From a virus, in the IMG/VR virus record IMGVR_UViG_3300045141_000199, positions 1 through 64,000 of that record: a DNA stretch of 64,000 bases; one strand, given 5' to 3'. This document shows, in pieces, positions 1 to 64,000 of this stretch. The notes below the pieces were generated by a model. The model ran no database searches, had not been told where the DNA came from, and saw only the letters and a list, made by a program, of their open reading frames with translations. The translations under genes were made by a program, and so were the position numbers. Numbering within the stretch: the first letter of the stretch is position 1; every line of letters begins with the position of its first letter.

Positions 1-76
1 AAACGCCTGTGGTACGAAGCTCTGCCCCTAATGGCAGGCCAGGCTTAGCGCCAGCGACGTTGCTAAAGTTCACTAA

Positions 77-274
77 ATGGCAATCGAAAAGCAGCCAACC
101 AAGGAACGTAAAAGGGTGTATTTGAGCCCAACTGGCCCCAAAAAGGTCGGCGTTTTGCCGGCCGCGGTGGCCGGACCGACCCGGCCGGTCAAAAAGAACG
201 CCTCCGGAGGCACCAAGAGCCGCCAGATGGCCCGTCCGGCGCAGGGCCGCCCGAACTTGCAATCCACGATCTAA
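77..274 (+). CDS. small basic hypothetical protein (probably leaderless)
   Basis: 65-aa K/R-rich ORF; TGc-TAAAGT extended -10 lies 7 nt before the ATG. Confidence 0.45.
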   Translation: MAIEKQPTKERKRVYLSPTGPKKVGVLPAAVAGPTRPVKKNASGGTKSRQMARPAQGRPNLQSTI

Positions 275-292
275 GGCCGCTATACTGCGAGG

Positions 293-451
293 ATGGAGCT
301 TTTCGTCCTCATCCTCTACTACTGCGTAATCGCCGTCTGCGCCCTGTTTGTGGCAGCTTTGGTTGCGTCCGTCTACTTGATCGTTGCCATCCTCGGCGGG
401 CTCTGGTACCTTGTGGAGCGCGTGAGGGGAAAGACCCCGGCCGCAGACTGA
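293..451 (+). CDS. small membrane protein (52 aa)
   Basis: Hand-translated MELFVLILYYCVIAVCALFVAALVASVYLIVAILGGLWYL...; TATACT 6 nt upstream of the ATG. Confidence 0.55.
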   Translation: MELFVLILYYCVIAVCALFVAALVASVYLIVAILGGLWYLVERVRGKTPAAD

Positions 452-696
452 CGGGGATTCAGGTGCGGCCGGGGCGCTTCTGCTAGGCTGGTCGATGACC
501 GGCTCTGGTCGAAACGCTAGGAACGCCGTCGAGGGCAACTTCGGCGGCGTTCTGCTAGTCTGGCGGGGCGCCGCTCGCCTCCGTGGCTCACAGGCAGGGA
601 CGGGCGGCGCTGTGGTAACGCGTCTAGGTCCCTCAGAGCCCCGCCGGTCGTGGTCTTCCTTCCAGCATGATCGGCGGGGCTCTGCTATGCTGTAGC

Positions 697-768
697 GGTC
701 CTCCTCCTTTCCGAAGGACAAGCAGCCAGAAAGGCCCGCCCTCCTCATCCCGAGGGCGGGCCTTATTT
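697..768 (+). ncRNA. predicted small RNA carrying anti-Shine-Dalgarno sequence
   Basis: TGc-TATGCT -10 at 683-691; CCTCCTTTC at 703-711 mostly in the loop of a GTCCT/AGGAC hairpin; ends in a 13-bp terminator-like hairpin 731-764. Confidence 0.5.
731..768 (+). terminator. intrinsic terminator-like hairpin
   Basis: aaggcccgccctc / gagggcgggcctt stem followed by attt. Confidence 0.65.
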
Positions 769-786
769 CTGCTACGATCGCCGCCG

Positions 787-1176
787 ATGGCGACGAACAA
801 TCAGCTCGTACGCAAGGGGCGCAAGGCCAAGCACCGGAAAGTCAAGCGGCCTGCGCTGGAAGGCGCTCCGCAGAAGCGCGGCGTCTGCATGCGCGTGTAC
901 GTCATCAAACCGCGCAAGCCGAACTCGGCCTTGCGGAAGGTCGCTCGCGTGCGCCTGGTCAACGGCATGGAGGTAACGGCCGCCGTACCTGGCGAGGGCC
1001 ACAACCTACAGGAGCACTCCGTAGTTCTGTTGAGGGGCGGAAGCGTGCCCGATCTCGGCGGAGTGAACTACAAGGTAATCCGCGGCGTGCTCGATTGCGC
1101 TGGCGTCGCCGATCGCGAGCAGTCGCGCTCGAAGTACGGTAAGAAGAAAGACGAGGCGCGCAAGAAAAAGCGGTGA
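787..1176 (+). CDS. rpsL: 30S ribosomal protein S12 (uS12), divergent phage-borne copy
   Basis: [10 protein letters not shown]...PQKRGVC...[13 protein letters not shown]...[10 protein letters not shown]...RSKYG is colinear with S12; start placed at ATG 787, 8 nt after TGc-TACGAT. Confidence 0.96.
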
Positions 1177-1201
1177 CAGACGGGAGCGTAGAATCGCTCC
1201 C

Positions 1202-2563
1202 ATGCGATTGAAGCGAATCATCGCAGTCATTGCAGGATGTGTCGCCTTCTCGGCAGGCACAGCTCAAGCGGCGGTCCCTGGGCCAGCTCTTTCCGCTGAA
1301 GGCCACTCTTTGAAATGGACGGCCGTAGCTAGCGCTACCCAATATAAGCTCTACGGCTCGTACGAAAATCAGCACGTCGCGTACGTGATCTCGGGCTTAT
1401 CGGCCACACCAAGTGAAATTGTCGGCCAATCCGTGCGCTGGAAAGTCAAAGCAATGGCGCCGGCCGTATCGCGTTGGTCTAATACAGTAACGATCGCTTA
1501 TTCTGAAGGCGAAAGCCAGAAAGAAAAAGAAGAACGCGAAGCTAAAGAAAAAGCTGAACGCGAACAGAAAGAACGTGAAGAAAGAGAACTGAAAGAAAAA
1601 ATCGAACGGGAAGAACGCGAAGCTAAAGAAAAAGAAGAACGAGAAAAAGAACAGACCGGCGAAGCTGGCAAGGTGAAAAACCGCTTAGATGCCAGAACGG
1701 AATACGATGGTATCCCGGTCGAATGGTTTCAGAAACTTACTAGATTATTAGCCTACCCAACGGCCGGCGACCGCTATCCGAAAGCCGGCGTTGAAACCGT
1801 TGCTTATCACGACGCATGGACGACCTGGGGCTCAAGCGGCGCTACTCATAAGAGTGAATACGTAGCCTGGGTTCACCGTGATAAGGAAATCGGCAAATAC
1901 GCCGGCCAATTCATGGACGATATCAACTATGGGCCTAGCGCTGGCAATAAGGCCGGAACGGACGCCCAATACCGTGAATTAGTCGAAGCCGTTCGAGCTG
2001 AGTTAGGGCCGGCCGGCATAATTGAGATGAACTCTCAATACGCCGATATCTGGCCGCAAATCAAGGCTAAAAACCCTGATGTGCTAAAAGCCCTTGAATA
2101 TGTCAATGTTGTTACTAAGGAGTTTAACGTTGATGCCACGTCAGGCATTAACAGCTCTGATAGATACCGAGAATTCATGGAATTCACTGATTTCCTAGAG
2201 AGCAAAAAAATTGGCATTACGATGTCGGGTGACTCGAATCATAATGGCAGCGCCGAACGTGAGTACAGTTTGGCAACTTACTACTTAGTGAATGACGGAC
2301 TAGACTATATCGGATTTGCTAAACAGTCACCATCGAGCCAGTATCCAGGATTACTGCTCAACATCGGCAACGCAACCAGTCCACGCGAACGCTCATCTAG
2401 TGGTGTCTGGAAACGTAGCTTCGCTAAAGGCGTTGCTTACACTGTTGAGCCGGGCGCAGCAACTCAGACGATAACCCTAGCTAAACCAATGAAAAGGCTA
2501 GACGGCACCACAGTTAGCAGCGTAACGTTGGCCCCCGCTAACGGCGCCGTGCTACAATTCTAA
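1202..2563 (+). CDS. secreted protein with E/K coiled-coil linker and putative glycoside hydrolase (GHL15-like TIM barrel) domain
   Basis: Signal peptide ending AQA; EKEERE repeats; FMDDIN and WKRSFAKGV motifs resemble GHL15-type proteins (family recalled, not searched). Confidence 0.55.
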   Translation: MRLKRIIAVIAGCVAFSAGTAQAAVPGPALSAEGHSLKWTAVASATQYKLYGSYENQHVAYVISGLSATPSEIVGQSVRWKVKAMAPAVSRWSNTVTIAYSEGESQKEKEEREAKEKAEREQKEREERELKEKIEREEREAKEKEEREKEQTGEAGKVKNRLDARTEYDGIPVEWFQKLTRLLAYPTAGDRYPKAGVETVAYHDAWTTWGSSGATHKSEYVAWVHRDKEIGKYAGQFMDDINYGPSAGNKAGTDAQYRELVEAVRAELGPAGIIEMNSQYADIWPQIKAKNPDVLKALEYVNVVTKEFNVDATSGINSSDRYREFMEFTDFLESKKIGITMSGDSNHNGSAEREYSLATYYLVNDGLDYIGFAKQSPSSQYPGLLLNIGNATSPRERSSSGVWKRSFAKGVAYTVEPGAATQTITLAKPMKRLDGTTVSSVTLAPANGAVLQF

Positions 2564-2565
2564 GC

Positions 2566-2855
2566 ACAAGCAGCCCCAGCGACGATGGCTAAGCAACAGC
2601 TTAGAGGAAGTTCGGGGCACCCCCTATAGGGAAACCTATAGGTTCACAGGCCGGCGGGAGTTAGTAACCTAAACGTTAGAACCGCGAGCGCGCCGCACGG
2701 CGCAGTTGCCAAGGCTGGGTGCGATCCCAAAACAGGCACCTAAGGTTCGCTAGGGTGACTAAGGTAGGGAGCGGTACTCCGTTGGGAGGCGCGGCCGACG
2801 GCCGCAGATAGATCATCGTCTAAAACAGAACCCCGGCTATGCTGGGGCTGCTTGT
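2566..2855 (+). ncRNA. rnpB: RNase P RNA (compact variant)
   Basis: Perfect 15-bp P1 (2566-2580/2841-2855); P2 gacgatg/catcgtc; P3; CR-I GAGGAAGTTCGGGGCAC pairs with CR-V ACAGAACCCCGGCTAT to form P4 with bulged U; P15 with GGTA motif; AGATAGAT CR-IV. Confidence 0.93.
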
Positions 2856-2867
2856 AATATAAGGTAA

Positions 2868-3194
2868 ATGGCGAACCTCGTAGTCAAGCTAAATGACACC
2901 TACCCTCCTGTAGAAGCGACTCTAGAATCAACCGTTAGCGGGTCGCTGGCGCCAATCGATTTAACTCCCGCTACCTCGATCTTCTTTATTATGAAGCTGG
3001 GCGTAGTAAAAATCAAGGAATTAGCTACGGTTATCGATGCTGTAAACGGCAAGGTACAGTATAAATGGAAAGCTGGGGATACTTCCACAGTAGGCATCTA
3101 TCGCGTTGAGTGGGAGATACACTGGACCGGCGGCATCGAGACGATCCCTAACGAAGGCTACGATACGATCGAAATTCAGGAAGACCTTGGCTAA
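2868..3194 (+). CDS. BppU-like baseplate/virion Ig-fold protein
   Basis: VKLNDTYP...GKVQYKWKAGDT...EWEIHW...TIPNEGY pattern typical of BppU N-terminal domains. Confidence 0.65.
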   Translation: MANLVVKLNDTYPPVEATLESTVSGSLAPIDLTPATSIFFIMKLGVVKIKELATVIDAVNGKVQYKWKAGDTSTVGIYRVEWEIHWTGGIETIPNEGYDTIEIQEDLG

Positions 3195-4894
3195 TGGAGG
3201 TATTTGCTAATACCAAAGTTCCCTTAGGAAACCTGACCAAAGCTCTAACTGCTTCAACCGGCGACAACAAACTGAAAATCTCCACGGCCGCGCCCGTGGC
3301 TTTACGCGCTGGAACATTCCGCATCATGGTCGATCAGGAGATCATGATGGTAACAGTGGCGCCCGGGACCACCGTGGAATGGCAGGTCGAACGCGCGATC
3401 GAGGGCAGCCCGCTCGAAATACACGCCAACACGGCCCCCGTCTCGCACAAGTTCACGGCTGGGGCGGCTGCCCTGTTCCTACAGACAGCCAGCCCTACTC
3501 TAATTACAGGGTCTGTAGCTGAAAATTTTGTCCCGACAGGCACTTCTATACCGGGAGTTGCGGCCTGGGCCGAAAGCGTGGGGGCTACGAAAGCGTGGGT
3601 TGAAGAACATTTCCTAGAGAGCGAACACGTAACCGAACTCCGAGGCTTTGCAAATGGAGTCCCTAGCGGATCGGGCGGAGTAGCTAATGCCGGCACGATT
3701 CCTTTCGGAATTGGCCTCGGAATAATGAAGCAAATCCCTCTTGTGCTGTTAGTGCAAGAATTAGCGGGGCTAAGGCTAGATATAGAAACCACGCCAGTAA
3801 CTACTGCCATAACTTTGGCTTATGGTAAAGCCTACAAACTGGAAACGCCTGGCCTGGTGTACAAAATCGAAGTGGCTTCAACGTCTGGACTGGAAATCCT
3901 GGTTGAGAACACATCATCGGGCGAAGTCAAACTCAAAGGAAAGTTCGGCGAAGAAACCGAAACGACGATCATCCTTAAAAACAAAGAAGCCATAACGTAT
4001 AAGACGGACATTCACGGCTGGCTTTTCCCTCTAACTTACAGCCGAACGGCTGCTCAAATCCAGGAAATCGCGGTGCCAAAGGGCACAAACCGCGCTGCAA
4101 TTGGCTTCGCAGAAGGCTTTGAAGCCGGCGGTAAAGCCAACAGCTCGACTACGCTGCTGAAAGGCGCGTTTGTCGGCGTTGTAAACGGCAAAGCTCCAAC
4201 GGATGGCACATTCGCGTTGGGTGATTGGGTCATTGACCGCTCGAACGGCATGACCTGGGTGTGCTCGGTCGCCGGAACTCCCGGAACGTGGATTAACGAA
4301 TCTACTAATTACCTAACTAAGAATTCGATCGATGCGGTTGCATCCGGGTTTGACGCCCAAACATTCGATATTCCTAACGATGAAAAAGCACCTGTCAAAG
4401 AAAACGTGCATTTCGTGAAGATCATGATTCCGATCACCACGAAAATCGGTAAAGTCTACATGATTATTCCGACCGGCGGAAAAGGCGCCGCCATAGCAGC
4501 CACAAGTCGCCTAGGCATTTACGGCAAACCTGTAGCGGGCGTTTCTACGAGACTGTGGGAATCAGGCTCGATGGAAACACAATTTGCAGAAGAAAATACC
4601 ATGCTGAAAATAGCGGTGTCACCCAACATCAACATAACCGGCGGTCCCGAAGAATTCATATGGATAGCGGTTCTTGGTGTGGGAACCACAATGCCTAAAT
4701 TCGCCTCCGCGCTAGGAATTGGAACGCCGGCCGTGCAGAACACCGGAGTTACCGCAAGTGAAATGCGCTTCGGTATCGACAAAAATACACCAAAAACCAC
4801 GCTGCCTGCGTCATATACGACGGCTACCGAATTCTTAAAGACAAGCTCGACCGCGGCCGCGGCGCCGTTCTTTTGGGCGGCGGTGAGCAAATAA
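3194..4894 (+). CDS. putative tail fibre/virion structural protein
   Basis: 566-aa G/T/A-rich ORF; PTDGTFALGDW...WVCSVAGTPGTW hinge motif common in tail spikes; TAATG coupling. Confidence 0.6.
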   Translation: MEVFANTKVPLGNLTKALTASTGDNKLKISTAAPVALRAGTFRIMVDQEIMMVTVAPGTTVEWQVERAIEGSPLEIHANTAPVSHKFTAGAAALFLQTASPTLITGSVAENFVPTGTSIPGVAAWAESVGATKAWVEEHFLESEHVTELRGFANGVPSGSGGVANAGTIPFGIGLGIMKQIPLVLLVQELAGLRLDIETTPVTTAITLAYGKAYKLETPGLVYKIEVASTSGLEILVENTSSGEVKLKGKFGEETETTIILKNKEAITYKTDIHGWLFPLTYSRTAAQIQEIAVPKGTNRAAIGFAEGFEAGGKANSSTTLLKGAFVGVVNGKAPTDGTFALGDWVIDRSNGMTWVCSVAGTPGTWINESTNYLTKNSIDAVASGFDAQTFDIPNDEKAPVKENVHFVKIMIPITTKIGKVYMIIPTGGKGAAIAATSRLGIYGKPVAGVSTRLWESGSMETQFAEENTMLKIAVSPNINITGGPEEFIWIAVLGVGTTMPKFASALGIGTPAVQNTGVTASEMRFGIDKNTPKTTLPASYTTATEFLKTSSTAAAAPFFWAAVSK

Positions 4895-5224
4895 ATGCAG
4901 ATTCCTAGCTTATTACCTGAATTGCTTGGTTCAACCTCTGGCGGCGGTGAATCGACATCGGTCGTTGAAATCTTTCAGGCGTCTGGTTATGGCGATGATT
5001 TCCTTGGAAACCTTGCCTGGGGCGGAGATTTCGTTGAAACCACCGTTACGATCATCGAAGTTACGCCGTCTCCGATTGAACCGCCGACAAAGGCACCTAT
5101 TTTTGGGTTGGTGTCGGCCGCGCCCCTCAGAGTGCTTATATCTAAAGGCAATTTGAACGACAGAAAATCGGGCGCAACCCTAACCCCTTACAAAGCTAAG
5201 AGCCACTTCTATGCCGGACAGTAG
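4895..5224 (+). CDS. hypothetical protein
   Basis: ORF abutting both neighbours in the operon. Confidence 0.55.
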   Translation: MQIPSLLPELLGSTSGGGESTSVVEIFQASGYGDDFLGNLAWGGDFVETTVTIIEVTPSPIEPPTKAPIFGLVSAAPLRVLISKGNLNDRKSGATLTPYKAKSHFYAGQ

Positions 5225-5888
5225 AAAGAATTTCTCAGTTAGCACGGTGGCGAAAGCCCCTGAACCGCCGACGACGGGCCTCAGCCTGGAAGTTACGGCC
5301 GGTGAGGGCGTACGCTTTCCTACGCCGCCATTCAATGCGGTGGTAGCTCCCGAAAAAGAAATCGCCACGCCCGAAAATGCTGAGGTTATTCGGGTGACGG
5401 CAATTTCTGTGAACAAATTCACGATCGTTCGCAAACAAGAGAGCAGCGTAGCTCAGCCAATAGCGGCCGGCTTCAGGATTTACTCGGGACAAACCGATAA
5501 GGTCCTGAAAGATATCGAAGCTGGCTTGGTTGGACCGGCCGGTCCTACGGGGGCTACTGGCCCGCCCGGAACCGAACTCGCGCTAGGCGTTGCGGTTACA
5601 ACTACCCCGCGGGTTGTTAAAAAAACCGACGCTGGCAAATCACTTGACGTAAACAGCGCCGTAACCGTGACCATCAAGGTCGAACCGTTCGGCGTAGAAG
5701 GCATACCTGAAGGTAGCGTGTTCGAAATTCTGAAACTAGGAACAGGTAAAGTCAAAATCGAATTTGTCAGCCCGGCAACTGCAATTCCCGTTGCTGCGAC
5801 TTACGAACTTAGGGAAACCGGATCGATCGCTGGTCTGCGGAAAATAGATGGAGCGAATAAATGGGCGATCAGCGGAGATTACGTCTAA
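5211..5888 (+). CDS. putative virion fibre protein with short collagen-like stretch
   Basis: N-terminal AEVIRVTAIS...TIVRKQE module; GPAGPTGATGPPG; C-terminal WAISGD. Confidence 0.6.
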   Translation: MPDSRKNFSVSTVAKAPEPPTTGLSLEVTAGEGVRFPTPPFNAVVAPEKEIATPENAEVIRVTAISVNKFTIVRKQESSVAQPIAAGFRIYSGQTDKVLKDIEAGLVGPAGPTGATGPPGTELALGVAVTTTPRVVKKTDAGKSLDVNSAVTVTIKVEPFGVEGIPEGSVFEILKLGTGKVKIEFVSPATAIPVAATYELRETGSIAGLRKIDGANKWAISGDYV

Positions 5889-8089
5889 TGCGCGGCCGTA
5901 GGATTTCAACTGAGCGCGGCAAAGTAGTGAAACCGCCTCCTACGATTTTGCCGCAGGGATTGTACTCATGGGGGTTTGACTACGAGGGGGCGCTCGGCGG
6001 CGGCTACGAGCATTATGGCCAAGGTTTCTCTTTCCCTCAAGGCGTAATCACGGTCGATAAAGTAGTAGACATAGCCTGCGGCGAGCGCCATACGATTGTC
6101 GCCAAAGAAAATGGCGCGATCTACATGTGGGGTACCAAGAGGATTGGTGTTCAAGGCGACGGAGCCGGAACCGACCTAGCTGGCGAAGAATCACAGCCTA
6201 CCCCATTGCAGGTCATGGGCGGGATTCCGTTATGGAAAGACGAATTCTTTGAAGATAAATCGAAACCACCGAAAACATTTGAACTAAAAGAAAGTGAAGC
6301 GCCGGTAGCTCCGCTTATGGCGACTTCCCCAACAAACATTCTTATACCCTGCACGCAAGTTGCGGCCGCCAATATTACTGCCTTTGCTCGTACCGCCGAC
6401 GGTCGCGTGCTGGCGTGGGGTTCGGGCGCAGACGTAGGCTTGCTGGCTAACGGCTGGCACCCGGAACACTCAGAATTTCCCCAGCGTAAATACGAAGCTG
6501 GCAAATTACGGCCGCAGCGCGCCCCATGGTGGGTCCAAACTGGCCCGCCGATTCAGGCCGTAGCTCCTGGTGAAACGAATATCCTCAAAGGTGTCAAGGA
6601 AGTTGCTGCTACTTTCTTCTGCGCGTATTTCCTAAAGGAAAACGGCGAAGTTTGGTATTGCGGTTCACCTACTCAAGTAGAAGACGTTATCTACGCTGAA
6701 CCCGAGCCTCTATGGGCGGCGGAAGGTGATCTTCGCGCTGTAGAAATTGATTGTGGACACGATCAATACACTTTGCGGCTCAATAATGGTGAAGTTCGCG
6801 TAGTCGGCTATTGCAAGGAAGGTATGTGGGGAACCGGAGTCGAAGAGGAAAAAGAACTCAAAAAAAATGTTACTAGGGAAGTCAAGACACCAGAAATTTC
6901 TCCAGGCGTGCCGCTAACTGGCGTGATCCAGATATCACAGGGCCAATACAATGTAAAGGCGCTAAAAAGCGATGGAACCCTCTGGACATGGGGATCGAAT
7001 GGAACTTACCCCGGCAACAACCCAACCGTTTTCAACGATGAACCTTCGCAGGGGCTTGGCGCTCCCATAGAGCGGCCGCCTACAAAGCGGCCGGTTCAGA
7101 TAACCTCGCTAGGAAATCAAGTAAAAGAAATCCGTTGCGGAGGCATGATCCGCGGAACGGGAACTTTCGGGGGCGATGTGTGTATCGCGTTGATGAAAGA
7201 CGAAACCATTAGGACGTGGGGGAAGAACAACGACACCGATACCGGCCCTTCTAACTTTCACGGTCAGGGAACCGGAACTCTTGGCGATACAACCTACGAG
7301 AATAAAGGGGCGCCAACCCCGGTGGCGCTCAGCAACATTACCAAAGTAGAAACTGGACAGGCACATATGGTTGTCGTCCAGCAACCTGGAGCGCCCGCAA
7401 CGCCTACGATAAAAGCGACTATAGCCGGCAAAGTTGTAACGGTCGAATGGGAACCCGTAGCAGGAGCGGCCGGAGAAATGCCAACATGGAGGCTGCCGGA
7501 ATCGTGGGACGTTCTTATTCAACGCCAGGGAGAAAATCCCGCCACGAAAAAATCGGAGGCCGTCCAGCGTAAAAACAAACTGTCTTACGCTACGCGAAGT
7601 CAGGCGTTTACTGTCACGACCGAACCTTGGCCTGGAGCACCTAAAACGTTTGAAATAAGTGTTATCGAGAACGCAAAAGGAGAATCGCCGGCTATTACTA
7701 CGCCTGGTGCGATTCCTTACAGCGGTGATCCAGGGATAGGAATAAACGCAGTTTTGCTTTCGTCGTCGGGAGGCAAACTCAAAGTAGAATGGGCCAACCC
7801 CGTAAAAGAAGAATTAGGCTGGTATGTTGAGTGGCAACGTAACGAAGAATATCTCGACAAAAATGGCAAACTTACGAAAGACAACTTTGTCCGCGAGCCA
7901 GAAATCCAAAACCCGGCAGCGCGCTCATATGAATGGACCCCAACCCCTTCTCCTCACGGCCTTACTACTACACAGTTTGTCGTGGAAGTCTATGGAACCT
8001 TCGGCGGCCGCACAAAGGCCGGCGGATCAAATGAAGATGCAGGCTCGTATAGAAAGCGCGTAGCTTTCATCGAAGTTCCTACCTCGTAA
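5888..8089 (+). CDS. RCC1/BLIP-II repeat beta-propeller protein with C-terminal Fn3-like domains
   Basis: Repeats IACGERHT...GAIYMWG, DGRVLAWG, DGTLWTWG; start placed at the TAATG overlap (5888). Confidence 0.8.
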   Translation: MRGRRISTERGKVVKPPPTILPQGLYSWGFDYEGALGGGYEHYGQGFSFPQGVITVDKVVDIACGERHTIVAKENGAIYMWGTKRIGVQGDGAGTDLAGEESQPTPLQVMGGIPLWKDEFFEDKSKPPKTFELKESEAPVAPLMATSPTNILIPCTQVAAANITAFARTADGRVLAWGSGADVGLLANGWHPEHSEFPQRKYEAGKLRPQRAPWWVQTGPPIQAVAPGETNILKGVKEVAATFFCAYFLKENGEVWYCGSPTQVEDVIYAEPEPLWAAEGDLRAVEIDCGHDQYTLRLNNGEVRVVGYCKEGMWGTGVEEEKELKKNVTREVKTPEISPGVPLTGVIQISQGQYNVKALKSDGTLWTWGSNGTYPGNNPTVFNDEPSQGLGAPIERPPTKRPVQITSLGNQVKEIRCGGMIRGTGTFGGDVCIALMKDETIRTWGKNNDTDTGPSNFHGQGTGTLGDTTYENKGAPTPVALSNITKVETGQAHMVVVQQPGAPATPTIKATIAGKVVTVEWEPVAGAAGEMPTWRLPESWDVLIQRQGENPATKKSEAVQRKNKLSYATRSQAFTVTTEPWPGAPKTFEISVIENAKGESPAITTPGAIPYSGDPGIGINAVLLSSSGGKLKVEWANPVKEELGWYVEWQRNEEYLDKNGKLTKDNFVREPEIQNPAARSYEWTPTPSPHGLTTTQFVVEVYGTFGGRTKAGGSNEDAGSYRKRVAFIEVPTS

Positions 8090-8108
8090 AGCACTCGTCG
8101 CTAAGATG

Positions 8109-8117
8109 TGCTATAGT
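8109..8117 (+). promoter_or_regulatory. extended -10 promoter of tRNA cluster 1
   Basis: TGcTATAGT; the same TGnTATAGT precedes cluster 2 (10291-10299) and cluster 3 (12683-12691). Confidence 0.7.
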
Positions 8118-8168
8118 TATCCGTCCGGTTGATAGCCGGCCTCGCCCCACAGGGATGTGGGGCTCCAC

Positions 8169-8241
8169 GGGGGTTTAGCTCAGTTGGGAGAGCGCCTGTT
8201 TTGCAAGCAGGAAGTCAAGGGTTCGAGTCCCTTATCCTCCA
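8169..8241 (+). tRNA. tRNA-Ala(UGC)
   Basis: Cloverleaf with G3:U70, anticodon TGC. Confidence 0.95.
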
Positions 8242-8243
8242 TC

Positions 8244-8315
8244 GGACGATTAGCTCAGTGGGAGAGCTTTCGGTTTACACCCGGAGAGTCATAGGTTCGA
8301 ATCCTATATCGTCCA
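8244..8315 (+). tRNA. tRNA-Val(UAC)
   Basis: Cloverleaf, loop TT TAC AC. Confidence 0.93.
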
Positions 8316-8319
8316 TAAC

Positions 8320-8394
8320 GGTGAATTAGCTTAGTCCGGGCAAAGCACCCGTCTGATACGCGGGCGATCCAAGGTTCGAATCCTTGATTCACCA
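8320..8394 (+). tRNA. tRNA-Ile(GAU)
   Basis: Cloverleaf, loop CT GAT AC. Confidence 0.93.
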
Positions 8395-8399
8395 CTCTC

Positions 8400-8472
8400 G
8401 GTTCCGTAGCTCAATGGGAAGAGCGTCCGTCTTATATGCGGTCGGTTCTAGGTTCAAGTCCTAGCGGAACTA
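8400..8472 (+). tRNA. tRNA-Ile(UAU)
   Basis: Cloverleaf, loop CT TAT AT. Confidence 0.88.
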
Positions 8473-8476
8473 CTTC

Positions 8477-8549
8477 GCAGCATTAGCTCAGTTGGTAGAG
8501 CGCCACCGTGCCATGGTGGAGATCATGAGTTCGAATCTCATATGCTGCT
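8477..8549 (+). tRNA. tRNA-Gly(GCC)
   Basis: Cloverleaf, loop GT GCC AT, discriminator U. Confidence 0.93.
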
Positions 8550-8554
8550 TACTT

Positions 8555-8628
8555 GCCTCCGTAGCATAATTGGATAGTGTGGCGGACTTTTAATCCGAAA
8601 GATGTGGGTTCGAATCCCACCGGGGGTA
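8555..8628 (+). tRNA. tRNA-Lys(UUU)
   Basis: Cloverleaf, loop CT TTT AA. Confidence 0.9.
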
Positions 8629-8632
8629 CTTC

Positions 8633-8728
8633 GCGTGAGTAGCTGAATTGGCAGAGCGGCCGTCAAAACGTCGCCCCAGCACTGGTTTTTCACACCAGCG
8701 GATGCGGGTTCGAGTCCCGTCTTGCGCA
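8633..8728 (+). tRNA. tRNA-Glu(UUC) with ~23-nt insertion between D and anticodon arms
   Basis: GCGTGAG/CTTGCGC acceptor, CTGGT-TTTTCAC-ACCAG anticodon arm, intact T arm; 96 nt. Confidence 0.75.
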
Positions 8729-8734
8729 CTACAC

Positions 8735-8807
8735 AGGCCGCTAGCTCAACTGGAAGAGCAAGACCCTCTTAAGGTCGAGGTTATGGGTTCGATTCCCATG
8801 CGGCCCA
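8735..8807 (+). tRNA. tRNA-Lys(CUU)
   Basis: Cloverleaf, loop CT CTT AA, A1:C72 mismatch. Confidence 0.88.
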
Positions 8808-8809
8808 TC

Positions 8810-8884
8810 GCACCCATAGCTCAGTGTGAGAGCACCTGCCGTTCTAAGGCAGGAGGTCCGGCGGTTCGATTCCCCGTGGGTGCA
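8810..8884 (+). tRNA. atypical tRNA, anticodon UCU (Arg?) with 6-bp anticodon stem
   Basis: CCTGCC-GTTCTAA-GGCAGG; bulged C in T stem. Confidence 0.7.
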
Positions 8885-8887
8885 TAC

Positions 8888-8960
8888 GCCATCGTAGCTC
8901 AGCCGGTAGAGCACTTCCTTGGTATGGAAGAGGTCCAGAGTTCGATTCTCTGCGTTGGCT
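8888..8960 (+). tRNA. tRNA-Thr(GGU)
   Basis: Cloverleaf, loop TT GGT AT. Confidence 0.93.
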
Positions 8961-8962
8961 TC

Positions 8963-9029
8963 GCCTCCTTTTGTGGCAGCGGACGCGCCTTGTAAGCGTG
9001 GCAGCAGGGTTCGATTCCCTGAGGGGGCT
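8963..9029 (+). tRNA. tRNA-Thr(UGU), shortened D region
   Basis: 67 nt; acceptor, anticodon (CT TGT AA) and T arms intact; only 14 nt in the D region. Confidence 0.8.
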
Positions 9030-9032
9030 TAC

Positions 9033-9104
9033 GCTCTCAAGGTGTTCATGGTGGCATCGCGCTTTCGTAATGCGCAGGATCGAGTTCGAATCTCGATGAG
9101 AGCT
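9033..9104 (+). tRNA. tRNA-Thr(CGU)
   Basis: Cloverleaf, loop TT CGT AA. Confidence 0.87.
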
Positions 9105-9112
9105 TTTACAGT

Positions 9113-9179
9113 GCCTATCGTCGCCGCGTTGACAGTAGACGATGGGCCGCATCCGAGCCATAACGCGGTAAAGCTCGGA
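9113..9179 (+). ncRNA. unclassified kissing-hairpin structured RNA inside tRNA array
   Basis: 10-bp and 7-bp hairpins whose loops are complementary over 9 bp. Confidence 0.6.
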
Positions 9180-9188
9180 CAGAATTTC

Positions 9189-9260
9189 GCAGGAGAGATG
9201 TTACTGGCTGCATATCGGCCTTCCACGCCGAGTGAGCGGGTTCGAGTCCCGTCTCCTGCT
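9189..9260 (+). tRNA. tRNA-Gly(UCC)
   Basis: Cloverleaf, loop CT TCC AC. Confidence 0.9.
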
Positions 9261-9265
9261 TACAA

Positions 9266-9338
9266 GCTGCGATAGCTCAGTTGGTAGAGCTTGCCGTTGA
9301 AGCCGGCAGAGTCGGCGGTTCGAGTCCGTCTCGCAGCA
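9266..9338 (+). tRNA. tRNA-Phe(GAA)
   Basis: Cloverleaf, loop TT GAA GC. Confidence 0.9.
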
Positions 9339-9648
9339 CTTCGATATCTAGATTCTCAGGGCGCATTTGCTCGTTTATCCACGCGTCAAGATTTACTGTT
9401 ATTCGCGCGTGTTGTATTCTTACCCATCGTTGGAACTCGGCCGACTTTGCCATGCGCACAAACGCTTTCTTCTTGTTCTGAAGTTGCGTGCGCTCCTCAC
9501 GCGATTCGCCGCGGGCGCCGCTAGGCGAATGAATTACACGAACTCCTGTGTCCCGCTTGTCTTTATTCTGGCCACCCTTACCTCCGCAGCGGAAGGTCTG
9601 TACTACGCAATCTTTGATCGTGACGGTTAGTATCTTTTCACGCGCCAA
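9277..9648 (-). CDS. stand-alone class I release factor GGQ domain protein (ArfB/RF-1-domain-like peptidyl-tRNA hydrolase)
   Basis: FRCGGKGGQNKDKRDTGVRVIH...REERTQLQNKKKA; no codon-recognition domain. Confidence 0.88.
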   Translation of the reverse strand: MAREKILTVTIKDCVVQTFRCGGKGGQNKDKRDTGVRVIHSPSGARGESREERTQLQNKKKAFVRMAKSAEFQRWVRIQHARITVNLDAWINEQMRPENLDIEVLRDGLEPPTLPASTASSTN

Positions 9649-10249
9649 CGAAAGCCTCTGGTGAATCGGCCTTCAAATGCTCGGGCTCGTAACAGCCGAG
9701 TATGTAGCCATCTAAGAGCGCCTTCAAATTCACGGGGCTGTAATGTGTTTGCTCGACCGACACATTAATCTGGTTGGCGCTAAACGGCGTAAAGTCCTGG
9801 CCCTTTCCGCCATATCCGTTGTTGTGGATATGGCCATGCACGCGAATATAAAACTTGTGGTATTCGTCGTGCTTGAGCGGATAGTGCGCAAAGCTCACAT
9901 GGTAAAGGCGGTTGCCGGCCGTGTAGGGGAGCGCGAACGGCTTTACGATTTTGAAACCGCACTCACGATAAAAGCTGGGGCGCTGCCGATCGTGATTACC
10001 GAGGATCAGATACTTAGGCGAGCCCGTGAGATGTTTCGAGATAACATGCTTGAACAGGCCGTTACTCTTCCAGACGAGATCGCCTAGATGTAAGAGAGCA
10101 GCGTCCGGCGGGACAGCGCTAGCCCATTCCTCCATAACGATCTGCTCATGGTCTGTCGGCCTGTGGCAGTACCCAATGATGTTGTTATGGCCGAAATGTG
10201 AATCAGATGTGATCCATGTGCTCGCTGGATCGATAAGTGGTACGCTCAT
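9638..10249 (-). CDS. calcineurin-like metallophosphoesterase
   Basis: SDSHFGH, HLGD, GNHD, HYP, HGHIH motifs. Confidence 0.9.
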   Translation of the reverse strand: MSVPLIDPASTWITSDSHFGHNNIIGYCHRPTDHEQIVMEEWASAVPPDAALLHLGDLVWKSNGLFKHVISKHLTGSPKYLILGNHDRQRPSFYRECGFKIVKPFALPYTAGNRLYHVSFAHYPLKHDEYHKFYIRVHGHIHNNGYGGKGQDFTPFSANQINVSVEQTHYSPVNLKALLDGYILGCYEPEHLKADSPEAFVGA

Positions 10250-10308
10250 CTAGGAATCATATCATAACTATCTCGGCTGCGCTTGGTTTGTGATATAGTA
10301 TTTAGCTC

Positions 10309-10389
10309 GCTGCGATAGCGAAGTGGACAAACGCGGGTGGCTGTAAACCATCTCCCTCGGGTACCTAGGTTCGAATCCTAGCCGCAGCA
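10309..10389 (+). tRNA. tRNA-Tyr(GUA)
   Basis: Cloverleaf with variable arm, loop CT GTA AA. Confidence 0.92.
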
Positions 10390-10392
10390 TAC

Positions 10393-10476
10393 GGAAGGTG
10401 GCGGGCAGGTGCCCAAACTGGATTTGAACCCCAGGCTACGGCTAGCGTCGTAAGGTTTCGATTACTTCACCTTCCG
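10393..10476 (+). tRNA. tRNA-Ser(UGA), 8/4 cloverleaf
   Basis: 8-bp acceptor GGAAGGTG/CACCTTCC, 4-bp T stem, long variable arm, G73. Confidence 0.82.
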
Positions 10477-10480
10477 CTTT

Positions 10481-10569
10481 GGTTAGTTGGCAGAGAGGCC
10501 GAATGCACTGGTTTGCTAAACCAGCGTGGGACTAAAAGACCACCGAAGGTTCGAATCCTTCACTAACCG
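10481..10569 (+). tRNA. tRNA-Ser(GCU)
   Basis: Cloverleaf with long variable arm, loop TT GCT AA. Confidence 0.92.
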
Positions 10570-10645
10570 CTTAATTCCGCTGTGGGCCACTGGTCTACAG
10601 GCGGGGCGATTTGCCCGCGTTTCGCCTTCAAGCAACCGGGTACAT

Positions 10646-10716
10646 GGCGCAGTGGCCGACTGGTTAGGCGGTTGCCTGCAAAGCTTCTAAATCCGGTTCG
10701 ATTCCGGGCTGCGCCT
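10646..10716 (+). tRNA. tRNA-Cys(GCA)
   Basis: Cloverleaf, loop CT GCA AA, U73. Confidence 0.9.
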
Positions 10717-11049
10717 CTAAATGTCGTCGTAAATCGGTTCAGGCCGATAGCCAATCCGGCGCCGAACGCGATCGAGATTCGGGCAGATAAACGACGGCTC
10801 GCAGCACCCGCCTTCTAAAGCAGTCAACTCGTCAAAGGTCATATCCGGCCGCAGTGGACAAGTACATTGCCTGGCCTCTTGTTCGCGTATCCCCTCTTCA
10901 ATGATTCGACGTATGCCGGCGTCTGAATGGGCTGCCGGCATTGCGTAGGCTGGTTTGTGCTCAGGGCAATTGCGCGGCCGCCTGCCGCGCTTGAGTGGCG
11001 CCTCGTAATCATGATCGCCGATCTCGCAGTAAAGGATTCGCGTGCTCAT
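10717..11049 (-). CDS. Cys/His-rich hypothetical protein
   Basis: Start placed at MSTRILYCEIGDH (ATGA overlap with upstream ORF); CxxxxH...CxxH and further Cys. Confidence 0.6.
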   Translation of the reverse strand: MSTRILYCEIGDHDYEAPLKRGRRPRNCPEHKPAYAMPAAHSDAGIRRIIEEGIREQEARQCTCPLRPDMTFDELTALEGGCCEPSFICPNLDRVRRRIGYRPEPIYDDI

Positions 11050-11216
11050 ACTCGCTCCCAGCCATCGAATCGACTCCTTGCGGGCAAGGCGCCTTTGTCG
11101 CCCTGCTCGCGCAGCAACGTCCAAGCGTCATCATACCCGATCGCGTAAAACTTGCCAGCCGGGGATTCGATCAGCATCCGCGGCCGTGCTTGAATGACTT
11201 CCTTACTTTTAGTCAA
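11046..11216 (-). CDS. small hypothetical protein
   Basis: Hand-translated TTG-start ORF MTKSKEVIQARPRMLIESPAGKFYAIGY..., overlapping both neighbours. Confidence 0.45.
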   Translation of the reverse strand: MTKSKEVIQARPRMLIESPAGKFYAIGYDDAWTLLREQGDKGALPARSRFDGWERV

Positions 11217-12642
11217 TTAACTTCCACGCCCTTTCGTACAGCCACTCGTTAGTGTTTAGCTTCGGTTGAGATAGAACCTCATGCAAAAGTTGACGCTGCA
11301 TCTCGCCGATCGCTCGGCCCTCATAGCCCATTTCGCGGAGTTCGGTTCCGTCGATCGCCAATTCCTTGACGCTGATTGGTACGCCGGCCTTCTGCGCTCG
11401 TACTTGCTCGGCGGCAATCCATGACAGCACTTCCATCGCCTCAGTGATATCTCCGCCCTTGCCAATCACGTCGCATACGCGATGCGTGATTAGATCGCGC
11501 AGTAGCTCATCCCCTAGTTCCGAGCGTAGCCGGCGTATCTTGAACGGACGGATGTTCTCATGCAAGGCGAGCATGTGGCGCTCGATTAGCGTTTTTACGT
11601 CCTGCATTAGACGGTGCGGGGCGTTCAAACGATGCAGGGCTTCATCGGCAAGTTTGGCGCTCCAATACTCATGCGAGTAAAGAGAAGGGACTCCGGCTCC
11701 TAGTTCGACAGCTCGCTTTGGTGCGAGCGCGTAGTAGTGCTGAAGCCCCTCCTCGTCAGTCCACGCCATCGTAGGCTTCCCGCAATCATGGAAAAGTAGC
11801 GCCATACGCACGCGCATGGGCGCGTGGGAGTGCATGTTAGCGGCCGCCTGCACAGCATCAAAGGTATGGTCGCTTGTCGTCTTTTCGTGATAGCGCGAGC
11901 GTTGGTTGTAATCGATCATCGGCGCTAGCTCAGGCAAGAGAATCTGAAGCACGCCAGTTGCGGCCGCTAGTTCAAGAGCGTAACCAGGGCTGGCACCCAT
12001 TAGAATTCCTTCCAGCTCGGTTAGTGCCGTGCCGCTAACTCCCTTTTGAGTCAGGCCAGTCACGGCTCCCGAATGCTCCTGCATTTGGCTATACGCTTCC
12101 GGCGACAGCCGGAAGTGCGGCAGCTTACTGATAAAACGAAGCGCCCGCAGCATCCTAAGTGGGTCTTCCTCGAAAGAGCCGGGGTGTGTCGTGTGAATTA
12201 GCTTTTCGTTGATATCCTTAGCGCCGCCTAGCGGATCGATTAGCGATCCACTGCGAACATCGCGATAAATAGCGTTGATCGTGAAATCGCGTCGCTGGGC
12301 GTCTAGCTCAAGCGGCAGGTTCTCGTTGATAATCATCTCGAAGGCATGCCGCCCATCGCCTGTAGAGCGCTCTGCGCGTGGCAGCACAACCTCAAGCAGG
12401 CCGAGTCCTCGGACCTGCGCCCGGACCCCGATCTGAGGGCCGTTGCCGCGGAGGCGAAGGGAGCCAATCTTGGCTCCTGCGCCCGATAGCGCAGCCGCTA
12501 CGTCCCATAGGGGCGCTCCTCGGACTACGTAATCGGAGTCCTTGCTTTGGCGGCCTAGCAGCTCATCCCGAACCGATCCGCCCACGCGATAGATTTCGGG
12601 AAGGTCGAGAGAGGCCATGAACTGATCGGGAGTCGTGCGCAT
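11209..12642 (-). CDS. cca: class II CCA-adding tRNA nucleotidyltransferase with HD domain
   Basis: VGGSVRD...DSDY, RRDFTINA, EDPLRMLR, LFHDCGK; start placed 6 nt after TGg-TACGAT. Confidence 0.93.
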   Translation of the reverse strand: MRTTPDQFMASLDLPEIYRVGGSVRDELLGRQSKDSDYVVRGAPLWDVAAALSGAGAKIGSLRLRGNGPQIGVRAQVRGLGLLEVVLPRAERSTGDGRHAFEMIINENLPLELDAQRRDFTINAIYRDVRSGSLIDPLGGAKDINEKLIHTTHPGSFEEDPLRMLRALRFISKLPHFRLSPEAYSQMQEHSGAVTGLTQKGVSGTALTELEGILMGASPGYALELAAATGVLQILLPELAPMIDYNQRSRYHEKTTSDHTFDAVQAAANMHSHAPMRVRMALLFHDCGKPTMAWTDEEGLQHYYALAPKRAVELGAGVPSLYSHEYWSAKLADEALHRLNAPHRLMQDVKTLIERHMLALHENIRPFKIRRLRSELGDELLRDLITHRVCDVIGKGGDITEAMEVLSWIAAEQVRAQKAGVPISVKELAIDGTELREMGYEGRAIGEMQRQLLHEVLSQPKLNTNEWLYERAWKLID

Positions 12643-12706
12643 CGCTAAATCGTACCACATCTCGCTAAGTGGCGCTAAGTTATGATATAGTTATCAATCC
12701 AGTTGA

Positions 12707-12777
12707 TGCGGAATCGTCTAAAGGCAGGACCGCGGGCCTTGAACCCGCTTGTCTAGGTTCGAATCCTAGTTCCGCAG
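12707..12777 (+). tRNA. tRNA-Gln(UUG)
   Basis: Cloverleaf with U1:A72, loop CC TTG AA (C33). Confidence 0.9.
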
Positions 12778-12808
12778 CTAACGGGAAGGGTTAAACCTTC
12801 CCGGCCAA

Positions 12809-12879
12809 TGGGGAGTCGTCTAACGGCAAGACGCGCGGCTCTGAATCGTAAAATGTGGGTTCGATTCCTACCTCCCCAG
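12809..12879 (+). tRNA. tRNA-Gln(CUG)
   Basis: Cloverleaf, loop CT CTG AA. Confidence 0.9.
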
Positions 12880-12887
12880 CTTATCGA

Positions 12888-12960
12888 TCTAGCGTGGTGT
12901 CAACGGCAGCACGGTCGGCTGTTAACCGATTAGGTCCAGGTTCGAATCCTGGCGCTAGAG
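12888..12960 (+). tRNA. tRNA-Asn(GUU)
   Basis: Cloverleaf, loop CT GTT AA. Confidence 0.93.
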
Positions 12961-12964
12961 CTTA

Positions 12965-13035
12965 CGGGGTGAAGTGTTATGGCTGCACCGGGCGCTTGGA
13001 ACGCTCTAGTCAGAGTTCAATTCTCTGCTCCCCGA
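12965..13035 (+). tRNA. tRNA-Pro(UGG)
   Basis: Cloverleaf with C1:G72, loop CT TGG AA. Confidence 0.9.
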
Positions 13036-13040
13036 TATCC

Positions 13041-13124
13041 GCCGACATGATGGAATTGGTAGACGTGCTGGTCTTAGAAACCAGTGTCCGCAAGGACGTA
13101 AGGGTTCGAGTCCCTTTGTCGGCA
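13041..13124 (+). tRNA. tRNA-Leu(UAG)
   Basis: Type II cloverleaf, loop CT TAG AA. Confidence 0.93.
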
Positions 13125-13129
13125 TATAA

Positions 13130-13213
13130 GCCTGTGTGGCGGAATTGGTATACGCGGCGGACTTAAAACCCGCTGGTCTTCGGGCCTTTCGAGTTCGAGT
13201 CTCGACACAGGTA
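13130..13213 (+). tRNA. tRNA-Leu(UAA)
   Basis: Type II cloverleaf, loop CT TAA AA. Confidence 0.92.
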
Positions 13214-13216
13214 TAA

Positions 13217-13299
13217 GCGTGAGTGGTGAAACGGTATACACAGCGGGCTCAAATCCCGCCGGTCGGAAGATCATGCGAGTTCGATTCTCGCCTCACGTA
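13217..13299 (+). tRNA. tRNA-Leu(CAA)
   Basis: Type II cloverleaf, loop CT CAA AT. Confidence 0.92.
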
Positions 13300-13303
13300 T
13301 TTC

Positions 13304-13377
13304 CCCTCTATAGCTCAGTGGACAGAGCACCAGGCTACGAACCTGGGTTGTCGTGAGTTCGAATCTCGCTAGGGGGT
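13304..13377 (+). tRNA. tRNA-Arg(ACG)
   Basis: Cloverleaf, loop CT ACG AA. Confidence 0.92.
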
Positions 13378-13382
13378 TACAA

Positions 13383-13456
13383 GCTGCTGTAGCTCAGTTG
13401 GCCAGAGCGTCCGCCTGTCGAGCGGAGAGTCGAGGGTTCGAGTCCCTTCAGTAGCG
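13383..13456 (+). tRNA. tRNA-Asp(GUC)
   Basis: Cloverleaf, loop CT GTC GA, G73. Confidence 0.92.
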
Positions 13457-13458
13457 CT

Positions 13459-13532
13459 GTGACGGATGCCAAAGTGGTCGAGGCGTCAGGTTGTGATCCT
13501 GGCTAGAGCGGGTTCGAGTCCCGTCCGTCACC
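13459..13532 (+). tRNA. tRNA-His(GUG), no encoded G-1
   Basis: Cloverleaf, loop TT GTG AT, C73; base at -1 is T. Confidence 0.9.
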
Positions 13533-13625
13533 CTTCCCTTGCAAAGGAACGGTAGACTGCTTAAAGCAGTTGGCCGCAATGCTGCCGGCGGTCGAGGCTG
13601 AGACGCTTTCACTTGCCGGCATCCA

Positions 13626-13694
13626 GGGAGATAGGTCATGGTGACCAAGCGGATTCCAAACCCGCAGGCGAGCGTTCAATTCGTTCATCTCCCG
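13626..13694 (+). tRNA. tRNA-Trp(CCA), atypical D arm
   Basis: GGGAGAT/ATCTCCC acceptor, GGTCA-TGG-TGACC D arm, loop TT CCA AA. Confidence 0.82.
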
Positions 13695-13698
13695 CTCC

Positions 13699-13766
13699 GG
13701 CTCTGATTTTGGTATTCGACCGCGTTTCATACGCGCGGGATGAAGGTTCGACTCCTTCCAGAGCTA
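13699..13766 (+). tRNA. tRNA-CAU (elongator Met or Ile2), no D stem
   Basis: GGCTCTG/CAGAGCT acceptor, loop TT CAT AC, intact T arm; D region unpaired. Confidence 0.78.
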
Positions 13767-13768
13767 TC

Positions 13769-13840
13769 GCCTCTATAGCTCAGCGGAAGAGCTGCCGCCT
13801 TCTAAGCGGCCGGCCGTGAGTTCGAATCTCACTAGGGGCT
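13769..13840 (+). tRNA. tRNA-Arg(UCU)
   Basis: Cloverleaf, loop CT TCT AA. Confidence 0.93.
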
Positions 13841-13843
13841 TTC

Positions 13844-13916
13844 GTCCTTGTAGCTCAGCGGATAGAGCATCAACCTCCTAAGTTGATGGCCGTGGGTTCG
13901 ATTCCCACCAAGGACT
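13844..13916 (+). tRNA. tRNA-Arg(CCU)
   Basis: Cloverleaf, loop CT CCT AA. Confidence 0.93.
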
Positions 13917-13987
13917 TGCGGCGAAGTGGTCTGGTGACCATTCGAGCCTCATAAGCTTGAGAGGGTGGTTCAATTCCCCCGCCGCCA
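13917..13987 (+). tRNA. initiator-like tRNA-fMet(CAU), atypical
   Basis: 1:72 mismatch, loop CT CAT AA, TTCAA T loop, 6-bp D stem with TGGT tetraloop. Confidence 0.78.
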
Positions 13988-13988
13988 C

Positions 13989-14063
13989 GCAGGGGTCTAC
14001 TAACTGGCCTAAGTGCCGACGTTCTCAGCGTCGATGATGCGGGTTCGAATCCCGTCCCCTGTA
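13989..14063 (+). tRNA. tRNA-Glu(CUC)
   Basis: Cloverleaf, loop TT CTC AG. Confidence 0.85.
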
Positions 14064-14068
14064 CTCAG

Positions 14069-14097
14069 AAAGGCCCGCTAATTTAGCGGGCCTTTTG
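14069..14097 (+). terminator. intrinsic terminator closing tRNA cluster 3
   Basis: aaaggcccgcta-att-tagcgggcctttt. Confidence 0.85.
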
Positions 14098-14163
14098 TCG
14101 TTATGGAGAGCCCATATTATTTAGGGATTCGCGGGAGAAGGGCCTTAGCGCCGCTCTAACGAG

Positions 14164-14511
14164 CTAGTTTTTCCTCTTTTTGGTCCCTTTGCGCTGCATC
14201 TTCCATAACTTGCGGCGCTCCCGCTGCATTGCCCTCGAAATCTCTTTGATTTCTTCGCTAAGCGGCGAATTGAGGTAGACAAACATGGCCGCTTTACGGC
14301 GGATTGGGTACATTGCTAAGGCAAGCTTGTTCAGCGCCACGCGGATGTCTACTTCGCGTTGACGGGAGCCCGGCCGAGTTCGGCGAGCGTGCAGTTTGCG
14401 CACGGACAGCGCGTACTCGATCGCGTCTTCGGCTTCCTCTACGATCACAGCATCGGGCATTTCGATGCGGCCGCGCTTGTTCTTCTGCCAGGCGAATTTG
14501 CGTTCTTTCAT
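14164..14511 (-). CDS. basic hypothetical protein
   Basis: Start placed at MKERKFAW, 6 nt after TGg-TACACT. Confidence 0.6.
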   Translation of the reverse strand: MKERKFAWQKNKRGRIEMPDAVIVEEAEDAIEYALSVRKLHARRTRPGSRQREVDIRVALNKLALAMYPIRRKAAMFVYLNSPLSEEIKEISRAMQRERRKLWKMQRKGTKKRKN

Positions 14512-14725
14512 GTAGCCAGTGTACCACATATTTGCGGCCGCGCTAAAATGGTATAAAGGGTTTGAAAGTGGTAAAGAAGTGGATATGAGATGTCGCTCTG
14601 CGCGCCCGTTTGATGTACCTGAACTTATTATGGGCCTTAGGAAGGCCCATAAGTTAAGGGACAGCACACGGATTGGTAATGTACGAATGTACCATTTTGC
14701 CTAGTTCGGCCGTAAGATACTCTTG

Positions 14726-16933
14726 ATGGATTATCGAATCAAGGCACTGCTGCGCGCTCAAGCTGAAGGCAAGGCATTAGGCCCTCATCCCGCTTTCATG
14801 GACCCCGGACGCCCTCTTGGCGTCACTGATCTAAATCTCGGCCGCATTGCCGGTCGGTCGCCTTCGGATGGCGGCGGTAAAGGCCAGCGTTTGGCCCAAA
14901 AAGGCGCCGAGCGCTATCTATCAGCCTTTGGTGGCGCGAATGCCATGGACTGGATCATGGACTGCACGCGCTATATGGCAGATACGGTCGCCTCGGCTGA
15001 ATATCACTTCGAGAAGCCCTCTGATCCTAACGTCGAAAAGAAGCCCGGCGACTCGACGCAGCCGCCGGAACGGCTAAAGAAGCTGTTCGAAAAGCCAAAT
15101 CCGTACATGGATTACATAGAGATGATGGAACTGCTGGTAATCGACTTGCTACTAGTAGGAAACGCTTATTGGCTGAAGTGGCGCACTAACGCGGCCGGGC
15201 AGCCCCTAGCAATCTATCGTCTAGCTCCGCCATACATCGAAATCGCGACTGAGCCGTGGGGTCCGGGCGCCTACATCTATCAAGTGCCAAATCACGACAA
15301 GTTAGCCTTCAATTCCGATGAAGTCATTCATCTCAAGCTTGCCAATCCTGAGGCTGAGAACCCTTATTATGGGCTGGGGCTGCTCCAGGGAGCCGGCCGC
15401 GCGGCCGATCTTGAGCTTGCGCTAACGGATTCGCAGTCAAGTTACTACGAAAACCACGCGATGCCGTCTGTGGCGGTCGAATCTGAACGCCGAGTGCCCC
15501 GTGACGTGTTCCACAAGATGCGAGCCCAGCTTCGCGCCCGTGCTCAGGGTCCAAGGAACGCTGGCGAACTGCTAGTGCTTGAGGCTGGCCTGAAGCTGAA
15601 CAGCTTTGCTCCTCACGCTGGGGATGCGGGCTTTGGTGAACTAAGTCAGATGTCGCGCGACCGCGTTTTCTCTTGGTTTAGGATCAATCCAAAACTACTA
15701 GGGATCGCAGAAGCGGGAACTGAATCAGTTTCTGAAGCTCAGAAACAATTTGATGACAAGACGGCGCGTCCTTTCATGAACAAGCTTCAAAAGAAGATTT
15801 CGGCCGAACTTACTAGGGATGCTTGGAACCTCGACTTCTGCATCGATTATGAATACCAGCTAAATCCCGAAGAACGTGCCAAGCTAGCAGGCATGGTCGG
15901 CCAATTGCCGGGAATCACGATCGATGAGAGCCGTGAAGCCGGCGGATTAGGTCCTCATCCCGATAAAACGATCGGCTCGATGACGATTAACCTGCCGGGC
16001 GAAAACGGCGGAGGCGGAGGCCCCGGCGAAACACCATCTCGCAACGGATTCCCTGATCCAGGACTACCGGGAGAGGCCGGAAGACCACCAAAGCGCGAAA
16101 ACACTAAAGCTTTTCCTCGCGCAGGCCGAGCTTTACCCTCAGGAGCGGCCGTTCGCAAAGGAAAAGAAACCAAAAAGGCGCTAAATAGCGCTGAAGTCCT
16201 GGCCGACAGCCTCAAGCGCCTTGAAAACGTGAAGATGCCAGAGGATGAACTGATAAGCAGGCGCACGACTGACGTTGATGCGGCCGCGGCGGCTTTCAAG
16301 GACGATTTAGCTAAGGCCGCCCGGGTTCTTGAGCGCGGATTGCTCGACACGATCGATGGTAAGGCGTTTCAGCCCAGCAAAATAGTCGAAAAGCTGCGCT
16401 ATTCCAAGGCATGGAAGGCATTTGACGAACTAGCCGAGGAAGCTTACGAAAACGCGCTGCTGAAGGTCATGAGCGCCGCGTCGATCCACCATGCCGAGAT
16501 CGGCCTCAAACCAGCCGGCGAAATCGATTACGAAGCTCTCGTAGATCAGCTCCTAGCTAATAAGGAGGGCGGTATTAGCGCGATCACGGGTACGCTGAAG
16601 GATTGGGTGTCAGCCCACGTCAAGGAAGCCCGCAAGGATGATCCAGCCCGTAGCAATCTCCAGGCCGAACTTCAAGCAGCAATTACGGATTGGATCGCTA
16701 ATAAGGCCGATATGATCTCGATAACTGAGGCTACCAGGGGCTATAACGAAGCTACCTTAGCGGTCGCTGAGCAAAGCGGAGCTTCGCATGTCCTAGTCTC
16801 AGACGGTACAGATGACGACGCACCGTGTATCGAGGCTAACGGGGAAATATGGCCGCTTAGCGAAGCCAAAGAACGCATCCTAGAGCATCCTCGTTGTCGC
16901 CGAGCATTTGTGCCGATAATCCCAAAGGCGTAA
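14726..16933 (+). CDS. portal protein fused to MuF-like minor head domain
   Basis: PNPYMD...LLLVGNAYW, EVIHLK...YYGLG portal motifs; C-terminal C..ANGEIW...EHPRCRR MuF motif. Confidence 0.88.
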   Translation: MDYRIKALLRAQAEGKALGPHPAFMDPGRPLGVTDLNLGRIAGRSPSDGGGKGQRLAQKGAERYLSAFGGANAMDWIMDCTRYMADTVASAEYHFEKPSDPNVEKKPGDSTQPPERLKKLFEKPNPYMDYIEMMELLVIDLLLVGNAYWLKWRTNAAGQPLAIYRLAPPYIEIATEPWGPGAYIYQVPNHDKLAFNSDEVIHLKLANPEAENPYYGLGLLQGAGRAADLELALTDSQSSYYENHAMPSVAVESERRVPRDVFHKMRAQLRARAQGPRNAGELLVLEAGLKLNSFAPHAGDAGFGELSQMSRDRVFSWFRINPKLLGIAEAGTESVSEAQKQFDDKTARPFMNKLQKKISAELTRDAWNLDFCIDYEYQLNPEERAKLAGMVGQLPGITIDESREAGGLGPHPDKTIGSMTINLPGENGGGGGPGETPSRNGFPDPGLPGEAGRPPKRENTKAFPRAGRALPSGAAVRKGKETKKALNSAEVLADSLKRLENVKMPEDELISRRTTDVDAAAAAFKDDLAKAARVLERGLLDTIDGKAFQPSKIVEKLRYSKAWKAFDELAEEAYENALLKVMSAASIHHAEIGLKPAGEIDYEALVDQLLANKEGGISAITGTLKDWVSAHVKEARKDDPARSNLQAELQAAITDWIANKADMISITEATRGYNEATLAVAEQSGASHVLVSDGTDDDAPCIEANGEIWPLSEAKERILEHPRCRRAFVPIIPKA

Positions 16934-16950
16934 TTTGCTAAGCTATCAGG

Positions 16951-17316
16951 ATGAATTTTCATCCTGAAGACTTCCAAGCACTATGTTACGCGGTCGAGAA
17001 GGAAAGGGGCGCCTTGCTTATGGAACCTTGCAAAGGCCGCTCGCTGCGCTATAAGCTTCCCGATCCTAAGGGCCGTCGAAGCTGGCGTTTCTACCAAACG
17101 ACCCACTGCAATAACTCTTCCCGCATGGAAATCCCTTATAACCCGGCAGCCACAGTACGCATCTACGATCCCGAGGAGCCGGACGTGATAATCGTTGACC
17201 ACGCTGGCGAACCTAAGCGAGACGCTAAAGCCACGGTTTGCGCTGTAGACGATTGCGTTGGGTTATGGCCGCGCTACAGACATCTCATGAGCGACCGCTC
17301 GTATCAAAAGCCCTAG
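16951..17316 (+). CDS. hypothetical protein
   Basis: 121-aa ORF, TAAGCT 6 nt before ATG. Confidence 0.6.
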   Translation: MNFHPEDFQALCYAVEKERGALLMEPCKGRSLRYKLPDPKGRRSWRFYQTTHCNNSSRMEIPYNPAATVRIYDPEEPDVIIVDHAGEPKRDAKATVCAVDDCVGLWPRYRHLMSDRSYQKP

Positions 17317-17335
17317 GCCGCGCTAGCATTTATCT

Positions 17336-17530
17336 ATGCCCGTTTCTATCACCATGTCAGACACATTAGTTCAAACGGTAGTTGACGCGGATTTCATTTC
17401 GTCAATGAGAGAACTCAACTTAGCGTCTGCTAGCGGGAAGAACTTTGTGGCTTTCCCCGATATGAGCGGCAGCATGGTCATGCTCAACATCCCGAAGATT
17501 CTCATGGCTCAGGAGCTTGACGACAACTAA
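17336..17530 (+). CDS. hypothetical protein
   Basis: 64-aa ORF, TAGCAT 6 nt before ATG. Confidence 0.55.
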   Translation: MPVSITMSDTLVQTVVDADFISSMRELNLASASGKNFVAFPDMSGSMVMLNIPKILMAQELDDN

Positions 17531-17661
17531 TGCCGGCGCCCGCCGTTACATGCCTGCTCGTTGCGGCCGTCCTGCTAGCCAGCGTTTCTGTCGCCGCTGC
17601 CGTGGGCCTAGCTGTTATCTGTGGCATCGTGCAGTTTGCTTTGCCGTATTGGGCTGAGTAA
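17530..17661 (+). CDS. small membrane protein
   Basis: Hand-translated 43-aa hydrophobic ORF with TAATG overlaps at both ends. Confidence 0.5.
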   Translation: MPAPAVTCLLVAAVLLASVSVAAAVGLAVICGIVQFALPYWAE

Positions 17662-17900
17662 TGGAAACCATCGGCCGTCGCTGTGGAATCGGCTGCGCCA
17701 CTTGGCCTGACGATCTGAAATACGCTATCTGCCCTCGATGTGGTGAGCCAACCTCGCGTTTTCGAGGTATGACGCCGATGTCGGCCGCGGAGGCACGCAA
17801 AATGGCCCTCACGGAAGCCTTCGAGCACTACTACGAAACTGAACATGAGATTGATAATTCACCTCTTACCGCAGAGGAGCTAGCAAAATGCGGACTATAA
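17661..17900 (+). CDS. zinc-ribbon hypothetical protein
   Basis: CGIGC...CPRC. Confidence 0.6.
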   Translation: METIGRRCGIGCATWPDDLKYAICPRCGEPTSRFRGMTPMSAAEARKMALTEAFEHYYETEHEIDNSPLTAEELAKCGL

Positions 17901-17993
17901 CTCTCCGCCGAGAATCCTGCTAGTATTCACTGTCATCTGAAGTAGCCTCGCCGTCGCTGAGGCGTTCATATTCGTTCCGACCCAGCCCATCTT

Positions 17994-19730
17994 ATGGAGG
18001 ATTTCTTGTACCCTACTTTCGATTCCCAATTTGCCGATAACATCTATAAACAGCGCTACCAGCACCCTAACGATCAGAATTGGGACGGAACAGCCAAGCG
18101 TGTCGTTAGCAGCGTTGTAGGGGCTCTCTACGGCGCTCCAAAAGCTCAGGGTAACGTTGGAGCCATTGCTAATTTACAAGAGCGCTTATGGGACTCTATG
18201 GCTCGCCGGAAGTTCATTCCCGGTGGCCGCTACCTTTACGCGGCCGGCCGTGATCTACATCAAGTAAACAACTGCATCCTACTTAGGGCCGAGGATTCCC
18301 GTGAGGGATGGGCTGGCCTAGCTTACAAGTCAGCTATGGCGCTTATGACTGGCGCTGGAATAGGAGTTTGGTATGGAGACATTCGCGAGGCAGGGGCGAC
18401 TATTCGTAGAACTGGTGGGGTTGCCTCGGGGCCAATACCTCTTATGGAACTCGTTAACGACCAAGGGCGTTGCTATCTCCAAGGGGGCAACAGACGCTCT
18501 GCTATTTGGGCGGGACTTCCGTGGTCCCATCCAGACATCTTTGAGTTTATAGGCTGCAAGGATTGGTCAGACGAGCTAAAGGGTCTGAAGGAGCGCGATT
18601 GGAACTTCCGCGCGCCGATGGACACCACGAACATTTCTGTGACGTTGGATGAGCATTTCTTTACAGCATACAGTCGAGAAGATGTCGGCGAAGGCTACGA
18701 TAACTTTGCCACCGAAATGCCAGCTTGCGCGCCTGACGGTACTAATTGGGATCAGTGGGCGCGCAAGGTCTACCATGCCACGCTAAAGCAGATGCTTGCT
18801 CACGGTGAGCCTGGATTTACGATTGACACCGGTAGACATTCTGCTGAGGTTTTGAGAAATGCCTGCACAGAGATAACTTCTGCGGACGACAGCGATGTGT
18901 GTAACCTCGGTAGCTTAGTGCTGCCGCGGTTTGACACTCCTGCCGAGTTTGGTGAAGGTGTGCGCGACGCCGTTATGTTCCTGACGGCCGGCAGCATGTA
19001 CTCGCATGTGCCATATGCCAAGGTAGAAGAAGTCCGCGATACTAATCGCCGCCTTGGCTTAGGGCTAATCGGCGTGCATGAGTTCCTAATGAAGCATGGT
19101 GTCCGATACGGTTCTCCTGAGGCATTCGAGGTTATGGAGCCATATATGGATGAGTACGGCCGCGCGTTAGAATACGCTAATGAAGGACAAGCCGGATTCG
19201 GTATCTCAGGATCAATTGGAGCTACTGCTGTTGCTCCTAACGGTACCATCGGCATCATCGCTGAGTCAACACCCTCTGGCGACCCGCTTTTCAGCGCTGC
19301 TGAGCGACGTAGTGTTGTGGTGGCGTCGCCGCACGGTAACAAACACCAACAGCACGTAGTGGTCGATCCTACGGCCGCAAGACTAGTCAGAGAAGGCGTT
19401 GAGCCGGGCATGATTGAGGACGCGTACTCGCTTTCACTTCAACCCGAGCGTCGCTTAGCGCAGCAAGCATTTATGCAACGCTACACCGACCACGCTATCA
19501 GCTCTACGGTGAACCTGGCCGCTCCCATCCTTCACGATGAACAGATTAATGATTTCGGGCAGACACTCATGCACTACCTACCAGAACTAAGAGGCATTAC
19601 GTGCTACCCGGATGGTGCCAGAGCAGGTCAGCCTCGAACTCCGGTCGATCTGGCCTGGGCGATCGATAACGTAGGAACTGTCTTTGAGGCCGAGGAGGAA
19701 ACCTGCATAGGGGGCGTTTGCGGTTTATAA
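17994..19730 (+). CDS. nrdJ: ribonucleotide reductase, probably class II (B12-dependent)
   Basis: FIPGGR, NNC, NACTEI finger loop, VCNLGS, AVAPNGT, C-terminal CIGGVC; no beta-subunit gene in window. Confidence 0.85.
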   Translation: MEDFLYPTFDSQFADNIYKQRYQHPNDQNWDGTAKRVVSSVVGALYGAPKAQGNVGAIANLQERLWDSMARRKFIPGGRYLYAAGRDLHQVNNCILLRAEDSREGWAGLAYKSAMALMTGAGIGVWYGDIREAGATIRRTGGVASGPIPLMELVNDQGRCYLQGGNRRSAIWAGLPWSHPDIFEFIGCKDWSDELKGLKERDWNFRAPMDTTNISVTLDEHFFTAYSREDVGEGYDNFATEMPACAPDGTNWDQWARKVYHATLKQMLAHGEPGFTIDTGRHSAEVLRNACTEITSADDSDVCNLGSLVLPRFDTPAEFGEGVRDAVMFLTAGSMYSHVPYAKVEEVRDTNRRLGLGLIGVHEFLMKHGVRYGSPEAFEVMEPYMDEYGRALEYANEGQAGFGISGSIGATAVAPNGTIGIIAESTPSGDPLFSAAERRSVVVASPHGNKHQQHVVVDPTAARLVREGVEPGMIEDAYSLSLQPERRLAQQAFMQRYTDHAISSTVNLAAPILHDEQINDFGQTLMHYLPELRGITCYPDGARAGQPRTPVDLAWAIDNVGTVFEAEEETCIGGVCGL

Positions 19731-19782
19731 CCGTTGCGCTGAAAAGCTGTTATAGTTAATTTTCCAAACACACAAAAGGAGA

Positions 19783-20055
19783 TTGATTATGGCAACGATT
19801 ATCTGGTGCGACAAGGTTCGCCACATCGTAAATGAGTCGCGTGGAGAGGTTGCAGCGCGGATAGCGGTTGCGCAAGCCAACAAAAGATTAGCGACCACTC
19901 AGGACGCAAGACAGGTTAGGGATACTGCTTTTCGTAAGGAACTTGCTGATGATCCTGAGGGGTTTATCTATTTTACCCTTGAAAACGATCACCAGCGAGC
20001 TTTGAATGTGAATCTGATTTCATCATTTGAGGCTGTACCTGGCGACGGCATATGA
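19783..20055 (+). CDS. hypothetical protein
   Basis: ORF with AAGGAG SD and upstream TGtTATAGT promoter. Confidence 0.6.
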   Translation: MIMATIIWCDKVRHIVNESRGEVAARIAVAQANKRLATTQDARQVRDTAFRKELADDPEGFIYFTLENDHQRALNVNLISSFEAVPGDGI

Positions 20056-20073
20056 TGCGCTAAGGTACACGTC

Positions 20074-20724
20074 ATGGGGAACACAATTACACGCGAAGGC
20101 AGCCGTACAACCGAGACAGTAAACCTCGGCGTAATGAAAAACGCGACCGAAGTTGAAGCCAATCCGACACTTGAAGGAGTAATTACCAGCGGTTCTAAGG
20201 AAATTACGAAAGTATCTAGCTTTGCAAAAGTTGCAGTAGGGACCGAAATCTCTTCAGCAGCTTTCCCAGCAAACACGCACGTTGTTGAACTTAGCTCAGC
20301 GAGCGAAACACTGACAGTTTCTAACGCAGCTACCGAAAGCAAAGCTCTAGCAGCGATCACTGCGCGCAACTTCCTACAGAACAGCTCCGGTGGCGCAGAA
20401 ACAAAGAGCATTCTTCTCGAAGCTGGTTATGCAAACGTCAATCTTCTCGACGTTGAGCTTAACGTTATCGTCGTAACTGGAACTCCTAAACTTGTCGTTA
20501 CTCTGGAGTCCAGCGTAGATAACGGTAAAACCTGGAATGCGGTTGAAGGTCTAAAGAACGCCACAGAAGCCGATGCAGCGTTTGCCGAAATTACGGCAGC
20601 AGTCCAGCTAAATCAGAGCTACAACATTGCCGGTCGCGCTACGGGACCATTGCTTCGTTTGAAGTCGGTCTTTGGTGCCAACGGCGGCGTAGCAGGATTT
20701 GCTTACGTAGCAACTGATAACTAA
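20074..20724 (+). CDS. putative virion protein
   Basis: T/S/A/V-rich 216 aa within the head module, followed by a terminator hairpin. Confidence 0.55.
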   Translation: MGNTITREGSRTTETVNLGVMKNATEVEANPTLEGVITSGSKEITKVSSFAKVAVGTEISSAAFPANTHVVELSSASETLTVSNAATESKALAAITARNFLQNSSGGAETKSILLEAGYANVNLLDVELNVIVVTGTPKLVVTLESSVDNGKTWNAVEGLKNATEADAAFAEITAAVQLNQSYNIAGRATGPLLRLKSVFGANGGVAGFAYVATDN

Positions 20725-20771
20725 GCCTCGCACGGCCCGTCAATTGGCGGGCCGTTTGCCATTCTATAGGG

Positions 20772-21494
20772 ATGGAGTTACCTGCGGGGTTATTCGTATC
20801 TCAAGTTCCTAATAGCGACGATATTGTTGCGTTCAATTTTGGCTTTCAGCTTGAGGGAAAGTCTGCGGACGATCCGATCGTTGAGGAGCTTGAAGACGGC
20901 GACCTATTAATTGAGGGTTGGGCGGCCGAGTTCGATGGGGTTGACCGCCAGGGGGAGAACTTCATGGACGGCGCCTTTCAGCGCGGTATTAAGTCGTTTC
21001 TGAGTGGAGCGGCTTCACTGTGCTTTAACCACCAGCACGAAAAGGTGCTAGGTAAGGTACTCGATCTAGAAGAGGTTGAGGGCAAGGGTCTACGAATGCG
21101 CGCTCGCGTAGATGGCGCAATCAAAGACCATCCTGAGCTTGGCGTGATCTACAACCAGATCAAGAAGGGCACGCTAAGCGCGCTTTCAGTTGGTGGCTTT
21201 TTCAAGCGCCAATTGACCGTGGCCGGTACACGAATTAGTGATATGGATTTCACCGAGATTAGCGTCACGGGGGTTCCTGTTCATTCACGGCCGGCGTTCT
21301 CTGTAATTGCTGGCAAGGCCCTTGAGGGAACCAAAGGCCCTGAAGGCGCCGATGCAGGTTCCGGCGACGCTCTTATTGGGCCTCCGGGCTTAGATTATGG
21401 GGGCATAACAGCCTCACTTGACAATCTTTCCGCAGCACTTGATGTATTCGCGGGCGACACACCGTCGTCTGAAATTCCTTCAGTGTCACACTGA
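20772..21494 (+). CDS. HK97-type prohead protease
   Basis: IEGWAAEF...DRQGE, FNHQH, LSVGG, EISVTGVP. Confidence 0.9.
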   Translation: MELPAGLFVSQVPNSDDIVAFNFGFQLEGKSADDPIVEELEDGDLLIEGWAAEFDGVDRQGENFMDGAFQRGIKSFLSGAASLCFNHQHEKVLGKVLDLEEVEGKGLRMRARVDGAIKDHPELGVIYNQIKKGTLSALSVGGFFKRQLTVAGTRISDMDFTEISVTGVPVHSRPAFSVIAGKALEGTKGPEGADAGSGDALIGPPGLDYGGITASLDNLSAALDVFAGDTPSSEIPSVSH

Positions 21495-21514
21495 ACTCTA
21501 AAGTAGAAGGACAA

Positions 21515-22897
21515 ATGGACCCACTAGAGCAGATTAACCAGAAGATCGAGGAGTTAGACGCCCGCGCTAAAGAGTTAGTTGCGGCGGCCGAGTCCGGTGA
21601 TAAACCTGCCGAGGAAGTCAAGAGCTTGCTCGACACGGAGATTCAGCCTAAGCTCGACTTACTTTTCAAAGATCGCGAAGCCGCTGTTCATGAGGAAGAG
21701 ATCAAGTCTCTTCACGGACAGGTTACAACACTTGAGAAAGCAATCGAGGAGCTTCGCAAGCCAGGCGATGGCTTTGTAGTAGCTGCCGATCCTGAGTCAA
21801 AGAGTGTTGCGGAACCGGATAATCCATATTCGGACGGCTCTCGTTCACCATACGTTGATATTCGTATGGCGGCTAAAGGTAGCTCTGAGGCCCGCGAGCG
21901 TTTGATCGCTGGCGCTAAGGCGTTCACTGACGCCGGCTTTAGCCTCGATGAAGAGGGCAAGGCCATGACCGAGGGTACTGGCTCACAGGGTGGATACCTT
22001 GTTCAGCCATTGCTTGAGCGTCAGATTGTTCTAGCGCGTGAGAAAGACAACGTACTACGTCCTCTTTGCTCAACGCTAAACATCAACACCAACGCCATCC
22101 AGCTTGACCAGCTAGGACTATCAACCACCGCTGGTTGGGTAGCCGAGCTTGCAACCAAGCCTGAAAGCACGGCGATGACGCTAGCGACCATTACGGCGTC
22201 TGTCTTCACAGCAGCCGGTCTGGCAACGATCTCGAATCAGCTCCTACAGGACTCTAACCCTTCAGTAGATCAGCTTGTAACGGCTGATATTGCTAAGCGT
22301 CTGGTAGCCCTAGAAGAGACAGCATTCCTAAGCGGTTCTGGCTCTGGTCAGCCACTAGGACTTCTGAACACTCCGGGAATCTCAACTACATCGATTACAT
22401 CGACTGAAGACCCGGCCGCGGCGGGCAGCATTCTAGACAAGATTCTAGACGCTATCGCTAACGTGCAGGAAAATTGGGGTCAGCCATCGGCTATCCTCAT
22501 GCACCCGCGCACATGGACGACCATCCTGAAGTCCCGTGACACAGCAGGTCACTACACCATCTCGCCACGTAACAACTTTGGCGCTGGTTACGATCCTGCA
22601 ACACCACGAACCTTCATCAACGGCCCACAGCAGACGCTATTCGGCGTAGAAGTGGTGCTAAGCAACCGTATGCCGATCAATCTTGGATCGGGTACTAACG
22701 AGTCAAGGATCGTCGTGGGAGACTTCCGCGAGGCACTGATCCTAGATCGTCAGGGAATTACGGTCGATGAGTCGCCACATGTTTACTTTACAAGCAACCA
22801 GACGGTATTCCGCGCCGAGAGCCGCGTAGGATTCACGGCCGCTCGAAGCCCGGTAGCGTATAACGTTATCGGTGGCGTAGGGCTCGTAAACCGCTAA
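21515..22897 (+). CDS. major capsid protein (HK97 fold, N-terminal delta domain)
   Basis: GGYLV, ISNQLLQDS, GSGSGQPLGLLN, VGDF, FRAESRVG motifs. Confidence 0.93.
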   Translation: MDPLEQINQKIEELDARAKELVAAAESGDKPAEEVKSLLDTEIQPKLDLLFKDREAAVHEEEIKSLHGQVTTLEKAIEELRKPGDGFVVAADPESKSVAEPDNPYSDGSRSPYVDIRMAAKGSSEARERLIAGAKAFTDAGFSLDEEGKAMTEGTGSQGGYLVQPLLERQIVLAREKDNVLRPLCSTLNINTNAIQLDQLGLSTTAGWVAELATKPESTAMTLATITASVFTAAGLATISNQLLQDSNPSVDQLVTADIAKRLVALEETAFLSGSGSGQPLGLLNTPGISTTSITSTEDPAAAGSILDKILDAIANVQENWGQPSAILMHPRTWTTILKSRDTAGHYTISPRNNFGAGYDPATPRTFINGPQQTLFGVEVVLSNRMPINLGSGTNESRIVVGDFREALILDRQGITVDESPHVYFTSNQTVFRAESRVGFTAARSPVAYNVIGGVGLVNR

Positions 22898-22906
22898 GGA
22901 GAAATT

Positions 22907-23206
22907 ATGGCCGACGAGAAAACAGCTACAACACCTAGCGCGGCGCCCAACGCTGTTGCGTCAGACGCATCTTTCGAGGTTGCGGTAAACACTGACGGCG
23001 AGAAAGCGCAAGTAACAGGCAAGCCACATCCGCCAAAGACGCTTACTGAGGTTCATGAGGTATCAGTTAGGACCGATCGCGTGATCCTCGACACATCTGA
23101 CCCGCTAGCAGTCCAGGTTCCACCGAAATCAGAGGTAGACGGTAAGACGCCTATCGCTCTGGCTTACGAAGAGGCTAAGACACCTGAGGAAAAACTAGCG
23201 GAGTAA
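22907..23206 (+). CDS. hypothetical protein downstream of capsid gene
   Basis: AAGGAG SD; followed by terminator. Confidence 0.65.
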   Translation: MADEKTATTPSAAPNAVASDASFEVAVNTDGEKAQVTGKPHPPKTLTEVHEVSVRTDRVILDTSDPLAVQVPPKSEVDGKTPIALAYEEAKTPEEKLAE

Positions 23207-23230
23207 CGTCTCACCTAGCCAACCCCGACT

Positions 23231-23263
23231 CGACAAAGGTCCGCTAATAGCGGACCTTTGTCG
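23231..23263 (+). terminator. intrinsic terminator
   Basis: cgacaaaggtccgct-aat-agcggacctttgtcg. Confidence 0.75.
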
Positions 23264-23285
23264 TGCATAGGACTAGCATCGAACT

Positions 23286-24959
23286 ATGGCAAGACTCATC
23301 AAAAAAGGACTTGAAGGACCACCGGGGCCAGAAGGAGCCACGGGCGAAAAAGGTGAAAAAGGTCTAACGGGATCGACCGGCCCCGAAGGGCCGCCGGGCG
23401 CTACCGGCGAAAAAGGTGAAAAAGGAACTACTGGTGCGACCGGAGCAACCGGCTCGACTGGACCTGAAGGACCGACTGGTGCTACCGGCTCGACCGGACC
23501 TGCGGGTTCGACTGGAGCCACGGGGGCCACTGGCGCGACCGGAGCTGAAGGCCCACGGGGGGAAATGCTATGGCGGGGCGTCTGGTCGTCCGGCACCACT
23601 TACGCTAAAGGTGATGCTGTAGAAGAAGGTGAAAGTTCGTATATCGCGATTAAAAGCGGAAATACCAACCACAAACCTAGTTTATTAGGTGAATGGTGGG
23701 AATTAGTCGCTAAGAAGGGCGCCACGGGAGCGACTGGAGCAACGGGTTCTACGGGAGCAACAGGAGCTACCGGCGAAAAAGGTGAAAAAGGAACAACGGG
23801 CTCGACCGGGCCTGAAGGTCCAGCCGGCGCAACGGGAGCTACCGGCGCGGCTGGGGCTACCGGAGCTGAAGGTCCGCGTGGAGAAATGCTATGGCGTGGC
23901 GTTTGGTCTTCTGGCACAACCTATGCCAAAGGCGATGCTGTAGAGGAAGGCGAAAGCTCGTACATCGCCATCAAAAGCGCCAACACCAACCATAAACCTA
24001 GCGAACTTGGTGAATGGTGGGAACTAATTGCTAAAAAGGGTGCGGCCGGCGCTACGGGCGCCACTGGTGCTACGGGGGCAACGGGAGCCACAGGCGAAAA
24101 AGGTGAAAAAGGTACAACGGGCTCGACTGGAGCCGAAGGCGCGGCAGGAGCAACGGGCGCTAAAGGCGAAGGAACGTGGCAAGGCGTATGGTCATCTGGC
24201 ACAACTTACGCCAAAGGTGACATAGTTGAAGCAGGTGAATCATCTTACATCGCCATAAAATCTGCCAACACCAACCATTCACCGGCCTCCCTTGGTGAAT
24301 GGTGGGAACTAGTAGCTAAAAAGGGTGCTACCGGAGCAACGGGCGCGACTGGCCCTACGGGTGCAGAAGGCCCAACCGGAGCAACGGGAGCTAAAGGCGA
24401 AGGTAAATGGGAAGGCGTTTGGTCTAGCGGCACAACCTACACTAAAGGCGATCTTGTAGAAGAAGGCGAATCATCCTACATTGCCATTAAAAGCGCGAAC
24501 TTGAACCACAAACCTTCATCCCTAGGGGAATGGTGGGCGCTTGTCGCTAAAAAGGGCGCTACTGGCGCGACCGGCTCTGCGGGGTCTACAGGATCGACCG
24601 GCCCCGAAGGCCCAGCGGGAGCTTCAACTAAACCGCTGATTGCAATGTCCTTTGCAATCAAAGGTGAACTACTGGAAACGACTTACCCCGGCCGCTTCAT
24701 CCGTATAACAGGTTCGGAAGAACTAGAACTTGTAGCCATTTACGCTGAACTTGGAGCTGGCACCAGTGCAGTCGTTACGTTGAAAAAGAACGGCTCAGAA
24801 GCTACAGGCTTCAAAGGCACGATCAAAAAAGAATTTTTCTCAGTGACTCCTACCGGAATCGCTCTCGCGGACAAAGACAGGCTTGCTATCAGCGTTGCGA
24901 CCGCGACAGAAAAACCCGGCGATCTCACGTTTACCGTCTTTATCAAGCAGTTGAAATAA
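23286..24959 (+). CDS. collagen-like fibre with four CBM5/12-like repeats
   Basis: G-X-Y triplets alternating with 4x [29 protein letters not shown]...GEWWxLxAKKG. Confidence 0.85.
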
Positions 24960-25648
24960 TGATACTTGAACAGCGCGGAACTACAACTACAGTCAGCGCT
25001 CTGAAAAAAACCTCTCTCACCGTGACCCCGCCTACCGGACTTGCAATAGGTGATCTTGTTTTTTATTTCATCACTTTCGCAGAAGTGCCGGCGGAAACCG
25101 AACCCGGCACCGTAATAACCATGATCGGTGGGGAAAGCTGGTCCCACACAGCTAAAGTCGAAATCACTACGGCTAAATTTCGCAAGAACAGTTGGGTTTA
25201 TTGGGGGGAACCAACCTTCAATGTCGAAGCACCAACCGTACCTATTCTTCCTAATGTTGAAACCAATAAAGAATCCCAAATGTATACGTCGTGCGTGGCG
25301 TTCAAGAAGGGCAGCTTCAATAAGACACACCCGGTACACCAGGAATCCGCTTCATGGTGGGTGTCCGAAACCGCCGGCACTACCACAACTATTCCAGGGA
25401 TTACTACGAATCAGCCAGGGTGTGAACTATTTGCTTATGTTCAGGGGGCTATTGGTTCCACTCCTTTTGCTGTTACGGGTGGATGGGAAGAACCAGCATC
25501 GAAAGACTCAATTTTTGTATTATTTAAGAAGCGGCAGGGTGCAGCAGGGGCAACAGAAGGAATGCAGCACAAAAAGGCGTCGGGTAAACTTACAGACGGT
25601 TATATGATTGCTGTAAATCCCCCCGACGAGTTTGTTTCAATGGTATAG
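24959..25648 (+). CDS. putative virion beta-sandwich protein
   Basis: TAATG-coupled to the fibre gene; PTGLAIGDLV motif. Confidence 0.55.
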   Translation: MILEQRGTTTTVSALKKTSLTVTPPTGLAIGDLVFYFITFAEVPAETEPGTVITMIGGESWSHTAKVEITTAKFRKNSWVYWGEPTFNVEAPTVPILPNVETNKESQMYTSCVAFKKGSFNKTHPVHQESASWWVSETAGTTTTIPGITTNQPGCELFAYVQGAIGSTPFAVTGGWEEPASKDSIFVLFKKRQGAAGATEGMQHKKASGKLTDGYMIAVNPPDEFVSMV

Positions 25649-25655
25649 TGTCACT

Positions 25656-26609
25656 GTGTATATCTACGCTACTCCCAACGAAGAAGTCGAGTCCTACATT
25701 GAAGGCGCTCCTTCTGGCCTAACTGGAACTGTCGGTTATCAGGTAATCAATCTTGAAACCGACGTAGCTATTGCTGCTAGGACTACTGCTGGCGTCGTAG
25801 AGATTCCGGCTGGGTCGGGCGCGTACTACGTAAAAGTCCTAGCTCCAAACAAACCGGGTAGCTATGCCGTAGTTTGGGACACTGGAGAAATCTCACCGGA
25901 AACGTCTGCGACGGACGTGCTGGTTGTCAACTCGACTGGTGTGGTGCCGCCGACTGTATCTGGCACTGGCAATCTAATCAGCCTTGAACAGCTTAGGATC
26001 GCCCATGGCATCCCAGCATCCACGATCGATCCCGAGCTAGATGCCAAATACGAACAGGCAATACGAGGCGCGAGCGCGGCAATCCGAAGCTACACCGATC
26101 GTTCATTTGGTGTACCAACCAAAACTTCCACCAAGCTCTTCGAATATGACTCATCCGGCTTCATCGATATCGATGACGCTATGGAAGTCAAAACCGTAGC
26201 CTTCCGTTTTGGGGCACTTACGCTACCCTTAGACGAATTCTACTGGCGTCCCGAGCCCCAGGATGGCCCGCCATATGAGTACATGACAATCCCGCATTGG
26301 GCCGGCATCTACTCGCCGCAAATGGGGTTCCGTTACAACCTCGATGTGATATCTAGAGAACGTGGCTGGCCTGGACTGATCCCGCTAATCGCAATCGAAG
26401 CGGTTTGGGGATGGCCGGAAATCCCTGCCGACGTAGAAGAGGCTGCCATCCTAACTGCGGCCGCTTTTGCTCAAAAGCCAGACGCTTTCGTTGGTGAGTC
26501 GATCGAGAACTACTCTTACACGATGGGTACACGTTCGAGCCTGAAATCTGAGGCGATCCCCGACCGAGCCCGCGATCTGTTGAACACGTTCGTAAGGTTC
26601 CAAATCTAA
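25656..26609 (+). CDS. head-tail connector protein
   Basis: ASAAIRSYTDRSF...WGWPEIPADVEEAA...ESIENYSY; GTG start 6 nt after TGg-TATAGT. Confidence 0.8.
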   Translation: MYIYATPNEEVESYIEGAPSGLTGTVGYQVINLETDVAIAARTTAGVVEIPAGSGAYYVKVLAPNKPGSYAVVWDTGEISPETSATDVLVVNSTGVVPPTVSGTGNLISLEQLRIAHGIPASTIDPELDAKYEQAIRGASAAIRSYTDRSFGVPTKTSTKLFEYDSSGFIDIDDAMEVKTVAFRFGALTLPLDEFYWRPEPQDGPPYEYMTIPHWAGIYSPQMGFRYNLDVISRERGWPGLIPLIAIEAVWGWPEIPADVEEAAILTAAAFAQKPDAFVGESIENYSYTMGTRSSLKSEAIPDRARDLLNTFVRFQI

Positions 26610-27052
26610 TGAATGAGGGCAACGTAATCACGAAAATTACCACGCGCGACGAGTTCGGTCGCTTCACGGCGATGTGTAGTCATGCCGGCGAGGAGATGCT
26701 GAAGGAAATGGCCCATGATGGGGCCGAGCTATCGCGTGAGCTAGCACCAGTAAGCGGTAAGCCTGATCCACGTTCGGTAAGCGTGAAAGACGGCATTCGC
26801 TATTACGTTACTCACGACACGGCTAGCTGGACTAGCATAGCTCGCCATGCGATGGCTGTCGAGAAAGGCTCAAAAAGGCATCCACAGAGTGGTAATGTGG
26901 GCTTCTTTTGGGAGAAGGAAGGCCGCCGTTGGGGGCCAGGCGATAACATCATCGACCACCCTGCTACCGAGGCTAAACCGTATCTACGGCCGGCGTGGGA
27001 GATTATCATGGATCGTTGGGATGAGTATGCTCGGCGTCATTTCGGGGGCTAA
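26609..27052 (+). CDS. HK97 gp10-like neck/tail completion protein
   Basis: APV...VEKGS...HPATEAKPYLRPA. Confidence 0.75.
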   Translation: MNEGNVITKITTRDEFGRFTAMCSHAGEEMLKEMAHDGAELSRELAPVSGKPDPRSVSVKDGIRYYVTHDTASWTSIARHAMAVEKGSKRHPQSGNVGFFWEKEGRRWGPGDNIIDHPATEAKPYLRPAWEIIMDRWDEYARRHFGG

Positions 27053-27508
27053 ATGACTGTTACAGCCCCCGAGACAGAAGCACGTCAGGCGCTAATTACG
27101 GCCGTCAAAGACGAGTTCACGCCCGAGAAACTGCCGGTGCTAGATGATCGTTTGCATGGTTCGCTGGGAGAACAGGAACCTGTAGCCGGTTGTTTCCCCG
27201 ATCATTCGACAGCGACGCGCGATCAAAAGCTAGTCAACGAGTATTTCATAACGGTTCAAGTCTTCTCTAGATGGGAGAAGATGGCAGACCGTGCTCAGAC
27301 CGTTTCGCCCGCACTTATCGAGGAATGGGCCGAGCGTTTTCGTCGCTGCATACAGAAAGAAGGCGTTGATCCTCAAACCGGGCGTGTCTGGTACTTCGAC
27401 CTTGAGATAATTCGTTATCGCCCTGATCCTACGGGCAATATTACGAGATTTGAAGCTACAGTTATCGCTCGGGGCAACAATAGTGCCTTAATTGAGACGA
27501 TAGGCTAA
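27053..27508 (+). CDS. putative tail terminator protein
   Basis: Position and size between neck and tail tube genes. Confidence 0.55.
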   Translation: MTVTAPETEARQALITAVKDEFTPEKLPVLDDRLHGSLGEQEPVAGCFPDHSTATRDQKLVNEYFITVQVFSRWEKMADRAQTVSPALIEEWAERFRRCIQKEGVDPQTGRVWYFDLEIIRYRPDPTGNITRFEATVIARGNNSALIETIG

Positions 27509-27541
27509 CTTTCTGTCGAGCCGCCGTCTAAAGTATATGGC

Positions 27542-28078
27542 ATGGCGAAGATTACTAAGTCTGCACATGCCCCTTCAGGCGACCTATTAGTTACAACGGC
27601 AGCGGGCGATTTCACAGTTTCAGATGGCGGTAGCTACGAAACTACCGATAAGGCTATTCTAGACAACGTTGGAGGCAATAACTTCCTCGTTGTCGAACTT
27701 GATAAAGCTGAAACTGCGCCAGCGGAAGAACTCAAAGGCGATCAGAATGACCCGCATGTAAACCCATCGGCTGACCACCTTAGCTCTCTAGCTTCACCTG
27801 AGGCCGTAGCGGCCGCAGACGCTAACGAGAAAGCCATTAGGGACACGGTTTCCCCGGAAATTGAGGTTACACCAAACCCTACGGTAGCTGAAATTCAGGA
27901 AAGCTTCTTTGACAATGTGGGGATCAACGCCGATCCCGTAGCTCCAACAGAGAATGCTCCAGTTGAAGAAGCCCCTAAAGCCGAAGAACCACCAGTAGAA
28001 GAAGCCCCTAAAGCCGAAGAACCACCAGTAGAACCAGCGCCGGTAGTCCCGGCTGAACCTTCAGGAGAAGAACACTAA
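27542..28078 (+). CDS. acidic Pro/Glu-rich hypothetical protein
   Basis: ORF with 33-bp tandem duplication near its 3' end. Confidence 0.65.
   Translation: MAKITKSAHAPSGDLLVTTAAGDFTVSDGGSYETTDKAILDNVGGNNFLVVELDKAETAPAEELKGDQNDPHVNPSADHLSSLASPEAVAAADANEKAIRDTVSPEIEVTPNPTVAEIQESFFDNVGINADPVAPTENAPVEEAPKAEEPPVEEAPKAEEPPVEPAPVVPAEPSGEEH
27965..28030 (+). repeat. perfect 33-bp tandem duplication (EEAPKAEEPPV x2)
   Basis: gaagaagcccctaaagccgaagaaccaccagta twice. Confidence 0.9.
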
Positions 28079-29077
28079 ATGGCCGGAAAGCGCGGAAATA
28101 CAGGTTGGATCATGTTCGGCCGCCAGTCGGCTAAGGGCACCCCCGCAACCCTCTCATTGATTGCGGAAGAAGAAAAACAGCCAGTTATTCGCTCGCCTTT
28201 CGCGGGCGGATCAATTGACCCTAGCCGTGAGTTCGGAGAGCTTGCGGAGACAGACTCCAACCGCGATAAAGGCCAGTCATACGTGAAAACAGGCGGCGTG
28301 GCTGGATCGCCTGAGATTTACGTGCGTGACGCGAGCATTGGAGCGCTCCTCTACTTCACCCTAGGTACCGACACCGTTTCAGGTACAGCCGGCAAACGAG
28401 TTCATACGGTCACGCCAGCTAACAACATTCCTTACGTTACATTTTGGGATAACGTAGCCGACACTCTTTTCGAGCGTCACGTTGATTGCTTCATCGACTC
28501 TCTAAACATCAAAGCTACGGCTGGCTCACCTTTGACGGCAACGGCCGCGATCAAAGGTCTGACAACCACCCGCTCTGAAACAGACTTCAACGCTACAGCG
28601 AAAGTACCGCTTCAGGCCGGCTACGTTTATAACTACAACGATGCAACGGTCGAATTATCTGGTGGTGCTACAGCACTCATCGGAAGTTTCGAGATCGTAA
28701 TCGAGAACAGCGTTACAGCGCAGCAGACTGACGATGTTCAGCCGATTGATGTTGTGGCTGGTAAACGAGCAGTTAGCCTGACGTTCGATATCATCTTCGA
28801 AACCCTAGCTGAGTACAACAAGTTCCACTATGGTGAAGCGGCCGGAACTACGATTTCTAACGCTCTTTACACCACATCGGCTAACTTCTCATTCTCACAT
28901 GGCGCTGATAACGGAGTCTCATTCGCACTGCCAAGCATTGCTTACGAGACATTCCCAATCACCCCCGACCCAGGCGGCGCACCGATCGTATCTAGCGTTC
29001 GTGCTGTTGCTCAGCGTCCGGCCGAAGGCTCGAATGTTCTGACTTCGGTAGTAAAAAATCAAGTAGAAAAATACTAA
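28079..29077 (+). CDS. major tail tube protein
   Basis: 332 aa, beta-rich, upstream of chaperone and tape measure genes. Confidence 0.82.
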   Translation: MAGKRGNTGWIMFGRQSAKGTPATLSLIAEEEKQPVIRSPFAGGSIDPSREFGELAETDSNRDKGQSYVKTGGVAGSPEIYVRDASIGALLYFTLGTDTVSGTAGKRVHTVTPANNIPYVTFWDNVADTLFERHVDCFIDSLNIKATAGSPLTATAAIKGLTTTRSETDFNATAKVPLQAGYVYNYNDATVELSGGATALIGSFEIVIENSVTAQQTDDVQPIDVVAGKRAVSLTFDIIFETLAEYNKFHYGEAAGTTISNALYTTSANFSFSHGADNGVSFALPSIAYETFPITPDPGGAPIVSSVRAVAQRPAEGSNVLTSVVKNQVEKY

Positions 29078-29107
29078 GACAGTTGTCTACAAAAAGGAAA
29101 TTCTTTA

Positions 29108-29299
29108 ATGGCTAAGACTTCATACCAGACAAGCCCAGGCGCGATTCGTTCGCCCTCATTCAAAGCTAACCCGCTATCACCGCTAACTGTAGTGAGCCAG
29201 GGGAAGGTTTCTAAGCCTGTCCCTGTTCCAATCGGTAAGTACGGCCCTAAAGCCGTTCCGGGCACTGTAAAGGCCCCGGGCGCCAGCGGTACTATCTAA
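29108..29299 (+). CDS. small hypothetical protein
   Basis: AAGGA SD; followed by terminator at about 29320-29356. Confidence 0.5.
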   Translation: MAKTSYQTSPGAIRSPSFKANPLSPLTVVSQGKVSKPVPVPIGKYGPKAVPGTVKAPGASGTI

Positions 29300-29388
29300 A
29301 CCACTCCCTAATCGACCCTTAGAAGCCTGCTAGGCCCCCCTAGCGGGCTTCTTTTATTTATGACGAGGGTTTCACTAGGATTAATTGA

Positions 29389-29562
29389 ATGGAACCTGAC
29401 CACGGCCTACAGGCGCAGGTCGATTTAGCGCTAGCAAACAGCAAGCGGGTCGCCCGCGAGGCGCGTATAGTAGTGAAAGACCTCGCGAGAATTCGCGACA
29501 CAATCAACGAGCTACAGTCCAAGGAGGACATAAGCGATGACAGCACAGAACGACACAGCTAA
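29389..29562 (+). CDS. small coiled-coil hypothetical protein
   Basis: Hand-translated 57-aa ORF, TAGGAT 7 nt before ATG. Confidence 0.4.
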   Translation: MEPDHGLQAQVDLALANSKRVAREARIVVKDLARIRDTINELQSKEDISDDSTERHS

Positions 29563-29995
29563 CAGTAAGGTCGCCTCCCTAGCGAAGTGGAAGGCCGCGA
29601 AGACCCACACGATTACATTACCGTCAAACACGGTAGTCGAGATCGAGATTCCCGATTTGCCTAACTTAGTGAAGACGGGAACGATTCCTAACGAGCTGAT
29701 CGATGTAGCGATCGGCGTTGCTCAGGGTAAGCAGATTACCAAGCAGGATATCGAGCAGCAGGCCGATTTCTATAACAAGCTATGTGCTATTACGGTGAAG
29801 GCGCCGGCCGTCTCAGAGGAGGATTTCGCCGCGGGCGCTATTCCGTTTGAGGATAAGGAGATGATCGTAGAGATTGCTACACGCCAACGCGATCTCGATG
29901 CGGTCGGACACCACTTAGCAGGACTGGAGAAAGTGAAGGATTGGCGCACCTTTCGTGGCCTCTCCCTCGGCTACCCGGATGATGAGAGTTTGTAA
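29537..29995 (+). CDS. tail assembly chaperone (G-like)
   Basis: AAGGAGG SD; position before the tape measure gene. Confidence 0.7.
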   Translation: MTAQNDTANSKVASLAKWKAAKTHTITLPSNTVVEIEIPDLPNLVKTGTIPNELIDVAIGVAQGKQITKQDIEQQADFYNKLCAITVKAPAVSEEDFAAGAIPFEDKEMIVEIATRQRDLDAVGHHLAGLEKVKDWRTFRGLSLGYPDDESL

Positions 29996-30167
29996 GGAGT
30001 CCAAAAGACCATTTCCTCAGATGTCGGATGACGATGTAATCGATTATCTGATAACTGAGGCGGTAACCTTCAAGATGCTCAAAGAGCAACAGGAAGCCGA
30101 AAAGAAAGCAGAAGTTGACGAGTGGAAGCATGATATGGGTAGTTTAAGAGAGCGACTAGGACAGTAA
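29955..30167 (+). CDS. tail assembly chaperone extension (T-like), overlapping +1 frame
   Basis: Overlaps the G-like gene and abuts the tape measure start. Confidence 0.6.
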   Translation: MASPSATRMMRVCKESKRPFPQMSDDDVIDYLITEAVTFKMLKEQQEAEKKAEVDEWKHDMGSLRERLGQ

Positions 30168-33100
30168 ATGCCAGAGAGGTTAGCGACCGGCGAGGTAGTA
30201 ATCAACCTCAGAGATGAGGCGTTGATTGCTGGCCTCGACCGGGCGCAAGCCAAGTACCACGCCACGATGGCGGCCCTTGATCGCGAGGAGGCGAAGATCA
30301 GGGTCGATCTCGATAGCAAAGGCTTCGATGATGGAATCAAGAAGCTGCGCGCTGAAAAGAAGGCTATTGAGAGTGAACTCCTAAGCATCCACCCCGACCA
30401 GTCAGACTCCAAGAAAATATCGGCGTTGATGAAGGAAGACCTTCGGACGCTAGAGGCGGAGCTGAAAAACCTTGAGTCACAAAAGTTACAGAACGATCGC
30501 ATTATTGGCGCTCGACGCGAATTGTTACAGATCGATGCCTTTCAGGCTAACCAGTCACAAAAGCGCTTCGAAACTGATAACAAGCTCCTAACCGATCGGC
30601 TACGGCTAGAAAAGCAGCAGGCCGCGCAGCGCGCGAATGAACAACGCGAACTGTACCAACTAAAACTGCCGGGTGAACGCGCCGAGGAGGAGCGCCGCCG
30701 CCGCGAGGTAACGTCTGACCGTGACCACGCGGCCGCCCTACGCGAGGCGGCCAGGCTCCGCGATCAGTTTGCTAAAAAGACTGACGAGATCGAGAAACGC
30801 GAACGCACGAAAACAGGCTTTATAGATTTCCTAAGCCGTGAGGAGAAAGTCAAAGTCGATCTTGATACTGGCGCTGCCCGCGCTGATCTAAAGCTACTCG
30901 AAGAGGAGATGAAGCTAAAAGGCATCGATATCCCTGCACACATCAAGGTCGATGAACGTGACATCAAAGACTTCTTCCTGAACCTGCCTAACAAGCTGAA
31001 AGCAGCCACAGGCTCGGGCTTCCGGGTACCGCTGCCATTCACTAGCTTACGAGCGCCCGCAGGAGCCCTAGCCGCGGCCGCACCATTGCTAGCGTCCGTA
31101 GCTGGTGGGATTACGAGTCTCGCTGGGGTTACTGGTGCTGGTGCCCTTGGCGCAGGCGCGGTAGGTGGTGGCGTGCTAGGAGGGCTCGTAGGTAACTTTG
31201 CAGGAATAGCGGCCGCAATTGTTCCAGTCAAGAAAGAAATGGAACAGCTTACGAAATCGACTGAAAAGTACGAAAAAGCTGTCAAGGAATACGGGAAGGG
31301 CTCAAAACAGGCTGTCATTGCGCAGGCTGAGCTAAACGAAGTTCTTCGCCATACTCCTAAATTACTGGTTGAAGGTCAACGCCAGTGGGAGGAAGTAAGC
31401 GACAAATTTATCAAAGACACAAGCGGTATACGTGACGCACTCGGGCGAGTAATCTCTGATGCAGCCAAAGCCGGCAAGGAGCTTGAGCCAATCGCGGCCA
31501 AGAACTCAACGGCGACTGCGAATATCCTCGCCGCCGGCTTTGGTCGATTCAGCCGTAACCTCAGCTCTCCTAAGGAAGCTGAAGGTCTAGATCAGCTAGG
31601 CAAATCTGCCAACGACTTCCTAAAGCCAGCACTAGAAGGCGTTGAAGGGTTTACTAAAGCACTGCTTCACATCGGAGAGTCGGCCGCCAGGCTGTTTGGT
31701 GGCCCGCTAGGCAAATGGATACAAGACCTTGGCCAAGATTTCGAAAAAGCCACGAAGCCGGGCAATAAACTTGATGAAAAAATCAGAATTCTCGGTAAAG
31801 ACGCTCAGGATGTAGGCAAGTTCTTCATCGCGTTTGGCAAAGTCATTACGACCGCGCTTGGCCTAGCAGCCCCTCAGGGAGACAAGCTAGCCAACACCAT
31901 GACCGGCGCGCTTACACGCTGGGATAGCAAGCTCAAAGACGATCAAGGGCGCAAAGGCTTCCAGACATTTATCCGCGAGTCAGATGAAGCACTTGAAAAA
32001 TTAGGCCCCGTCCTTGAGGCCGTGCTGAAGCTGTTTGGCTCATGGGCTATTGGACTGTTGCCGGCCGTCAAGACCGTAACTGAATTCTTCAAAGGCGTTA
32101 CAGACGTAGTAAACGGGCTCGGCAAACTGCTCGGACTACAATCAGGCGTTCAGTCTCTAGGTGTGCTGATCGGGGTGCTATTCGCCGCTAACAAGGCTTT
32201 AGCATTCGCGGCCGCATTGAGCAAGGTATACGCGATTATGAAGGGCATGGCTGCTCTTGGCGCGGCAGGCGATCTTACGGGCGCGCTGCAATTGCCGCTC
32301 GCTACCCGAGCCGGTGGCGCGGCCGCTAAAAAAGCTGAGGAAGACGCTGCTAAAGCTGTCGAGCAGAAAGGCGGCGGCAGTCTCCTAGCGAAGCTACTTG
32401 CCGGCGGCGCGGGCGCGGCTGGCGGAGGGATCGGAATCCGCGGCATCCTAGCGGCGCTTGGTAGCAGCGGCGCAGTCGTCGGTGGCGGTCTAGCACTAGG
32501 AGCGCTCGGGCTCCAACAGGTTACACATCTTGGCCCTAAAGGCATAGAGTTCGGCGCCGATACCGGCGGCTCTCCTCCTAGACATGCTGGGGAAGAACTT
32601 CACAAATTCCACGAAGCGTCGAAGTTGGCAGCTCAGGGTACCGGCGAACTCACCGGGCAGGTTCTCCAGTCTAACCTTACCTTCCACCAGGCCGAGCTAA
32701 GCGTCTCACGCGCCCGCGAAGCAATACACCTAGCTAAGCCAGGAACGGTTGAATACAAGGAAGCGATCCTTGCTTACAAGTCGGCCGTGTTACAGGCTAA
32801 CGAAGCCGAGCGCCAGCGCGCGACGATTATTAGGGAAATCAAGGCCGATAGTTCCGCTGGGGTTTCCGCAGTAAGAGCCCGTAAGAAGGTATTAGAAGAA
32901 TCGATCGCTGCGTCTAAGAACGCCTTTGCTGATCCTGAAAAGGAAGACCCGACATTCAACAAACGAGAAAAGGAACGCGCCGAAGCTGCTAAAGAACTTG
33001 TTGAATTGCTCAACAAGCAGGAAGTGGCGATCCTGAACATCAAGCGGGCCTACAAAAACCTTGAACCAATTACCGAACCTGAAGGAGTCAATGCGCTAGG

Positions 33101-36100
33101 TAGCTTGGCTCGTAAGCCTGGTGGTCAGCCTCTTGCGCAGAAAATCGCTCTTCAATTTCCTAACCCGGTCGATGCTGTCAAGGTTGCAAAAGGTGCGTTA
33201 GACGCCATCAATAGAGGCACGCCGATGAAGGTCGTGGTCAAGGCGGTTGGTGACACCAAGTCAGCCCACGATGCCCTGGCACAACTAGCGAGCGCAGCAA
33301 AAACAAACACAGATAAGATTAATGATGTAGTACGTAATGCTCTGAAACTCACCAAAAAGCTGTTCCACGATGGAGCGGGCAACGCAGTAAGTGCGTTCAT
33401 GGGAGGCTTCCAGGGCTTTGTAGGAGGCTACAAAGGTATCTGGACAGGCATGGAAAATGTCACCAGAACTGCATTGAAGAACATCAATAAGGTTCTACTT
33501 CAAGAACTGAAGGTGCTCAATGGTGGTAAGGTTCCTACGCTCGCTGAAGGTGGCCCTCCTCTTGCTCCAGGAGTCGAGAAACAGCTTCAGAGTGAAAAGG
33601 GCCATGCAGCCAAAGGCTTGATTCAGTACGGACGTGCAGGAGATAAAGGCGGCGACAATATTGCTACTCGAATGGTCGTTGGTTCGGGCGAGGTTGGCGC
33701 TGTATTTACCGGGCACCAGCAGAAGGTAGCTAACGAGTATCTAGCTCCTATCGGCGGACTGTCCGGGCTGTTCAAAAACGTCAACAAGCCGCACTACCAG
33801 ATGGCGTCCGGCGGCCTGATCCACGCTGCTACCGGATATTCAGAATCCTACGGCGGCCGTAAATTCAGTAAACCAGAGCTAGAACGCCTATGGGATCGAG
33901 CCGGCGGTAATCCTGGACAAGCACATCTTATGGCCGCGATTGCTCTAGCCGAGAGCAAAGGCTACTCAGGCGCTTCTAACACTGCGGGCGCGCATGGACT
34001 GTGGCAGATCAAAGGCAACCCATTCCCAGGCAATGAGTTCGACCCCTTAACCAATGCGCGTATGGCTGTAAGCAAGCTCAAGAGCCAAGGGCTAGGAGCA
34101 TGGGAAGTTTATACCAACGGCTCGTATAGACAGTATCTCGATAGCAAGTCCGCCGCAGCAGTAGGGGCGGCTGCCGGTGGCCCAGGCGGAGCTGGACATC
34201 CATTCAAACCAATTCCTAAGCAGAAGATTCCGCTTCATGGTCTAGTGGGGGCGGTTGTTACGGCCGGCGTTGAAAGAGTACGTAAGGCTGCAAACAAGAC
34301 GCTAAAGAAATTTGCCAATTCGCTTGGCGGGGAAGGCCCAGGTGGGCTGTTTAGCGGGCCTACACCAGCCGGCACAAGCATCCCTAACACAGCTTGGAAC
34401 CCTAGTCACAAGCCGATTGCTAACTGGATCGTGCCGATCCTGCGTTGGGCGGCCGCGCACGGTTGGCGAGGATCGGTTTCCAGCGGTTACCGTAGTTTCG
34501 CAGAACAAGCGCAGATTAACGCCGAAGGTAAGTTCTCGGCGGCCGCAGGATCGTCTAACCATGAGTTTGCTAACTACCCCGGTGGCGCCGTCGATGTCTC
34601 CGATGACTATGGTCTAGAACGGGTACTGAGCCGTTACCCTCGTTCGCCTAAGCTAATCGGTCATAAGCTAGGTGCTATCGATCCTGAGCACTTTAGCGCC
34701 ACGGGTAAAGCCCGAGGCGGACTTGTCAAGCGTCCGGCCTTACTGGTCGGAGAGCATGAGCATGAGTGGGTAATCAATCCTCATCGCGCAGATAACCACG
34801 CGTATCTCAAAGAAGCCGGCGAAGAAATGGGCTATCACGTTACGCCGGCTAAGAAGGGTAAGCCAAGCTTCTCCAAGACCTTCAAAGCCAAAGGCAAAAT
34901 TCCTGATACAAGCTGGGCTAACCTGCGAGCTATCCCGGCCGAGTTGATTAAAAAGCCCCTTGAAGAAGTCGAAGCTAACCTCAAGGCCGAGAAGGCGGCC
35001 TATCACAAACTAGAGGTTAAACGCGATAAGGCAATCGACGCTCTAAAGGACAGCAAAGACTCGGCCGCAAGATCACTAGCCAAGACACTAGCCAGCGGCA
35101 ATGAAACCGTGCAGCACGCGAGGAGCCGTGCCGGCAAAGCGGAATCTAAAGCTACCGAATACTACGTTGCACCAGGCATGCCTAACCCAGCGAAAAAAAC
35201 TGCCGAAGGCGCGGCTGAAGGTGTAAGCAGTGCAGAGCGAGCCCGTGATCGTAAAGTGCGCCAGGCAGAGGCGTCAGCTAAGGGCAAAATCGGCAAGGCT
35301 GAAAAGAAACTGAAGGAGATCGAGAAGGGACTTAAAGTCACCAAAGACGGTGGAGTGTTCGAACACACTCAGTACATTCCTTGGCGCGTTCTTGAACGCC
35401 AGCAGCACAAGGGTCGCGAAGCTGTAGCTGCCTTGGAAGCTAAAGAAGCTCAAGTTACTAATCTCAACAAAACGATCGGCTCAGAGACTCACTTGCTGAA
35501 TATCCTTCAGGGCCGCTATGGACACAAGGGCTCAGACAAGAAAGCGATCGAAGGCGAATGGAACAAGACGTTCGGCGTCCGCCAAGGCAACATCGAAGAA
35601 CTGAAGAAAATCATCAAAGACTCCGAAGGCAAGGCGAAGTCATTTGAGAAACTTCACCCATCCGCGGCCATCCACGCCTTCCTTGAAGGAGTAGCGGGCG
35701 AACTCGAAGGCATTGAAGATAAAGAATCTGAAGCAGAGGGCCAACAGGAAGTATTTAGCGAAGCCTCTAAAACAAAAACCGAAGCTCCGACTGGTGAACA
35801 ATTTGCTGAATCGCAGGGCATGCTCGCCAGCATCAAGGAAGCAGAAGAGCGCTACGCGCTATCGCAGGCCGCCGCTCGACCAGACGACCCCAACACTCCT
35901 CAGAACGAGGAACTGCCGTACCTGAAGAAAGAGCTGGTGCCGGCCTCAGACATCAAGGGTCTATGGGAAGGCGCGCTCGAACAGGCTCAGCGCCTACAGG
36001 AGCCTGTAAGCACGATTACTGAACTTGCGAACACCGTAACAGGCGCTCGCAGCACAGTCTTTGGTCTAGAACAGACGATCCAAGGCGCTGAAAAAGATGT

Positions 36101-36383
36101 AACCACTGTGAAATATGCCGAAGCAAAAGAATTTGGTAACCAGCGCTACGAACTACTGAAAAACTTCGGTTCCAATTTTGCACCAATTGCTGTAGCTCCT
36201 GGAATATCTGCCGCCGCGTCCATTAGCGGCGCTCTTACCCCGACACGCTCTGGTACACTAAATAGTCAACCACAAGTAGGGAAGACAGTGAATCTTGAAG
36301 TGAATAATCACTATCAGCAGCCACCAGCTAACCCGCATCATTGGAGCAAGGGCGTCGAGTGGGAGCTAGGAGCCATCATCTAA
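30168..36383 (+). CDS. tape measure protein with lytic transglycosylase-like and M15 peptidase-like domains
   Basis: 2071 aa, helical and A/G-rich; AIALAES...GLWQI; SGYRS...SNHE...GAVD...EHF. Confidence 0.92.
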   Translation: MPERLATGEVVINLRDEALIAGLDRAQAKYHATMAALDREEAKIRVDLDSKGFDDGIKKLRAEKKAIESELLSIHPDQSDSKKISALMKEDLRTLEAELKNLESQKLQNDRIIGARRELLQIDAFQANQSQKRFETDNKLLTDRLRLEKQQAAQRANEQRELYQLKLPGERAEEERRRREVTSDRDHAAALREAARLRDQFAKKTDEIEKRERTKTGFIDFLSREEKVKVDLDTGAARADLKLLEEEMKLKGIDIPAHIKVDERDIKDFFLNLPNKLKAATGSGFRVPLPFTSLRAPAGALAAAAPLLASVAGGITSLAGVTGAGALGAGAVGGGVLGGLVGNFAGIAAAIVPVKKEMEQLTKSTEKYEKAVKEYGKGSKQAVIAQAELNEVLRHTPKLLVEGQRQWEEVSDKFIKDTSGIRDALGRVISDAAKAGKELEPIAAKNSTATANILAAGFGRFSRNLSSPKEAEGLDQLGKSANDFLKPALEGVEGFTKALLHIGESAARLFGGPLGKWIQDLGQDFEKATKPGNKLDEKIRILGKDAQDVGKFFIAFGKVITTALGLAAPQGDKLANTMTGALTRWDSKLKDDQGRKGFQTFIRESDEALEKLGPVLEAVLKLFGSWAIGLLPAVKTVTEFFKGVTDVVNGLGKLLGLQSGVQSLGVLIGVLFAANKALAFAAALSKVYAIMKGMAALGAAGDLTGALQLPLATRAGGAAAKKAEEDAAKAVEQKGGGSLLAKLLAGGAGAAGGGIGIRGILAALGSSGAVVGGGLALGALGLQQVTHLGPKGIEFGADTGGSPPRHAGEELHKFHEASKLAAQGTGELTGQVLQSNLTFHQAELSVSRAREAIHLAKPGTVEYKEAILAYKSAVLQANEAERQRATIIREIKADSSAGVSAVRARKKVLEESIAASKNAFADPEKEDPTFNKREKERAEAAKELVELLNKQEVAILNIKRAYKNLEPITEPEGVNALGSLARKPGGQPLAQKIALQFPNPVDAVKVAKGALDAINRGTPMKVVVKAVGDTKSAHDALAQLASAAKTNTDKINDVVRNALKLTKKLFHDGAGNAVSAFMGGFQGFVGGYKGIWTGMENVTRTALKNINKVLLQELKVLNGGKVPTLAEGGPPLAPGVEKQLQSEKGHAAKGLIQYGRAGDKGGDNIATRMVVGSGEVGAVFTGHQQKVANEYLAPIGGLSGLFKNVNKPHYQMASGGLIHAATGYSESYGGRKFSKPELERLWDRAGGNPGQAHLMAAIALAESKGYSGASNTAGAHGLWQIKGNPFPGNEFDPLTNARMAVSKLKSQGLGAWEVYTNGSYRQYLDSKSAAAVGAAAGGPGGAGHPFKPIPKQKIPLHGLVGAVVTAGVERVRKAANKTLKKFANSLGGEGPGGLFSGPTPAGTSIPNTAWNPSHKPIANWIVPILRWAAAHGWRGSVSSGYRSFAEQAQINAEGKFSAAAGSSNHEFANYPGGAVDVSDDYGLERVLSRYPRSPKLIGHKLGAIDPEHFSATGKARGGLVKRPALLVGEHEHEWVINPHRADNHAYLKEAGEEMGYHVTPAKKGKPSFSKTFKAKGKIPDTSWANLRAIPAELIKKPLEEVEANLKAEKAAYHKLEVKRDKAIDALKDSKDSAARSLAKTLASGNETVQHARSRAGKAESKATEYYVAPGMPNPAKKTAEGAAEGVSSAERARDRKVRQAEASAKGKIGKAEKKLKEIEKGLKVTKDGGVFEHTQYIPWRVLERQQHKGREAVAALEAKEAQVTNLNKTIGSETHLLNILQGRYGHKGSDKKAIEGEWNKTFGVRQGNIEELKKIIKDSEGKAKSFEKLHPSAAIHAFLEGVAGELEGIEDKESEAEGQQEVFSEASKTKTEAPTGEQFAESQGMLASIKEAEERYALSQAAARPDDPNTPQNEELPYLKKELVPASDIKGLWEGALEQAQRLQEPVSTITELANTVTGARSTVFGLEQTIQGAEKDVTTVKYAEAKEFGNQRYELLKNFGSNFAPIAVAPGISAAASISGALTPTRSGTLNSQPQVGKTVNLEVNNHYQQPPANPHHWSKGVEWELGAII

Positions 36384-39300
36384 ATGGCCGTCAAACGTCA
36401 TATAGTCCCGATCGTAGATGAATTTACCCGCGCTGATGGACCGCTGGGCGTCAACTGGACGGTTGTAAAAGGCTCACCGGCCGTAAGCTCTAATCAGCTC
36501 GGCCTCAAAAAAGGCGAAAAAACGATTGCCTACTGGAACGCGCAGAAACTTCCAAGTGGAGGGCATGAGTCGTTCTTCAGAATCCTCGCCGTACCAGGAG
36601 CAGGCGGAACCACCTTCCTACAGGGTGTCATGGTTCACTGGAACCCAGCAACCAAAAAGGGCTATGCCGGGCTGATCTATGGGGAATTCAATTGGGAGAT
36701 TATCCGAATTGATTCCGAAACCGCCTTCACCATTTTGGCGAAAGGTTCGGCGGCCGCAAAATGGAAAGCTAAAGACCTGATTGGGCTAGAGTCCGTTGGC
36801 AGCGAACTAAGGCTATGGCGAGAAGGAGCTACTTCCAACGTACTCGTTGCGACTGTCAAAGACGAAACCGCTGGGCTCTTTAATGCTGAAGGGTATGCAG
36901 GAGTTTACGGCGAACCGGACGCCGTTGGAACCTACGCGCTGTTCGATGATTTCGGCGCGGGGATTCTCGTCAATATCACAAAACCAGAAGACCAAAGTAA
37001 CTCTACTGGCGAACCTGTAAACGTAAAAGTAAAATCTGAAGGCGCTACAGAATATGAAGCTACAGGATTGCCGCCAGGTATTAGCATTACAGGCGAAGGG
37101 CTAAACGGCTTTAACTTTACAGGTGAAGCTACCTCTGGCGCGGGCTCTCCCTACACAGTAAAAATTACAATCAAAGCTCCCAATCTCGGGACAGCCAAAA
37201 CTGAATTCAAATGGACGATCGCAGCGCCAACGGCGCCATCGTGGTCTGCTAAACCAGCCGATAGGACCGACACGGCTGGCGGCGGCCCGATTGCCTTTAA
37301 TGTGGCCGCTACTTCAGGCACGAAACCAATTACATATACGATGGAAAACGCGCCTAGCGGCGTAGTCATCGACGCTGAAGCTGGCGAAGAAGGAGAGATT
37401 TCTGGAACACCAGCGCCAACCGCAGTAAAAACAGTAACGATCAAAGCCACGAACGCTGCGGGCACTGCTTCTACCACCTTCAAATGGACCGTAAACTCGG
37501 GGCCGCCGCCAGTAATTACTAAACCGGCGAATCAGAACACACGTCAGGGTAAATACGCAGAACTTGTCGTAGTGTCAGAAGAAGCCGTTAGTTTCACAGC
37601 TACAGGACTACCGCCGGGCCTTATTCTCAACACTAAAAACGGGGGCATTTCGGGGATTCCTGAAACTACGGTTGGCTCCCCTTTCACGATCAAACTAACG
37701 GCGACGAACCTAAGTGGCTCAGACACAAAGGAATTTACCTGGACGGTAAAACCTGCCCTACCGCCGTTGATTACACCTATTGCGGATCAGACGGGCCATG
37801 AAGGCGATAGCGTAAGTATCCAAGTAGAAGCAGAAGAAACGTATCGTTACGAAGCAACCGGACTGCCGCCTGGTGTAGAAATTGATGAAGTTTCAGGATT
37901 GATTTCGGGAAAACTAGGCTTTGCTGGCGTCACAAATGTAGTAGTCAAAGTAACCGGCTATGGTGGAACCGAAACTGAGCCTTTCAAATGGACAATCCTT
38001 GGTTCTACAATCGTGCCAAGTGGACCTCAGATTGGTGCCGTCTATACGCTGACTGGCCCGGACGGCACGCAGGCTGTGTTCAATGATTCCACTGACCCCA
38101 GCTTTGTTGGCTATATTAGCGAAGCTTCAGGACTTGATTCTCCTGAAGTCAGGGAAAATGCTGAAAATCTAACCGGGCTCGACGGCGGTATCCATGGTAG
38201 CTTCTTCTACGGCCGCCGCCAGATCACACTCTCGGGGATTATCCCCAACGTACATTCCCCCAAAGATCGTAACCAGAAAATGACAAAACTTCTGCATGCA
38301 TGTAACGCGATGCGCGCGGACGCCACATTAGAATGGACCCCCGAAGGGGGAGAAGCACAATTTCTCAATGTACGCCGAGCCCAGCCGGTTAGAATTACGG
38401 GCAATTGGGTGAAGGAATTCCAGGTTCCTTTGGTAGCGGCCGATCCACGCATTTATAGCACTCTGGTTCAGACAGCCGCTACAACCGGCGAAACTCTTTC
38501 GGTCGAAAATCGAGGCGACCACAATACATACCCTGTGATCTCGATTGAAGGTGAACCTGCCGCAATGACGTTGGAAAACGAAACCACCAAAGAAAAATTC
38601 TCCTTCAACTTCCTAGGCAGCGCTTCTGCTAACAACTATTGGTATGGGCTGCAAAACGTGCAAGCTGTAATCGCCGGCACGGTCCTTGTCGCTGTTAGAT
38701 TTATTCCGGTGTTCGGCAGCACGGCTCTAGTAGCTAGTGTAATTACTACAGAAAAAGCTACTCTCAAAGCCGAATATGGAATAAATCCAGCCGCAGGAGA
38801 GGCTTTTGTAGCTCTATCGACTGCGGAGCTTACCTCGACAGAAGTGGTAATAGTTACAGCAAGCTCAAACGGTAAAGGACGATTCTGGTCCCTGAACATT
38901 ACAAACGGCGCCACAAGCGAAATGTTCAGCTTTACAGGCTATCCCTTTGGAGCCGTAAAGGGCAGCGGAAGCTCTTACTTCTGGTCCGATCTTGTAACTA
39001 AATGTATTGGCCGTCGCCCGACAGCGGGAAGCCCCGAACCAAGCTGGACTAGCGTGGCAAAAACTCCTAGAGGGCTCGCAATACAGGGCGGCAATCTTTA
39101 TTGGGGCTACTCGGGGGCTACTGGAATTGGCAAAATGACCGAAGCTGCCGGGTCTAAAAACGAAGCGTTCATCGCTACGACTTCTCCTGTTCTCGATGTC
39201 ACGGCCGACTCCACCTACATTTACTGGACGATGGAAAACAACAAGATCGGCCGAGCGCTGCTTGCCGGCACAAGCGTCAACAACGAATACTCTGAAACTG

Positions 39301-39587
39301 CTCTGTTCCCTGCGCACATTACCAACAACGGATTACAAGTATATTGGGCCAATCAAAACTCATGGTCGATCGGCCGACTGCTTAAATACGGCAGCGCTTA
39401 CACTCTAGACTTCGACTTCCGGAATAGGTCTGTAACCTCAGCTAGCGAGAACTTGTACCGCATAGTAAATGCTGCTTCTGAATGGTTCCCCTTGGAGCCA
39501 GGTGTCAATAACATCAAAATTACTTACGCTAACAAAGCAGGGGAAGCCGCCAAAACTACCTTTGAATGGCGAAATGCGTGGATATAG
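36384..39587 (+). CDS. distal tail (Dit) protein with putative Ig repeats and beta-propeller insertion
   Basis: Four ATGLPPG-type Ig repeats; GLDSPEVR...RQITLSG...AADP; C-terminal WFPLEPGVNNI...WRNAW. Confidence 0.8.
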   Translation: MAVKRHIVPIVDEFTRADGPLGVNWTVVKGSPAVSSNQLGLKKGEKTIAYWNAQKLPSGGHESFFRILAVPGAGGTTFLQGVMVHWNPATKKGYAGLIYGEFNWEIIRIDSETAFTILAKGSAAAKWKAKDLIGLESVGSELRLWREGATSNVLVATVKDETAGLFNAEGYAGVYGEPDAVGTYALFDDFGAGILVNITKPEDQSNSTGEPVNVKVKSEGATEYEATGLPPGISITGEGLNGFNFTGEATSGAGSPYTVKITIKAPNLGTAKTEFKWTIAAPTAPSWSAKPADRTDTAGGGPIAFNVAATSGTKPITYTMENAPSGVVIDAEAGEEGEISGTPAPTAVKTVTIKATNAAGTASTTFKWTVNSGPPPVITKPANQNTRQGKYAELVVVSEEAVSFTATGLPPGLILNTKNGGISGIPETTVGSPFTIKLTATNLSGSDTKEFTWTVKPALPPLITPIADQTGHEGDSVSIQVEAEETYRYEATGLPPGVEIDEVSGLISGKLGFAGVTNVVVKVTGYGGTETEPFKWTILGSTIVPSGPQIGAVYTLTGPDGTQAVFNDSTDPSFVGYISEASGLDSPEVRENAENLTGLDGGIHGSFFYGRRQITLSGIIPNVHSPKDRNQKMTKLLHACNAMRADATLEWTPEGGEAQFLNVRRAQPVRITGNWVKEFQVPLVAADPRIYSTLVQTAATTGETLSVENRGDHNTYPVISIEGEPAAMTLENETTKEKFSFNFLGSASANNYWYGLQNVQAVIAGTVLVAVRFIPVFGSTALVASVITTEKATLKAEYGINPAAGEAFVALSTAELTSTEVVIVTASSNGKGRFWSLNITNGATSEMFSFTGYPFGAVKGSGSSYFWSDLVTKCIGRRPTAGSPEPSWTSVAKTPRGLAIQGGNLYWGYSGATGIGKMTEAAGSKNEAFIATTSPVLDVTADSTYIYWTMENNKIGRALLAGTSVNNEYSETALFPAHITNNGLQVYWANQNSWSIGRLLKYGSAYTLDFDFRNRSVTSASENLYRIVNAASEWFPLEPGVNNIKITYANKAGEAAKTTFEWRNAWI

Positions 39588-40688
39588 ATGTTTGACTGGA
39601 CGTGGCAAGTCACAGACCTTGCGTTTCACCCTGTAGGGGAAGTCAAAAACGCTAGGTCGATGAAACTCAATCTGGCCCTTAATAAGGTAAACACGGCTAG
39701 TTTCCAGATCAGGCTAGACGATCCACTAGGTGAACCTGTCATGGCAACCCTAGGATATCTAAAGATTTACTTCAACAAAGTGCTGATATTCTTCGGGCCG
39801 ATAATCACTGCCACTGAAGTCGGCGAAGGTGACGTAGAGAACGCCAGTGTTCAAGTTAACGCCTCCGGTCCAGAATGGATTTTCGCTCAGCGCCTAGCGG
39901 CTCGAACCAAAGCGGCCGCGGTAAAAAGCGAACCAGCTCCCGAACTATCGGACATCTTCGCAGAATACATCGTGGCCTGCGACGCAGAAAACGACACTCA
40001 CATCTGGTTCCCTTCCGAAGCTATATCGGGAGGTTCCACATTCGGGTACGAAACTCCTCTATACCGCCAGCCATCTGAAATCCTCAATGACATGGTGAAC
40101 ACGACGGATGGTTTCGATTGGCGCGTTACCCCAATCGAGAACTACTTTGCAGGCGGCGTATCTAGCTCCAAGATCGGTAAGTTCGAAGCGGCTAAGGTCT
40201 TGAACACGTTCCAGCCGGGAACCATCTTCGAGTGGGGCACTGGCCTGCATAACGTCACAGCCTATTCACGCGCGGTTGATCGTTCTACGTTGCTAAACCG
40301 CGCATATCACATCCTTAGCGAAGGCCCGGAAGTTGAACATGGCTTGATTACCTCTGATCCTACGTTAGGCAAAGAAAGCATCGAACGCTGGGGGTTACAA
40401 GAGGGAGTGATCTCTGCTTCGCTTCTAAACGAAAGCATGCGCCAAGAGCTTGTGAACGAGCATGTTACAGTGCGCCGCAACCCACGCCAGACAATTACCT
40501 TCCAACCTAACGCCGATCCTGTTACTCCTAGCCTTGGTCGTGATTTTAACCTTGGTGATTCAGTAACCGCTAGAATTGGTTACCAGGGCTCCCTACGTTA
40601 TCAGTCTATGGTGAGGGTATGGGCGGCCGAATTCACGCTGGATGAGAACTTAAAGGAAACGCATACCCTAGTCCTATCGGACACATAA
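39588..40688 (+). CDS. minor tail protein (Tal/hub, ReqiPepy6 Gp37-like)
   Basis: Follows Dit; FFGPI, RDFNLGDSVT motifs. Confidence 0.72.
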   Translation: MFDWTWQVTDLAFHPVGEVKNARSMKLNLALNKVNTASFQIRLDDPLGEPVMATLGYLKIYFNKVLIFFGPIITATEVGEGDVENASVQVNASGPEWIFAQRLAARTKAAAVKSEPAPELSDIFAEYIVACDAENDTHIWFPSEAISGGSTFGYETPLYRQPSEILNDMVNTTDGFDWRVTPIENYFAGGVSSSKIGKFEAAKVLNTFQPGTIFEWGTGLHNVTAYSRAVDRSTLLNRAYHILSEGPEVEHGLITSDPTLGKESIERWGLQEGVISASLLNESMRQELVNEHVTVRRNPRQTITFQPNADPVTPSLGRDFNLGDSVTARIGYQGSLRYQSMVRVWAAEFTLDENLKETHTLVLSDT

Positions 40689-40807
40689 TGGCACCACCAA
40701 TCAGAGTCCCACAGCCAACTAATCCCCAGCAGGCCCTCGCCCAGCGTTTAGCTGAGATCGAAGCGCGCCTACGTGCGATCGAGACTGCACTCCGCGAAGT
40801 AACATAG
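40688..40807 (+). CDS. small coiled-coil protein
   Basis: 39-aa ORF LAQRLAEIEARLRAIE, TAATG-coupled. Confidence 0.5.
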   Translation: MAPPIRVPQPTNPQQALAQRLAEIEARLRAIETALREVT

Positions 40808-40811
40808 AGAT

Positions 40812-41462
40812 ATGGGTAACAAAGCAAAGCTGAAGATGTTAGAAGCTCGTCTTGCGTGGCACCGCGGTAAATACAACTACCGCAAACGCAAGATGGAAGG
40901 CTGGCAGCAGTCCGAGAAACGCGGAGAATACTGGCTAGATCAGCACCGTAAAAAGCACAATGCTAAGGGGGCTGAGAGCGCTAACGCTAGTATCATACGT
41001 GCGCGAGCGGGGGTATACAAGTGGGGCAAGCTTGTTAGTGAAGAGGCTAAGGAAATCAACAAGCTCAAGCCTGCAATTGCCAAGCTCAAGCCAAAGCCGG
41101 TAAAAAAAGCTGAAGGCTTCTCAACTCCTAGAGCCCGTTGGAACCCCAGCGAACGCCCGATCGCCAACTGGATCATCCCTGAATTAGAATGGGCGGCCGC
41201 CCATGGCTGGACTGGTTATGTAACGAGTGGTTATCGCTCTTATCAGAAGCAGAAAGAACTTTACGAACTCTACCAGCGCGGAGGAAACATCGCAGCTAGG
41301 CCGGGGCAGTCTAACCATGAGGGTTACGAATTCCCTAAGGGAGCCGTTGATGTGACGAATTACAACCAGTTCAACGCCGTGCTGTCGAAAAAGCCAGGCC
41401 ACAAACTGCGCTGGGGTATCGTCATCGCAGATTACGTGCATTTCAGTGGTACCGGGCGCTAA
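40812..41462 (+). CDS. M15-like peptidoglycan peptidase (endolysin candidate)
   Basis: TSGYRSYQKQ...AARPGQSNHE...GAVDV...HF. Confidence 0.8.
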   Translation: MGNKAKLKMLEARLAWHRGKYNYRKRKMEGWQQSEKRGEYWLDQHRKKHNAKGAESANASIIRARAGVYKWGKLVSEEAKEINKLKPAIAKLKPKPVKKAEGFSTPRARWNPSERPIANWIIPELEWAAAHGWTGYVTSGYRSYQKQKELYELYQRGGNIAARPGQSNHEGYEFPKGAVDVTNYNQFNAVLSKKPGHKLRWGIVIADYVHFSGTGR

Positions 41463-42196
41463 TGTTTGAACCTAACGAACGTTATCGTTACGCTTATAAG
41501 ATAGGCATGTCCGGAGCCGACGTTTGGTGCATCCAAGTAGCCTTAAACGCCGCGGCCGTATCTCCTCAGCTTGTAACCGATGGCTCTTTCGGCCCGCATA
41601 CCAAAGTAGCGGTTGAGCAGGTTCAGACGCGCTTAGGGATCACGGTCGATGGCGTATGTGGGCCTGAAACTCAGCACAAGCTTTGCGCCCGCGAAGCCAG
41701 CATCATCCAGAAAGGACGTTGCCCTAAAGGCTTGCTGTTAGGCATCTGCGATGGCGAGTCAGGATCGATAATCCCTGCTACGTCCGGGCGCTACGGCAAC
41801 GGCAGTCGCGACTATGGGCCTTACCAGGACAACAAAACTAACCCTAATGAAGCTGAATTGAAGGTAGCCTATGCCGTTAACCAGCAAACGCGCAAAACGG
41901 CTGACAAGATCAGCGGTATCTATGCGAAATATCGCACGATGCCCGGCGGATCGACCGACGAAAAAGCCTGGAGGCTAGCAGTTCTTTACCACAACTGGCC
42001 GGCCGCGGCCGAAAAGATCGCTAAAGGTGAAGGTAACACCTGGACATACCAGGCAGACGGTCGTAGTTACAAAATGAGCGATCCAGCGCAATGGGTGAAA
42101 AACATCGGCGTCGCAGGGGTTTCCACCGGATGGCAGTGGGCGGAATTTTACATAGACTCAAAGGTGATTTACGTAAGTAGCTGGACTGTGGTATGA
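41462..42196 (+). CDS. peptidoglycan-binding domain protein (endolysin candidate)
   Basis: GADV...DGSFGPHT...VDGVCGPET PG-binding motif; GES/YGPYQ lysozyme-like motif. Confidence 0.75.
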   Translation: MFEPNERYRYAYKIGMSGADVWCIQVALNAAAVSPQLVTDGSFGPHTKVAVEQVQTRLGITVDGVCGPETQHKLCAREASIIQKGRCPKGLLLGICDGESGSIIPATSGRYGNGSRDYGPYQDNKTNPNEAELKVAYAVNQQTRKTADKISGIYAKYRTMPGGSTDEKAWRLAVLYHNWPAAAEKIAKGEGNTWTYQADGRSYKMSDPAQWVKNIGVAGVSTGWQWAEFYIDSKVIYVSSWTVV

Positions 42197-42234
42197 TTTT
42201 ACTAACTGCAAATTTCTAAGGAGTACACTCAATA

Positions 42235-42591
42235 ATGGCACCAGAAGAAAACACTCACACACTAGTACCGGACGCTGAAGAGCTTCTTGCGGAAGGTAAA
42301 GGAGTTGCTGGTAAGCCCAGCCTCGCAGGGGTTGCAGGGTTAGCTAGTTCGGCTAAGGCTTTCTCGGCTACACCTGACGTGCAGGAGTTAATCAAGGACG
42401 CATCGCCGCTCCTAAAAGAGACGAAGACGGGATACAAGACTACCGAGTTTTGGGGGGCAATCGCAGCAGTGATCGCCGATCTCGGGACTGACATCTCTAG
42501 CAAAAACAAGCTCATCGTGTCAGGCATTGCGGCGCTTTACGCGCTAGCACGCGGCCTAGCAAAGTCGGGCGTACCAACGTTTGAACGCTAA
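42235..42591 (+). CDS. holin
   Basis: GYKTTEFW followed by two hydrophobic helices; follows the lysins. Confidence 0.7.
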   Translation: MAPEENTHTLVPDAEELLAEGKGVAGKPSLAGVAGLASSAKAFSATPDVQELIKDASPLLKETKTGYKTTEFWGAIAAVIADLGTDISSKNKLIVSGIAALYALARGLAKSGVPTFER

Positions 42592-43121
42592 TGCACGATG
42601 ATATCGACGTAATCCTTGTTATCGAGGATGACGATGATTGCAGCGATTTCGCACGTTTGGCTAGAGGACTAAAGCATCTATCAAGGAAAGTAGACCGAAT
42701 TATGACCGACCTAACAGACCTACGAAAGGCAGTAGCCGACGTACAGGCTACAGACACAGCAGCAGTTGAAGAGATCACATCGCTAGCGGCTAAGGTAGAA
42801 GAACTTACCGCAGGCAATGTAACTCAGCCAGAAATCGACGCTATCGCATCTGACCTTGAGTCAGCAGCGACAGCATTAGCGGCCGCAGGGCCTAAACCAC
42901 CGGCTCCGCCAGTGGAAGAACCTGCGCCTCCAGCGGAAGAACCAGCACCGCCCGCTGAAGAACCCGCGCCACCAGTTGAAACCCCAACTGAAACTCCAGC
43001 AGAACCTCCGGTTGAACCGCCAGTCGAAACTCCCGGTGAAGCGCCAGCTACACCGCCGACTGAAGGTCAGGTACCTAGCGGCACGGTACCAGCCGACGAA
43101 GCTGGTGAACCTAGCGAATAA
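42591..43121 (+). CDS. acidic coiled-coil protein with Pro/Glu-rich tail
   Basis: EEPAPPA repeats; alternative start at 42702. Confidence 0.65.
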   Translation: MHDDIDVILVIEDDDDCSDFARLARGLKHLSRKVDRIMTDLTDLRKAVADVQATDTAAVEEITSLAAKVEELTAGNVTQPEIDAIASDLESAATALAAAGPKPPAPPVEEPAPPAEEPAPPAEEPAPPVETPTETPAEPPVEPPVETPGEAPATPPTEGQVPSGTVPADEAGEPSE

Positions 43122-43178
43122 GACTTTGTAAAGCTTCCTTGTCAAGTACGGCAGAAAGGAGGCGATCCATATCTCGGA

Positions 43179-43205
43179 GAAGGCCCGCTATTAGCGGGCC
43201 TTTTT
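43179..43205 (+). terminator. intrinsic terminator between convergent modules
   Basis: aaggcccgct-att-agcgggcctttttt. Confidence 0.85.
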
Positions 43206-43263
43206 CGTGCGTCAATTATGATGCTTTAACGCCATTTAGCGCCCTAATGCATCATAAATGATG

Positions 43264-44736
43264 CTAAATGCGGCCCATCTCAGAGCCAGTCCAAGCCTGT
43301 CGGCGCCCCATGAGCATTGCTGTAGTGTCGGCCTCGATCGTGGTATGAGTGGGAAGGCCGGTATCAAGCTGTTCCTCATAGATATCTACGAAATCTTCCG
43401 TTTCAGTTTCCTTGCGTTCTTCGGCCTGACTTACGGCATCGTCAGCCGCGATAGCTGTAATGTTCGGAGCGCCCTCTTTGACGATCCCCCAATGCTGAAG
43501 CATCTTGGCCGACACAGCATCGTCATGCTGGCCTTCTGGTGCTCCATACGTCCAGCGGCCGGCGTCAGTGATTTTGTAGGTATAATTTTCAAACTCATGC
43601 AGGGGTTCCTCGTAGTCCAACCGGACTACTCCCTGTTCCATATCCTTTGAGAGCTGCACCACCATGTGTTGCTTAGTTTTGGTAAAGTTGATAGGCACAA
43701 CATCGTAGCCGTCTGCTTCCATCTCCTCCACGATCGGATCGCCAAGCCCGGTCGAGTCAATTACTAACGTGACATGGGTAGCGCCTTCAGCTAGCAATTG
43801 TTTTACAAAGTTCCGCAGCCTTGCGCGCTGCATTTTCCAGGCAATCTCGTTGAAGCGATCGTAGCCACACGGCATCATGTCGTCACAGCTAGCGGCCGAG
43901 AACACAGTGAAGTCATTTGACTTAGCAAGATCAACACCAATTATCACGCGGCCTTTAGGTTTTGTTTTTGAGACGACTATATCGTCATGGAATCTAAAAA
44001 CAGCCCCAGCGCTTGAGATGAAGTCAGCCTCGACCTCCTGCTGATAGGTAAGTAGAGGCATGGAATCGGCCATCTCTCGAACCTCCTCATCTGGAATGAA
44101 GGGGTTAGAGCTGGTGGGAAATTTCCATGATCGATAGAGAGGCTTAGCGTCGTCCTGGCCGCGGAGCCACAGGTAGTAGAACCAGTTACGGCCGCGAGGA
44201 GTCGAGATCATTAGTGCCGAGCCTTCACGATCCATAAGCGTCGGACGGACAATCGTCTCCCATACACCCTTTGGCATCGTGGCAGCCTCATCGAGCACTA
44301 CGAAATCGACTCCCTCTCCAAGCATGGCCTCCGGGCGCTCGGCTGAATAGAACTCCATGCGCGAGCCATTCTTGAACTTCAGGATCACGCTTCGGCCAGC
44401 ATCAAAAGCCGAGTCTAGCTGGGGCGGGTGCGTTAATACGTCGTCGGGAAGCTGGCGAAGTACCTCTCGATAACCACGCTTTACAACCTTGTAGGTCGGG
44501 GCGCACCACCACACCATTTGCTTCGGGCGACGGCAGCGTAACAGCGCCTTCTTGGCGCCTATTACTGTCTTACCGAATCGTCGGCCGCAGCAAACGATCT
44601 GGAAACGTGCATGGTTTTCCATGATCTCCCGCTGGCCGCCGTCATGCGGAATGACAACCTTTTCTTGCAGCTCTAAGAGAAGTTTGGCGGCCGCGTCTGG
44701 ATCAGATTCAACTAATTGCTGAAGCTTACTGTCCAT
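43264..44736 (-). CDS. terminase large subunit
   Basis: GRRFGKT Walker A, VVLDEAA Walker B, STP motif, GVDLA...DFT and HDD nuclease motifs. Confidence 0.93.
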   Translation of the reverse strand: MDSKLQQLVESDPDAAAKLLLELQEKVVIPHDGGQREIMENHARFQIVCCGRRFGKTVIGAKKALLRCRRPKQMVWWCAPTYKVVKRGYREVLRQLPDDVLTHPPQLDSAFDAGRSVILKFKNGSRMEFYSAERPEAMLGEGVDFVVLDEAATMPKGVWETIVRPTLMDREGSALMISTPRGRNWFYYLWLRGQDDAKPLYRSWKFPTSSNPFIPDEEVREMADSMPLLTYQQEVEADFISSAGAVFRFHDDIVVSKTKPKGRVIIGVDLAKSNDFTVFSAASCDDMMPCGYDRFNEIAWKMQRARLRNFVKQLLAEGATHVTLVIDSTGLGDPIVEEMEADGYDVVPINFTKTKQHMVVQLSKDMEQGVVRLDYEEPLHEFENYTYKITDAGRWTYGAPEGQHDDAVSAKMLQHWGIVKEGAPNITAIAADDAVSQAEERKETETEDFVDIYEEQLDTGLPTHTTIEADTTAMLMGRRQAWTGSEMGRI

Positions 44737-45197
44737 TATTTCTTAGAGTTTTTCGCTAGGAGTTCTTGCAGCTCTTTAGCAAAGCCGGCGTCAGATTCGA
44801 TGGCGTCCATTGCCTCATTGATTGTGGAAACGTCCTTGGCACTGCCTTGAGTCTGAAGGCGTAGTGCTCCACCTAGATACTCCTTGCGAATCTTCAATAA
44901 CGTATCAGTGTCAAGTTCATCGGCGTTTAGCAAGCGTTGCTCCATAACCGAGTCCACCTTACGCGCCACTCGAATAACACGATCCTCTACAAACTTGAGT
45001 ACAACTGCCTTAACGATCGGGTTGCGCTTTTCTTCGCCGATCTTCGCTGTTGAGCATCCAAACAAGGACGCCATTTCCTTGTTGGTCATGCCGTTGGCAA
45101 TCGCCATTGCCAGCAGCTCAATTTCCTCGTCGTTCGCAAAAATGCGTTTGACGGCTCCGTTTATCGGATGGCGATGCGGAACAATGTCGTTACTCAT
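44736..45197 (-). CDS. putative terminase small subunit (HTH)
   Basis: GMTNKEMASLFGCS HTH; coupled to TerL. Confidence 0.65.
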   Translation of the reverse strand: MSNDIVPHRHPINGAVKRIFANDEEIELLAMAIANGMTNKEMASLFGCSTAKIGEEKRNPIVKAVVLKFVEDRVIRVARKVDSVMEQRLLNADELDTDTLLKIRKEYLGGALRLQTQGSAKDVSTINEAMDAIESDAGFAKELQELLAKNSKK

Positions 45198-45544
45198 CTC
45201 AATATCATCCCATTTAGTCCGTCAAAATAGGGGGTAATCGACCCGTCAGGCCAAGATAGCCGGCAGGCCGCTAAGTGTGAATCCGCCGCTAGACAAAGCC
45301 GATCAGCCAGGTCAAGACTGATTGTGGGCGTGGACTCACTGAGAACTCGATACACCGTTCGAGTGCTGGTGTTAGCCTTCTCGGCTATCAGAGAGACGCT
45401 TGAGCCGGCGTCCTCATCGTCCGGGCGGACGATCTCCTTCAACACTGTGGCGACATCGATGGTGCAAATGCGTGGCTCAACTTCCTTGGAATTCTTTTCC
45501 TGTTTAGCCGGCTCGTATCCTTCGAGCAGGTATTTCTCTTCCAT
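45194..45544 (-). CDS. HTH DNA-binding protein
   Basis: IAEKANTSTRTVYRVL...SLDLADRL. Confidence 0.7.
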   Translation of the reverse strand: MEEKYLLEGYEPAKQEKNSKEVEPRICTIDVATVLKEIVRPDDEDAGSSVSLIAEKANTSTRTVYRVLSESTPTISLDLADRLCLAADSHLAACRLSWPDGSITPYFDGLNGMILR

Positions 45545-45591
45545 GCTGGCCTCCTAAATTAGCGTGATATTTCAGCATGGTCACGCTCTCC

Positions 45592-46098
45592 TTAGGAGGC
45601 TTTGTTGTTGACAATTTTCCATTTGGTAGGCGGCCGGCGCCAGATGTTTTCTTCTGTCGTTACAGGTTCGCCGTATGGAATAGGTGGCGCGATATAAGGC
45701 GCCGCTGTTTCTGGATTAAAGTAAGGCGGAGCTTCCTCTTTGTAAAGCTCAAACGCCTCGAAGATGCCGGCAATATGAGGATCGTGCTTATCCACCAGCT
45801 CACAGCCGATTGCTGTAAGCGATAGACTTTCGATCTCCGTTCGACCCTCGTCAATGATCTTGGCGGCCGCAATGTCCCGATCGGTAACATAATCATACGC
45901 ATTGCGCATATGGCTCTCATTTTTACCGAGCAGGACAATCTTCTTGTAATGACCTGAGCGGTACCAGAGACGCAGCAGATTAGAGTCTGGAGGGGTCAGC
46001 CTGAAGCCCTCCACAGCCGCGTGAGCGGCCTGTGCGGCGATCTTTCCAGGAGACATACCCAAACCCCTGTTTACTATTAAATACATGCAAGGGTCCAT
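45592..46098 (-). CDS. peptidyl-tRNA hydrolase, Pth2 family
   Basis: MSPGKIAAQAAHA, KKIVL, IIDEGRTEI, TAIG motifs. Confidence 0.9.
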   Translation of the reverse strand: MDPCMYLIVNRGLGMSPGKIAAQAAHAAVEGFRLTPPDSNLLRLWYRSGHYKKIVLLGKNESHMRNAYDYVTDRDIAAAKIIDEGRTEIESLSLTAIGCELVDKHDPHIAGIFEAFELYKEEAPPYFNPETAAPYIAPPIPYGEPVTTEENIWRRPPTKWKIVNNKAS

Positions 46099-46307
46099 TA
46101 GGCGGCCGCTATTCTATCGACTGCACAATCTATCGCTTTGCGCAATTCGGTCAGCTCTTTCAAAGATACCGTTCTAGTAGCTGTCATTCCGCTCTCTTCA
46201 TCTTCAAAGATGATGCGCGCCTTATCCATGCCCGGTAAACACCACACCAGCACTGAATATCTATCCTCCGTGGGATGATGGACTGTCGATTCTCCTAAGG
46301 TAGGCAC
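46098..46307 (-). CDS. hypothetical protein
   Basis: Operon-coupled 69-aa ORF. Confidence 0.5.
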   Translation of the reverse strand: MPTLGESTVHHPTEDRYSVLVWCLPGMDKARIIFEDEESGMTATRTVSLKELTELRKAIDCAVDRIAAA

Positions 46308-46792
46308 AGTGTTGCTCCTTTTATCTCGACTTGACGGTAGAAAAACCCATGCATGATGCTGTCATTGCAGTGACGGTTTTCATGCTGAGGAGTAACGAAC
46401 AGCTCCTTAGCTCCGCCCGCTAAAGCGCGGTCCTTGATCTTTGCTGGCTGCGAGTAGAACTCGATGGCGTTGAGAGCAGCGATCAGCTTTAGCGCCCCGA
46501 TTAGCTGGACTGTTCGGAATTCATCGAACGCTAGCTCTTTAGCCTTCCAGGGATAGAGCGCGAAAATCTCACATACAATAAGGCTAATGGGGCCTACGTT
46601 CTGGTCGGCTCCAATGCCTGATCTGAGTAAGTCCGTCTCACCTTCAGCCAACGGACCTACATTATCCTCGATCGCGTCATGCACATCATGGGCGAACGGC
46701 CAGAGCTTAGTCTGGCCGCCGCCCAATAGCACATCTTCATTCCAAAGTGACCATCCGGTTTCCTCACCCGGGTCTACGCATAGCATTCGCAT
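46295..46792 (-). CDS. RuvC-like Holliday junction resolvase
   Basis: MLCVDPGEETGW, IVCE, HCNDS motifs. Confidence 0.72.
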   Translation of the reverse strand: MRMLCVDPGEETGWSLWNEDVLLGGGQTKLWPFAHDVHDAIEDNVGPLAEGETDLLRSGIGADQNVGPISLIVCEIFALYPWKAKELAFDEFRTVQLIGALKLIAALNAIEFYSQPAKIKDRALAGGAKELFVTPQHENRHCNDSIMHGFFYRQVEIKGATLCLP

Positions 46793-46812
46793 ATATGAAG
46801 TTTACCACAAAT

Positions 46813-47259
46813 TCAATATGCTATCTGCCATTCCACTGTTCCAGTCCAAGAACAGCTAGCATGTGCTATATAGTGAGCGGCCGGGGCATACAAATCGATT
46901 GCGCGCGTGTGACCGTTAACCGATCCTCCGCCTCCGCCGATGTCGTTCTTCTCTAGCTTATGCTTACGGTGACTGCGGGGGTCACGGACGATGATTTTTG
47001 CCTTGTTAGGCAAACCGCCCATATTCGTTCCCATGCCTAACTCGGCGAATGAGTAAGGATGGTTAGGGAGATACGCTTCGCGATAGCCGGTGACCAATGC
47101 TGGCTCACAATCGCCCCCATAAATCGAGGCGCCCACAGTGTGCCAAGGTCGATGGTGCTTGGCCCACGCCCGGCTAACGTTTACGTCACAGCGATGTGAA
47201 TGGCAACCTTTGACATGCGCCGATGCTGGGGATGAAGCTGCAAACATTGCTATTAGCAT
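46813..47259 (-). CDS. secreted RlpA/3D-like double-psi barrel protein
   Basis: Signal-like N-terminus, ASIYG, NDIGG, RAIDL motifs. Confidence 0.65.
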   Translation of the reverse strand: MLIAMFAASSPASAHVKGCHSHRCDVNVSRAWAKHHRPWHTVGASIYGGDCEPALVTGYREAYLPNHPYSFAELGMGTNMGGLPNKAKIIVRDPRSHRKHKLEKNDIGGGGGSVNGHTRAIDLYAPAAHYIAHASCSWTGTVEWQIAY

Positions 47260-47264
47260 TACTG

Positions 47265-47531
47265 TTAGGAAGCGTCCGATACACCTTCACCATCCTTTAG
47301 TTTGAGGGTTGGCCTAATTGATGCTGGCACATAGCGCATGCGCAATGTGTGAGACTCTGATTGCACACGGCCGTTGTAAATGAGCGACAAGGCTTGTCCT
47401 GTTGTGTGAGCGTGGCCGTGATCTTCTAACCACTGCACAAGATCAATGGAAGCTGGTAAACGTCCCTTACGCAAGACTCGTTCGAGCTTGCGTATCTTTT
47501 TGTTGTCCCTTCGATTTTTGGCGCTCACCAT
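47265..47531 (-). CDS. basic protein with S4-like RNA-binding motif
   Basis: LVQWLEDHGHAHTTGQALSLIYNGRV resembles the S4 alpha-L motif. Confidence 0.5.
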   Translation of the reverse strand: MVSAKNRRDNKKIRKLERVLRKGRLPASIDLVQWLEDHGHAHTTGQALSLIYNGRVQSESHTLRMRYVPASIRPTLKLKDGEGVSDAS

Positions 47532-47733
47532 GCAACCTTTCAATAAATTTTTTCCAATTGGCTACGCCCTCCTCAAGCCTTTTAGTATGGCGTTCGAGTC
47601 GGACGGCCTTTTCCTCAGGAGTACGTCGTGCTATCCGTGCCTGCCGGCGAGCGTGCTTGGTTCGTTTGATAGGGCGGCCGTACAGCCGTTGACGCTGCTC
47701 GGACTTATTGAAACGGGGCGGAACTTTAGACAA
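47467..47733 (-). CDS. highly basic hypothetical protein
   Basis: 88 aa, R/K-rich. Confidence 0.5.
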   Translation of the reverse strand: MSKVPPRFNKSEQRQRLYGRPIKRTKHARRQARIARRTPEEKAVRLERHTKRLEEGVANWKKFIERLHGERQKSKGQQKDTQARTSLA

Positions 47734-48100
47734 GCGGCGTCTCTTCCCGCTTCTCGCTTTGCGGACGCATGTCCTCAGCTCTGAATATATCCTCCGGAGA
47801 AGGACCGGGCTTCACCCGCGTAACTGTGAGGTTGAGATCGGGCTCATCGGGAGTGCTTACAACCTCGTAATCGCGCTCTAACTCGCGCTCGGGACGATCA
47901 AGTACCTCGCCAAACGTAGTCGGTTTGATCGAGATATTGTCACCACCCTGGTCGCCCCACTCCGCGCTACGCACGTTAGTCTGTACAGGGCTAGGGCCAA
48001 TTACTTCAACCTCGTTGTACGCGCGCATATCCACGGCGCCAGTCTTCGGCTCCTTGAATAGGTTCTTACGCTTTAGGATTGTTCCTCTTTGGTAGCTCAC
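47726..48100 (-). CDS. hypothetical protein
   Basis: Operon-coupled ORF. Confidence 0.65.
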   Translation of the reverse strand: MSYQRGTILKRKNLFKEPKTGAVDMRAYNEVEVIGPSPVQTNVRSAEWGDQGGDNISIKPTTFGEVLDRPERELERDYEVVSTPDEPDLNLTVTRVKPGPSPEDIFRAEDMRPQSEKREETPLV

Positions 48101-48297
48101 TTAGTGCTCGCTTTCTTCTTGATTAGGTTTGAGCGTCGGAAGGCCAAAACAGTGCGATGGTTCACCAATTCCGCCGCGATGCTCGGATGATAGTTCTCAT
48201 CGATTCCATTTATAGCCTGTGTTAGCTGTTCTATGCGAATCGAAATTCTATCGATTCGTTTTTGACGCCATTTATTCAAGCGTTTATCGTACCACAT
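48097..48297 (-). CDS. hypothetical protein
   Basis: Operon-coupled ORF. Confidence 0.55.
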   Translation of the reverse strand: MWYDKRLNKWRQKRIDRISIRIEQLTQAINGIDENYHPSIAAELVNHRTVLAFRRSNLIKKKASTK

Positions 48298-48695
48298 TAT
48301 GCAGGCCCCATCTCGTTTACAAAGGCAACTGCTAACACATCCACAGCTTTCTCAAGCTCATGTGAAATGCGATTCTGGTAAAGCGTTCGGGCTTCTCGGG
48401 ACATGAATTCGCCACACGATAAAGCGGCTACTTGAATGTTGTGAAAGTGTAGGTGCATAAGCTCATGGCAGATAACCTCGTTGAGCTTAGTTATCGACCA
48501 GTTGGGCCATTCCGCATTGATCGCAAATTTGGCCGTCTCATAGTCTTTCGGCGTGTGTATTTCGGCATCGTTGTCTTCTTCAACCGTGTGTGACCAGTCT
48601 AATTCGATTGACCAGTGCGGCAGATTCAGTCGATCGATCCATACGTCGGTGATTCTCTCGACTTGTTTTTGGGTTAGCTTTTTAGCGGCCGTCAT
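48297..48695 (-). CDS. HExxH zinc metallopeptidase-like protein
   Basis: VICHELMH...E motif; start at ATGA overlap with polA. Confidence 0.65.
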   Translation of the reverse strand: MTAAKKLTQKQVERITDVWIDRLNLPHWSIELDWSHTVEEDNDAEIHTPKDYETAKFAINAEWPNWSITKLNEVICHELMHLHFHNIQVAALSCGEFMSREARTLYQNRISHELEKAVDVLAVAFVNEMGPA

Positions 48696-50536
48696 GCGGT
48701 CACCCACTCAGGTACAAACAGGCTGCCATCTTTCATGGGCTTGGCATCCGACCAACGATCGTAGATTCCTCCGTCAGCTTCAAGTGGCACGATTGGTTTA
48801 TCTCCTTGCCACAGGCGCCCACCGGGCTCCGCCTGTTGGGTTAGACGTTTTATGATTAGCTGTTCGACTTCCTTGGCATCCTCGGCCGGCACATGAGCTA
48901 CAACCTCGTCATGAATGAGTGCCACTACCGGGACGCCATCCTTGTGCAAGCTCACGACCGCATCCTTGAGAATTTGGGCGGCCGTGCCCTGAATTAGGTA
49001 GTTCACGAATTTGTAGGCTTCCTTATCGGCGTTCCAACAACGATAACGTCGGCCCCACATGTCTTCGATGTAGCCCTGATCCTGAAGGCGATACTCGATA
49101 CGGTTCTGAAGATTCTCAACCTCAGGGTAAGCTTCGAAATAACGGCGCCGCAGTAGCCTGGCCTCTGCCTGATCTACTTTGAGCTGCCGTCTAACAGTTC
49201 TCAGCCCACCGCCATAGATAATTGAGAAGTTGTACTTCTTGCCTCGTTGCCGGGCAGATTCAATTCCCATGCCCGTGCGCTTCAAATCTTTGATCCCAAT
49301 TAGCTCCGCGGTCATGATGTGCTGATCGGCGCCTTCTCTAACCGCATCCAGCATCCGGCCTTCACCAGCGTAACCAGCGAAAACGCGCATCTCAATGTTC
49401 GAAAGATCGCAAGCTACGAGCTTGTAACCTGGCTCGGCGCGAATGTTGTAGCGCAGCCGTAGGTCATCGCGCGGCTGGTTCTGCATGTTGGGGCCGCTGC
49501 ATGACATGCGTCCGGTTTTAGCTCCGCTCTGACGGTAACTAGCGTGAATGCGGTCGTCGGGAGCAATGAACGGCTCGTTCCATGATCGCATTGCTTTGTC
49601 ATACGAGCGGCCGATCATCGGCCGAACATACGTCGAAAGCGTCTTGTATTCTGCTCTGAAATCCAGGACCGCACGCGCAAGCTCATCGTCGCAGGCTTCG
49701 AGGTTATCTTTGTCGGCTGATTTTACCTTGCCATCGTTGGTTTCCATGAAGCGCATATCTGCTCCGCGCTGTTCGAGCGCAGCAATGACCTGTGCTGAAG
49801 ACTTCGGATTGAACTCCGTAAGCTCCGTATTATCGGTAGCTAGGCTGTGACAGCGATCCTCAAGCTCATCAAGGTTGTTGATAACTTCATTCTCCAGCTT
49901 CCGATAAGCCTGTTCATCGGCTGGCAGCCCACGCTTCTCCATTGCATAAAGCGCGTCCATAACATCGCGTTCAAACTCGTACAATCCAGCAAGCTTTGGC
50001 TGTTGGGCCAGCACTTTGTCGTATTCATCGCAGATTGCGCGCGTCAGGTACACATCTTCTAATCCGTACGGGATCATTAGCTCGCGTGGTACGTCCGAGT
50101 AGTTAGGCTCAACTAATTCTTCACCTTTCTCGGTGGCCTCTTTCTTGCGCGTGGCGCGCTCGGCGATCAGCCAAGCCTTGACGGCCTTCTGGTGGTCCTT
50201 AGCGCTCTCTCCTTGTAATTCCTCCGCTACGTTCTTTAGTGCGACCGACCGGCGCTCATTTATGATGTGCGCAACCAGCATCCCATCGTGCCACGAACCA
50301 TCGCCTGGTAACTTAAATTTATTGGCCGCATCTGCAAATGCTCGGTCGAACTTGGTGTTCCAAGCACGTATGCCCTCAATCGCGCCCCGACCAAACCATT
50401 CTTGAATACGACCGTCGTCTTTCCCCGGGAACAAAGCCTCGCCCTCGCCCGTACCATCCCAAAATTGCATCATGAAGGCGCGCTGCTTTTGTGACCATGG
50501 CTGAAATCCTGTGGACTCTACATCAAACTCTATCAC
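48692..50536 (-). CDS. polA: family A DNA polymerase with 3'-5' exonuclease
   Basis: FDVEST ExoI, TGRMS, CDLSNIEMR, RQRGKKYNFSIIYG, NYLIQGTAA, IHDE. Confidence 0.95.
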   Translation of the reverse strand: MIEFDVESTGFQPWSQKQRAFMMQFWDGTGEGEALFPGKDDGRIQEWFGRGAIEGIRAWNTKFDRAFADAANKFKLPGDGSWHDGMLVAHIINERRSVALKNVAEELQGESAKDHQKAVKAWLIAERATRKKEATEKGEELVEPNYSDVPRELMIPYGLEDVYLTRAICDEYDKVLAQQPKLAGLYEFERDVMDALYAMEKRGLPADEQAYRKLENEVINNLDELEDRCHSLATDNTELTEFNPKSSAQVIAALEQRGADMRFMETNDGKVKSADKDNLEACDDELARAVLDFRAEYKTLSTYVRPMIGRSYDKAMRSWNEPFIAPDDRIHASYRQSGAKTGRMSCSGPNMQNQPRDDLRLRYNIRAEPGYKLVACDLSNIEMRVFAGYAGEGRMLDAVREGADQHIMTAELIGIKDLKRTGMGIESARQRGKKYNFSIIYGGGLRTVRRQLKVDQAEARLLRRRYFEAYPEVENLQNRIEYRLQDQGYIEDMWGRRYRCWNADKEAYKFVNYLIQGTAAQILKDAVVSLHKDGVPVVALIHDEVVAHVPAEDAKEVEQLIIKRLTQQAEPGGRLWQGDKPIVPLEADGGIYDRWSDAKPMKDGSLFVPEWVTA

Positions 50537-51171
50537 TTGCTTACCTCAAACTCATTGATGATGGCAGGCCCCTTCATGAACCACTCGCCAACCATCCAAG
50601 CCATGTGGTAGGGCATAAACTTGCAGTGCAGTTCTCGCTCCTTTGCCTTGCCGCCGGGCATCGTTGCAATTACTTCTAGCTTGCGGGGGTTACCGGCCTG
50701 GTACTGACCTAAACGGCGGGGGATATTGGTAGAGTGGCCGATCTTGACAGCCGAGTTATCACCCTCCATGCCAACCAAATAGCACAGGTCCGGCTTGCCT
50801 TCCTCGCGTTCGCGTCGTTCCTGTAACTCTACTTTTGCTAATGGGGATAGCGGCGTAGAGTTGCCGTTACCGCGATGCCCTGCCCTATGAAAACTAGCGC
50901 CAGCATAGTCAGAGACATCGCCGCCAAGCGCTTCTCGAACCTCTTGATGCGAAGGATTTCGCTTGTTAGGCCCGTATCTTATTCGGAGTCCTTCCCTCGT
51001 CTTTGTGCAGCGGACGCAGAACGACTGGTAATAAGCATTGATCGTCTTTTTAGCCCTGCTCTTCTGTAAGTAGAAATCATTGGTTGGTTTCCAGTCCCTA
51101 CAAATAGAGCATTGAAGTTCAGCTCCGGGAATAGCATCAACCTTCTCCTTTACCCTAGTCTCGACTCTCAT
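50533..51171 (-). CDS. zinc finger plus GIY-YIG-like (T5orf172) protein
   Basis: CxxC...CxxC; VKIGHS...RRLGQYQAGNP...ERELH...GEWF. Confidence 0.78.
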   Translation of the reverse strand: MRVETRVKEKVDAIPGAELQCSICRDWKPTNDFYLQKSRAKKTINAYYQSFCVRCTKTREGLRIRYGPNKRNPSHQEVREALGGDVSDYAGASFHRAGHRGNGNSTPLSPLAKVELQERREREEGKPDLCYLVGMEGDNSAVKIGHSTNIPRRLGQYQAGNPRKLEVIATMPGGKAKERELHCKFMPYHMAWMVGEWFMKGPAIINEFEVSK

Positions 51172-51746
51172 ATTGAGAACTCAACCTTGCGCCGCAAGTC
51201 ATCTAGTGAGCCATCATTCACGATCGTCTTGGTGACTAACGATCTATCTAACTGAACCTCCGAAGCGTGGCCATCGGACTCAAGCCCCGGCCGCGTGATC
51301 TCCCACACCTTGCCGCCGAGATTCAGAACTCGCTCGGCCTCATTGGGGTAGCGAACGTCCGTAACTACGAGCAGCTTCGCTCCGGGGTAGCGGCGCTTAA
51401 GCATGCCGTCAGCCGGCAATACCTGATCGATCCAGAACGTATCTCCAAAGACTTCACGGGCTCCCTGTCCGAACCATTGCAGATACTCACGGCCGGTGAT
51501 CCAGTATTCAATTTCAGGCCATTCGGGTGCCTGGATTCTGAAATCCCAACCCTCCTTGCATTTATTCATTAGCGGGATGAGCCGCTGATCGTCTTCGGGC
51601 GCAAAGCCAAGGGCCTTAGCAGCCATTTCCTTGAGCTTATCGGCAAAGGCCACGCGCTGTACGGGCTCGGGCGTCAGCTCTTTTATGAACTCGGCTGCCG
51701 TGTCCTTACCGGATGTCTTGTAACCGTTGATGCCTATCAGTCGCAT
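51168..51746 (-). CDS. deoxynucleoside monophosphate kinase
   Basis: GYKTSGKDT, FADKLK, REYLQWFG, TDVRYPNE, HASE. Confidence 0.9.
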   Translation of the reverse strand: MRLIGINGYKTSGKDTAAEFIKELTPEPVQRVAFADKLKEMAAKALGFAPEDDQRLIPLMNKCKEGWDFRIQAPEWPEIEYWITGREYLQWFGQGAREVFGDTFWIDQVLPADGMLKRRYPGAKLLVVTDVRYPNEAERVLNLGGKVWEITRPGLESDGHASEVQLDRSLVTKTIVNDGSLDDLRRKVEFSI

Positions 51747-51758
51747 CGCTAAACCTTA

Positions 51759-52187
51759 TCAAAAATCGCTAAGTTCAGCATTTGAAACCGATATATCGTC
51801 TGCGGTTAGCAGGCATAATATCGGGCTCCCGTCAAAATCTTCGTCGTATTCGAAGACCTGCTTTTCGAGGAAGCTCAGCACGTACGCCTCAGCACGCGCT
51901 CCGCGGCTCTCTCGCCAGTCCTCTAAAAAGATGCCACCGATGCAGGCCGGATCAGCGCATATCGTTATATCGCGTGCTAGGAAGCTCATATACGGCCGCT
52001 CAACCGAATCGGGGGAACCAGTTTCCGATTCCATAGCTTCGCGCTCAACATGCTCATCGTCTAGCTCGGCCGGACTTACTATTGTATAGCCGCTAGCCCG
52101 TAACTTGTCCGCTACTTCCCGGAACCGCGGGAAATTGAAGCAAGGGATGCCAGTCATAGGGCCGCCCTCGTAAAAGTAGGGTTTCAT
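51759..52187 (-). CDS. DUF4406 / nucleoside deoxyribosyltransferase-like protein
   Basis: GGPMTGIP.FNFP.F...SPAE...WRESRGARAE. Confidence 0.8.
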   Translation of the reverse strand: MKPYFYEGGPMTGIPCFNFPRFREVADKLRASGYTIVSPAELDDEHVEREAMESETGSPDSVERPYMSFLARDITICADPACIGGIFLEDWRESRGARAEAYVLSFLEKQVFEYDEDFDGSPILCLLTADDISVSNAELSDF

Positions 52188-53353
52188 AGTGCTAAACCTC
52201 CATGGTCTGTGTTGTCGCCTGACGGGATTCTGTAACGGATGCCAGTGCTGCCAGCACCATCGCTTACTGATTTCATCTTCTTCAAACGATCTTCTGTGCA
52301 AAGCCGCGTCATAATCGGCCGCAGCTTAGCCTCCTTCTCTTGCAATTCTTCCGCGAGCTGCTTGAGAGTCATTGGGTCTTCCTGATTATCAGCCAGCACG
52401 CGCATGACGTTTTGCTCGATCTCATCCATTGAGACATGGCGATACCAGAGTGCGTCCGGGTCGTACTCAAGCCTGGCGGGTGGCGGCGGCTGTAAATAAC
52501 GCGCCTTGCTCCACGTCATTTCTTTGTAATCTCCCCCGACCACCTTTTGAAAGTTCTCCATGAGAGCCGCCACGCCCTCTAGCACGGTTGATCCACGGCC
52601 GGCGCTCATTAACTCTCCATCTTCGCCCGCTCCGCTCTTGCGCTCATGATGGCTTAGGATTACGCCGCAGCCGTAATCGGTCGCTAAGGCCACAAGATTG
52701 TCGGTCACAACGGCCATGTCGGTAGCGGAGTTCTCCTCGCCTTTCCACAGCGATCGAAACGGCTCCACAAATACAATGTCTGGCTCATGCTGCTCGACGC
52801 CCGTCCTGACTTGATTTAGCATCGCAGGGTCATCGATCTTCAGCCCGCTGTATCCGCCGTCGCCCCAAACTAGAACGTTCGCTCTAATTTCTTCGCGCTG
52901 CTCATCGGTGAACATGCGGCCGCTGTTGTTTAGCATGATGCCGATCTTCTGGTGAAACATGCCGGCGCTACCCTCGTTCTCCATTATCAAGATTCGCAGG
53001 GGCCTCTCAGGCTTCATATAAGCTTCCCCGTCTCCATTGGAAAACGTGTCAAACAGAGGCAGTCCAGCTCCCCAACGCAGAATACGGTTGAGGTTCATGG
53101 TCGTCTTCCCATAGCCGGCGCGGCCGAGGGTTACCGTTAGCTCGCCTCGAACCACGATCGTCGGCCAGACCAACGACGGTGGAATCTCGATCGGCGCATC
53201 AAGGTATTCACCCAGCGTTTGAACGGGAGGCTCGAAAATTTCAGGCTCAACCTCGTTTAGCGCAAGCATTCGGGCTCGCTTAATTAGTTGCTCGCGCTTA
53301 GCGGGCTCCTCTGTCTCGGCTAACAGTCGAGCAAAATCGTCTACTACGCTCAT
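52184..53353 (-). CDS. RepA/AAA_25-type replicative helicase with C-terminal wHTH
   Basis: GRAGYGKT, MENEG, IVFVEP, SHHERK, GRGS. Confidence 0.85.
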   Translation of the reverse strand: MSVVDDFARLLAETEEPAKREQLIKRARMLALNEVEPEIFEPPVQTLGEYLDAPIEIPPSLVWPTIVVRGELTVTLGRAGYGKTTMNLNRILRWGAGLPLFDTFSNGDGEAYMKPERPLRILIMENEGSAGMFHQKIGIMLNNSGRMFTDEQREEIRANVLVWGDGGYSGLKIDDPAMLNQVRTGVEQHEPDIVFVEPFRSLWKGEENSATDMAVVTDNLVALATDYGCGVILSHHERKSGAGEDGELMSAGRGSTVLEGVAALMENFQKVVGGDYKEMTWSKARYLQPPPPARLEYDPDALWYRHVSMDEIEQNVMRVLADNQEDPMTLKQLAEELQEKEAKLRPIMTRLCTEDRLKKMKSVSDGAGSTGIRYRIPSGDNTDHGGLAL

Positions 53354-53823
53354 AGCGGAATATTAATCAGATTTTCAGAACCACATTCAGCGCAAATTTT
53401 GCGATGACCACTACCATGGCGTGTATGTCTTATCTGTAGATTCTCGATTTGATTATCCTCCGTATTTCCGTTGATGTGGTGAACTTCCTCAGTAGAGACT
53501 AGAGGGCGCCCTAAATGCCGCGCCATTATCAATCTGTGCTCAGCCACACGATTCGTTTGTCTATTAATAGTTTTTGCGGACATGATGTGCATAGGATCGT
53601 CTGGTGCAACCCAAACATACCAATACTTTCCCTGTTTTGTTCTTCCCCCTGTCCAGCAATGATGTTGAGATGCCTGTTTTGGGCCGCGGGGTTTTAATTG
53701 ACGTATTTGAAGGTTTTGGTACAACGACCGATGAGTAAAACCGTACTCGTCTTCGAGATCGCAAACAGATTCCCCCTGAAAATAGCGTGGCAGTATCTCA
53801 TCCCAGGGATAGCGAGCGTTCAT
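53350..53823 (-). CDS. HNH homing endonuclease
   Basis: EHRLIMARHLGRPL...VHHINGNTEDNQIENL. Confidence 0.88.
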   Translation of the reverse strand: MNARYPWDEILPRYFQGESVCDLEDEYGFTHRSLYQNLQIRQLKPRGPKQASQHHCWTGGRTKQGKYWYVWVAPDDPMHIMSAKTINRQTNRVAEHRLIMARHLGRPLVSTEEVHHINGNTEDNQIENLQIRHTRHGSGHRKICAECGSENLINIPL

Positions 53824-54812
53824 TTAGGATTACCAATAGGACAAGAAGCACTAATGAATGGAGCCATAAGAGGATCGTCACAGCCTGTGCTCACAAATTT
53901 ACCACGTTCAGCATTACTAAGAATACGCTTTAATTCTGAGTCAGTTACATGTGACACTCCCTGCTGGTCAGCAGAATCACGTACTAATTTCATCATATAA
54001 AGAGCTTCTTCTCGGTCGCAAGCTTCCCAATTAGCAAGCATCTTTGCTAAGCAGAAATACACCACATTGCGATGTCCCTCACTAACGGGCACTTCATCAC
54101 GGCGCGCAATAATTTCCTGGCCGCAGATATGTAAATCTGAAGCAGTTCCAAACTCAGCAGCCTCATGTTCGCGCTCCTCGGGCGGAGCGATCATTAACCA
54201 ATCGGCGCGCTTACGCCACTCGATCGGACTATTAAGTTCCTTCATCGCTGCTCGTACGAACATCTCTAGGGTTACTTCGCCTAGCGGCGTTGGAAGGCCG
54301 CTCGGACGCGGCAAGGTACCGCCGTCAAGAGTCGGGATTAGTATCGGACGGGCCTCGCCATGATATGGCAGGTTGATGTAGTTACCAAACATGCCGGCCA
54401 GTAAACGATTTTGCTTAGGAAAGCACTCAACCGTTGGTTTACCTATGCCGGCGATGGCCTCCCGCATGATTCCTCGCGGAATCCACGCATCAATAGGCTC
54501 TTCGAAGAAGGCCCAAATGTGCGCATTTCCAGACCTTGAGCGCTCAATGAACGTATGTCCGAATTTCAAGAACTTTTGCAGCTCGCGAGCAGCATCAAAG
54601 TCAGGCTCATCTAAGTCGATCGCAGCAAACCACACCTTGCCGTTGTCGAGCAGCGGGGCTATGCCTAGACCGGGACCTATGCCTTGAAGGTGATTTTCAT
54701 AGACATAGCGCCGCGGAGGCTTCTTTATCCACCGGCCTTCGCCAGTTCCATAAGCATCCTGGCGACCGCGGAATAACCTCATATAAGTATCAACCATATT
54801 GTCGGTTATCAC
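53820..54812 (-). CDS. archaeo-eukaryotic-type primase
   Basis: FRGRQDAYG, IDLD, ERSRSGNAHIW, FPKQ, GNYINLP, HRN motifs. Confidence 0.85.
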   Translation of the reverse strand: MITDNMVDTYMRLFRGRQDAYGTGEGRWIKKPPRRYVYENHLQGIGPGLGIAPLLDNGKVWFAAIDLDEPDFDAARELQKFLKFGHTFIERSRSGNAHIWAFFEEPIDAWIPRGIMREAIAGIGKPTVECFPKQNRLLAGMFGNYINLPYHGEARPILIPTLDGGTLPRPSGLPTPLGEVTLEMFVRAAMKELNSPIEWRKRADWLMIAPPEEREHEAAEFGTASDLHICGQEIIARRDEVPVSEGHRNVVYFCLAKMLANWEACDREEALYMMKLVRDSADQQGVSHVTDSELKRILSNAERGKFVSTGCDDPLMAPFISASCPIGNPK

Positions 54813-55093
54813 TTAACATCCAATTCGATCGCTATCAAGCGCCTGAATAACGCTCTGGTGAGCTTCTTGTCCAGCATCCAACGCCGAGGGCGTTGTCCCT
54901 CATCGAAGTTTGCTCGGTTTTTGATCGACCACATGATCCGCAGCTCGGCAGCATTGGCGAGAATGTAATCGATCGCCCAAAGTACCTCTGCTTCTCGTAG
55001 TCCGATAATGAAACGCTGACTGCCGTCTGGCGGGAACCAGAGCAGATGTTGGTCAAGCATTTCAACTGGAAATTCTATGGATTTATCGCTCAT
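54809..55093 (-). CDS. hypothetical protein
   Basis: AGGAGG SD. Confidence 0.6.
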   Translation of the reverse strand: MSDKSIEFPVEMLDQHLLWFPPDGSQRFIIGLREAEVLWAIDYILANAAELRIMWSIKNRANFDEGQRPRRWMLDKKLTRALFRRLIAIELDVK

Positions 55094-55142
55094 ATTTCCT
55101 CCTGGGCGTATTTAAGGCGCCTGCTAGGTACCAGCCCAACTG

Positions 55143-55367
55143 CTAGTCCTCGAACCAGTAGCGTCCGTGGGCGCCTTGGTTTGATTTGTGTACCGCACTC
55201 GTTGCACGGTGCAACTGACGGCCGTACTGATCCGTCTTGCTGTCGTCAGTTTCGACGTACACAACGTTTAGCGACGGCGTATCGCCTCCGCCCCATACTT
55301 CCGTGACAAGCGCGTTATGGCCCTTGCCGTACTCATCAACGTAGACAACGTGGTTTCCAATCTCCAT
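55143..55367 (-). CDS. hypothetical protein
   Basis: Strong SD GAAAGGGGGTGA before ATG 55367. Confidence 0.65.
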   Translation of the reverse strand: MEIGNHVVYVDEYGKGHNALVTEVWGGGDTPSLNVVYVETDDSKTDQYGRQLHRATSAVHKSNQGAHGRYWFED

Positions 55368-55394
55368 ATTCTCACCCCCTTTCGGGATGCGTGA

Positions 55395-55433
55395 CACCGT
55401 TCGGTTTCAGAATCAACATGAAACCGAACGGTG
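55395..55433. repeat. perfect 15-bp inverted repeat
   Basis: caccgttcggtttca-(9 nt)-tgaaaccgaacggtg. Confidence 0.85.
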
Positions 55434-55443
55434 CCTTTTAACA

Positions 55444-56265
55444 CTAGACTGCTAGTCCGCCTTTAGCGTCAGGCTCAGCAGCCTTGTCGTCCAGCGCATC
55501 CTCTGCGCCGGCCGAAACTGTGCGCCCCTGCATAACCGCAAACGCGAGCTGTGAGCCCATAGCCTTCTCTTCAGGCGAAGTCTCGCGGATGAACTTCAGG
55601 TTGCTAGGGTCGATTGTGTACGCTTGGTTCTTGCCGTAGGTTTCCTTCTTGGTCACCAAGCGAAGCACGCGATCCCACGGTGGCTTGTTGCGCAACATAG
55701 CACGCTGTAACGTGCGAATCTTGCGATGCGCCGGCACGTCGATCCGCTTCAGCGATAAGCGCACAGGCTGATAATCATCGTCTGCGACAACGAAACCTGT
55801 GTAGTTGTGAGTAGTGGAAACCTGGGGTCCCTTGCCCCACTCACGCTCCTTGCGGTTCACGGCGGCCTTGTACTGCTCCTCCGCCTCGGGGTACTCCGAG
55901 AACGGCTCGCCTACCCACTCCGGCCCAACCAATTCTTCCCATCGCTCGGGAATTGTTGAGTCGAACGCGACAAAGGTTTTGTCTTTGTCCTGGTTTGTGG
56001 CAAAACGCCCGCGGTTATAGTACACGGCAATGAACTCAACCGCGGTTCCAACGCCCTCATTGGATAGCGTGTTGATAAATTCACCGGCTTCAGCGTCACC
56101 CTCCTGTACCTCGCGGGTAAGAGGCTGGCCGATCTTCAGGATTGGGGTATTCAGATATTCATCATCGTCATACTCCTGCGCCTGGGCTGCTAATACTTCG
56201 GCGGCAATAGCGTCCTGGGCCTCTAACTCTGCGCTGTTTAGCTCTGCAATGTCTGTGGTGCTCAC
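55444..56265 (-). CDS. putative single-stranded DNA-binding protein
   Basis: Acidic 273 aa in the replication module; PILKIGQ...AEAGEF pattern. Confidence 0.55.
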   Translation of the reverse strand: MSTTDIAELNSAELEAQDAIAAEVLAAQAQEYDDDEYLNTPILKIGQPLTREVQEGDAEAGEFINTLSNEGVGTAVEFIAVYYNRGRFATNQDKDKTFVAFDSTIPERWEELVGPEWVGEPFSEYPEAEEQYKAAVNRKEREWGKGPQVSTTHNYTGFVVADDDYQPVRLSLKRIDVPAHRKIRTLQRAMLRNKPPWDRVLRLVTKKETYGKNQAYTIDPSNLKFIRETSPEEKAMGSQLAFAVMQGRTVSAGAEDALDDKAAEPDAKGGLAV

Positions 56266-56314
56266 GTTCTTTTCTCCTCGTAGATTGTGTGCTGCTTACA
56301 GTGAATTATAGCAG

Positions 56315-56734
56315 CTAGTTCTTCTTCGAAATTGTTAATCCACGGTTCGAGTAGAAGTCAATACCGGGCGGCATAGGGTCACCTTTGTCCAACAACTCTC
56401 TCACCAACTCATTCAGCCGGCGCTTCACAATGCTCGGCTTTGTCATGTCATCTATTCGGCCCCGCTCTTCGAAATACTCAAGGGCGGCGTCCGCATCAAT
56501 GATGCGGCCGAACTTGGTTTCGCGTGGCGTGAACGTTACGACTCCATGTGGGAATCCAAGATCAAAGCGGCGCGTTCCCTTCATCGGACTGTCTTCCAGC
56601 TCGTCAAACAATTCGGCCTCGTAAGCCCGGTACTCGCGCTCGGCAGTTTCGGCCGCTATTTTGGTCGAGTCACGCTTCTCACGTAACTCGACCAGGCGCC
56701 GGAACCTACTCGCAATGATCTCTTCCTCACTCAT
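56315..56734 (-). CDS. conserved phage replication-module protein
   Basis: N-terminal coiled coil, C-terminal PPGI motif. Confidence 0.6.
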   Translation of the reverse strand: MSEEEIIASRFRRLVELREKRDSTKIAAETAEREYRAYEAELFDELEDSPMKGTRRFDLGFPHGVVTFTPRETKFGRIIDADAALEYFEERGRIDDMTKPSIVKRRLNELVRELLDKGDPMPPGIDFYSNRGLTISKKN

Positions 56735-56976
56735 GAATCATTCTTTTTGGTGTAATTGGCCTTAGCAGCATCCCCTCGGATAATGCCTAAGGCGAAGGCG
56801 ACCCACCACGCGGTTATGAATCCGATCTTGCCAACGTGCCCGCCACAAATCTTCACCACTTCAGTCACGCCGAAGTTCCACGCCCACATCGTTATCAGGG
56901 CGCTAAGCGCCGCTACCGCAACGATTAGGACGATAATGCCGAGCACCATCCAGACTGTCTTAGCTCCGTCACTCAT
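56731..56976 (-). CDS. membrane protein
   Basis: Two hydrophobic segments. Confidence 0.65.
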   Translation of the reverse strand: MSDGAKTVWMVLGIIVLIVAVAALSALITMWAWNFGVTEVVKICGGHVGKIGFITAWWVAFALGIIRGDAAKANYTKKNDS

Positions 56977-57491
56977 AGGATCAGCTCTCCTTTGTCATTT
57001 ACGAAGTCCGCTTTAGCATAAGCTTCTTTTTCAGATGCATCGATGTATGGCCAGAATTCCTTCAGACGCTTGAGCTGGGCTGGGGCATTTTTCTTCAAGC
57101 GCATTACGTGGTCGCAACGTACAGGATCATAGCTTTGATCGATGGCCTCGTTCCACGCATCGAAATCGGCTGCTACCTTACCAATAGCGCCCGGAAGGAC
57201 TACGCCGTATTCAATCTCCTCGCCGAACGTAACCTCATCGACCTTTTTCAGGCCGAGCTTATTAGCGATTCTGTCACGCGTAGCCTCGTCCGTCCACATC
57301 GCCCAGCGATCTTGACTGTCAGGATTGACAAAGCAATTGAAGTTGAGATTCTTCGCAATCAAACACTGCTGTGGGTCCGCGGGAATGGCCGGCATTAATG
57401 CGTCGAGCGGGTTACCGCCGCCGGCCTTACGGACCTGATTCGCAAACTTCTTTAGTTCCGCTAGGGAAGCACGTTTCGTAGCCACTTTCAT
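56973..57491 (-). CDS. hypothetical protein
   Basis: ATGA-coupled 172-aa ORF. Confidence 0.65.
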   Translation of the reverse strand: MKVATKRASLAELKKFANQVRKAGGGNPLDALMPAIPADPQQCLIAKNLNFNCFVNPDSQDRWAMWTDEATRDRIANKLGLKKVDEVTFGEEIEYGVVLPGAIGKVAADFDAWNEAIDQSYDPVRCDHVMRLKKNAPAQLKRLKEFWPYIDASEKEAYAKADFVNDKGELIL

Positions 57492-57979
57492 ATCTCCTTG
57501 TATTCAATGTTTTGGTTGCCGCAATTGGCACAGACTGCTCGTTGATTTACGCCATGACGGCCTTTTCGTAGCTGCAAATTAGCTATTCGATTATCAGCCT
57601 TGTTACCGTTTAGGTGGTGGACCGTCTCATTTTCTAGTAATGGTCTACCGAGATGATGAGCCATTACCAATCTGTGCTCTAAGCAGTGATTCATCTTACC
57701 TAGCATAGCACGTCCGATAAGGTCGTTTAATGACACCCAAACGTAGTTATAGCCTTCTGTATGACCGCCTTTACCTCCTGCCCAACGTGAAGCTTCAGGA
57801 CCGAGGTTTAGTCCTTTTCGACTTCTCGTAGGTATGCCTCGTTCAGCTCTGAATCGCTGAAAACTATGAGGTTTTAGCTCTAACTCATTCAAAAACACTT
57901 TACACTGGCGGCCGCGTTCATACAGCTCAACGGCCTTCCAATAGTCATCTTCCCTAGGCCAACGTCTCATGAACCTCAT
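57488..57979 (-). CDS. HNH homing endonuclease (start uncertain)
   Basis: EHRLVMAHHLGRPL...VHHLNGNKADNRIANL; paralogous to 53350-53823. Confidence 0.85.
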   Translation of the reverse strand: MRFMRRWPREDDYWKAVELYERGRQCKVFLNELELKPHSFQRFRAERGIPTRSRKGLNLGPEASRWAGGKGGHTEGYNYVWVSLNDLIGRAMLGKMNHCLEHRLVMAHHLGRPLLENETVHHLNGNKADNRIANLQLRKGRHGVNQRAVCANCGNQNIEYKEI

Positions 57980-59798
57980 CCTGCTTTATTACAGAGCGGG
58001 TTATCGATTCCTTGAGCTTATTTGTGGGGAGTATGCTGCCGTCATCCACCGTTCGGGATGCCTGATAGATATAAATCGTGGCTGAGCCTTTCATACCCAT
58101 ACGATGGATTCTGTCCTCGGCCTGGGCATTATTGGCTGGAACCCAATTCCTCTCAACGAAATGTGCAGTATCAGATGCAGTTAGCGTTAGCCCTTCTTTC
58201 ATAGCACCGATCGTACCGACAATTACGTCGATCTCTCCACGCTGGAACGCCTCCTCTAGTTCGGATCGATCGCGCTGATCTGTCTCCCCGGTGTAAACCG
58301 CAACGTCAAGTGACTTACCGCGGAGACGGCCTGCAAGAATGTTGCAGGTATCCACAAACTCGCTAAAGACGACGTGCTGTTTGTGGGGGTTATCTTCGAT
58401 GGAGTCCGTAACGGCGTCGAGCTTTGCGCTTTCATCGGCGCCGCCCAGGAGGGCTGGCGTGGAGAGTATCTGACGCAGGCGTACTGTTCTCGCCGCTCCA
58501 TTCGGGATGGAATAGAGGCGCCGTCCGAGAACGGCGGCCTCAGCAAGCGCCTCAGCCGTTTTATCGCCTTCCTGTATCGCTGTTTCCACTTCAAGCCACA
58601 ACTCCTTCTCCGCTTGTTCGTAAAGTTTGCGCTGCTTGGCACCTAGCTTTACCGGAATAGTGATCCTCATCTTCGGCGGAAGGTCAAGTACCTGAGCCTT
58701 GGTGCGCCGGTACAGCTTGCCTTTCAGCTCAAAGCGCAAAGCGTCGGGGTTCTTCACTCCTTCAATTACACGGCCGAAGTATCCTTCTGTGTAGTCCGTG
58801 TACTGCTCAAAGAAGCGCCAATAGGACGTGTACTCCTTTGGGTACAGCCAATGTAATAAAGCCCATAGCTCGGCTGGATTATTCATGATTGGCGTGCCGG
58901 TGGCCGCTAACTCAAGCTCACCTTTCGCTTTGAACAGCCCGCGGGTCTGTGCCGCCTTACGGTTCTTAGCACGATGAGCCTCATCGGCGATGACTGACTG
59001 CCACTTGGTTTCAGCGAACAGCGGCTCCTTCATGATCTCTTTGGTCTTCTCGCCGCCGGCTTTGGTCTTCACCTTAATCTTCTTGGTGCGAAGCTGCTCA
59101 TAATTGACGATCACCCAGGCTTCCTCCTGGATGCCATTTACGAGCTGAAACTTACGAGCTTTCGGCGTGGTGCCATCAACGATTACTGCCTCATCGTCGC
59201 CTAACCAAAGCTCGATCTCGCGCGCCCACACCCCCTTGACAGAGTTCGGACAGACCACTAAGTGGGGGCCACCCATGCTAAAGCCAGTGTTACTCCAGAG
59301 AGCCGTACCCTTACGGATCGCGATCTCGGCGGCCGTTGAAATGGCCGTGCCCGTCTTACCAAGGCCCATGTCGTCCGCGACGATCGCTCCACGATCGCCG
59401 GCCACCAGAGCGTCCACTAGCACGCGTTGGTGGGCCTTCAGGCCAGTGAATGGTTCGCCCCTAACGGCCTCGGGCTGCCAGGGAGCGCGCTCGTAGGCCC
59501 ACGGGATTAGCAGACCAGAAGCGTCCTCGGGCAATGAGTTCACTAACTCCTGTTCGGCTTGTTGTTTGGAATCACGAATCCACTGAACGATCTCGGACGC
59601 AACCTCAGGCTGCGTAGCGTAGACTAGGCGCTCGGCTATAGCCGGGTCGATAGGGAGCTGCCAGACTTTGCGCTTTCCTTCATAGCGTCTACCGGGTAAG
59701 TCCTTGACCTTCGCGAGCACATCCGAGAACTCGGAGCCGCGGCAGGTCGATAAGTCCAGCTCTAGGGCCTCGTCTGTTCTGGTTAACGTCGGAGGCAT
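57954..59798 (-). CDS. SNF2-family helicase
   Basis: ADDMGLGKT, DEAH, TGTP, QAEDRIHRMG. Confidence 0.93.
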   Translation of the reverse strand: MPPTLTRTDEALELDLSTCRGSEFSDVLAKVKDLPGRRYEGKRKVWQLPIDPAIAERLVYATQPEVASEIVQWIRDSKQQAEQELVNSLPEDASGLLIPWAYERAPWQPEAVRGEPFTGLKAHQRVLVDALVAGDRGAIVADDMGLGKTGTAISTAAEIAIRKGTALWSNTGFSMGGPHLVVCPNSVKGVWAREIELWLGDDEAVIVDGTTPKARKFQLVNGIQEEAWVIVNYEQLRTKKIKVKTKAGGEKTKEIMKEPLFAETKWQSVIADEAHRAKNRKAAQTRGLFKAKGELELAATGTPIMNNPAELWALLHWLYPKEYTSYWRFFEQYTDYTEGYFGRVIEGVKNPDALRFELKGKLYRRTKAQVLDLPPKMRITIPVKLGAKQRKLYEQAEKELWLEVETAIQEGDKTAEALAEAAVLGRRLYSIPNGAARTVRLRQILSTPALLGGADESAKLDAVTDSIEDNPHKQHVVFSEFVDTCNILAGRLRGKSLDVAVYTGETDQRDRSELEEAFQRGEIDVIVGTIGAMKEGLTLTASDTAHFVERNWVPANNAQAEDRIHRMGMKGSATIYIYQASRTVDDGSILPTNKLKESITRSVIKQDEVHETLA

Positions 59799-59970
59799 TA
59801 GCCGCCTCTAATTAACCCGACGATTGACAGCCCGAAGCCACAAAGCCAGCAAAGGCTATAAGGTATAATCGCCGGCCAGATCGGGAGATTAATCACCGCA
59901 AAGAAAACTGCGAGCAGGATCATAAAGCATTGGATTCCAAAGCCGATCTCGACTTGTGTATCAGGATTCA

Positions 59971-60360
59971 TTACTCACTACCTCCGTAACTAAGAAGGGG
60001 CTCCAACACTGGCTCTTCATAGTGTGGGCCTTTGATTATCTTTCCATCCGGCTGGCGCTCGATGCCGCCCTTGAGCTTGCTCATGTTGCTGGCATGGACC
60101 GCCTCGATAACACGGTCGAGTGGGATACCGTAGGCTCTGGCCGTACCGTAAAGCACGTAAACCAGGTCGGCTAGCTCCTTTGCAAGATTGATGTATGCCT
60201 CGCCGGTTACGGGCTCACTACCCATCGCCTCCATTACCTCTAGGTACTCCTCAGTAATCAGCGTGCGCCGTAGCGAATGAACCTCAAAGCCACCAGATAG
60301 GACGCTGGGCTCTCCGATGGTGTCATGCCACTCATCTAGCATCGCACCCACGTCAGTCAT
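59971..60360 (-). CDS. MazG/PRA-PH-like NTP pyrophosphohydrolase
   Basis: LITEEYLE...KELADLVYV...VHASNMSK...DGKIIKG. Confidence 0.88.
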   Translation of the reverse strand: MTDVGAMLDEWHDTIGEPSVLSGGFEVHSLRRTLITEEYLEVMEAMGSEPVTGEAYINLAKELADLVYVLYGTARAYGIPLDRVIEAVHASNMSKLKGGIERQPDGKIIKGPHYEEPVLEPLLSYGGSE

Positions 60361-60571
60361 AATGCACCGCTAAGCACGCGATCCGAGACGGGTTTACAAA
60401 CAGCACGTTTTCTCGGCCTTCCTCCACCAGTGTGCCTGACTTGCCATAGGTTTCATCGTTGATGAAGACCACGGAATCTACTTTAGGGAAACGCTTTTCC
60501 GTTAAGTCCGGGCCTAATAATTCTACTTCCATATCTTCTCCTAAGTTATAGTGACTTATAGTTTATCAAAA

Positions 60572-60781
60572 TTAGACAAAGCCCATCCACGCTTCGACAT
60601 CCTCGTCCCACTCCCAACCGAGTGCGTCGAGAACAAAAAGATCAACATCGGTCATGGCTCCAGGGTCTTGAGTTGAGCCATAGAGCACGTCGTGCTCAGC
60701 AGCAACAAGAAAGCCCTGTTCGCCTAACTTGTCGTACTTAGCGAATATCTTTAGGCCCTCAATCGCGTGAGATATCTTCAT
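60572..60781 (-). CDS. hypothetical protein
   Basis: MKISHAIEGLKIFAKY...AEHDVLY...LGWEW. Confidence 0.6.
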   Translation of the reverse strand: MKISHAIEGLKIFAKYDKLGEQGFLVAAEHDVLYGSTQDPGAMTDVDLFVLDALGWEWDEDVEAWMGFV

Positions 60782-61094
60782 AATCAGGCTCCGGTGCATT
60801 GGGATCGTATTCGGCCGATTGAGCTAACTGCCTCAGCTTCACGCGCATGCCATGCGCGGCGTGTTCGAGCGCAATCAGTTTCTTACCTTGCGGGCTCTCG
60901 GTGAAGCCAATACCATCCGGCTCTTGTTCAGCGATAAGTTGGCGCTCCATCTCGGCTACGCGAGCCATCTTGAAGGCGTCCACGATCGCTGTTTTCAGAA
61001 GGACGGCCGTGGCTTCAGCTTGGCGGCACGCGGCGCCGGCAACCTCAAAGCATGTTCCATCTAGCTCGCGCGGGTCTGTGTAGATGAACTTCAC
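60759..61094 (-). CDS. hypothetical protein
   Basis: Operon-coupled ORF with AAGGAG SD. Confidence 0.55.
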   Translation of the reverse strand: MKFIYTDPRELDGTCFEVAGAACRQAEATAVLLKTAIVDAFKMARVAEMERQLIAEQEPDGIGFTESPQGKKLIALEHAAHGMRVKLRQLAQSAEYDPNAPEPDYEDISRD

Positions 61095-61324
61095 TCGCGC
61101 TCCTTCTTTTCGTTATTGCGGTTCCAACGGTGGTATGTCCACTCGGCTGGCGTGTAGATCGTTTCCGAGCCGTTACCAGGTAACCGTAAGTGCAAACAAT
61201 TGCGGCCGTTGGTCTTGCCGAACTTCACAATGCATTTGCTCTGCTTGGCAACCTGGCGGGCGAGCAGACGCGCCTCCTTGTCAGACATCTCTAAGCATCT
61301 CAAAGAGATAGCGAACCTCTTCAA
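61091..61324 (-). CDS. hypothetical protein
   Basis: Operon-coupled ORF, start uncertain. Confidence 0.45.
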   Translation of the reverse strand: MKRFAISLRCLEMSDKEARLLARQVAKQSKCIVKFGKTNGRNCLHLRLPGNGSETIYTPAEWTYHRWNRNNEKKERE

Positions 61325-61537
61325 TGATCTCTGCTTCGGTAGCGCCTAACTCCGTCCAACGGACTACCGCGCCCTCAAAGGCTATTCTGGCTCTTTCCTT
61401 ATCGTCCACGCCATTCCTTTCGTAATGCTGCACGTTCGTTCACACGGCCGCGGCGCTTTTCCTGCGGGCGGTCTTTCTTAGTCGCGCCCTTTCGCCGATG
61501 CTCGGCTTCTGAGATGTGTTTGCGCCTGTAACGTCGC

Positions 61538-61771
61538 TTAGTTAGCAAAGTATCCTCCAGTTTCACCATAGATTGTGTTGCCCGAGCGACCGGCTTTGGC
61601 GAAGTCGCTGTAGATGCGGCGCACGTCAACCTCGACCATGCCGAAGTAGAGAGCCGCGTGAGCAAAGGCTTCATCCGGTGACTTGCCCTGTTCGATCAGG
61701 CCCTCGATGTAATGCACGATGCGCTCGATCGACTCTTTAGCCTTAGCGAAATCAGTCACGGGCTGACCCAC
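61538..61771 (-). CDS. hypothetical protein
   Basis: Operon-coupled ORF. Confidence 0.5.
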   Translation of the reverse strand: MGQPVTDFAKAKESIERIVHYIEGLIEQGKSPDEAFAHAALYFGMVEVDVRRIYSDFAKAGRSGNTIYGETGGYFAN

Positions 61772-62229
61772 GTCGCACCCTGCCTCTCAATGGTTAGAGC
61801 TTTAATGCGGTTGCCTAGCTCTAGGATCGCGTCGAGACTCACGTACATCTCATGGGCGCCCCTGAAGACGGCCGCGCTAATTAGGTCAGTGAGCGGATAC
61901 GCACCGCTCTTGATCCCGTAGAACGCCGGAAGAACCTGCTGCATTGCGTTCTCTCTTTGCGTGCGCTGCTTTGCTTGTTCCGCCTGCTTTATCTTTTCTT
62001 CAGCAACTTCATCAAGACGTGCAACACGTTTCAGCTCACGTTCTGCTGCCTCCTCCGCCCAGGTGGCTGTGAAGGCTTGCCGGTTCACTAACAGCGGCGA
62101 CCCGCTAACTGAACCGTAGAAATCTAACGGCTGTGCCATGACTGAGATGTCGCCGGCCTCTTCAATAATGCGATAGCGGCTGCGAAAGCCCGGCACGCTG
62201 CCGGCGGCATACTCCTCGCCCACCTTCAT
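61756..62229 (-). CDS. hypothetical protein
   Basis: ATGA-coupled 157-aa ORF. Confidence 0.6.
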   Translation of the reverse strand: MKVGEEYAAGSVPGFRSRYRIIEEAGDISVMAQPLDFYGSVSGSPLLVNRQAFTATWAEEAAERELKRVARLDEVAEEKIKQAEQAKQRTQRENAMQQVLPAFYGIKSGAYPLTDLISAAVFRGAHEMYVSLDAILELGNRIKALTIERQGATWVSP

Positions 62230-62531
62230 AGCAAGCCTTTCAGATGGCGCTTTATCGTGTGGATTTCGGCTTGCTTAGACTCAATCTGTTCGCGCGCCAC
62301 TAAGAGCTGGCCCTCAAGAATCGATACAGCGTTCTCAAGATTTTCGATCTGCTCTTCATCTTCACGCGATCCGGCGCGTAAATTCTGGATTTCGAGGATG
62401 TAATCTTTGTTCCTCGACTCAACTAACTCGATCTCTTCTGTAAATCGCTTAGCAAACGATGCCTTCTCGGCGGTATAGCGCTCAACGATCCCCATCGCGC
62501 TCTTCCTCCTCGTCTTTCTTCTTGTTTTCAA
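62226..62531 (-). CDS. coiled-coil hypothetical protein
   Basis: Heptad-rich; start may be the internal ATG after GAGGAAG. Confidence 0.55.
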   Translation of the reverse strand: MKTRRKTRRKSAMGIVERYTAEKASFAKRFTEEIELVESRNKDYILEIQNLRAGSREDEEQIENLENAVSILEGQLLVAREQIESKQAEIHTIKRHLKGLL

Positions 62532-62697
62532 GGTCTAAGTTGTTTAAGGCTTGTGCAAAGCCGAACGTGTAGATTTCGCGGGCGCTCTTAGCGTCCCTGA
62601 TCTTGATAATCGCCATAATCTAGCCGCTCCTTATCGATTGATGCCGGTAGCTTAGCACATTTAGCAATCGGCCGCAGCGCGCTCTAAAATGGGGGTT

Positions 62698-63411
62698 ATG
62701 GACTCCGATGCGGCCCTTTCACCACTAGACGCTCAAACAGCTAATACCCGCGTTGGCTCGGTAGAAAACAGGCTATCCGACAGCGACCGCCTAGCCAAAA
62801 TCGAGGCGGCGTTGGCCGCCCATGCCGCCATCTTCGCCGAGCGCGAAAAGGCCGAGCAGCAGGCTCAAACTGAGCGCCAGTTGGCGGCCGCGGCCGTCCA
62901 GCAGGCCCTTCAAGAGGCTGCGAGCGCTAGCGCTAAGGCCCTGGAAGCAGCGCTAAAAAACGCTAACGAGCTGGAGCTTGAGCGTGTTGCCCGCGTCCGC
63001 GATGAGGTAAAGGAGGTCAAGGACGCCTCGACAAAGCTGGTCAACGAGCGCCAAACAGCCCAGCAGAAGTTCGAGGAAAACGTCAAAGAGCGCTTCGCTC
63101 AGGTCAACGAGTTTCGTGGTTCTCTGGATGACTTAGGCAAATCTATGGGTACCCGCCGCGAACTAGAACAAGCCGTGGACGCCCAAAGATTATCGGCCGC
63201 TACCCTGGCTAAGGAAATCTCCGCGCTGCGCAGCCGAATAGATGTAGGCCCGGAGGACTTACGAGCCTTACAGTCAAAGTCAGACGAATCGTCCGGGAAG
63301 GATGCCGGCGAGGCCAGCCGCCGGGCTCTGCGAGCAGTTTCTGTGGCTATTGTCTCTGCGGGGGTCGCTGGGGTCGCAGTCATTGTGGCGATCGTCCAAG
63401 CGCTTCACTAG
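62698..63411 (+). CDS. coiled-coil protein with C-terminal membrane anchor
   Basis: TAAAAT 7 nt before ATG 62698; hydrophobic C-terminus. Confidence 0.7.
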   Translation: MDSDAALSPLDAQTANTRVGSVENRLSDSDRLAKIEAALAAHAAIFAEREKAEQQAQTERQLAAAAVQQALQEAASASAKALEAALKNANELELERVARVRDEVKEVKDASTKLVNERQTAQQKFEENVKERFAQVNEFRGSLDDLGKSMGTRRELEQAVDAQRLSAATLAKEISALRSRIDVGPEDLRALQSKSDESSGKDAGEASRRALRAVSVAIVSAGVAGVAVIVAIVQALH

Positions 63412-63463
63412 CCGCATCGCGCTTTAGAATGGGAAATATGACCTATCGAACACTGTCTAATGA

Positions 63464-63643
63464 ATGAACTTCCAATGGTATTGGTTCACCCGCAGCATCG
63501 GCGCTGTAACAGTGCTCTACGAGCTGGTGCTCGACAAGGGCGGCGCCGAACGTGGCGTTATCATCGCGGCCGCCTTGAGCTTCATAGGGGTCGAGTGGGT
63601 AGCCAAGAAAGATCAGCGCAAAGGTGACGATGCTCAAGCCTAA
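63464..63643 (+). CDS. small membrane protein
   Basis: Hand-translated MNFQWYWFTRSIGAVTVLYELV...GVIIAAALSFIG. Confidence 0.5.
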   Translation: MNFQWYWFTRSIGAVTVLYELVLDKGGAERGVIIAAALSFIGVEWVAKKDQRKGDDAQA

Positions 63644-63733
63644 GACCGTCATCCACGACTACCCGCTCACGACGATCTACGTCGCGATTGCGGCCACGCT
63701 CAACACGACTCTCTTCTTGCTGGTGAAGTTCGT

Positions 63734-64000
63734 ATGAACAAAGTTAAGTTCCACGTCTCCAAGGCCCTGATTGGCTATGTCATCCTAGGGGCCAGCTTTG
63801 GCGTCGCCGGCACAGAACTCGCGCATAACGCCAACCACGCGAAAGTCAAAGCGACCGAAACCTGCCGCATCCAGCGCCGCGGCCTCGAAGCTACCAGGTA
63901 TCTCGTAGGGTTCACCGAAGGCGTCCGCGCCCTCCTTACCCCGCAGCCTGGCCAGCCGCAGAAACCTGTGCCAAAGGTGTACAAAGACATCATCGATCGC
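63734..64000 (+). CDS. membrane-anchored hypothetical protein (partial, runs off the window)
   Basis: MNKVKFHVSKALIGYVILGASFGVAG..., ATGA overlap with the upstream small ORF. Confidence 0.45.
   Translation, partial: MNKVKFHVSKALIGYVILGASFGVAGTELAHNANHAKVKATETCRIQRRGLEATRYLVGFTEGVRALLTPQPGQPQKPVPKVYKDIIDR

Follow-up and report, generated by a model that had tools for sequence, protein, structure and literature searches.

The locus at positions 2566-2855 of the window, the whole 64,000-nt stretch of phage DNA analysed here, raises the question of whether a phage can carry its own RNase P RNA, the catalytic RNA by which the 5' ends of new tRNAs are trimmed. Few ribozymes are universal, and RNase P RNA, one of them, counts as a housekeeping gene of cells. 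An earlier note on this DNA had read the locus as a compact phage RNase P RNA with a degenerate specificity domain, and cmscan together with a check of base pairing supports the reading of a phage-borne RNase P RNA in which a complete catalytic domain is joined to a shrunken, non-canonical specificity domain. In addition to 33 tRNA genes, this soil phage thus encodes a shortened RNase P RNA of its own, a gene that standard annotation misses.

The earlier note describes phage RNase P RNAs as reported mostly from huge phages, but no paper describing a phage RNase P RNA was found in the literature search; Rfam matches of this kind in phages might be listed in supplements to surveys of huge phages and of IMG/VR, material outside that search. 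In the Bcheck paper, the terms "phage", "virus", "plasmid" and "prophage" are nowhere mentioned (PMC2996960). The only viral RNase P-like RNA that the search found in print is the one discussed in PMC3001073.

The locus and its catalytic domain

The whole gene, 290 nt in length, is intergenic and lies on the plus strand, as do all features described below, with an ORF at 1202-2563 on one side and an ORF at 2868-3194 on the other. In a 601-nt search with cmscan, 2566-2855 matched positions 1-367 of RF00010, the bacterial RNase P class A model, with 54.0 bits and an E-value of 8.7e-16; for the same match, a search of the whole 89.8-kb record gave an E-value of 3.1e-17. The Rfam covariance-model search, which the earlier note had named as a check on its proposal, thus returned a match over the full model, with the listed structural elements in place, though below the curated gathering score of 100 bits, and a default Rfam scan reports tRNAs only. 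Given this E-value, the window RNA is homologous to RF00010 despite its sub-threshold score, and RF00010 is the sole Rfam family that matches it. The minimum free energy of the RNA has a z-score of -5.3, and none of 200 shuffled sequences folded equally well.

A candidate extended -10 promoter element, TGCTACAAT, was seen by eye at 2550-2558; 7 nt separate it from A2566, with which P1 begins. Its counterpart in the related locus L004, TGCTAGAGT, stands a few nucleotides ahead of that RNA's own P1. Scanning of the plus strand for promoters and terminators called nothing, the sigma-70 search, which needs a -35 element, having missed the extended -10 candidate. The stretch was present in a single sequencing run, a soil DNA run that is probably its source, and no RNA run was listed for it. 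BLAST against 50,697 GenBank phage records found no match either to the RNA (distant mode) or to positions 1-12000 of the window (near mode). In addition, the related-locus search found no relatives of the upstream 453-aa protein, and synteny was therefore unusable.

All helix pairs were checked with an index script, and those of the window RNA are standard throughout. P1 is a perfect helix of 15 bp (2566-2580/2841-2855), followed by P2 of 7 bp (2581-2587/2814-2820), which covaries in L003 and L004, and by the P3 hairpin (2589-2604), in which 6 bp are capped by an AACA loop. The last G of P3 is the first G of GAGGAA, and P3 closes on this G in 14 of the 14 phage RNAs examined. The block GAGGAAGUUCGGGG at 2604-2617 comprises J3/4 and the 5' strand of P4, with a bulged U at 2612, and corresponds to CR-I, while ACAGAACCCCGGCU at 2825-2838 comprises J2/4 and the 3' strand of P4 and corresponds to CR-V, as judged for both by cmscan, pairing and comparison with E. 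coli. Together they form the P4 pseudoknot of 8 bp (2609-2617/2831-2838). P5 pairs CACC with GGUG over 4 bp (2618-2621/2718-2721).

On the 3' side, the P15 region (2725-2770, strands 2725-2728/2767-2770) encloses a P16/17-like hairpin (2735-2759) and the L15 GGU motif (2763-2765), which pairs with the 3' RCCA of tRNA. The GGU lies 1 nt before the P15 3' strand, in E. coli as well as in all 14 phage RNAs. Between P15 and P18 there is an extra hairpin of 4 bp with a GUUG loop (2777-2788), which recurs in L003 and L004 with 4 and 6 bp, respectively. It is followed by a P18-like hairpin of 6 bp with a GAC loop (2791-2805), whose L004 counterpart has a GCAA loop, and by the CR-IV-like segment AGAUAGAU and the P2 3' strand (2806-2820; cmscan and pairing check). 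The features expected of class A are therefore present: a P4 with a bulged U, flanked by a GAGGAAAGUCC-like CR-I and a ACAGAACCCGGCU-like CR-V; P1, P2, P3, P5 and P15 in canonical order together with CR-IV, each helix covarying in relatives; and GGU in the internal loop of P15. Previously made claims for a perfect 15-bp P1, for P2, P3, P5 and L15 GGU all hold, as does that of compensatory change in P4. Compared with E. coli rnpB, three of the eight P4 pairs are swapped (A67-U359 to G-C, G68-C358 to U-G and C71-G356 to G-C), all of them remain paired, and the bulged U is kept.

Specificity domain and phage relatives

The specificity domain of RNase P reads the tRNA elbow, and in the window RNA little of this domain is left. 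P5 encloses 96 nt, compared with 164 nt in E. coli, in agreement with the first estimate of about 95 nt lacking canonical CR-II and CR-III. In the cmscan alignment, the S-domain of the model (about positions 74-213, roughly 140 positions) is essentially unaligned and stands against 82 unmatched nucleotides. The class A specificity domain with P7-P14 and the CR-II/CR-III T-loop modules is not recognisable, the model regions having no counterpart, and only a P7-like helix and two or three short hairpins remain. The reduced domain (2649-2716) consists of the P7-like helix (2649-2652/2713-2716), an inner hairpin (2669-2679), a hairpin termed SB with a GCAC loop (2690-2703), and one of two mutually exclusive helices, of 4 bp (2654-2657/2682-2685) or 5 bp (2653-2657/2706-2710). 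Hairpin SB differs from that of L003 by four compensatory changes and has no counterpart in L004. This fold, drawn from pairing checks, is tentative: folded in isolation, segments of the S-domain are not more stable than shuffled sequences, with z-scores of 0.5 (window), -0.2 and 0.2.

Between P5 and the P7-like helix, cmscan alignment and pairing place a hairpin of 8 bp with a GAAA loop (2623-2642). It had been labelled P9-like, a name that does not fit this position, which is the P5.1 slot of type B RNAs. Its 5' strand is AUAGGG, which in type A is the single-stranded J5/7, the strand that forms P6. The hairpin has 8 bp in the window RNA, L003, L004 and L018, with four to six double compensatory changes between lineages. 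A P6 pseudoknot joining J5/7 to the loop of P17 was not found, as AUAGGG is paired locally and the loop of the P16/17-like hairpin, AGGUUCGC, has by eye no complement to it. The earlier statement that neither P6 nor P17 is evident thus stands for P6 and fails for P17, given the hairpin at 2735-2759. With the specificity domain cut to about 68 nt, a local hairpin stands in for the P6 pseudoknot.

Both strands of the variant P4 occur in 17 of 136 sources (135 loci and the window), namely the window, 15 viral loci of which about 11 are distinct, and the doubtful L027. The viral family comprises L002, L003, L004/L018/L023, L005, L007/L015/L021, L010, L011, L014, L017, L028 and L094. Nine RNAs of the family were scanned with Rfam, a set that leaves out L005, L007 and L011, and all nine lie near or inside tRNA arrays. 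That of L002, at 330 nt, is a genuine RNA of type A; it still has P7-P12 and, with 191 bits, is the only one of the nine to reach the Rfam cut-off. The others score 66.7, 63.5, 54.0 (window), 48.6, 32.6, 28.4 and 19.1 bits, with no match in one case, and the closest relatives of the window RNA score 19-28 bits. As just one in nine passes the gathering score, the gene is systematically missed in phage genomes.

The phage RNAs range in size from 330 nt, nearly a full type A, to about 215-260 nt, a natural reduction series that reveals what the ribozyme can do without, or have remodelled, in vivo. The window RNA shares with the other members GAGGAAGUUCGGGG, ACAGAACCCCGGCU, P5, P15 with GGU and the location at a tRNA array. 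P5 exists in six complementary versions across the family, and each of the 14 phage RNAs examined has P15 with GGU, the P15 pairs coming in 11 different sets. To our knowledge, work on the P4 pairs and on A248 has until now relied on mutagenesis only; the phage RNAs are natural variants at the near-invariant P4 pairs and at A248.

Within the clade of the window RNA, L003 and L004/L018 have the same whole architecture. In the window, L003, L004 and L018 alike, the positions of P1, P2, P3, P5, the P5.1-like hairpin, P7, P15, P16/17, the extra hairpin and P18 are unchanged and every pair checked is standard; in L004/L018 P16/17 forms eight standard pairs (170-177/190-197, paired by hand). Double-sided changes are frequent within the clade, for instance four and six in the P5.1-like hairpin, four in P3, two and four in P2, and four in SB. 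At 290 nt, where the others have about 300-356 nt, the window RNA is the shortest of the clade, and the P19 hairpin of L003, L004 and L018 is missing from it. Portal proteins of these phages are 71%/59% (L003) and 46-47% (L004 and L018) identical to that of the window phage, and in some phages with the P4 variant no portal similarity is detectable. An RNAalifold structure on a MAFFT alignment of the four clade members was rejected, as it nested P4 and lost P1 and P2.

Searches beyond these loci added little. The subfamily pattern was found in metagenome contigs in the L003 contig alone, and the paired P4 pattern with a gap of 260-290 nt gave nothing in 185,579 species genomes. A 17-mer of the P4 3' strand was found in 101 stretches, of which a single one, L231, also has the 5' partner. 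L231 is a 12.7-kb contig that was binned with a Nitrososphaerales MAG and bears an L014-like RNA; the remaining 100 matches are unrelated, many of them in Bacteroidota.

Substrates, protein partner and function

None of the 33 tRNA genes of the phage has an encoded CCA tail, and the phage encodes a CCA-adding enzyme (PHROG, 5.5e-60). Ribosomal protein S12 is encoded by this phage as well. According to the earlier note, the ribozyme is co-adapted to the D-arm-altered tRNAs of the phage; on this account, a relaxed-specificity RNase P lost its modules for reading the T loop as it co-evolved with tRNAs altered in both D arm and elbow. The reduced S-domain, with no counterpart to the CR-II and CR-III regions of the model, would be expected in that case, and some of the tRNAs are atypical, including a tRNA-Thr(UGU) of 67 nt, a tRNA of 96 nt with an insertion, and six ARAGORN tRNAs below the Rfam cut-off. 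However, such odd tRNAs are few. The T loop is TTCRA in 33 of 33 tRNAs and the D loop has GG in 32 of 33, so that the elements forming the elbow are standard; 27 tRNAs pass the Rfam cut-off with 32-72 bits, and other phages with reduced RNase P RNAs carry ordinary, high-scoring tRNAs. Co-evolution at the elbow is thus improbable.

A different correspondence is seen at the cleavage site. J5/15 of the window RNA is CGA (2722-2724), and the A248 conserved in class A is absent, with G2723 at this E. coli position according to the cmscan alignment, E. coli numbering and comparison within the family. J5/15 is CGA or AGA in the window clade, CAA in nine other members of the family and UAA in a tenth, and the residue is A in all ten of these members outside the clade. 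Among non-His tRNAs, leader position -1 of the G248 clade is C in 62, A in 40, U in 18 and G in one (n = 121), and in the A248 phages U in 58, C in 18 and A in 15 (n = 91). U at -1 is therefore rarer in the G248 clade (Fisher p = 2e-13), a correlation that comes from one clade with three independent lineages and could reflect habits of the host or the clade. A G248 variant of the E. coli ribozyme is active; on a minimal substrate, its cleavage is most rapid with C(-1), and U(-1) slows it 10-20-fold, although a direct Watson-Crick pair between residue 248 and N(-1) is disputed (PMC10465520). The correlation suggests that it is the cleavage site, and not the elbow, at which enzyme and substrates fit each other, by a mechanism that may involve residue 248. 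Such matched natural sets of enzyme and substrate make the reading of -1 by residue 248 testable.

With regard to the protein subunit, the early remark that no rnpA is visible extends to the whole 89.8-kb record, in which none was found, and to five related phage records bearing RNase P RNAs (0 of 5), two of which are 100% complete; the record of the window phage is 74% complete, so that its rnpA could lie in the missing part. Since neither the phage nor its relatives have a detectable rnpA, the most likely partner would be the RnpA of the host.

Taken together, the RNA is probably a working, phage-encoded catalytic subunit of RNase P that descended from bacterial type A. Its own extended -10 promoter probably drives transcription, and the RNA folds into the complete catalytic domain with P1-P5, the bulged-U P4 pseudoknot, P15 with GGU, and P18. 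Borrowing RnpA from the host, the ribozyme would remove the 5' leaders of the 33 tightly packed, CCA-less phage pre-tRNAs, and the phage CCA-adding enzyme would then complete their 3' ends. The change of A248 to G in the clade, alongside leaders that end mostly in C or A and not in U, may represent matching of the cleavage site. The gene would extend the phage translation toolkit of tRNAs, tmRNA, CCA-adding enzyme and, in this case, S12 to the processing of tRNA 5' ends.

A more far-reaching version of this proposal is conceivable, though we consider it speculative. The slim RNA, no longer reading the elbow and carrying G248, would form with host RnpA a private channel for tRNA processing, which prefers phage pre-tRNAs with leaders ending in C or A in place of the usual U and keeps their maturation fast and independent even if the RNase P RNA of the host is scarce, switched off or under attack. 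It would also belong to a large, phage-specific lineage of ribozymes with three swaps in P4, unseen so far because all but the largest of these RNAs fall below the Rfam cut-off.

Alternatively, the RNA could be a decoy or hijacker that mainly captures host RnpA, starving host RNase P or redirecting the holoenzyme, whether or not it is itself a good catalyst. As no phage rnpA was found, any protein partner must be that of the host, and the RNase P-like RNA of camelpox virus has been discussed as a possible decoy (PMC3001073). A decoy needs no elements for catalysis or substrate binding, yet the bulged U of P4, ACAGAA, L15 GGU and J5/15 are kept across unrelated phages, and the shift at -1 that accompanies residue 248 speaks for a catalytic role on phage tRNAs, which together make this explanation unlikely. 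Least probable among the alternatives is that a bacterial rnpB was captured and is now a functionless relic in decay, for although the Rfam score is low (54 bits, with 19-28 bits in the closest relatives) and the S-domain has no thermodynamic signal, the gene was retained while portals diverged to 46% identity, both P4 strands remain identical, compensation is seen for dozens of base changes, and the same variant core recurs in about 11 distinct viral loci, some without detectable portal similarity.

Comparison with known RNase P RNAs

Returning to the phage RNA as a probable functional ribozyme, its closest known counterpart in sequence is type A, exemplified by the E. coli M1 RNA encoded by rnpB. 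Both have the order P1-P2-P3-P4-P5...P15-P16/17-P18-P2'-P4'-P1' and share CR-I, CR-IV, CR-V, the bulged U of P4 and L15 GGU. The window RNA differs in its length of 290 nt, compared with 377 nt in E. coli, and in having no recognisable P8-P14, CR-II or CR-III. In addition, it has no P6, the J5/7 strand being part of a local 8-bp hairpin, and has an extra hairpin between P15 and P18, three of eight P4 pairs swapped and G in place of A248, and it is encoded by a phage in which no rnpA was detected. In type B RNase P RNAs, P5 is followed by the P5.1 hairpin ahead of P7, and the P6 pseudoknot is missing. The window RNA resembles them in the hairpin at the P5.1 slot and in the absence of P6, whereas its sequence similarity is to type A. 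Among the features of RF00011 (class B), the P5.1-slot hairpin is seen, whereas neither P10.1 nor P15.1 was identified; clan competition, which the class A model won, hid any score for RF00011.

Natural RNase P RNAs with a reduced specificity domain are known from archaea. Type T RNAs of the Thermoproteaceae have lost most of this domain, and for this reason are missed by the standard covariance model (PMC3579882). They are archaeal and chromosomal and work with several archaeal proteins, whereas the window RNA is viral, is derived from type A and keeps an S-domain remnant of 68 nt. With bacterial class A as the best and only clan member reported, RF02357 (type T) was not among the matches, and the likeness to type T is one of function, through the reduced S-domain, and not of descent. 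Diverged RNase P RNAs of CPR bacteria are detected only under the Rfam noise cut-off, and some lack P12, P13, P14 and P18; unlike the phage RNA, each of them is the one RNase P RNA that its bacterial cell has, and the megaphages of the same paper are reported with tRNAs and tmRNA only (PMC8172020). The camelpox virus RNA belongs to a eukaryotic virus, is only loosely similar in structure and, as the review states, was inactive on pre-tRNA in vitro (PMC3001073).

The nearest engineered parallel is the E. coli C-domain, which alone is catalytic (PMC5839562). In Eco CP RPR, a type A RNA without its S-domain that carries a "P6-mimic", cleavage occurs, and pairing of A81-A86 in J5/7 matters for efficiency (PMC5839562). 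The J5/7 strand pairs with the P17 loop in this artificial deletion and with an adjacent complement in the window RNA.

Identity and conservation of the phage RNA

The 290-nt RNA gene at 2566-2855 (+), referred to here as the window RNA, lies in an intergenic stretch of the ORF listing (2564-2867). At Rfam gathering thresholds only tRNAs are reported in the window and no RNase P RNA is called. With E-value thresholds, the covariance-model check proposed in the earlier note found homology, yet below the gathering threshold: RF00010, the model for bacterial class A RNase P RNA, aligns over its full span (positions 1-367) with 2570-2855, scoring 54.0 bits, with E-values of 8.7e-16 in a local search and 3.1e-17 for the whole record. 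Compared with dinucleotide shuffles, the RNA folds better by 5.3 sd, and a scripted check found all the helices named earlier, with every pair standard. The P4 helix differs from that of E. coli MG1655 rnpB in a compensatory manner, as had been claimed: both bases are replaced in three pairs (A67-U359 to G-C, G68-C358 to U-G and C71-G356 to G-C), and the bulged U is kept. On the strength of the RF00010 match, the folding score, the pair check and the E. coli comparison, the original observation is confirmed with two corrections. The GAAA-capped hairpin described as P9-like is located between P5 and the P7-like helix, in the P5.1 slot, and we take it to resemble P5.1 of type B; its 5' strand, AUAGGG, is the same strand that type A uses as single-stranded J5/7 (P6 strand). 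In addition, P6 is absent, as stated, and a P16/17-like hairpin lies inside the P15 loop.

The specificity domain (S-domain) is close to the estimated 95 nt, with P5 enclosing 96 nt in the window RNA versus 164 nt in E. coli, and cmscan finds no counterpart to the model S-domain, in agreement with the reported lack of CR-II/CR-III. Between the P7-like strands 60 nt are left. Two helices that exclude each other can form there, one of 4 bp, with one compensatory change in the related locus L004, and one of 5 bp. This region further holds two hairpins, a small inner one and one of 5 bp with a GCAC cap (SB, 2690-2703); SB covaries with L003 and has no counterpart in L004. When folded alone, S-domain segments were no better than shuffles. 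The S-domain is reduced and without recognisable CR-II/CR-III, and its proposed fold is not secure.

The window phage forms a clade with the phages carrying L003, L004 and L018, with portal identities of 71%/59%, 46% and 47%, respectively; the L002 and L017 phages have no portal match to it. Despite this divergence, the four clade RNAs have the same helices in the same places, the window RNA being the smallest and lacking the P19 hairpin present in the other three. P4 (8 pairs, identical), P5 (4), the P5.1-like hairpin (8), the P7-like helix (4) and P15 (4) keep their pair numbers in all four. In the order window/L003/L004/L018, the counts are 15/9/7/7 for P1, 7/8/7/7 for P2, 6/6/5/5 for P3, 7/7/8/8 for the P16/17-like hairpin (L004 and L018 read by hand), 4/4/6/6 for an extra hairpin and 6/5/4/4 for the P18-like helix. 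The pair lists contain frequent double-sided, pair-keeping changes: against L003 and L004, respectively, 4 and 6 in the P5.1-like hairpin, 4 and 1 in P3, 2 and 4 in P2 and 1 and 1 in P15, with 1 in P5, 2 in the extra hairpin and 4 in SB. Across the family, the four bases that follow the P4 5' strand are invariably matched by an exact complement immediately ahead of J5/15, giving six complementary versions of P5. Furthermore, in 14/14 phage RNAs GGU precedes the sequence complementary to the P15 5' strand by 0-2 nt, in 11 different versions, and a P3 hairpin whose closing base is the first G of GAGGAA is present in all 14. Kept helices with compensatory changes indicate a folded, functioning RNA, and covariation across clade and family argues against a relic. 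The window RNA is a genuine and conserved RNase P RNA encoded by the phage, in which the catalytic core is complete and the S-domain has been rebuilt and reduced.

Relatives and genomic surroundings

When IMG/VR was scanned for exact matches to the two variant P4 strands, 22 stretches and then at least 119 were found. Among the matches listed, both strands occur within 520 nt in 17 of 136 sources (135 loci and the window), namely the window and 15 viral loci, plus one locus that is doubtful. The viral loci listed represent about 11 distinct RNAs (L002, L003, L004/L018/L023, L005, L007/L015/L021, L010, L011, L014, L017, L028 and L094), and the strand-to-strand distance ranges from 173 to 415 nt across the family. 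An RF00010 scan of nine RNAs, including that of the window, scored L002 at 191.1 bits, L014 at 66.7, L017 at 63.5, L028 at 48.6, L094 at 32.6, L004 at 28.4 and L003 at 19.1, and gave no match for L010 at E <= 1. The curated Rfam cut-off was passed by a single one of these RNAs. All nine lie near or within tRNA arrays, and three have a tmRNA gene within a few kb (L002, 10443-10753; L010, 6659-6983; L014, 2250-2408), that of L010 being permuted (127 bits). Two tRNA-like pieces occur immediately upstream of the L003 RNA, at 5260-5460 (-). The first (83 nt) matches the tmRNA model (36-44.6 bits) in its tRNA-like ends alone, with 19 nt in place of about 310 model positions. The second, a further T-arm-like hairpin, stops a few nt short of P1.

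A search of 185,579 species genomes found no match to the paired P4 pattern with a gap of 260-290 nt; the 17-mer P4 3' strand AACAGAACCCCGGCTAT had 101 matches, with the 5' strand in one. Without the RNase P 5' strand upstream, this 17-mer is found in about 100 bacterial genomes, including many Bacteroidota (L138-L238). The single two-strand match (L231, 451-847 (-)) is an L014-like RNA. The 12.7-kb contig that carries it, JANWKP010000389.1, is binned into a Nitrososphaerales archaeon MAG and probably belongs to a phage, the binning being wrong. As far as exact-pattern searching can show, the variant P4 looks phage-specific.

The virus record comprises 89,773 bp, of which the window is the first 64 kb, at 74% completeness (CheckV), and the sole sequencing run with the window sequence is a soil metagenome. 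The neighbouring genes are phage-like in character, including a portal (PF04860, 9e-49) with less than 28% identity to any GenBank phage, tail-fibre-like proteins and a ribonucleotide reductase near the RNase P RNA gene, and a CCA-adding enzyme at 11209-12660 (-) (PHROG 5.5e-60). Ribosomal protein S12 (667-1176 (+); PF00164, 8.8e-36), unusual for a phage, was found in none of five related RNase-P-bearing phage records. A 742-aa protein with RCC1-like repeats (5861-8089 (+); PF25390 2.7e-43, PF13540 2.8e-20) is encoded between the tail-fibre-like genes and the first tRNA array.

Substrates, protein partner and residue 248

The window encodes 33 tRNAs, 32 identified by ARAGORN and one by Rfam at 8633-8728 (+) (96 nt, 55.1 bits), the latter missed by ARAGORN and presumably carrying an insertion of about 23 nt. 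The suggestion that the ribozyme is co-adapted to tRNAs with altered D-arms is not supported, as the T loop reads TTCRA in 33/33 and D-loop GG is present in 32/33, and 27 window tRNAs score 32-72 bits with the general tRNA model. None of the 33 (8169-14064) encodes a CCA tail, and 30 have T directly after the discriminator. Spacers in the arrays are mostly 0-7 nt, with two pairs overlapping by 1-2 nt in ARAGORN coordinates.

The absence of rnpA noted earlier for the window extends to the whole 89,773-bp record (74% complete), where the Pfam RnpA model has no match. The same holds for five further phage records that carry RNase P RNA, two of which are complete genomes with terminal repeats. The model matched 10/14 reference genomes used as positive controls. 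We infer that the window RNA uses host RnpA or acts RNA-only. Upstream, TGCTACAAT occupies 2550-2558 and ends 7 nt short of A2566, where P1 begins, and in L004 TGCTAGAGT is found a few nt before P1; a generic scan requiring a -35 element called neither promoter nor terminator for the window RNA. Most likely, the window RNA together with host RnpA would act on the phage's own CCA-less tRNA arrays.

The J5/15 sequence is CGA in the window RNA and L003 and AGA in L004 and L018. Of the other family members, nine have CAA and one has UAA, which places A at E. coli position 248 (numbering checked) in 10/10 RNAs outside the clade. For non-His tRNAs of the G248 group (the window and records G002, G003 and G006; n=121), leader position -1 is C in 62, A in 40, U in 18 and G in 1, while in seven A248 phages (n=91) it is U in 58, C in 18 and A in 15 (Fisher p = 3.6e-6 for C and 2.4e-13 for U). 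As C occupies position -2 in just 22/121 cases of the G248 clade, this bias is more than base composition. Additionally, the U(-1) fraction per record separates the groups fully (0.08-0.25 with G248, 0.33-1.0 with A248). Because the G248 group is a single clade with three independent lineages, the effect of residue 248 cannot be separated from habits of the clade or its hosts. Direct pairing of 248 with N(-1) is, moreover, disputed. Mao et al. describe A248 as well conserved and the G248 E. coli ribozyme as an efficient catalyst, with C(-1)/G248 the fastest combination on a minimal substrate and U(-1) minimal substrates cleaved 10-20-fold slower by the G248 ribozyme (Mao et al., 2023, PMC10465520). 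The genomic pattern is compatible with these results, suggesting that residue 248 and leader position -1 are matched to each other, which is directly testable.

Comparison with known RNase P RNAs

Excluding the supplementary tables of phage surveys, no literature report of a phage RNase P RNA was found, and the family with the variant P4 is apparently new to the literature. The one viral RNase P-like RNA found in print, a camelpox virus candidate, is reported to have been inactive in vitro (PMC3001073). The window RNA derives from RNase P RNA of bacterial type A and is predicted to work likewise. It departs from type A in four features: gathering score, S-domain modules, P6 and A248. Comparable reductions are described elsewhere: archaeal type T RNAs have naturally lost most of the S-domain (PMC3579882), and some RNase P RNAs of CPR bacteria have lost P12-P14/P18 and, like the window RNA, are detected only below Rfam cut-offs (PMC8172020). 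The isolated E. coli C-domain is reported to be catalytic, depending on a 'P6-mimic' pairing that engages the same J5/7 strand as the local hairpin of the window RNA (PMC5839562).

Follow-up and report, generated by a model that had tools for sequence, protein, structure and literature searches.

Why would a phage keep a near-complete complement of the 16S rRNA 3′ tail at a place where no gene begins? The question arises where the structural and lysis genes end in virus record IMGVR_UViG_3300045141_000199 (IMG/VR), of which positions 1 to 64,000 were analysed; this stretch of 64,000 nucleotides is called the window below. On its + strand, the 17-nt sequence AGAAAGGAGGCGATCCA (43153-43169) pairs with the 16S tail at 16 of 17 positions, the lone mismatch being a C at 43163. 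The upstream open reading frame (ORF, 42591-43121) closes with a TAA at 43119-43121, the last + strand stop ahead of AGAAAGGAGGCGATCCA, with which the structural and lysis block ends. From 43163 to 43205 there is no ATG, GTG or TTG, and the GC core of an intrinsic terminator starts 12 nt downstream. An ordinary ribosome-binding site (RBS) would be expected to have a canonical start codon within 5-10 nt and, behind it, a conserved ORF; the site has neither. A first-pass annotation of the DNA had claimed a 16/17 complement at these coordinates, after the last stop, without ATG, GTG or TTG and about 10 nt ahead of a terminator, and its letters and positions proved accurate. Its description as start-codon-less holds for ATG, GTG and TTG only, as a near-cognate ATC is located at 43171-43173, 8 nt past GGAGG.

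Genomic context and strength of the 16S rRNA match

The features of the region are collected in Table 1; related records and contigs are given by their G and L labels. By tblastn, G001, G002, G004, G006, G007 and G008 have a homologue of the 118-aa protein directly before the element, and a homologue of the 176-aa ORF was located in G008 only (44% identity). Many genes of the phage have a weak Shine-Dalgarno (SD) sequence or none, and the phage encodes its own S12 as well as many tRNAs. Among sequencing runs, the phage was detected in one DNA run, possibly that of the source sample, and in none of RNA.

Table 1. Features at and around the element, in window coordinates
Feature	Position	Strand	Remarks
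VanY-like lysis gene	40812-41462		Upstream of element; Pfam
PG_binding_1 lysis gene	41462-42196		Upstream of element; Pfam
118-aa small protein gene	42235-42591	+	No Pfam family; marks conserved order upstream of element
Last + strand ORF, 176 aa	42591-43121	+	Coiled N-terminus, Pro-rich tail; weak LPP Pfam match
Hairpin P1 (predicted)	43133-43163	+	GCUUCCU(UGUC) pairs with (GGCA..)AGGAGGC; MFE and centroid folds
Gene-less "super" SD	43153-43169	+	Complement of 16S 3′ tail, 16/17
AUCU box (pseudo-start)	43171-43174	+	AUC 8 nt after GGAGG, the start-codon position
Intrinsic terminator P2	43175-43207	+	Core stem GGCCCGC 43182-43188 / GCGGGCC 43194-43200 (7-bp GC core); loop 43189-43193; U run (T5) 43201-43205
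Third hairpin, long, imperfect	43209-43264		Between terminator and convergent terminase stop; fold
Large terminase gene, 490 aa, convergent	43264-44736	-	Pfam Terminase_6N 1.1e-11, Terminase_6C 2.7e-6

Within the window, AGAAAGGAGGCGATCCA is the only site with three or fewer mismatches to the 17-mer. Dinucleotide shuffles contained 0.10 such sites on average, with at least one site in 10 of 100 shuffles, and for sites with at most one mismatch we calculate an expectation of about 4e-4 per window. The whole 89,773-bp record was then scanned on both strands, in windows of 22 nt, for duplex energy with the 16S tail assumed for the host. The element ranked first of 59,834 with -27.0 kcal/mol; the runner-up (-23.3 kcal/mol) is a real RBS followed by an ATG. 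In the window and in G008 the mismatched C faces an A of the 16S tail and the duplex is thus split into 10 + 6 pairs. The exact 17-mer occurs in nine stretches of IMG/VR, the sole related one being the G008 contig. Most of the others are plain RBSs in which GATCC is immediately followed by an ATG or TTG, and by our own estimate their number is close to chance.

Conservation in related phages

Relatives were sought with the large terminase as a handle; its protein matches include a closer group at 61-89% identity, in addition to the records and contigs compared here. The module is the strongest or second strongest 16S-tail complement in eight of nine related virus records and was further found in three short contigs, giving nine lineages in total, whose terminases are only 46-71% identical to that of the window; by 16S duplex energy it ranks first also in L016 and L042. 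Looking in relatives for units of SD and terminator without an ORF had been suggested at the outset, and it is in these nine lineages that the unit is kept. The conserved parts are GGRGG-Y-GRUC, an RUC-U 6-9 nt after GGRGG, a covarying hairpin and a U-rich tail. In G008, GAAAGGAGGCGATCCAT is identical despite diverged flanks. Changes in the core mostly keep the pairing to 16S rRNA, with A/G variation opposite U at two positions and a T in seven of nine lineages at the mismatched C of the window. Conservation also reaches past the 16S complement, to UCU(C/A)G and to CGU..CU after the hairpin. Every genome holds one copy, located at the end of the late block in all lineages; the distance to the terminase is 1-12 kb in five of them.

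A covariance model built from four copies recovered full-length copies in G004 (28.1 bits), G001/G007 (23.4), G002/G006 (22.3), L042 (18.0) and L043 (16.3). Low-scoring full-length matches in L109, L052, L069 and L119 were not counted, the one in L052 being in a coding region. L041 (GGAAGGTGATCC, 75 nt ahead of a hairpin) and L046 (GTGAACCATATCTCG, without GGNGG) were left out as ambiguous. A metagenome scan with the terminase gave eight loci, yielding L042 and L043/L044. The same scan of a genome collection returned distant matches only (23-39%, in Anaerolineae and other metagenome-assembled genomes, MAGs), none with the element. Among cultured phages, a near-identity DNA search with 41000-45000 gave no match and a distant search with the G005 element gave matches to terminator stems only. 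A distant DNA search with the L079 family matched nothing, and the holin-like protein shared by L016, G005 and L042 led to zero new contigs.

Two readings of the opposite strand were rejected. In the case of a minus-strand ORF starting at 43170 (MDRLLS...), conservation stops at the motif. A minus-strand mimic of the 16S tail is at odds with the G-U pairs and U tails, which fit the + strand, and with the terminase being 1-12 kb off in five lineages.

Judged from these comparisons, the element is neither chance nor relic, given that it is the top 16S complement of an 89.8-kb genome and that the module is kept across nine lineages. Of the earlier readings, a real, selected, gene-less SD before a terminator is supported, and the partner sRNA and the actinobacterial host are not. 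Because the element is conserved in nine lineages with core changes that mostly keep the 16S pairing, the 30S trap and the RNA-stabilising SD that the first-pass annotation had put forward are both still live. As to the host, the 16S tail in question is common to many phyla, and the nearest named relatives of the terminase point elsewhere or nowhere: a protein of an Acidobacteria-labelled MAG (56%), Anaerolineae MAGs (33-39%) and, among cultured phages, Tunturiibacter and Thermus phages (28-32% identity, best 32%). S12 look-alikes, followed up as a host clue, indicated no host.

Hairpins flanking the complement

The intergenic region has a fold z-score of -7.6, and P2, a GC hairpin with a U run, has the makeup of a Rho-independent terminator. 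Its stem base is lengthened by A-U and G-U pairs, of which the latter suit the + strand only. Pairing is kept in 79 of 81 pair cells across the nine lineages, and six of the nine pairs occur in at least two pair types, i.e. they covary. A simple terminator scan of the window did not list P2 among its hits, presumably because the A-U and G-U pairs of the stem base consume the T run.

On the upstream side, the predicted P1 pairing of GCUUCCU with AGGAGGC would sequester the SD core; one G-U pair in P1 favours the + strand. Analogous C-rich arms are seen in L016, L042 and G004. Still, the excess of P1 over shuffles is modest and is absent in three of nine lineages, and P1 was dismissed as a universal feature on this account.

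The third hairpin shares GCTTTAA and its neighbours with G008. A -10-like hexamer, TATGAT, is located within it at 43217-43222. In a comparison with Rfam, only tRNAs reached the gathering score in the window, and seven other loci were without any match.

The AUCU box

In all nine lineages an RUC followed by U lies 6-9 nt past GGRGG (AUC in seven, GUC in two), and none of the nine has a canonical start after the element. The distance is that of true starts: behind the 14-mer in other phages, 23 of 24 start codons are 6-9 nt away. The hairpin forms its first Watson-Crick pair 7-11 nt past RUC; in the window, the P2 stem starts 4 nt past the AUC codon and 13 nt past GGAGG. The combination extends beyond the family. 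In an independent, clustered set of phage contigs, ATCT follows perfect 16S complements in 20 of 43 cases, as compared to 1 of 43 in a control window, and the layout of SD, AUCU and hairpin recurs in the unrelated phage contigs L166, L181, L191 and L150. Many AUCU-bearing perfect complements elsewhere sit inside long ORFs, in all three frames, and the class may thus serve a purpose unrelated to 3′ ends.

Translation from a non-canonical start such as ATC had been named from the beginning as one observation that would speak against a gene-less site. The AUC/GUC is indeed conserved at start-codon distance, but the frames opened there have neither length nor sequence in common. They read I-stop, ISEKARY-stop, ISLKPVT-stop or long unrelated strings, from 1 to more than 45 codons without similarity, so that no protein is visible to selection.

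A candidate docking site for ribosomes at the message 3′ end

Taken together, we tentatively read the element as a ribosome-docking module that acts in cis and is not translated, placed where the late (structure and lysis) transcript of an uncultured soil phage has its 3′ end, with a probability of roughly 0.4. As related phages keep the signal, its probable role is to hold a ribosome there and not to initiate a protein. The purine stretch would pair with the entire single-stranded 3′ tail of 16S rRNA and thereby bind the 30S subunit. The P site would then hold the AUC or GUC, two of whose three letters can pair with the anticodon of the initiator tRNA. mRNA enters the ribosome about 10-12 nt downstream, and it is at this distance, on the mRNA entry side, that the GC core of the terminator would be found. 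SD helix and hairpin could thus clamp a small subunit, or a whole ribosome coming from the stop codon upstream, and no protein would be made. The most likely use would be to shield the naked 3′ UTR and the terminator from nucleases and in this way to stabilise the long late message, in effect as a 3′-end counterpart to the STAB-SD type of 5′ stabilisers. Known SD stabilisers counter a 5′-to-3′ exonuclease from the 5′ side, a route by which little would be gained at the 3′ end; protection from endonuclease entry or 3′ exonuclease is therefore what we infer for the present case. Several observations run against docking. The partial pairing of the SD core in P1, as predicted, would compete with 30S binding, the window and G008 retain the C that splits the duplex, and simple docking leaves the invariant U after RUC and the constant C as its third letter unexplained.

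A more general proposition, which we consider possible but rather doubtful, is that super-SD, AUCU and hairpin make up a widespread and undescribed phage signal that clamps the host ribosome without translation. In such a clamp, the 16S tail would be fully paired on the exit side, a crippled RUC-U start would occupy the P site, and the hairpin would stand at the entry side.

Alternative explanations

An action in trans is unlikely, albeit compatible with several features. A stable fragment of the late message, spanning P1 or the SD through to the terminator, would serve as a 30S sponge or 3′-UTR-derived sRNA, either occupying the host anti-SD, which would shift translation away from SD-dependent mRNAs, or pairing with another C/U-rich target. 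A complementarity of 12-17 nt far exceeds what initiation needs, and the weak or missing SDs of many phage genes, the S12 gene and the many tRNAs agree with a sponge. So does the conserved GRUC..RUCU between P1 and P2, seen in nine lineages: in 3′-UTR-derived sRNAs, a box that is conserved and single-stranded precedes the terminator by about 10 nt, which is where this candidate seed is found. Conversely, amounts comparable with ribosomes would be required from a single copy per genome, upstream of which no separate promoter was seen. Among possible pairing partners in the genome, none scores above shuffled queries, leaving 16S rRNA as the sole candidate target, and a sponge has no need for the AUCU box or a fixed distance to the hairpin.

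A termination switch that senses translation appears less probable again. Here, a ribosome leaving the upstream ORF would melt P1 and be caught by the SD, so that the 5′ arm and the weak pairs of the terminator are covered and transcription reads through; with no ribosome close by, P1 and P2 would form and transcription would end. The geometry fits in some lineages, as in G000, G008 and G005 the 5′ arm of P1 begins at the stop of the upstream ORF or close to it, in G001/G002 a gap of 2 nt separates this stop from the SD, and P2 starts very close to the AUC codon of the window. Moreover, further same-strand genes lie downstream of the element in L016, G005, G001 and L043. However, the upstream stop is 26-85 nt from P1 in L016 and L042, and in the window and G008 read-through would yield only antisense RNA to the terminase gene. 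In the four lineages with downstream genes, a TGnTANNNT box follows P2, 6-7 nt before the ATG of the downstream gene; with a box of its own, this gene need not depend on read-through.

Little weight is given to real but unproductive initiation at AUC/GUC, i.e. a start-stop or micro-ORF that would hold a 70S ribosome or feed ribosomes into the terminated 3′ end. ATC is among the start codons of NCBI table 11. The RUC is optimally spaced in nine of nine lineages, and it is directly followed by a stop in G008 and the unrelated L166 (AUC UAG) and in L150 (AUC UAA). Minimal start-stop ORFs that bind ribosomes have been documented in E. coli by retapamulin-assisted ribosome profiling, as far as the excerpted account goes (bioRxiv 10.1101/520783). 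The element would resemble them in joining an SD to an initiation-type site with no useful product, its own ribosome binding being a prediction. It differs in that the E. coli sites use AUG and lie inside genes, whereas its own codon is near- or non-cognate and is followed by no conserved stop. Against initiation, GUC does not count among the recognised start codons, and in six of nine lineages the RUC frame passes the terminator, so that terminated transcripts would lack a stop codon. This scenario overlaps with the docking module and is compatible with it.

Comparably slim is the chance that the 16S match is incidental, and that the conserved letters form a site for a nuclease or RNA-binding protein (e.g. 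a cut before C within the single-stranded RU/CU), or a DNA site of a regulator acting on a promoter after the terminator. The conservation beyond the 16S complement and the TGnTANNNT box would both be accommodated, and mycobacterial RNase E cuts just 5′ of cytidines according to the excerpted report (PMC10641625). Yet a fit of 12-17 nt to an RNA that is invariant across hosts is improbable by chance, the element outranks real RBSs to come first or second in eight of nine related records, and the motif has no dyad symmetry. The AUCU behind perfect 16S complements in unrelated phages further argues that the two boxes are tied together.

Very improbable, finally, is a vestigial RBS of a deleted gene, or a sequence that pairs with the hairpin loop (703-715) ahead of the S12 gene: in L020, GAAAGGAGGC does precede an ATG and an ORF in the corresponding region, but a relic is unlikely to stay the top-ranking SD at constant hairpin distance in nine lineages this far apart in their terminases, and the complement of GAAAGGAGG at 703-711, although it exists as first noted, is one of 2 matches found as compared to 0.75 expected. 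This chance-level 9-nt match, together with the failure to find the 560-1180 region in relatives (a DNA search found it in none of five that keep the element, including G005, rated 100% complete), also leaves the proposed pairing with an RNA at 697-768 unsupported.

Relation to known systems

Among titles and abstracts in the literature, no published element was found that has an SD before a terminator, or AUCU together with an SD and 16S rRNA. The closest parallel to the docking module is the STAB-SD type of stabiliser. A polypurine stabiliser sequence is attributed to phage SP82. The element shares with such stabilisers a gene-less SD, an extended, purine-rich complementarity to the 16S rRNA 3′ end, a proposed mode of action through the small subunit, and at least one precedent of phage origin. 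Like them, it starts no gene in any of the nine lineages, although the near-cognate AUC is conserved. Unlike STAB-SDs, which lie near the 5′ end in the 5′ UTR, upstream of the RNA that they protect, and block 5′-to-3′ exonuclease, it follows the last stop and is thus at the 3′ end, with the terminator core 12 nt further on. It further differs in having a conserved AUC/GUC-U box at start-codon distance and in being partly sequestered in a predicted hairpin. In the excerpted sources, 5′ mRNA stabilisers of this type are described for the Bacillus cryIIIA, hbs, ermC and aprE leaders (PMC3997798; Agaisse & Lereclus 1996; Hue et al. 1995), and a polypurine stabiliser is described to act on mycobacterial katG mRNA (PMC2358910).

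At the 3′ side, the excerpted accounts describe an anti-SD motif in the icaR 3′ UTR (PMC3868564) and, for hbs, pairing of 5′ and 3′ UTR as well as a 3′ UTR cleavage that exposes the transcript to PNPase (PMC5737220). As in these two 3′ UTRs, an SD-related conserved box stands beside the terminator, which in their case affects the fate of their own mRNA. Their boxes, as described there, are C/U-rich and anti-SD-like and pair with their own 5′ region, whereas the element is an SD itself and no genomic partner for it was found.

Implications

As the likely partner, the 16S tail, is nearly universal, the module of about 75 nt does not depend on a known host and could be tested in vitro with ribosomes of model bacteria. 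A few Gram-positive mRNAs are known to be stabilised from their 5′ side by gene-less SDs; if one is conserved at the 3′ end of a phage late operon, with spacing rules of its own and the AUCU box, this would show that phages also dock ribosomes at the ends of their messages. It would open the question of how a ribosome held by SD and hairpin affects mRNA decay, termination or the pool of free subunits. Possible uses are a compact 3′ stabilising expression part and a marker for the ends of late operons in uncultured phages. If the more general clamp were true, it would constitute a new class of cis-element, with a "parked ribosome" as 3′ cap or ribosome sink rather than a variant of the 5′ stabilisers, and where the two boxes occur within coding regions in other phages, they would mark programmed ribosome-holding sites.

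Genomic setting of the 16S-tail complement

The virus record (G000) is a linear IMG/VR sequence of 89,773 bp with a CheckV completeness of 74%; its first 64 kb form the window. In the window, 27 tRNA genes reach the Rfam score, and a ribosomal protein S12 gene is present (Pfam 8.8e-36). A long block of plus-strand genes runs from ~14.7 kb to 43,121, and a 142-nt gap separates its final, Pro-rich gene from that of the large terminase. The element under study sits in this gap. It consists of a gene-less complement of the 16S rRNA tail (AGAAAGGAGGCGATCCA, hereafter the SD), an AUCU box and the terminator hairpin P2.

Features of the region around the gene-less SD, with strand where assigned
Feature	Position	Strand	Remark
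VanY-like peptidase gene	40812-41462	+	near end of plus-strand block
PG_binding_1 domain gene	41462-42196	+	Pfam
118-aa gene	42235-42591	+	
176-aa Pro-rich gene	42591-43121	+	last of block
P1 hairpin	43133-43163	+	GCUUCCU pairs with AGGAGGC; predicted fold
AGAAAGGAGGCGATCCA	43153-43169		gene-less SD
AUCU box	43171-43174		
Terminator P2	43175-43207	+	core GGCCCGC/GCGGGCC 43182-43200, T5 43201-43205
Third hairpin	43209-43264		predicted fold of gap
Large terminase gene	43264-44736	-	Terminase_6N + 6C; convergent with plus-strand block

The SD is the sole site in the window with at most three mismatches to the complement of the 16S tail (shuffle mean 0.10). A sliding scan of duplex energy with the 16S tail, covering the whole genome on both strands, placed it first among 59,834 windows at -27.0 kcal/mol; ranks 2 and 3 (-23.3 and -20.8 kcal/mol) are real ribosome binding sites followed by ATG. 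The absence of a start codon noted in the first-pass annotation is confirmed, as ATG, GTG and TTG are all missing between the SD and the terminator. On the plus strand the gap folds to -64.0 kcal/mol (z = -7.56), a stability equalled by 0 of 200 shuffles, and the minus-strand fold of the same gap is weaker (z = -4.68).

The third hairpin, long and imperfect, is situated between P2 and the stop codon of the terminase gene and contains a -10-like TATGAT. Its GA(T/C)GCTTTAA is shared with the related record G008 (L001 ~5445-5500, minus strand). It might serve either to terminate the terminase operon or to start a transcript antisense to the 3' end of the terminase gene. Beyond the window, the minus strand of G000 (85,000-89,300) carries six or more small genes in tandem, and the identical ribosome binding sequence ACAGAAAGGGTGAGA precedes each of them.

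Conservation among related viruses

Relatives were gathered with the terminase protein as handle. Closest in IMG/VR, with 71% terminase identity, is G008 (80 kb), in which GAAAGGAGGCGATCCAT is identical in every letter; the intergenic flanks, the tail of the upstream protein and the terminator stem have all diverged. At 46-53% terminase identity the variants GGGGGTGATCCA (L016 and G005) and GGGGGTGATCGC (L042) are found. In a motif-blind test, the strongest 16S-tail complement was located in each related record. The element with a strong hairpin was the top or second complement in eight of nine records, ranking first in G000, G004, G005 and G008 and second in G001, G002, G006 and G007, where a second SD of high strength, 48 nt upstream, takes the top rank. 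The exception, G003, is a record of 46% completeness in which the contig ends at the terminase. A covariance model trained on four copies was run over 739,899 bases and returned full-length matches outside the training set in G004, G001/G007, G002/G006, L042 and L043 (L044 is identical to L043). The element thereby occurs in nine distinct lineages. It was not found in L002 and L018 (1.5-2 kb of sequence each) or in the 3 kb flank of L025, and L041 is ambiguous; L013, L014 and L021 could not be scored, as these contigs stop at most 90 nt from the terminase gene.

The second SD, GGGAGGAGGTGAT (-25.9 kcal/mol), spans 29635-29682 in G001 (L085 ~9635-9682) and occurs likewise in G002, G006 and G007. 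Behind it come GTG and an Arg-rich ORF of 11 codons (MTEDRRRRGRS); 2 nt separate the TAG of this ORF from the gene-less SD, possibly an arrangement of the leader-peptide type.

Directly upstream of the element, G001, G002, G004, G006, G007 and G008 carry a homologue of the 118-aa gene, and an extra Pro-rich gene intervenes only in the window and G008. Directly 3' of the terminator, L016, G005, G001 and L043 carry TGC-TANNNT, with the ATG of the next gene 6-7 nt further on. This resembles an extended -10 promoter of a leaderless mRNA, which places the element at an operon boundary. The next gene encodes a small basic protein homologous between L016 and G004 (41% identity). G001 also has, ~0.5 kb 3' of the element, an ORF of 448 aa (30228-31574) that its N-terminal sequence alone marks as RtcB-like. 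Four terminase relatives (P0007, P0027, P0029 and P0032; 815-821 aa) contain a LAGLIDADG-type insertion (PF14528), an indication that the terminase gene houses an intein or homing endonuclease in some lineage members.

Conserved letters and spacing

In a model-guided alignment of the nine lineages, the (near-)invariant core comprises GG.GG, a T (C in the window and G008) and G(A/G)TC, followed 2-5 letters later by TCT(C/A)G. A T-rich stretch and CGT..CT are conserved 3' of the hairpin. The hairpin itself varies in sequence, yet pairing holds in 79 of 81 pair cells, and six of nine pairs occur as two or three pair types. TCT is preceded by A in seven lineages and by G in the other two, which puts an AUC or GUC codon (RUC) 6-9 nt past GGRGG in all nine. 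From its first letter, the first Watson-Crick hairpin pair is 7-11 nt away, and the uninterrupted G-C run, read off the printed sequences, begins after 10-12 nt.

C/U-rich arms of the P1 type, pairing with the SD core, are clear in the window, L016, L042 and G004, and where the core switches between A and G, the arm switches between U and C to match. With mononucleotide shuffles of the 70 nt upstream as the control, z ranges from -2.5 to +0.8, with three lineages lacking any excess; P1 is thus less secure.

The pairing partner and the host

A stretch of 10-17 nt has been held fixed by selection while the phage proteins drifted to about half identity, and a partner invariant across hosts, such as the 16S tail, fits this best. 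The core variation is largely compatible with 16S pairing: A and G alternate opposite U at two places (the third core position and GRUC), and seven lineages have T where the window shows its single mismatch to the 16S tail. Moreover, the conserved stretch presumably stops about where the single-stranded 16S tail stops, with which the divergence of L042 after GAUC is consistent.

Conversely, the proposed pairing with an upstream RNA (hairpin loop 703-715) finds no support. Chance alone predicts 0.75 copies of the shared 9-mer per window, the best duplex in a whole-genome scan (-26.5 kcal/mol) falls within the -24.1 to -28.1 kcal/mol of ten shuffled queries, and DNA search did not detect region 560-1180 in G008, G005, G001, G002 or G004, all of which keep the element. 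The upstream region (697-768, plus strand), just before the S12 gene, contains a 5-bp hairpin with CCUCCUCCUUUCC, which resembles the 16S tail, in its loop, and a strong plus-strand terminator comes next at 733-768. On the minus strand 703-715 is SD-like: at -19.7 kcal/mol it ranks fourth among the 16S complements of the genome, and no start codon stands behind it.

The actinobacterial-type host suggested on the basis of the complement is likewise unsupported. The named terminase relatives are a protein from an Acidobacteria-labelled MAG (56%), Anaerolineae MAG contigs (33-39%) and Tunturiibacter and Thermus phages (28-32%). The G+C content of the relatives is 54 to 67%. This 16S tail is common to many phyla.

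AUCU behind other 16S complements

Scanning IMG/VR with a 14-mer complement of the 16S tail gave at least 118 stretches, and 80 of these loci were examined. Among the matches listed, the 76 distinct sites divide into 24 with ATG/GTG/TTG at 5-11 nt, 26 with ATCT or GTCT at that distance and no canonical start, and 26 with neither. Clustering of related sites among these matches left 64 clusters, 43 of them without a canonical start; ATCT stood in the start-codon window in 20 of the 43, a control window 25-35 nt downstream had it in 1 of 43, and the next commonest tetramers were its overlapping neighbours. The same layout of SD, AUCU and terminator hairpin recurs in the unrelated contigs L166 (AUC UAG), L181, L191 and L150. 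Other perfect complements lie within long ORFs, in all three frames, which counts against a purely 3'-end role of the class.

These intragenic complements include those of a phage protein family of ~230 aa (MAQIDW...TDLR..RKEVI.S...RRGRP; L126, L129, L135, L139, L140, L154, L156, L123, L193, L197), in which the perfect complement is read in frame as RKEVI and the stop comes 25-32 codons later. ATCT or GTCT often stands after the complement, and the next gene begins at an overlapping GTGA. In prophage-like contigs (L053, L054, L056, L057, L064, L068, L071, L075, L078, L079, L081, L083), a conserved non-coding stretch of ~150 nt with GGGGGTGATCCAGTCT ends in a terminator-like hairpin and adjoins a Zot-like (filamentous phage) gene; neither Rfam nor the cultured phages gave a match to the stretch.

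Proposed function

From these sequence features we infer that the element serves for ribosome docking without productive translation. The SD would pair with the full 16S tail and place RUC in the P site, with the hairpin core abutting the mRNA entrance. Letters 1-2 of RUC vary exactly as in AUG/GUG, and letter 3, an invariable C, would form a mismatch with the initiator anticodon. Rival readings are a 30S sponge acting in trans or an sRNA derived from the 3' end, a termination switch that senses translation, a genuine micro-ORF, a nuclease or protein site, and a relic. The frames read from RUC are I*, ISEKARY*, ISLKPVT*, one of 15 codons and long unrelated strings through the terminator, with no conserved peptide across the nine lineages.

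No Rfam family matches the element, and a search of a collection of open-access papers turned up neither an SD in front of a terminator nor a link to AUCU. It is proposed to work like STAB-SD, whereas that family is defined by a 5' UTR position, which the element does not have, and has neither an AUCU box nor a fixed distance to a hairpin. In E. coli, ribosomes are known to be held at start-stop sites (bioRxiv 10.1101/520783). PNPase gains entry to the hbs mRNA of B. subtilis once its 3' UTR has been cleaved, according to PMC5737220; by analogy, a shielded 3' UTR would be a plausible benefit of the docked ribosome.
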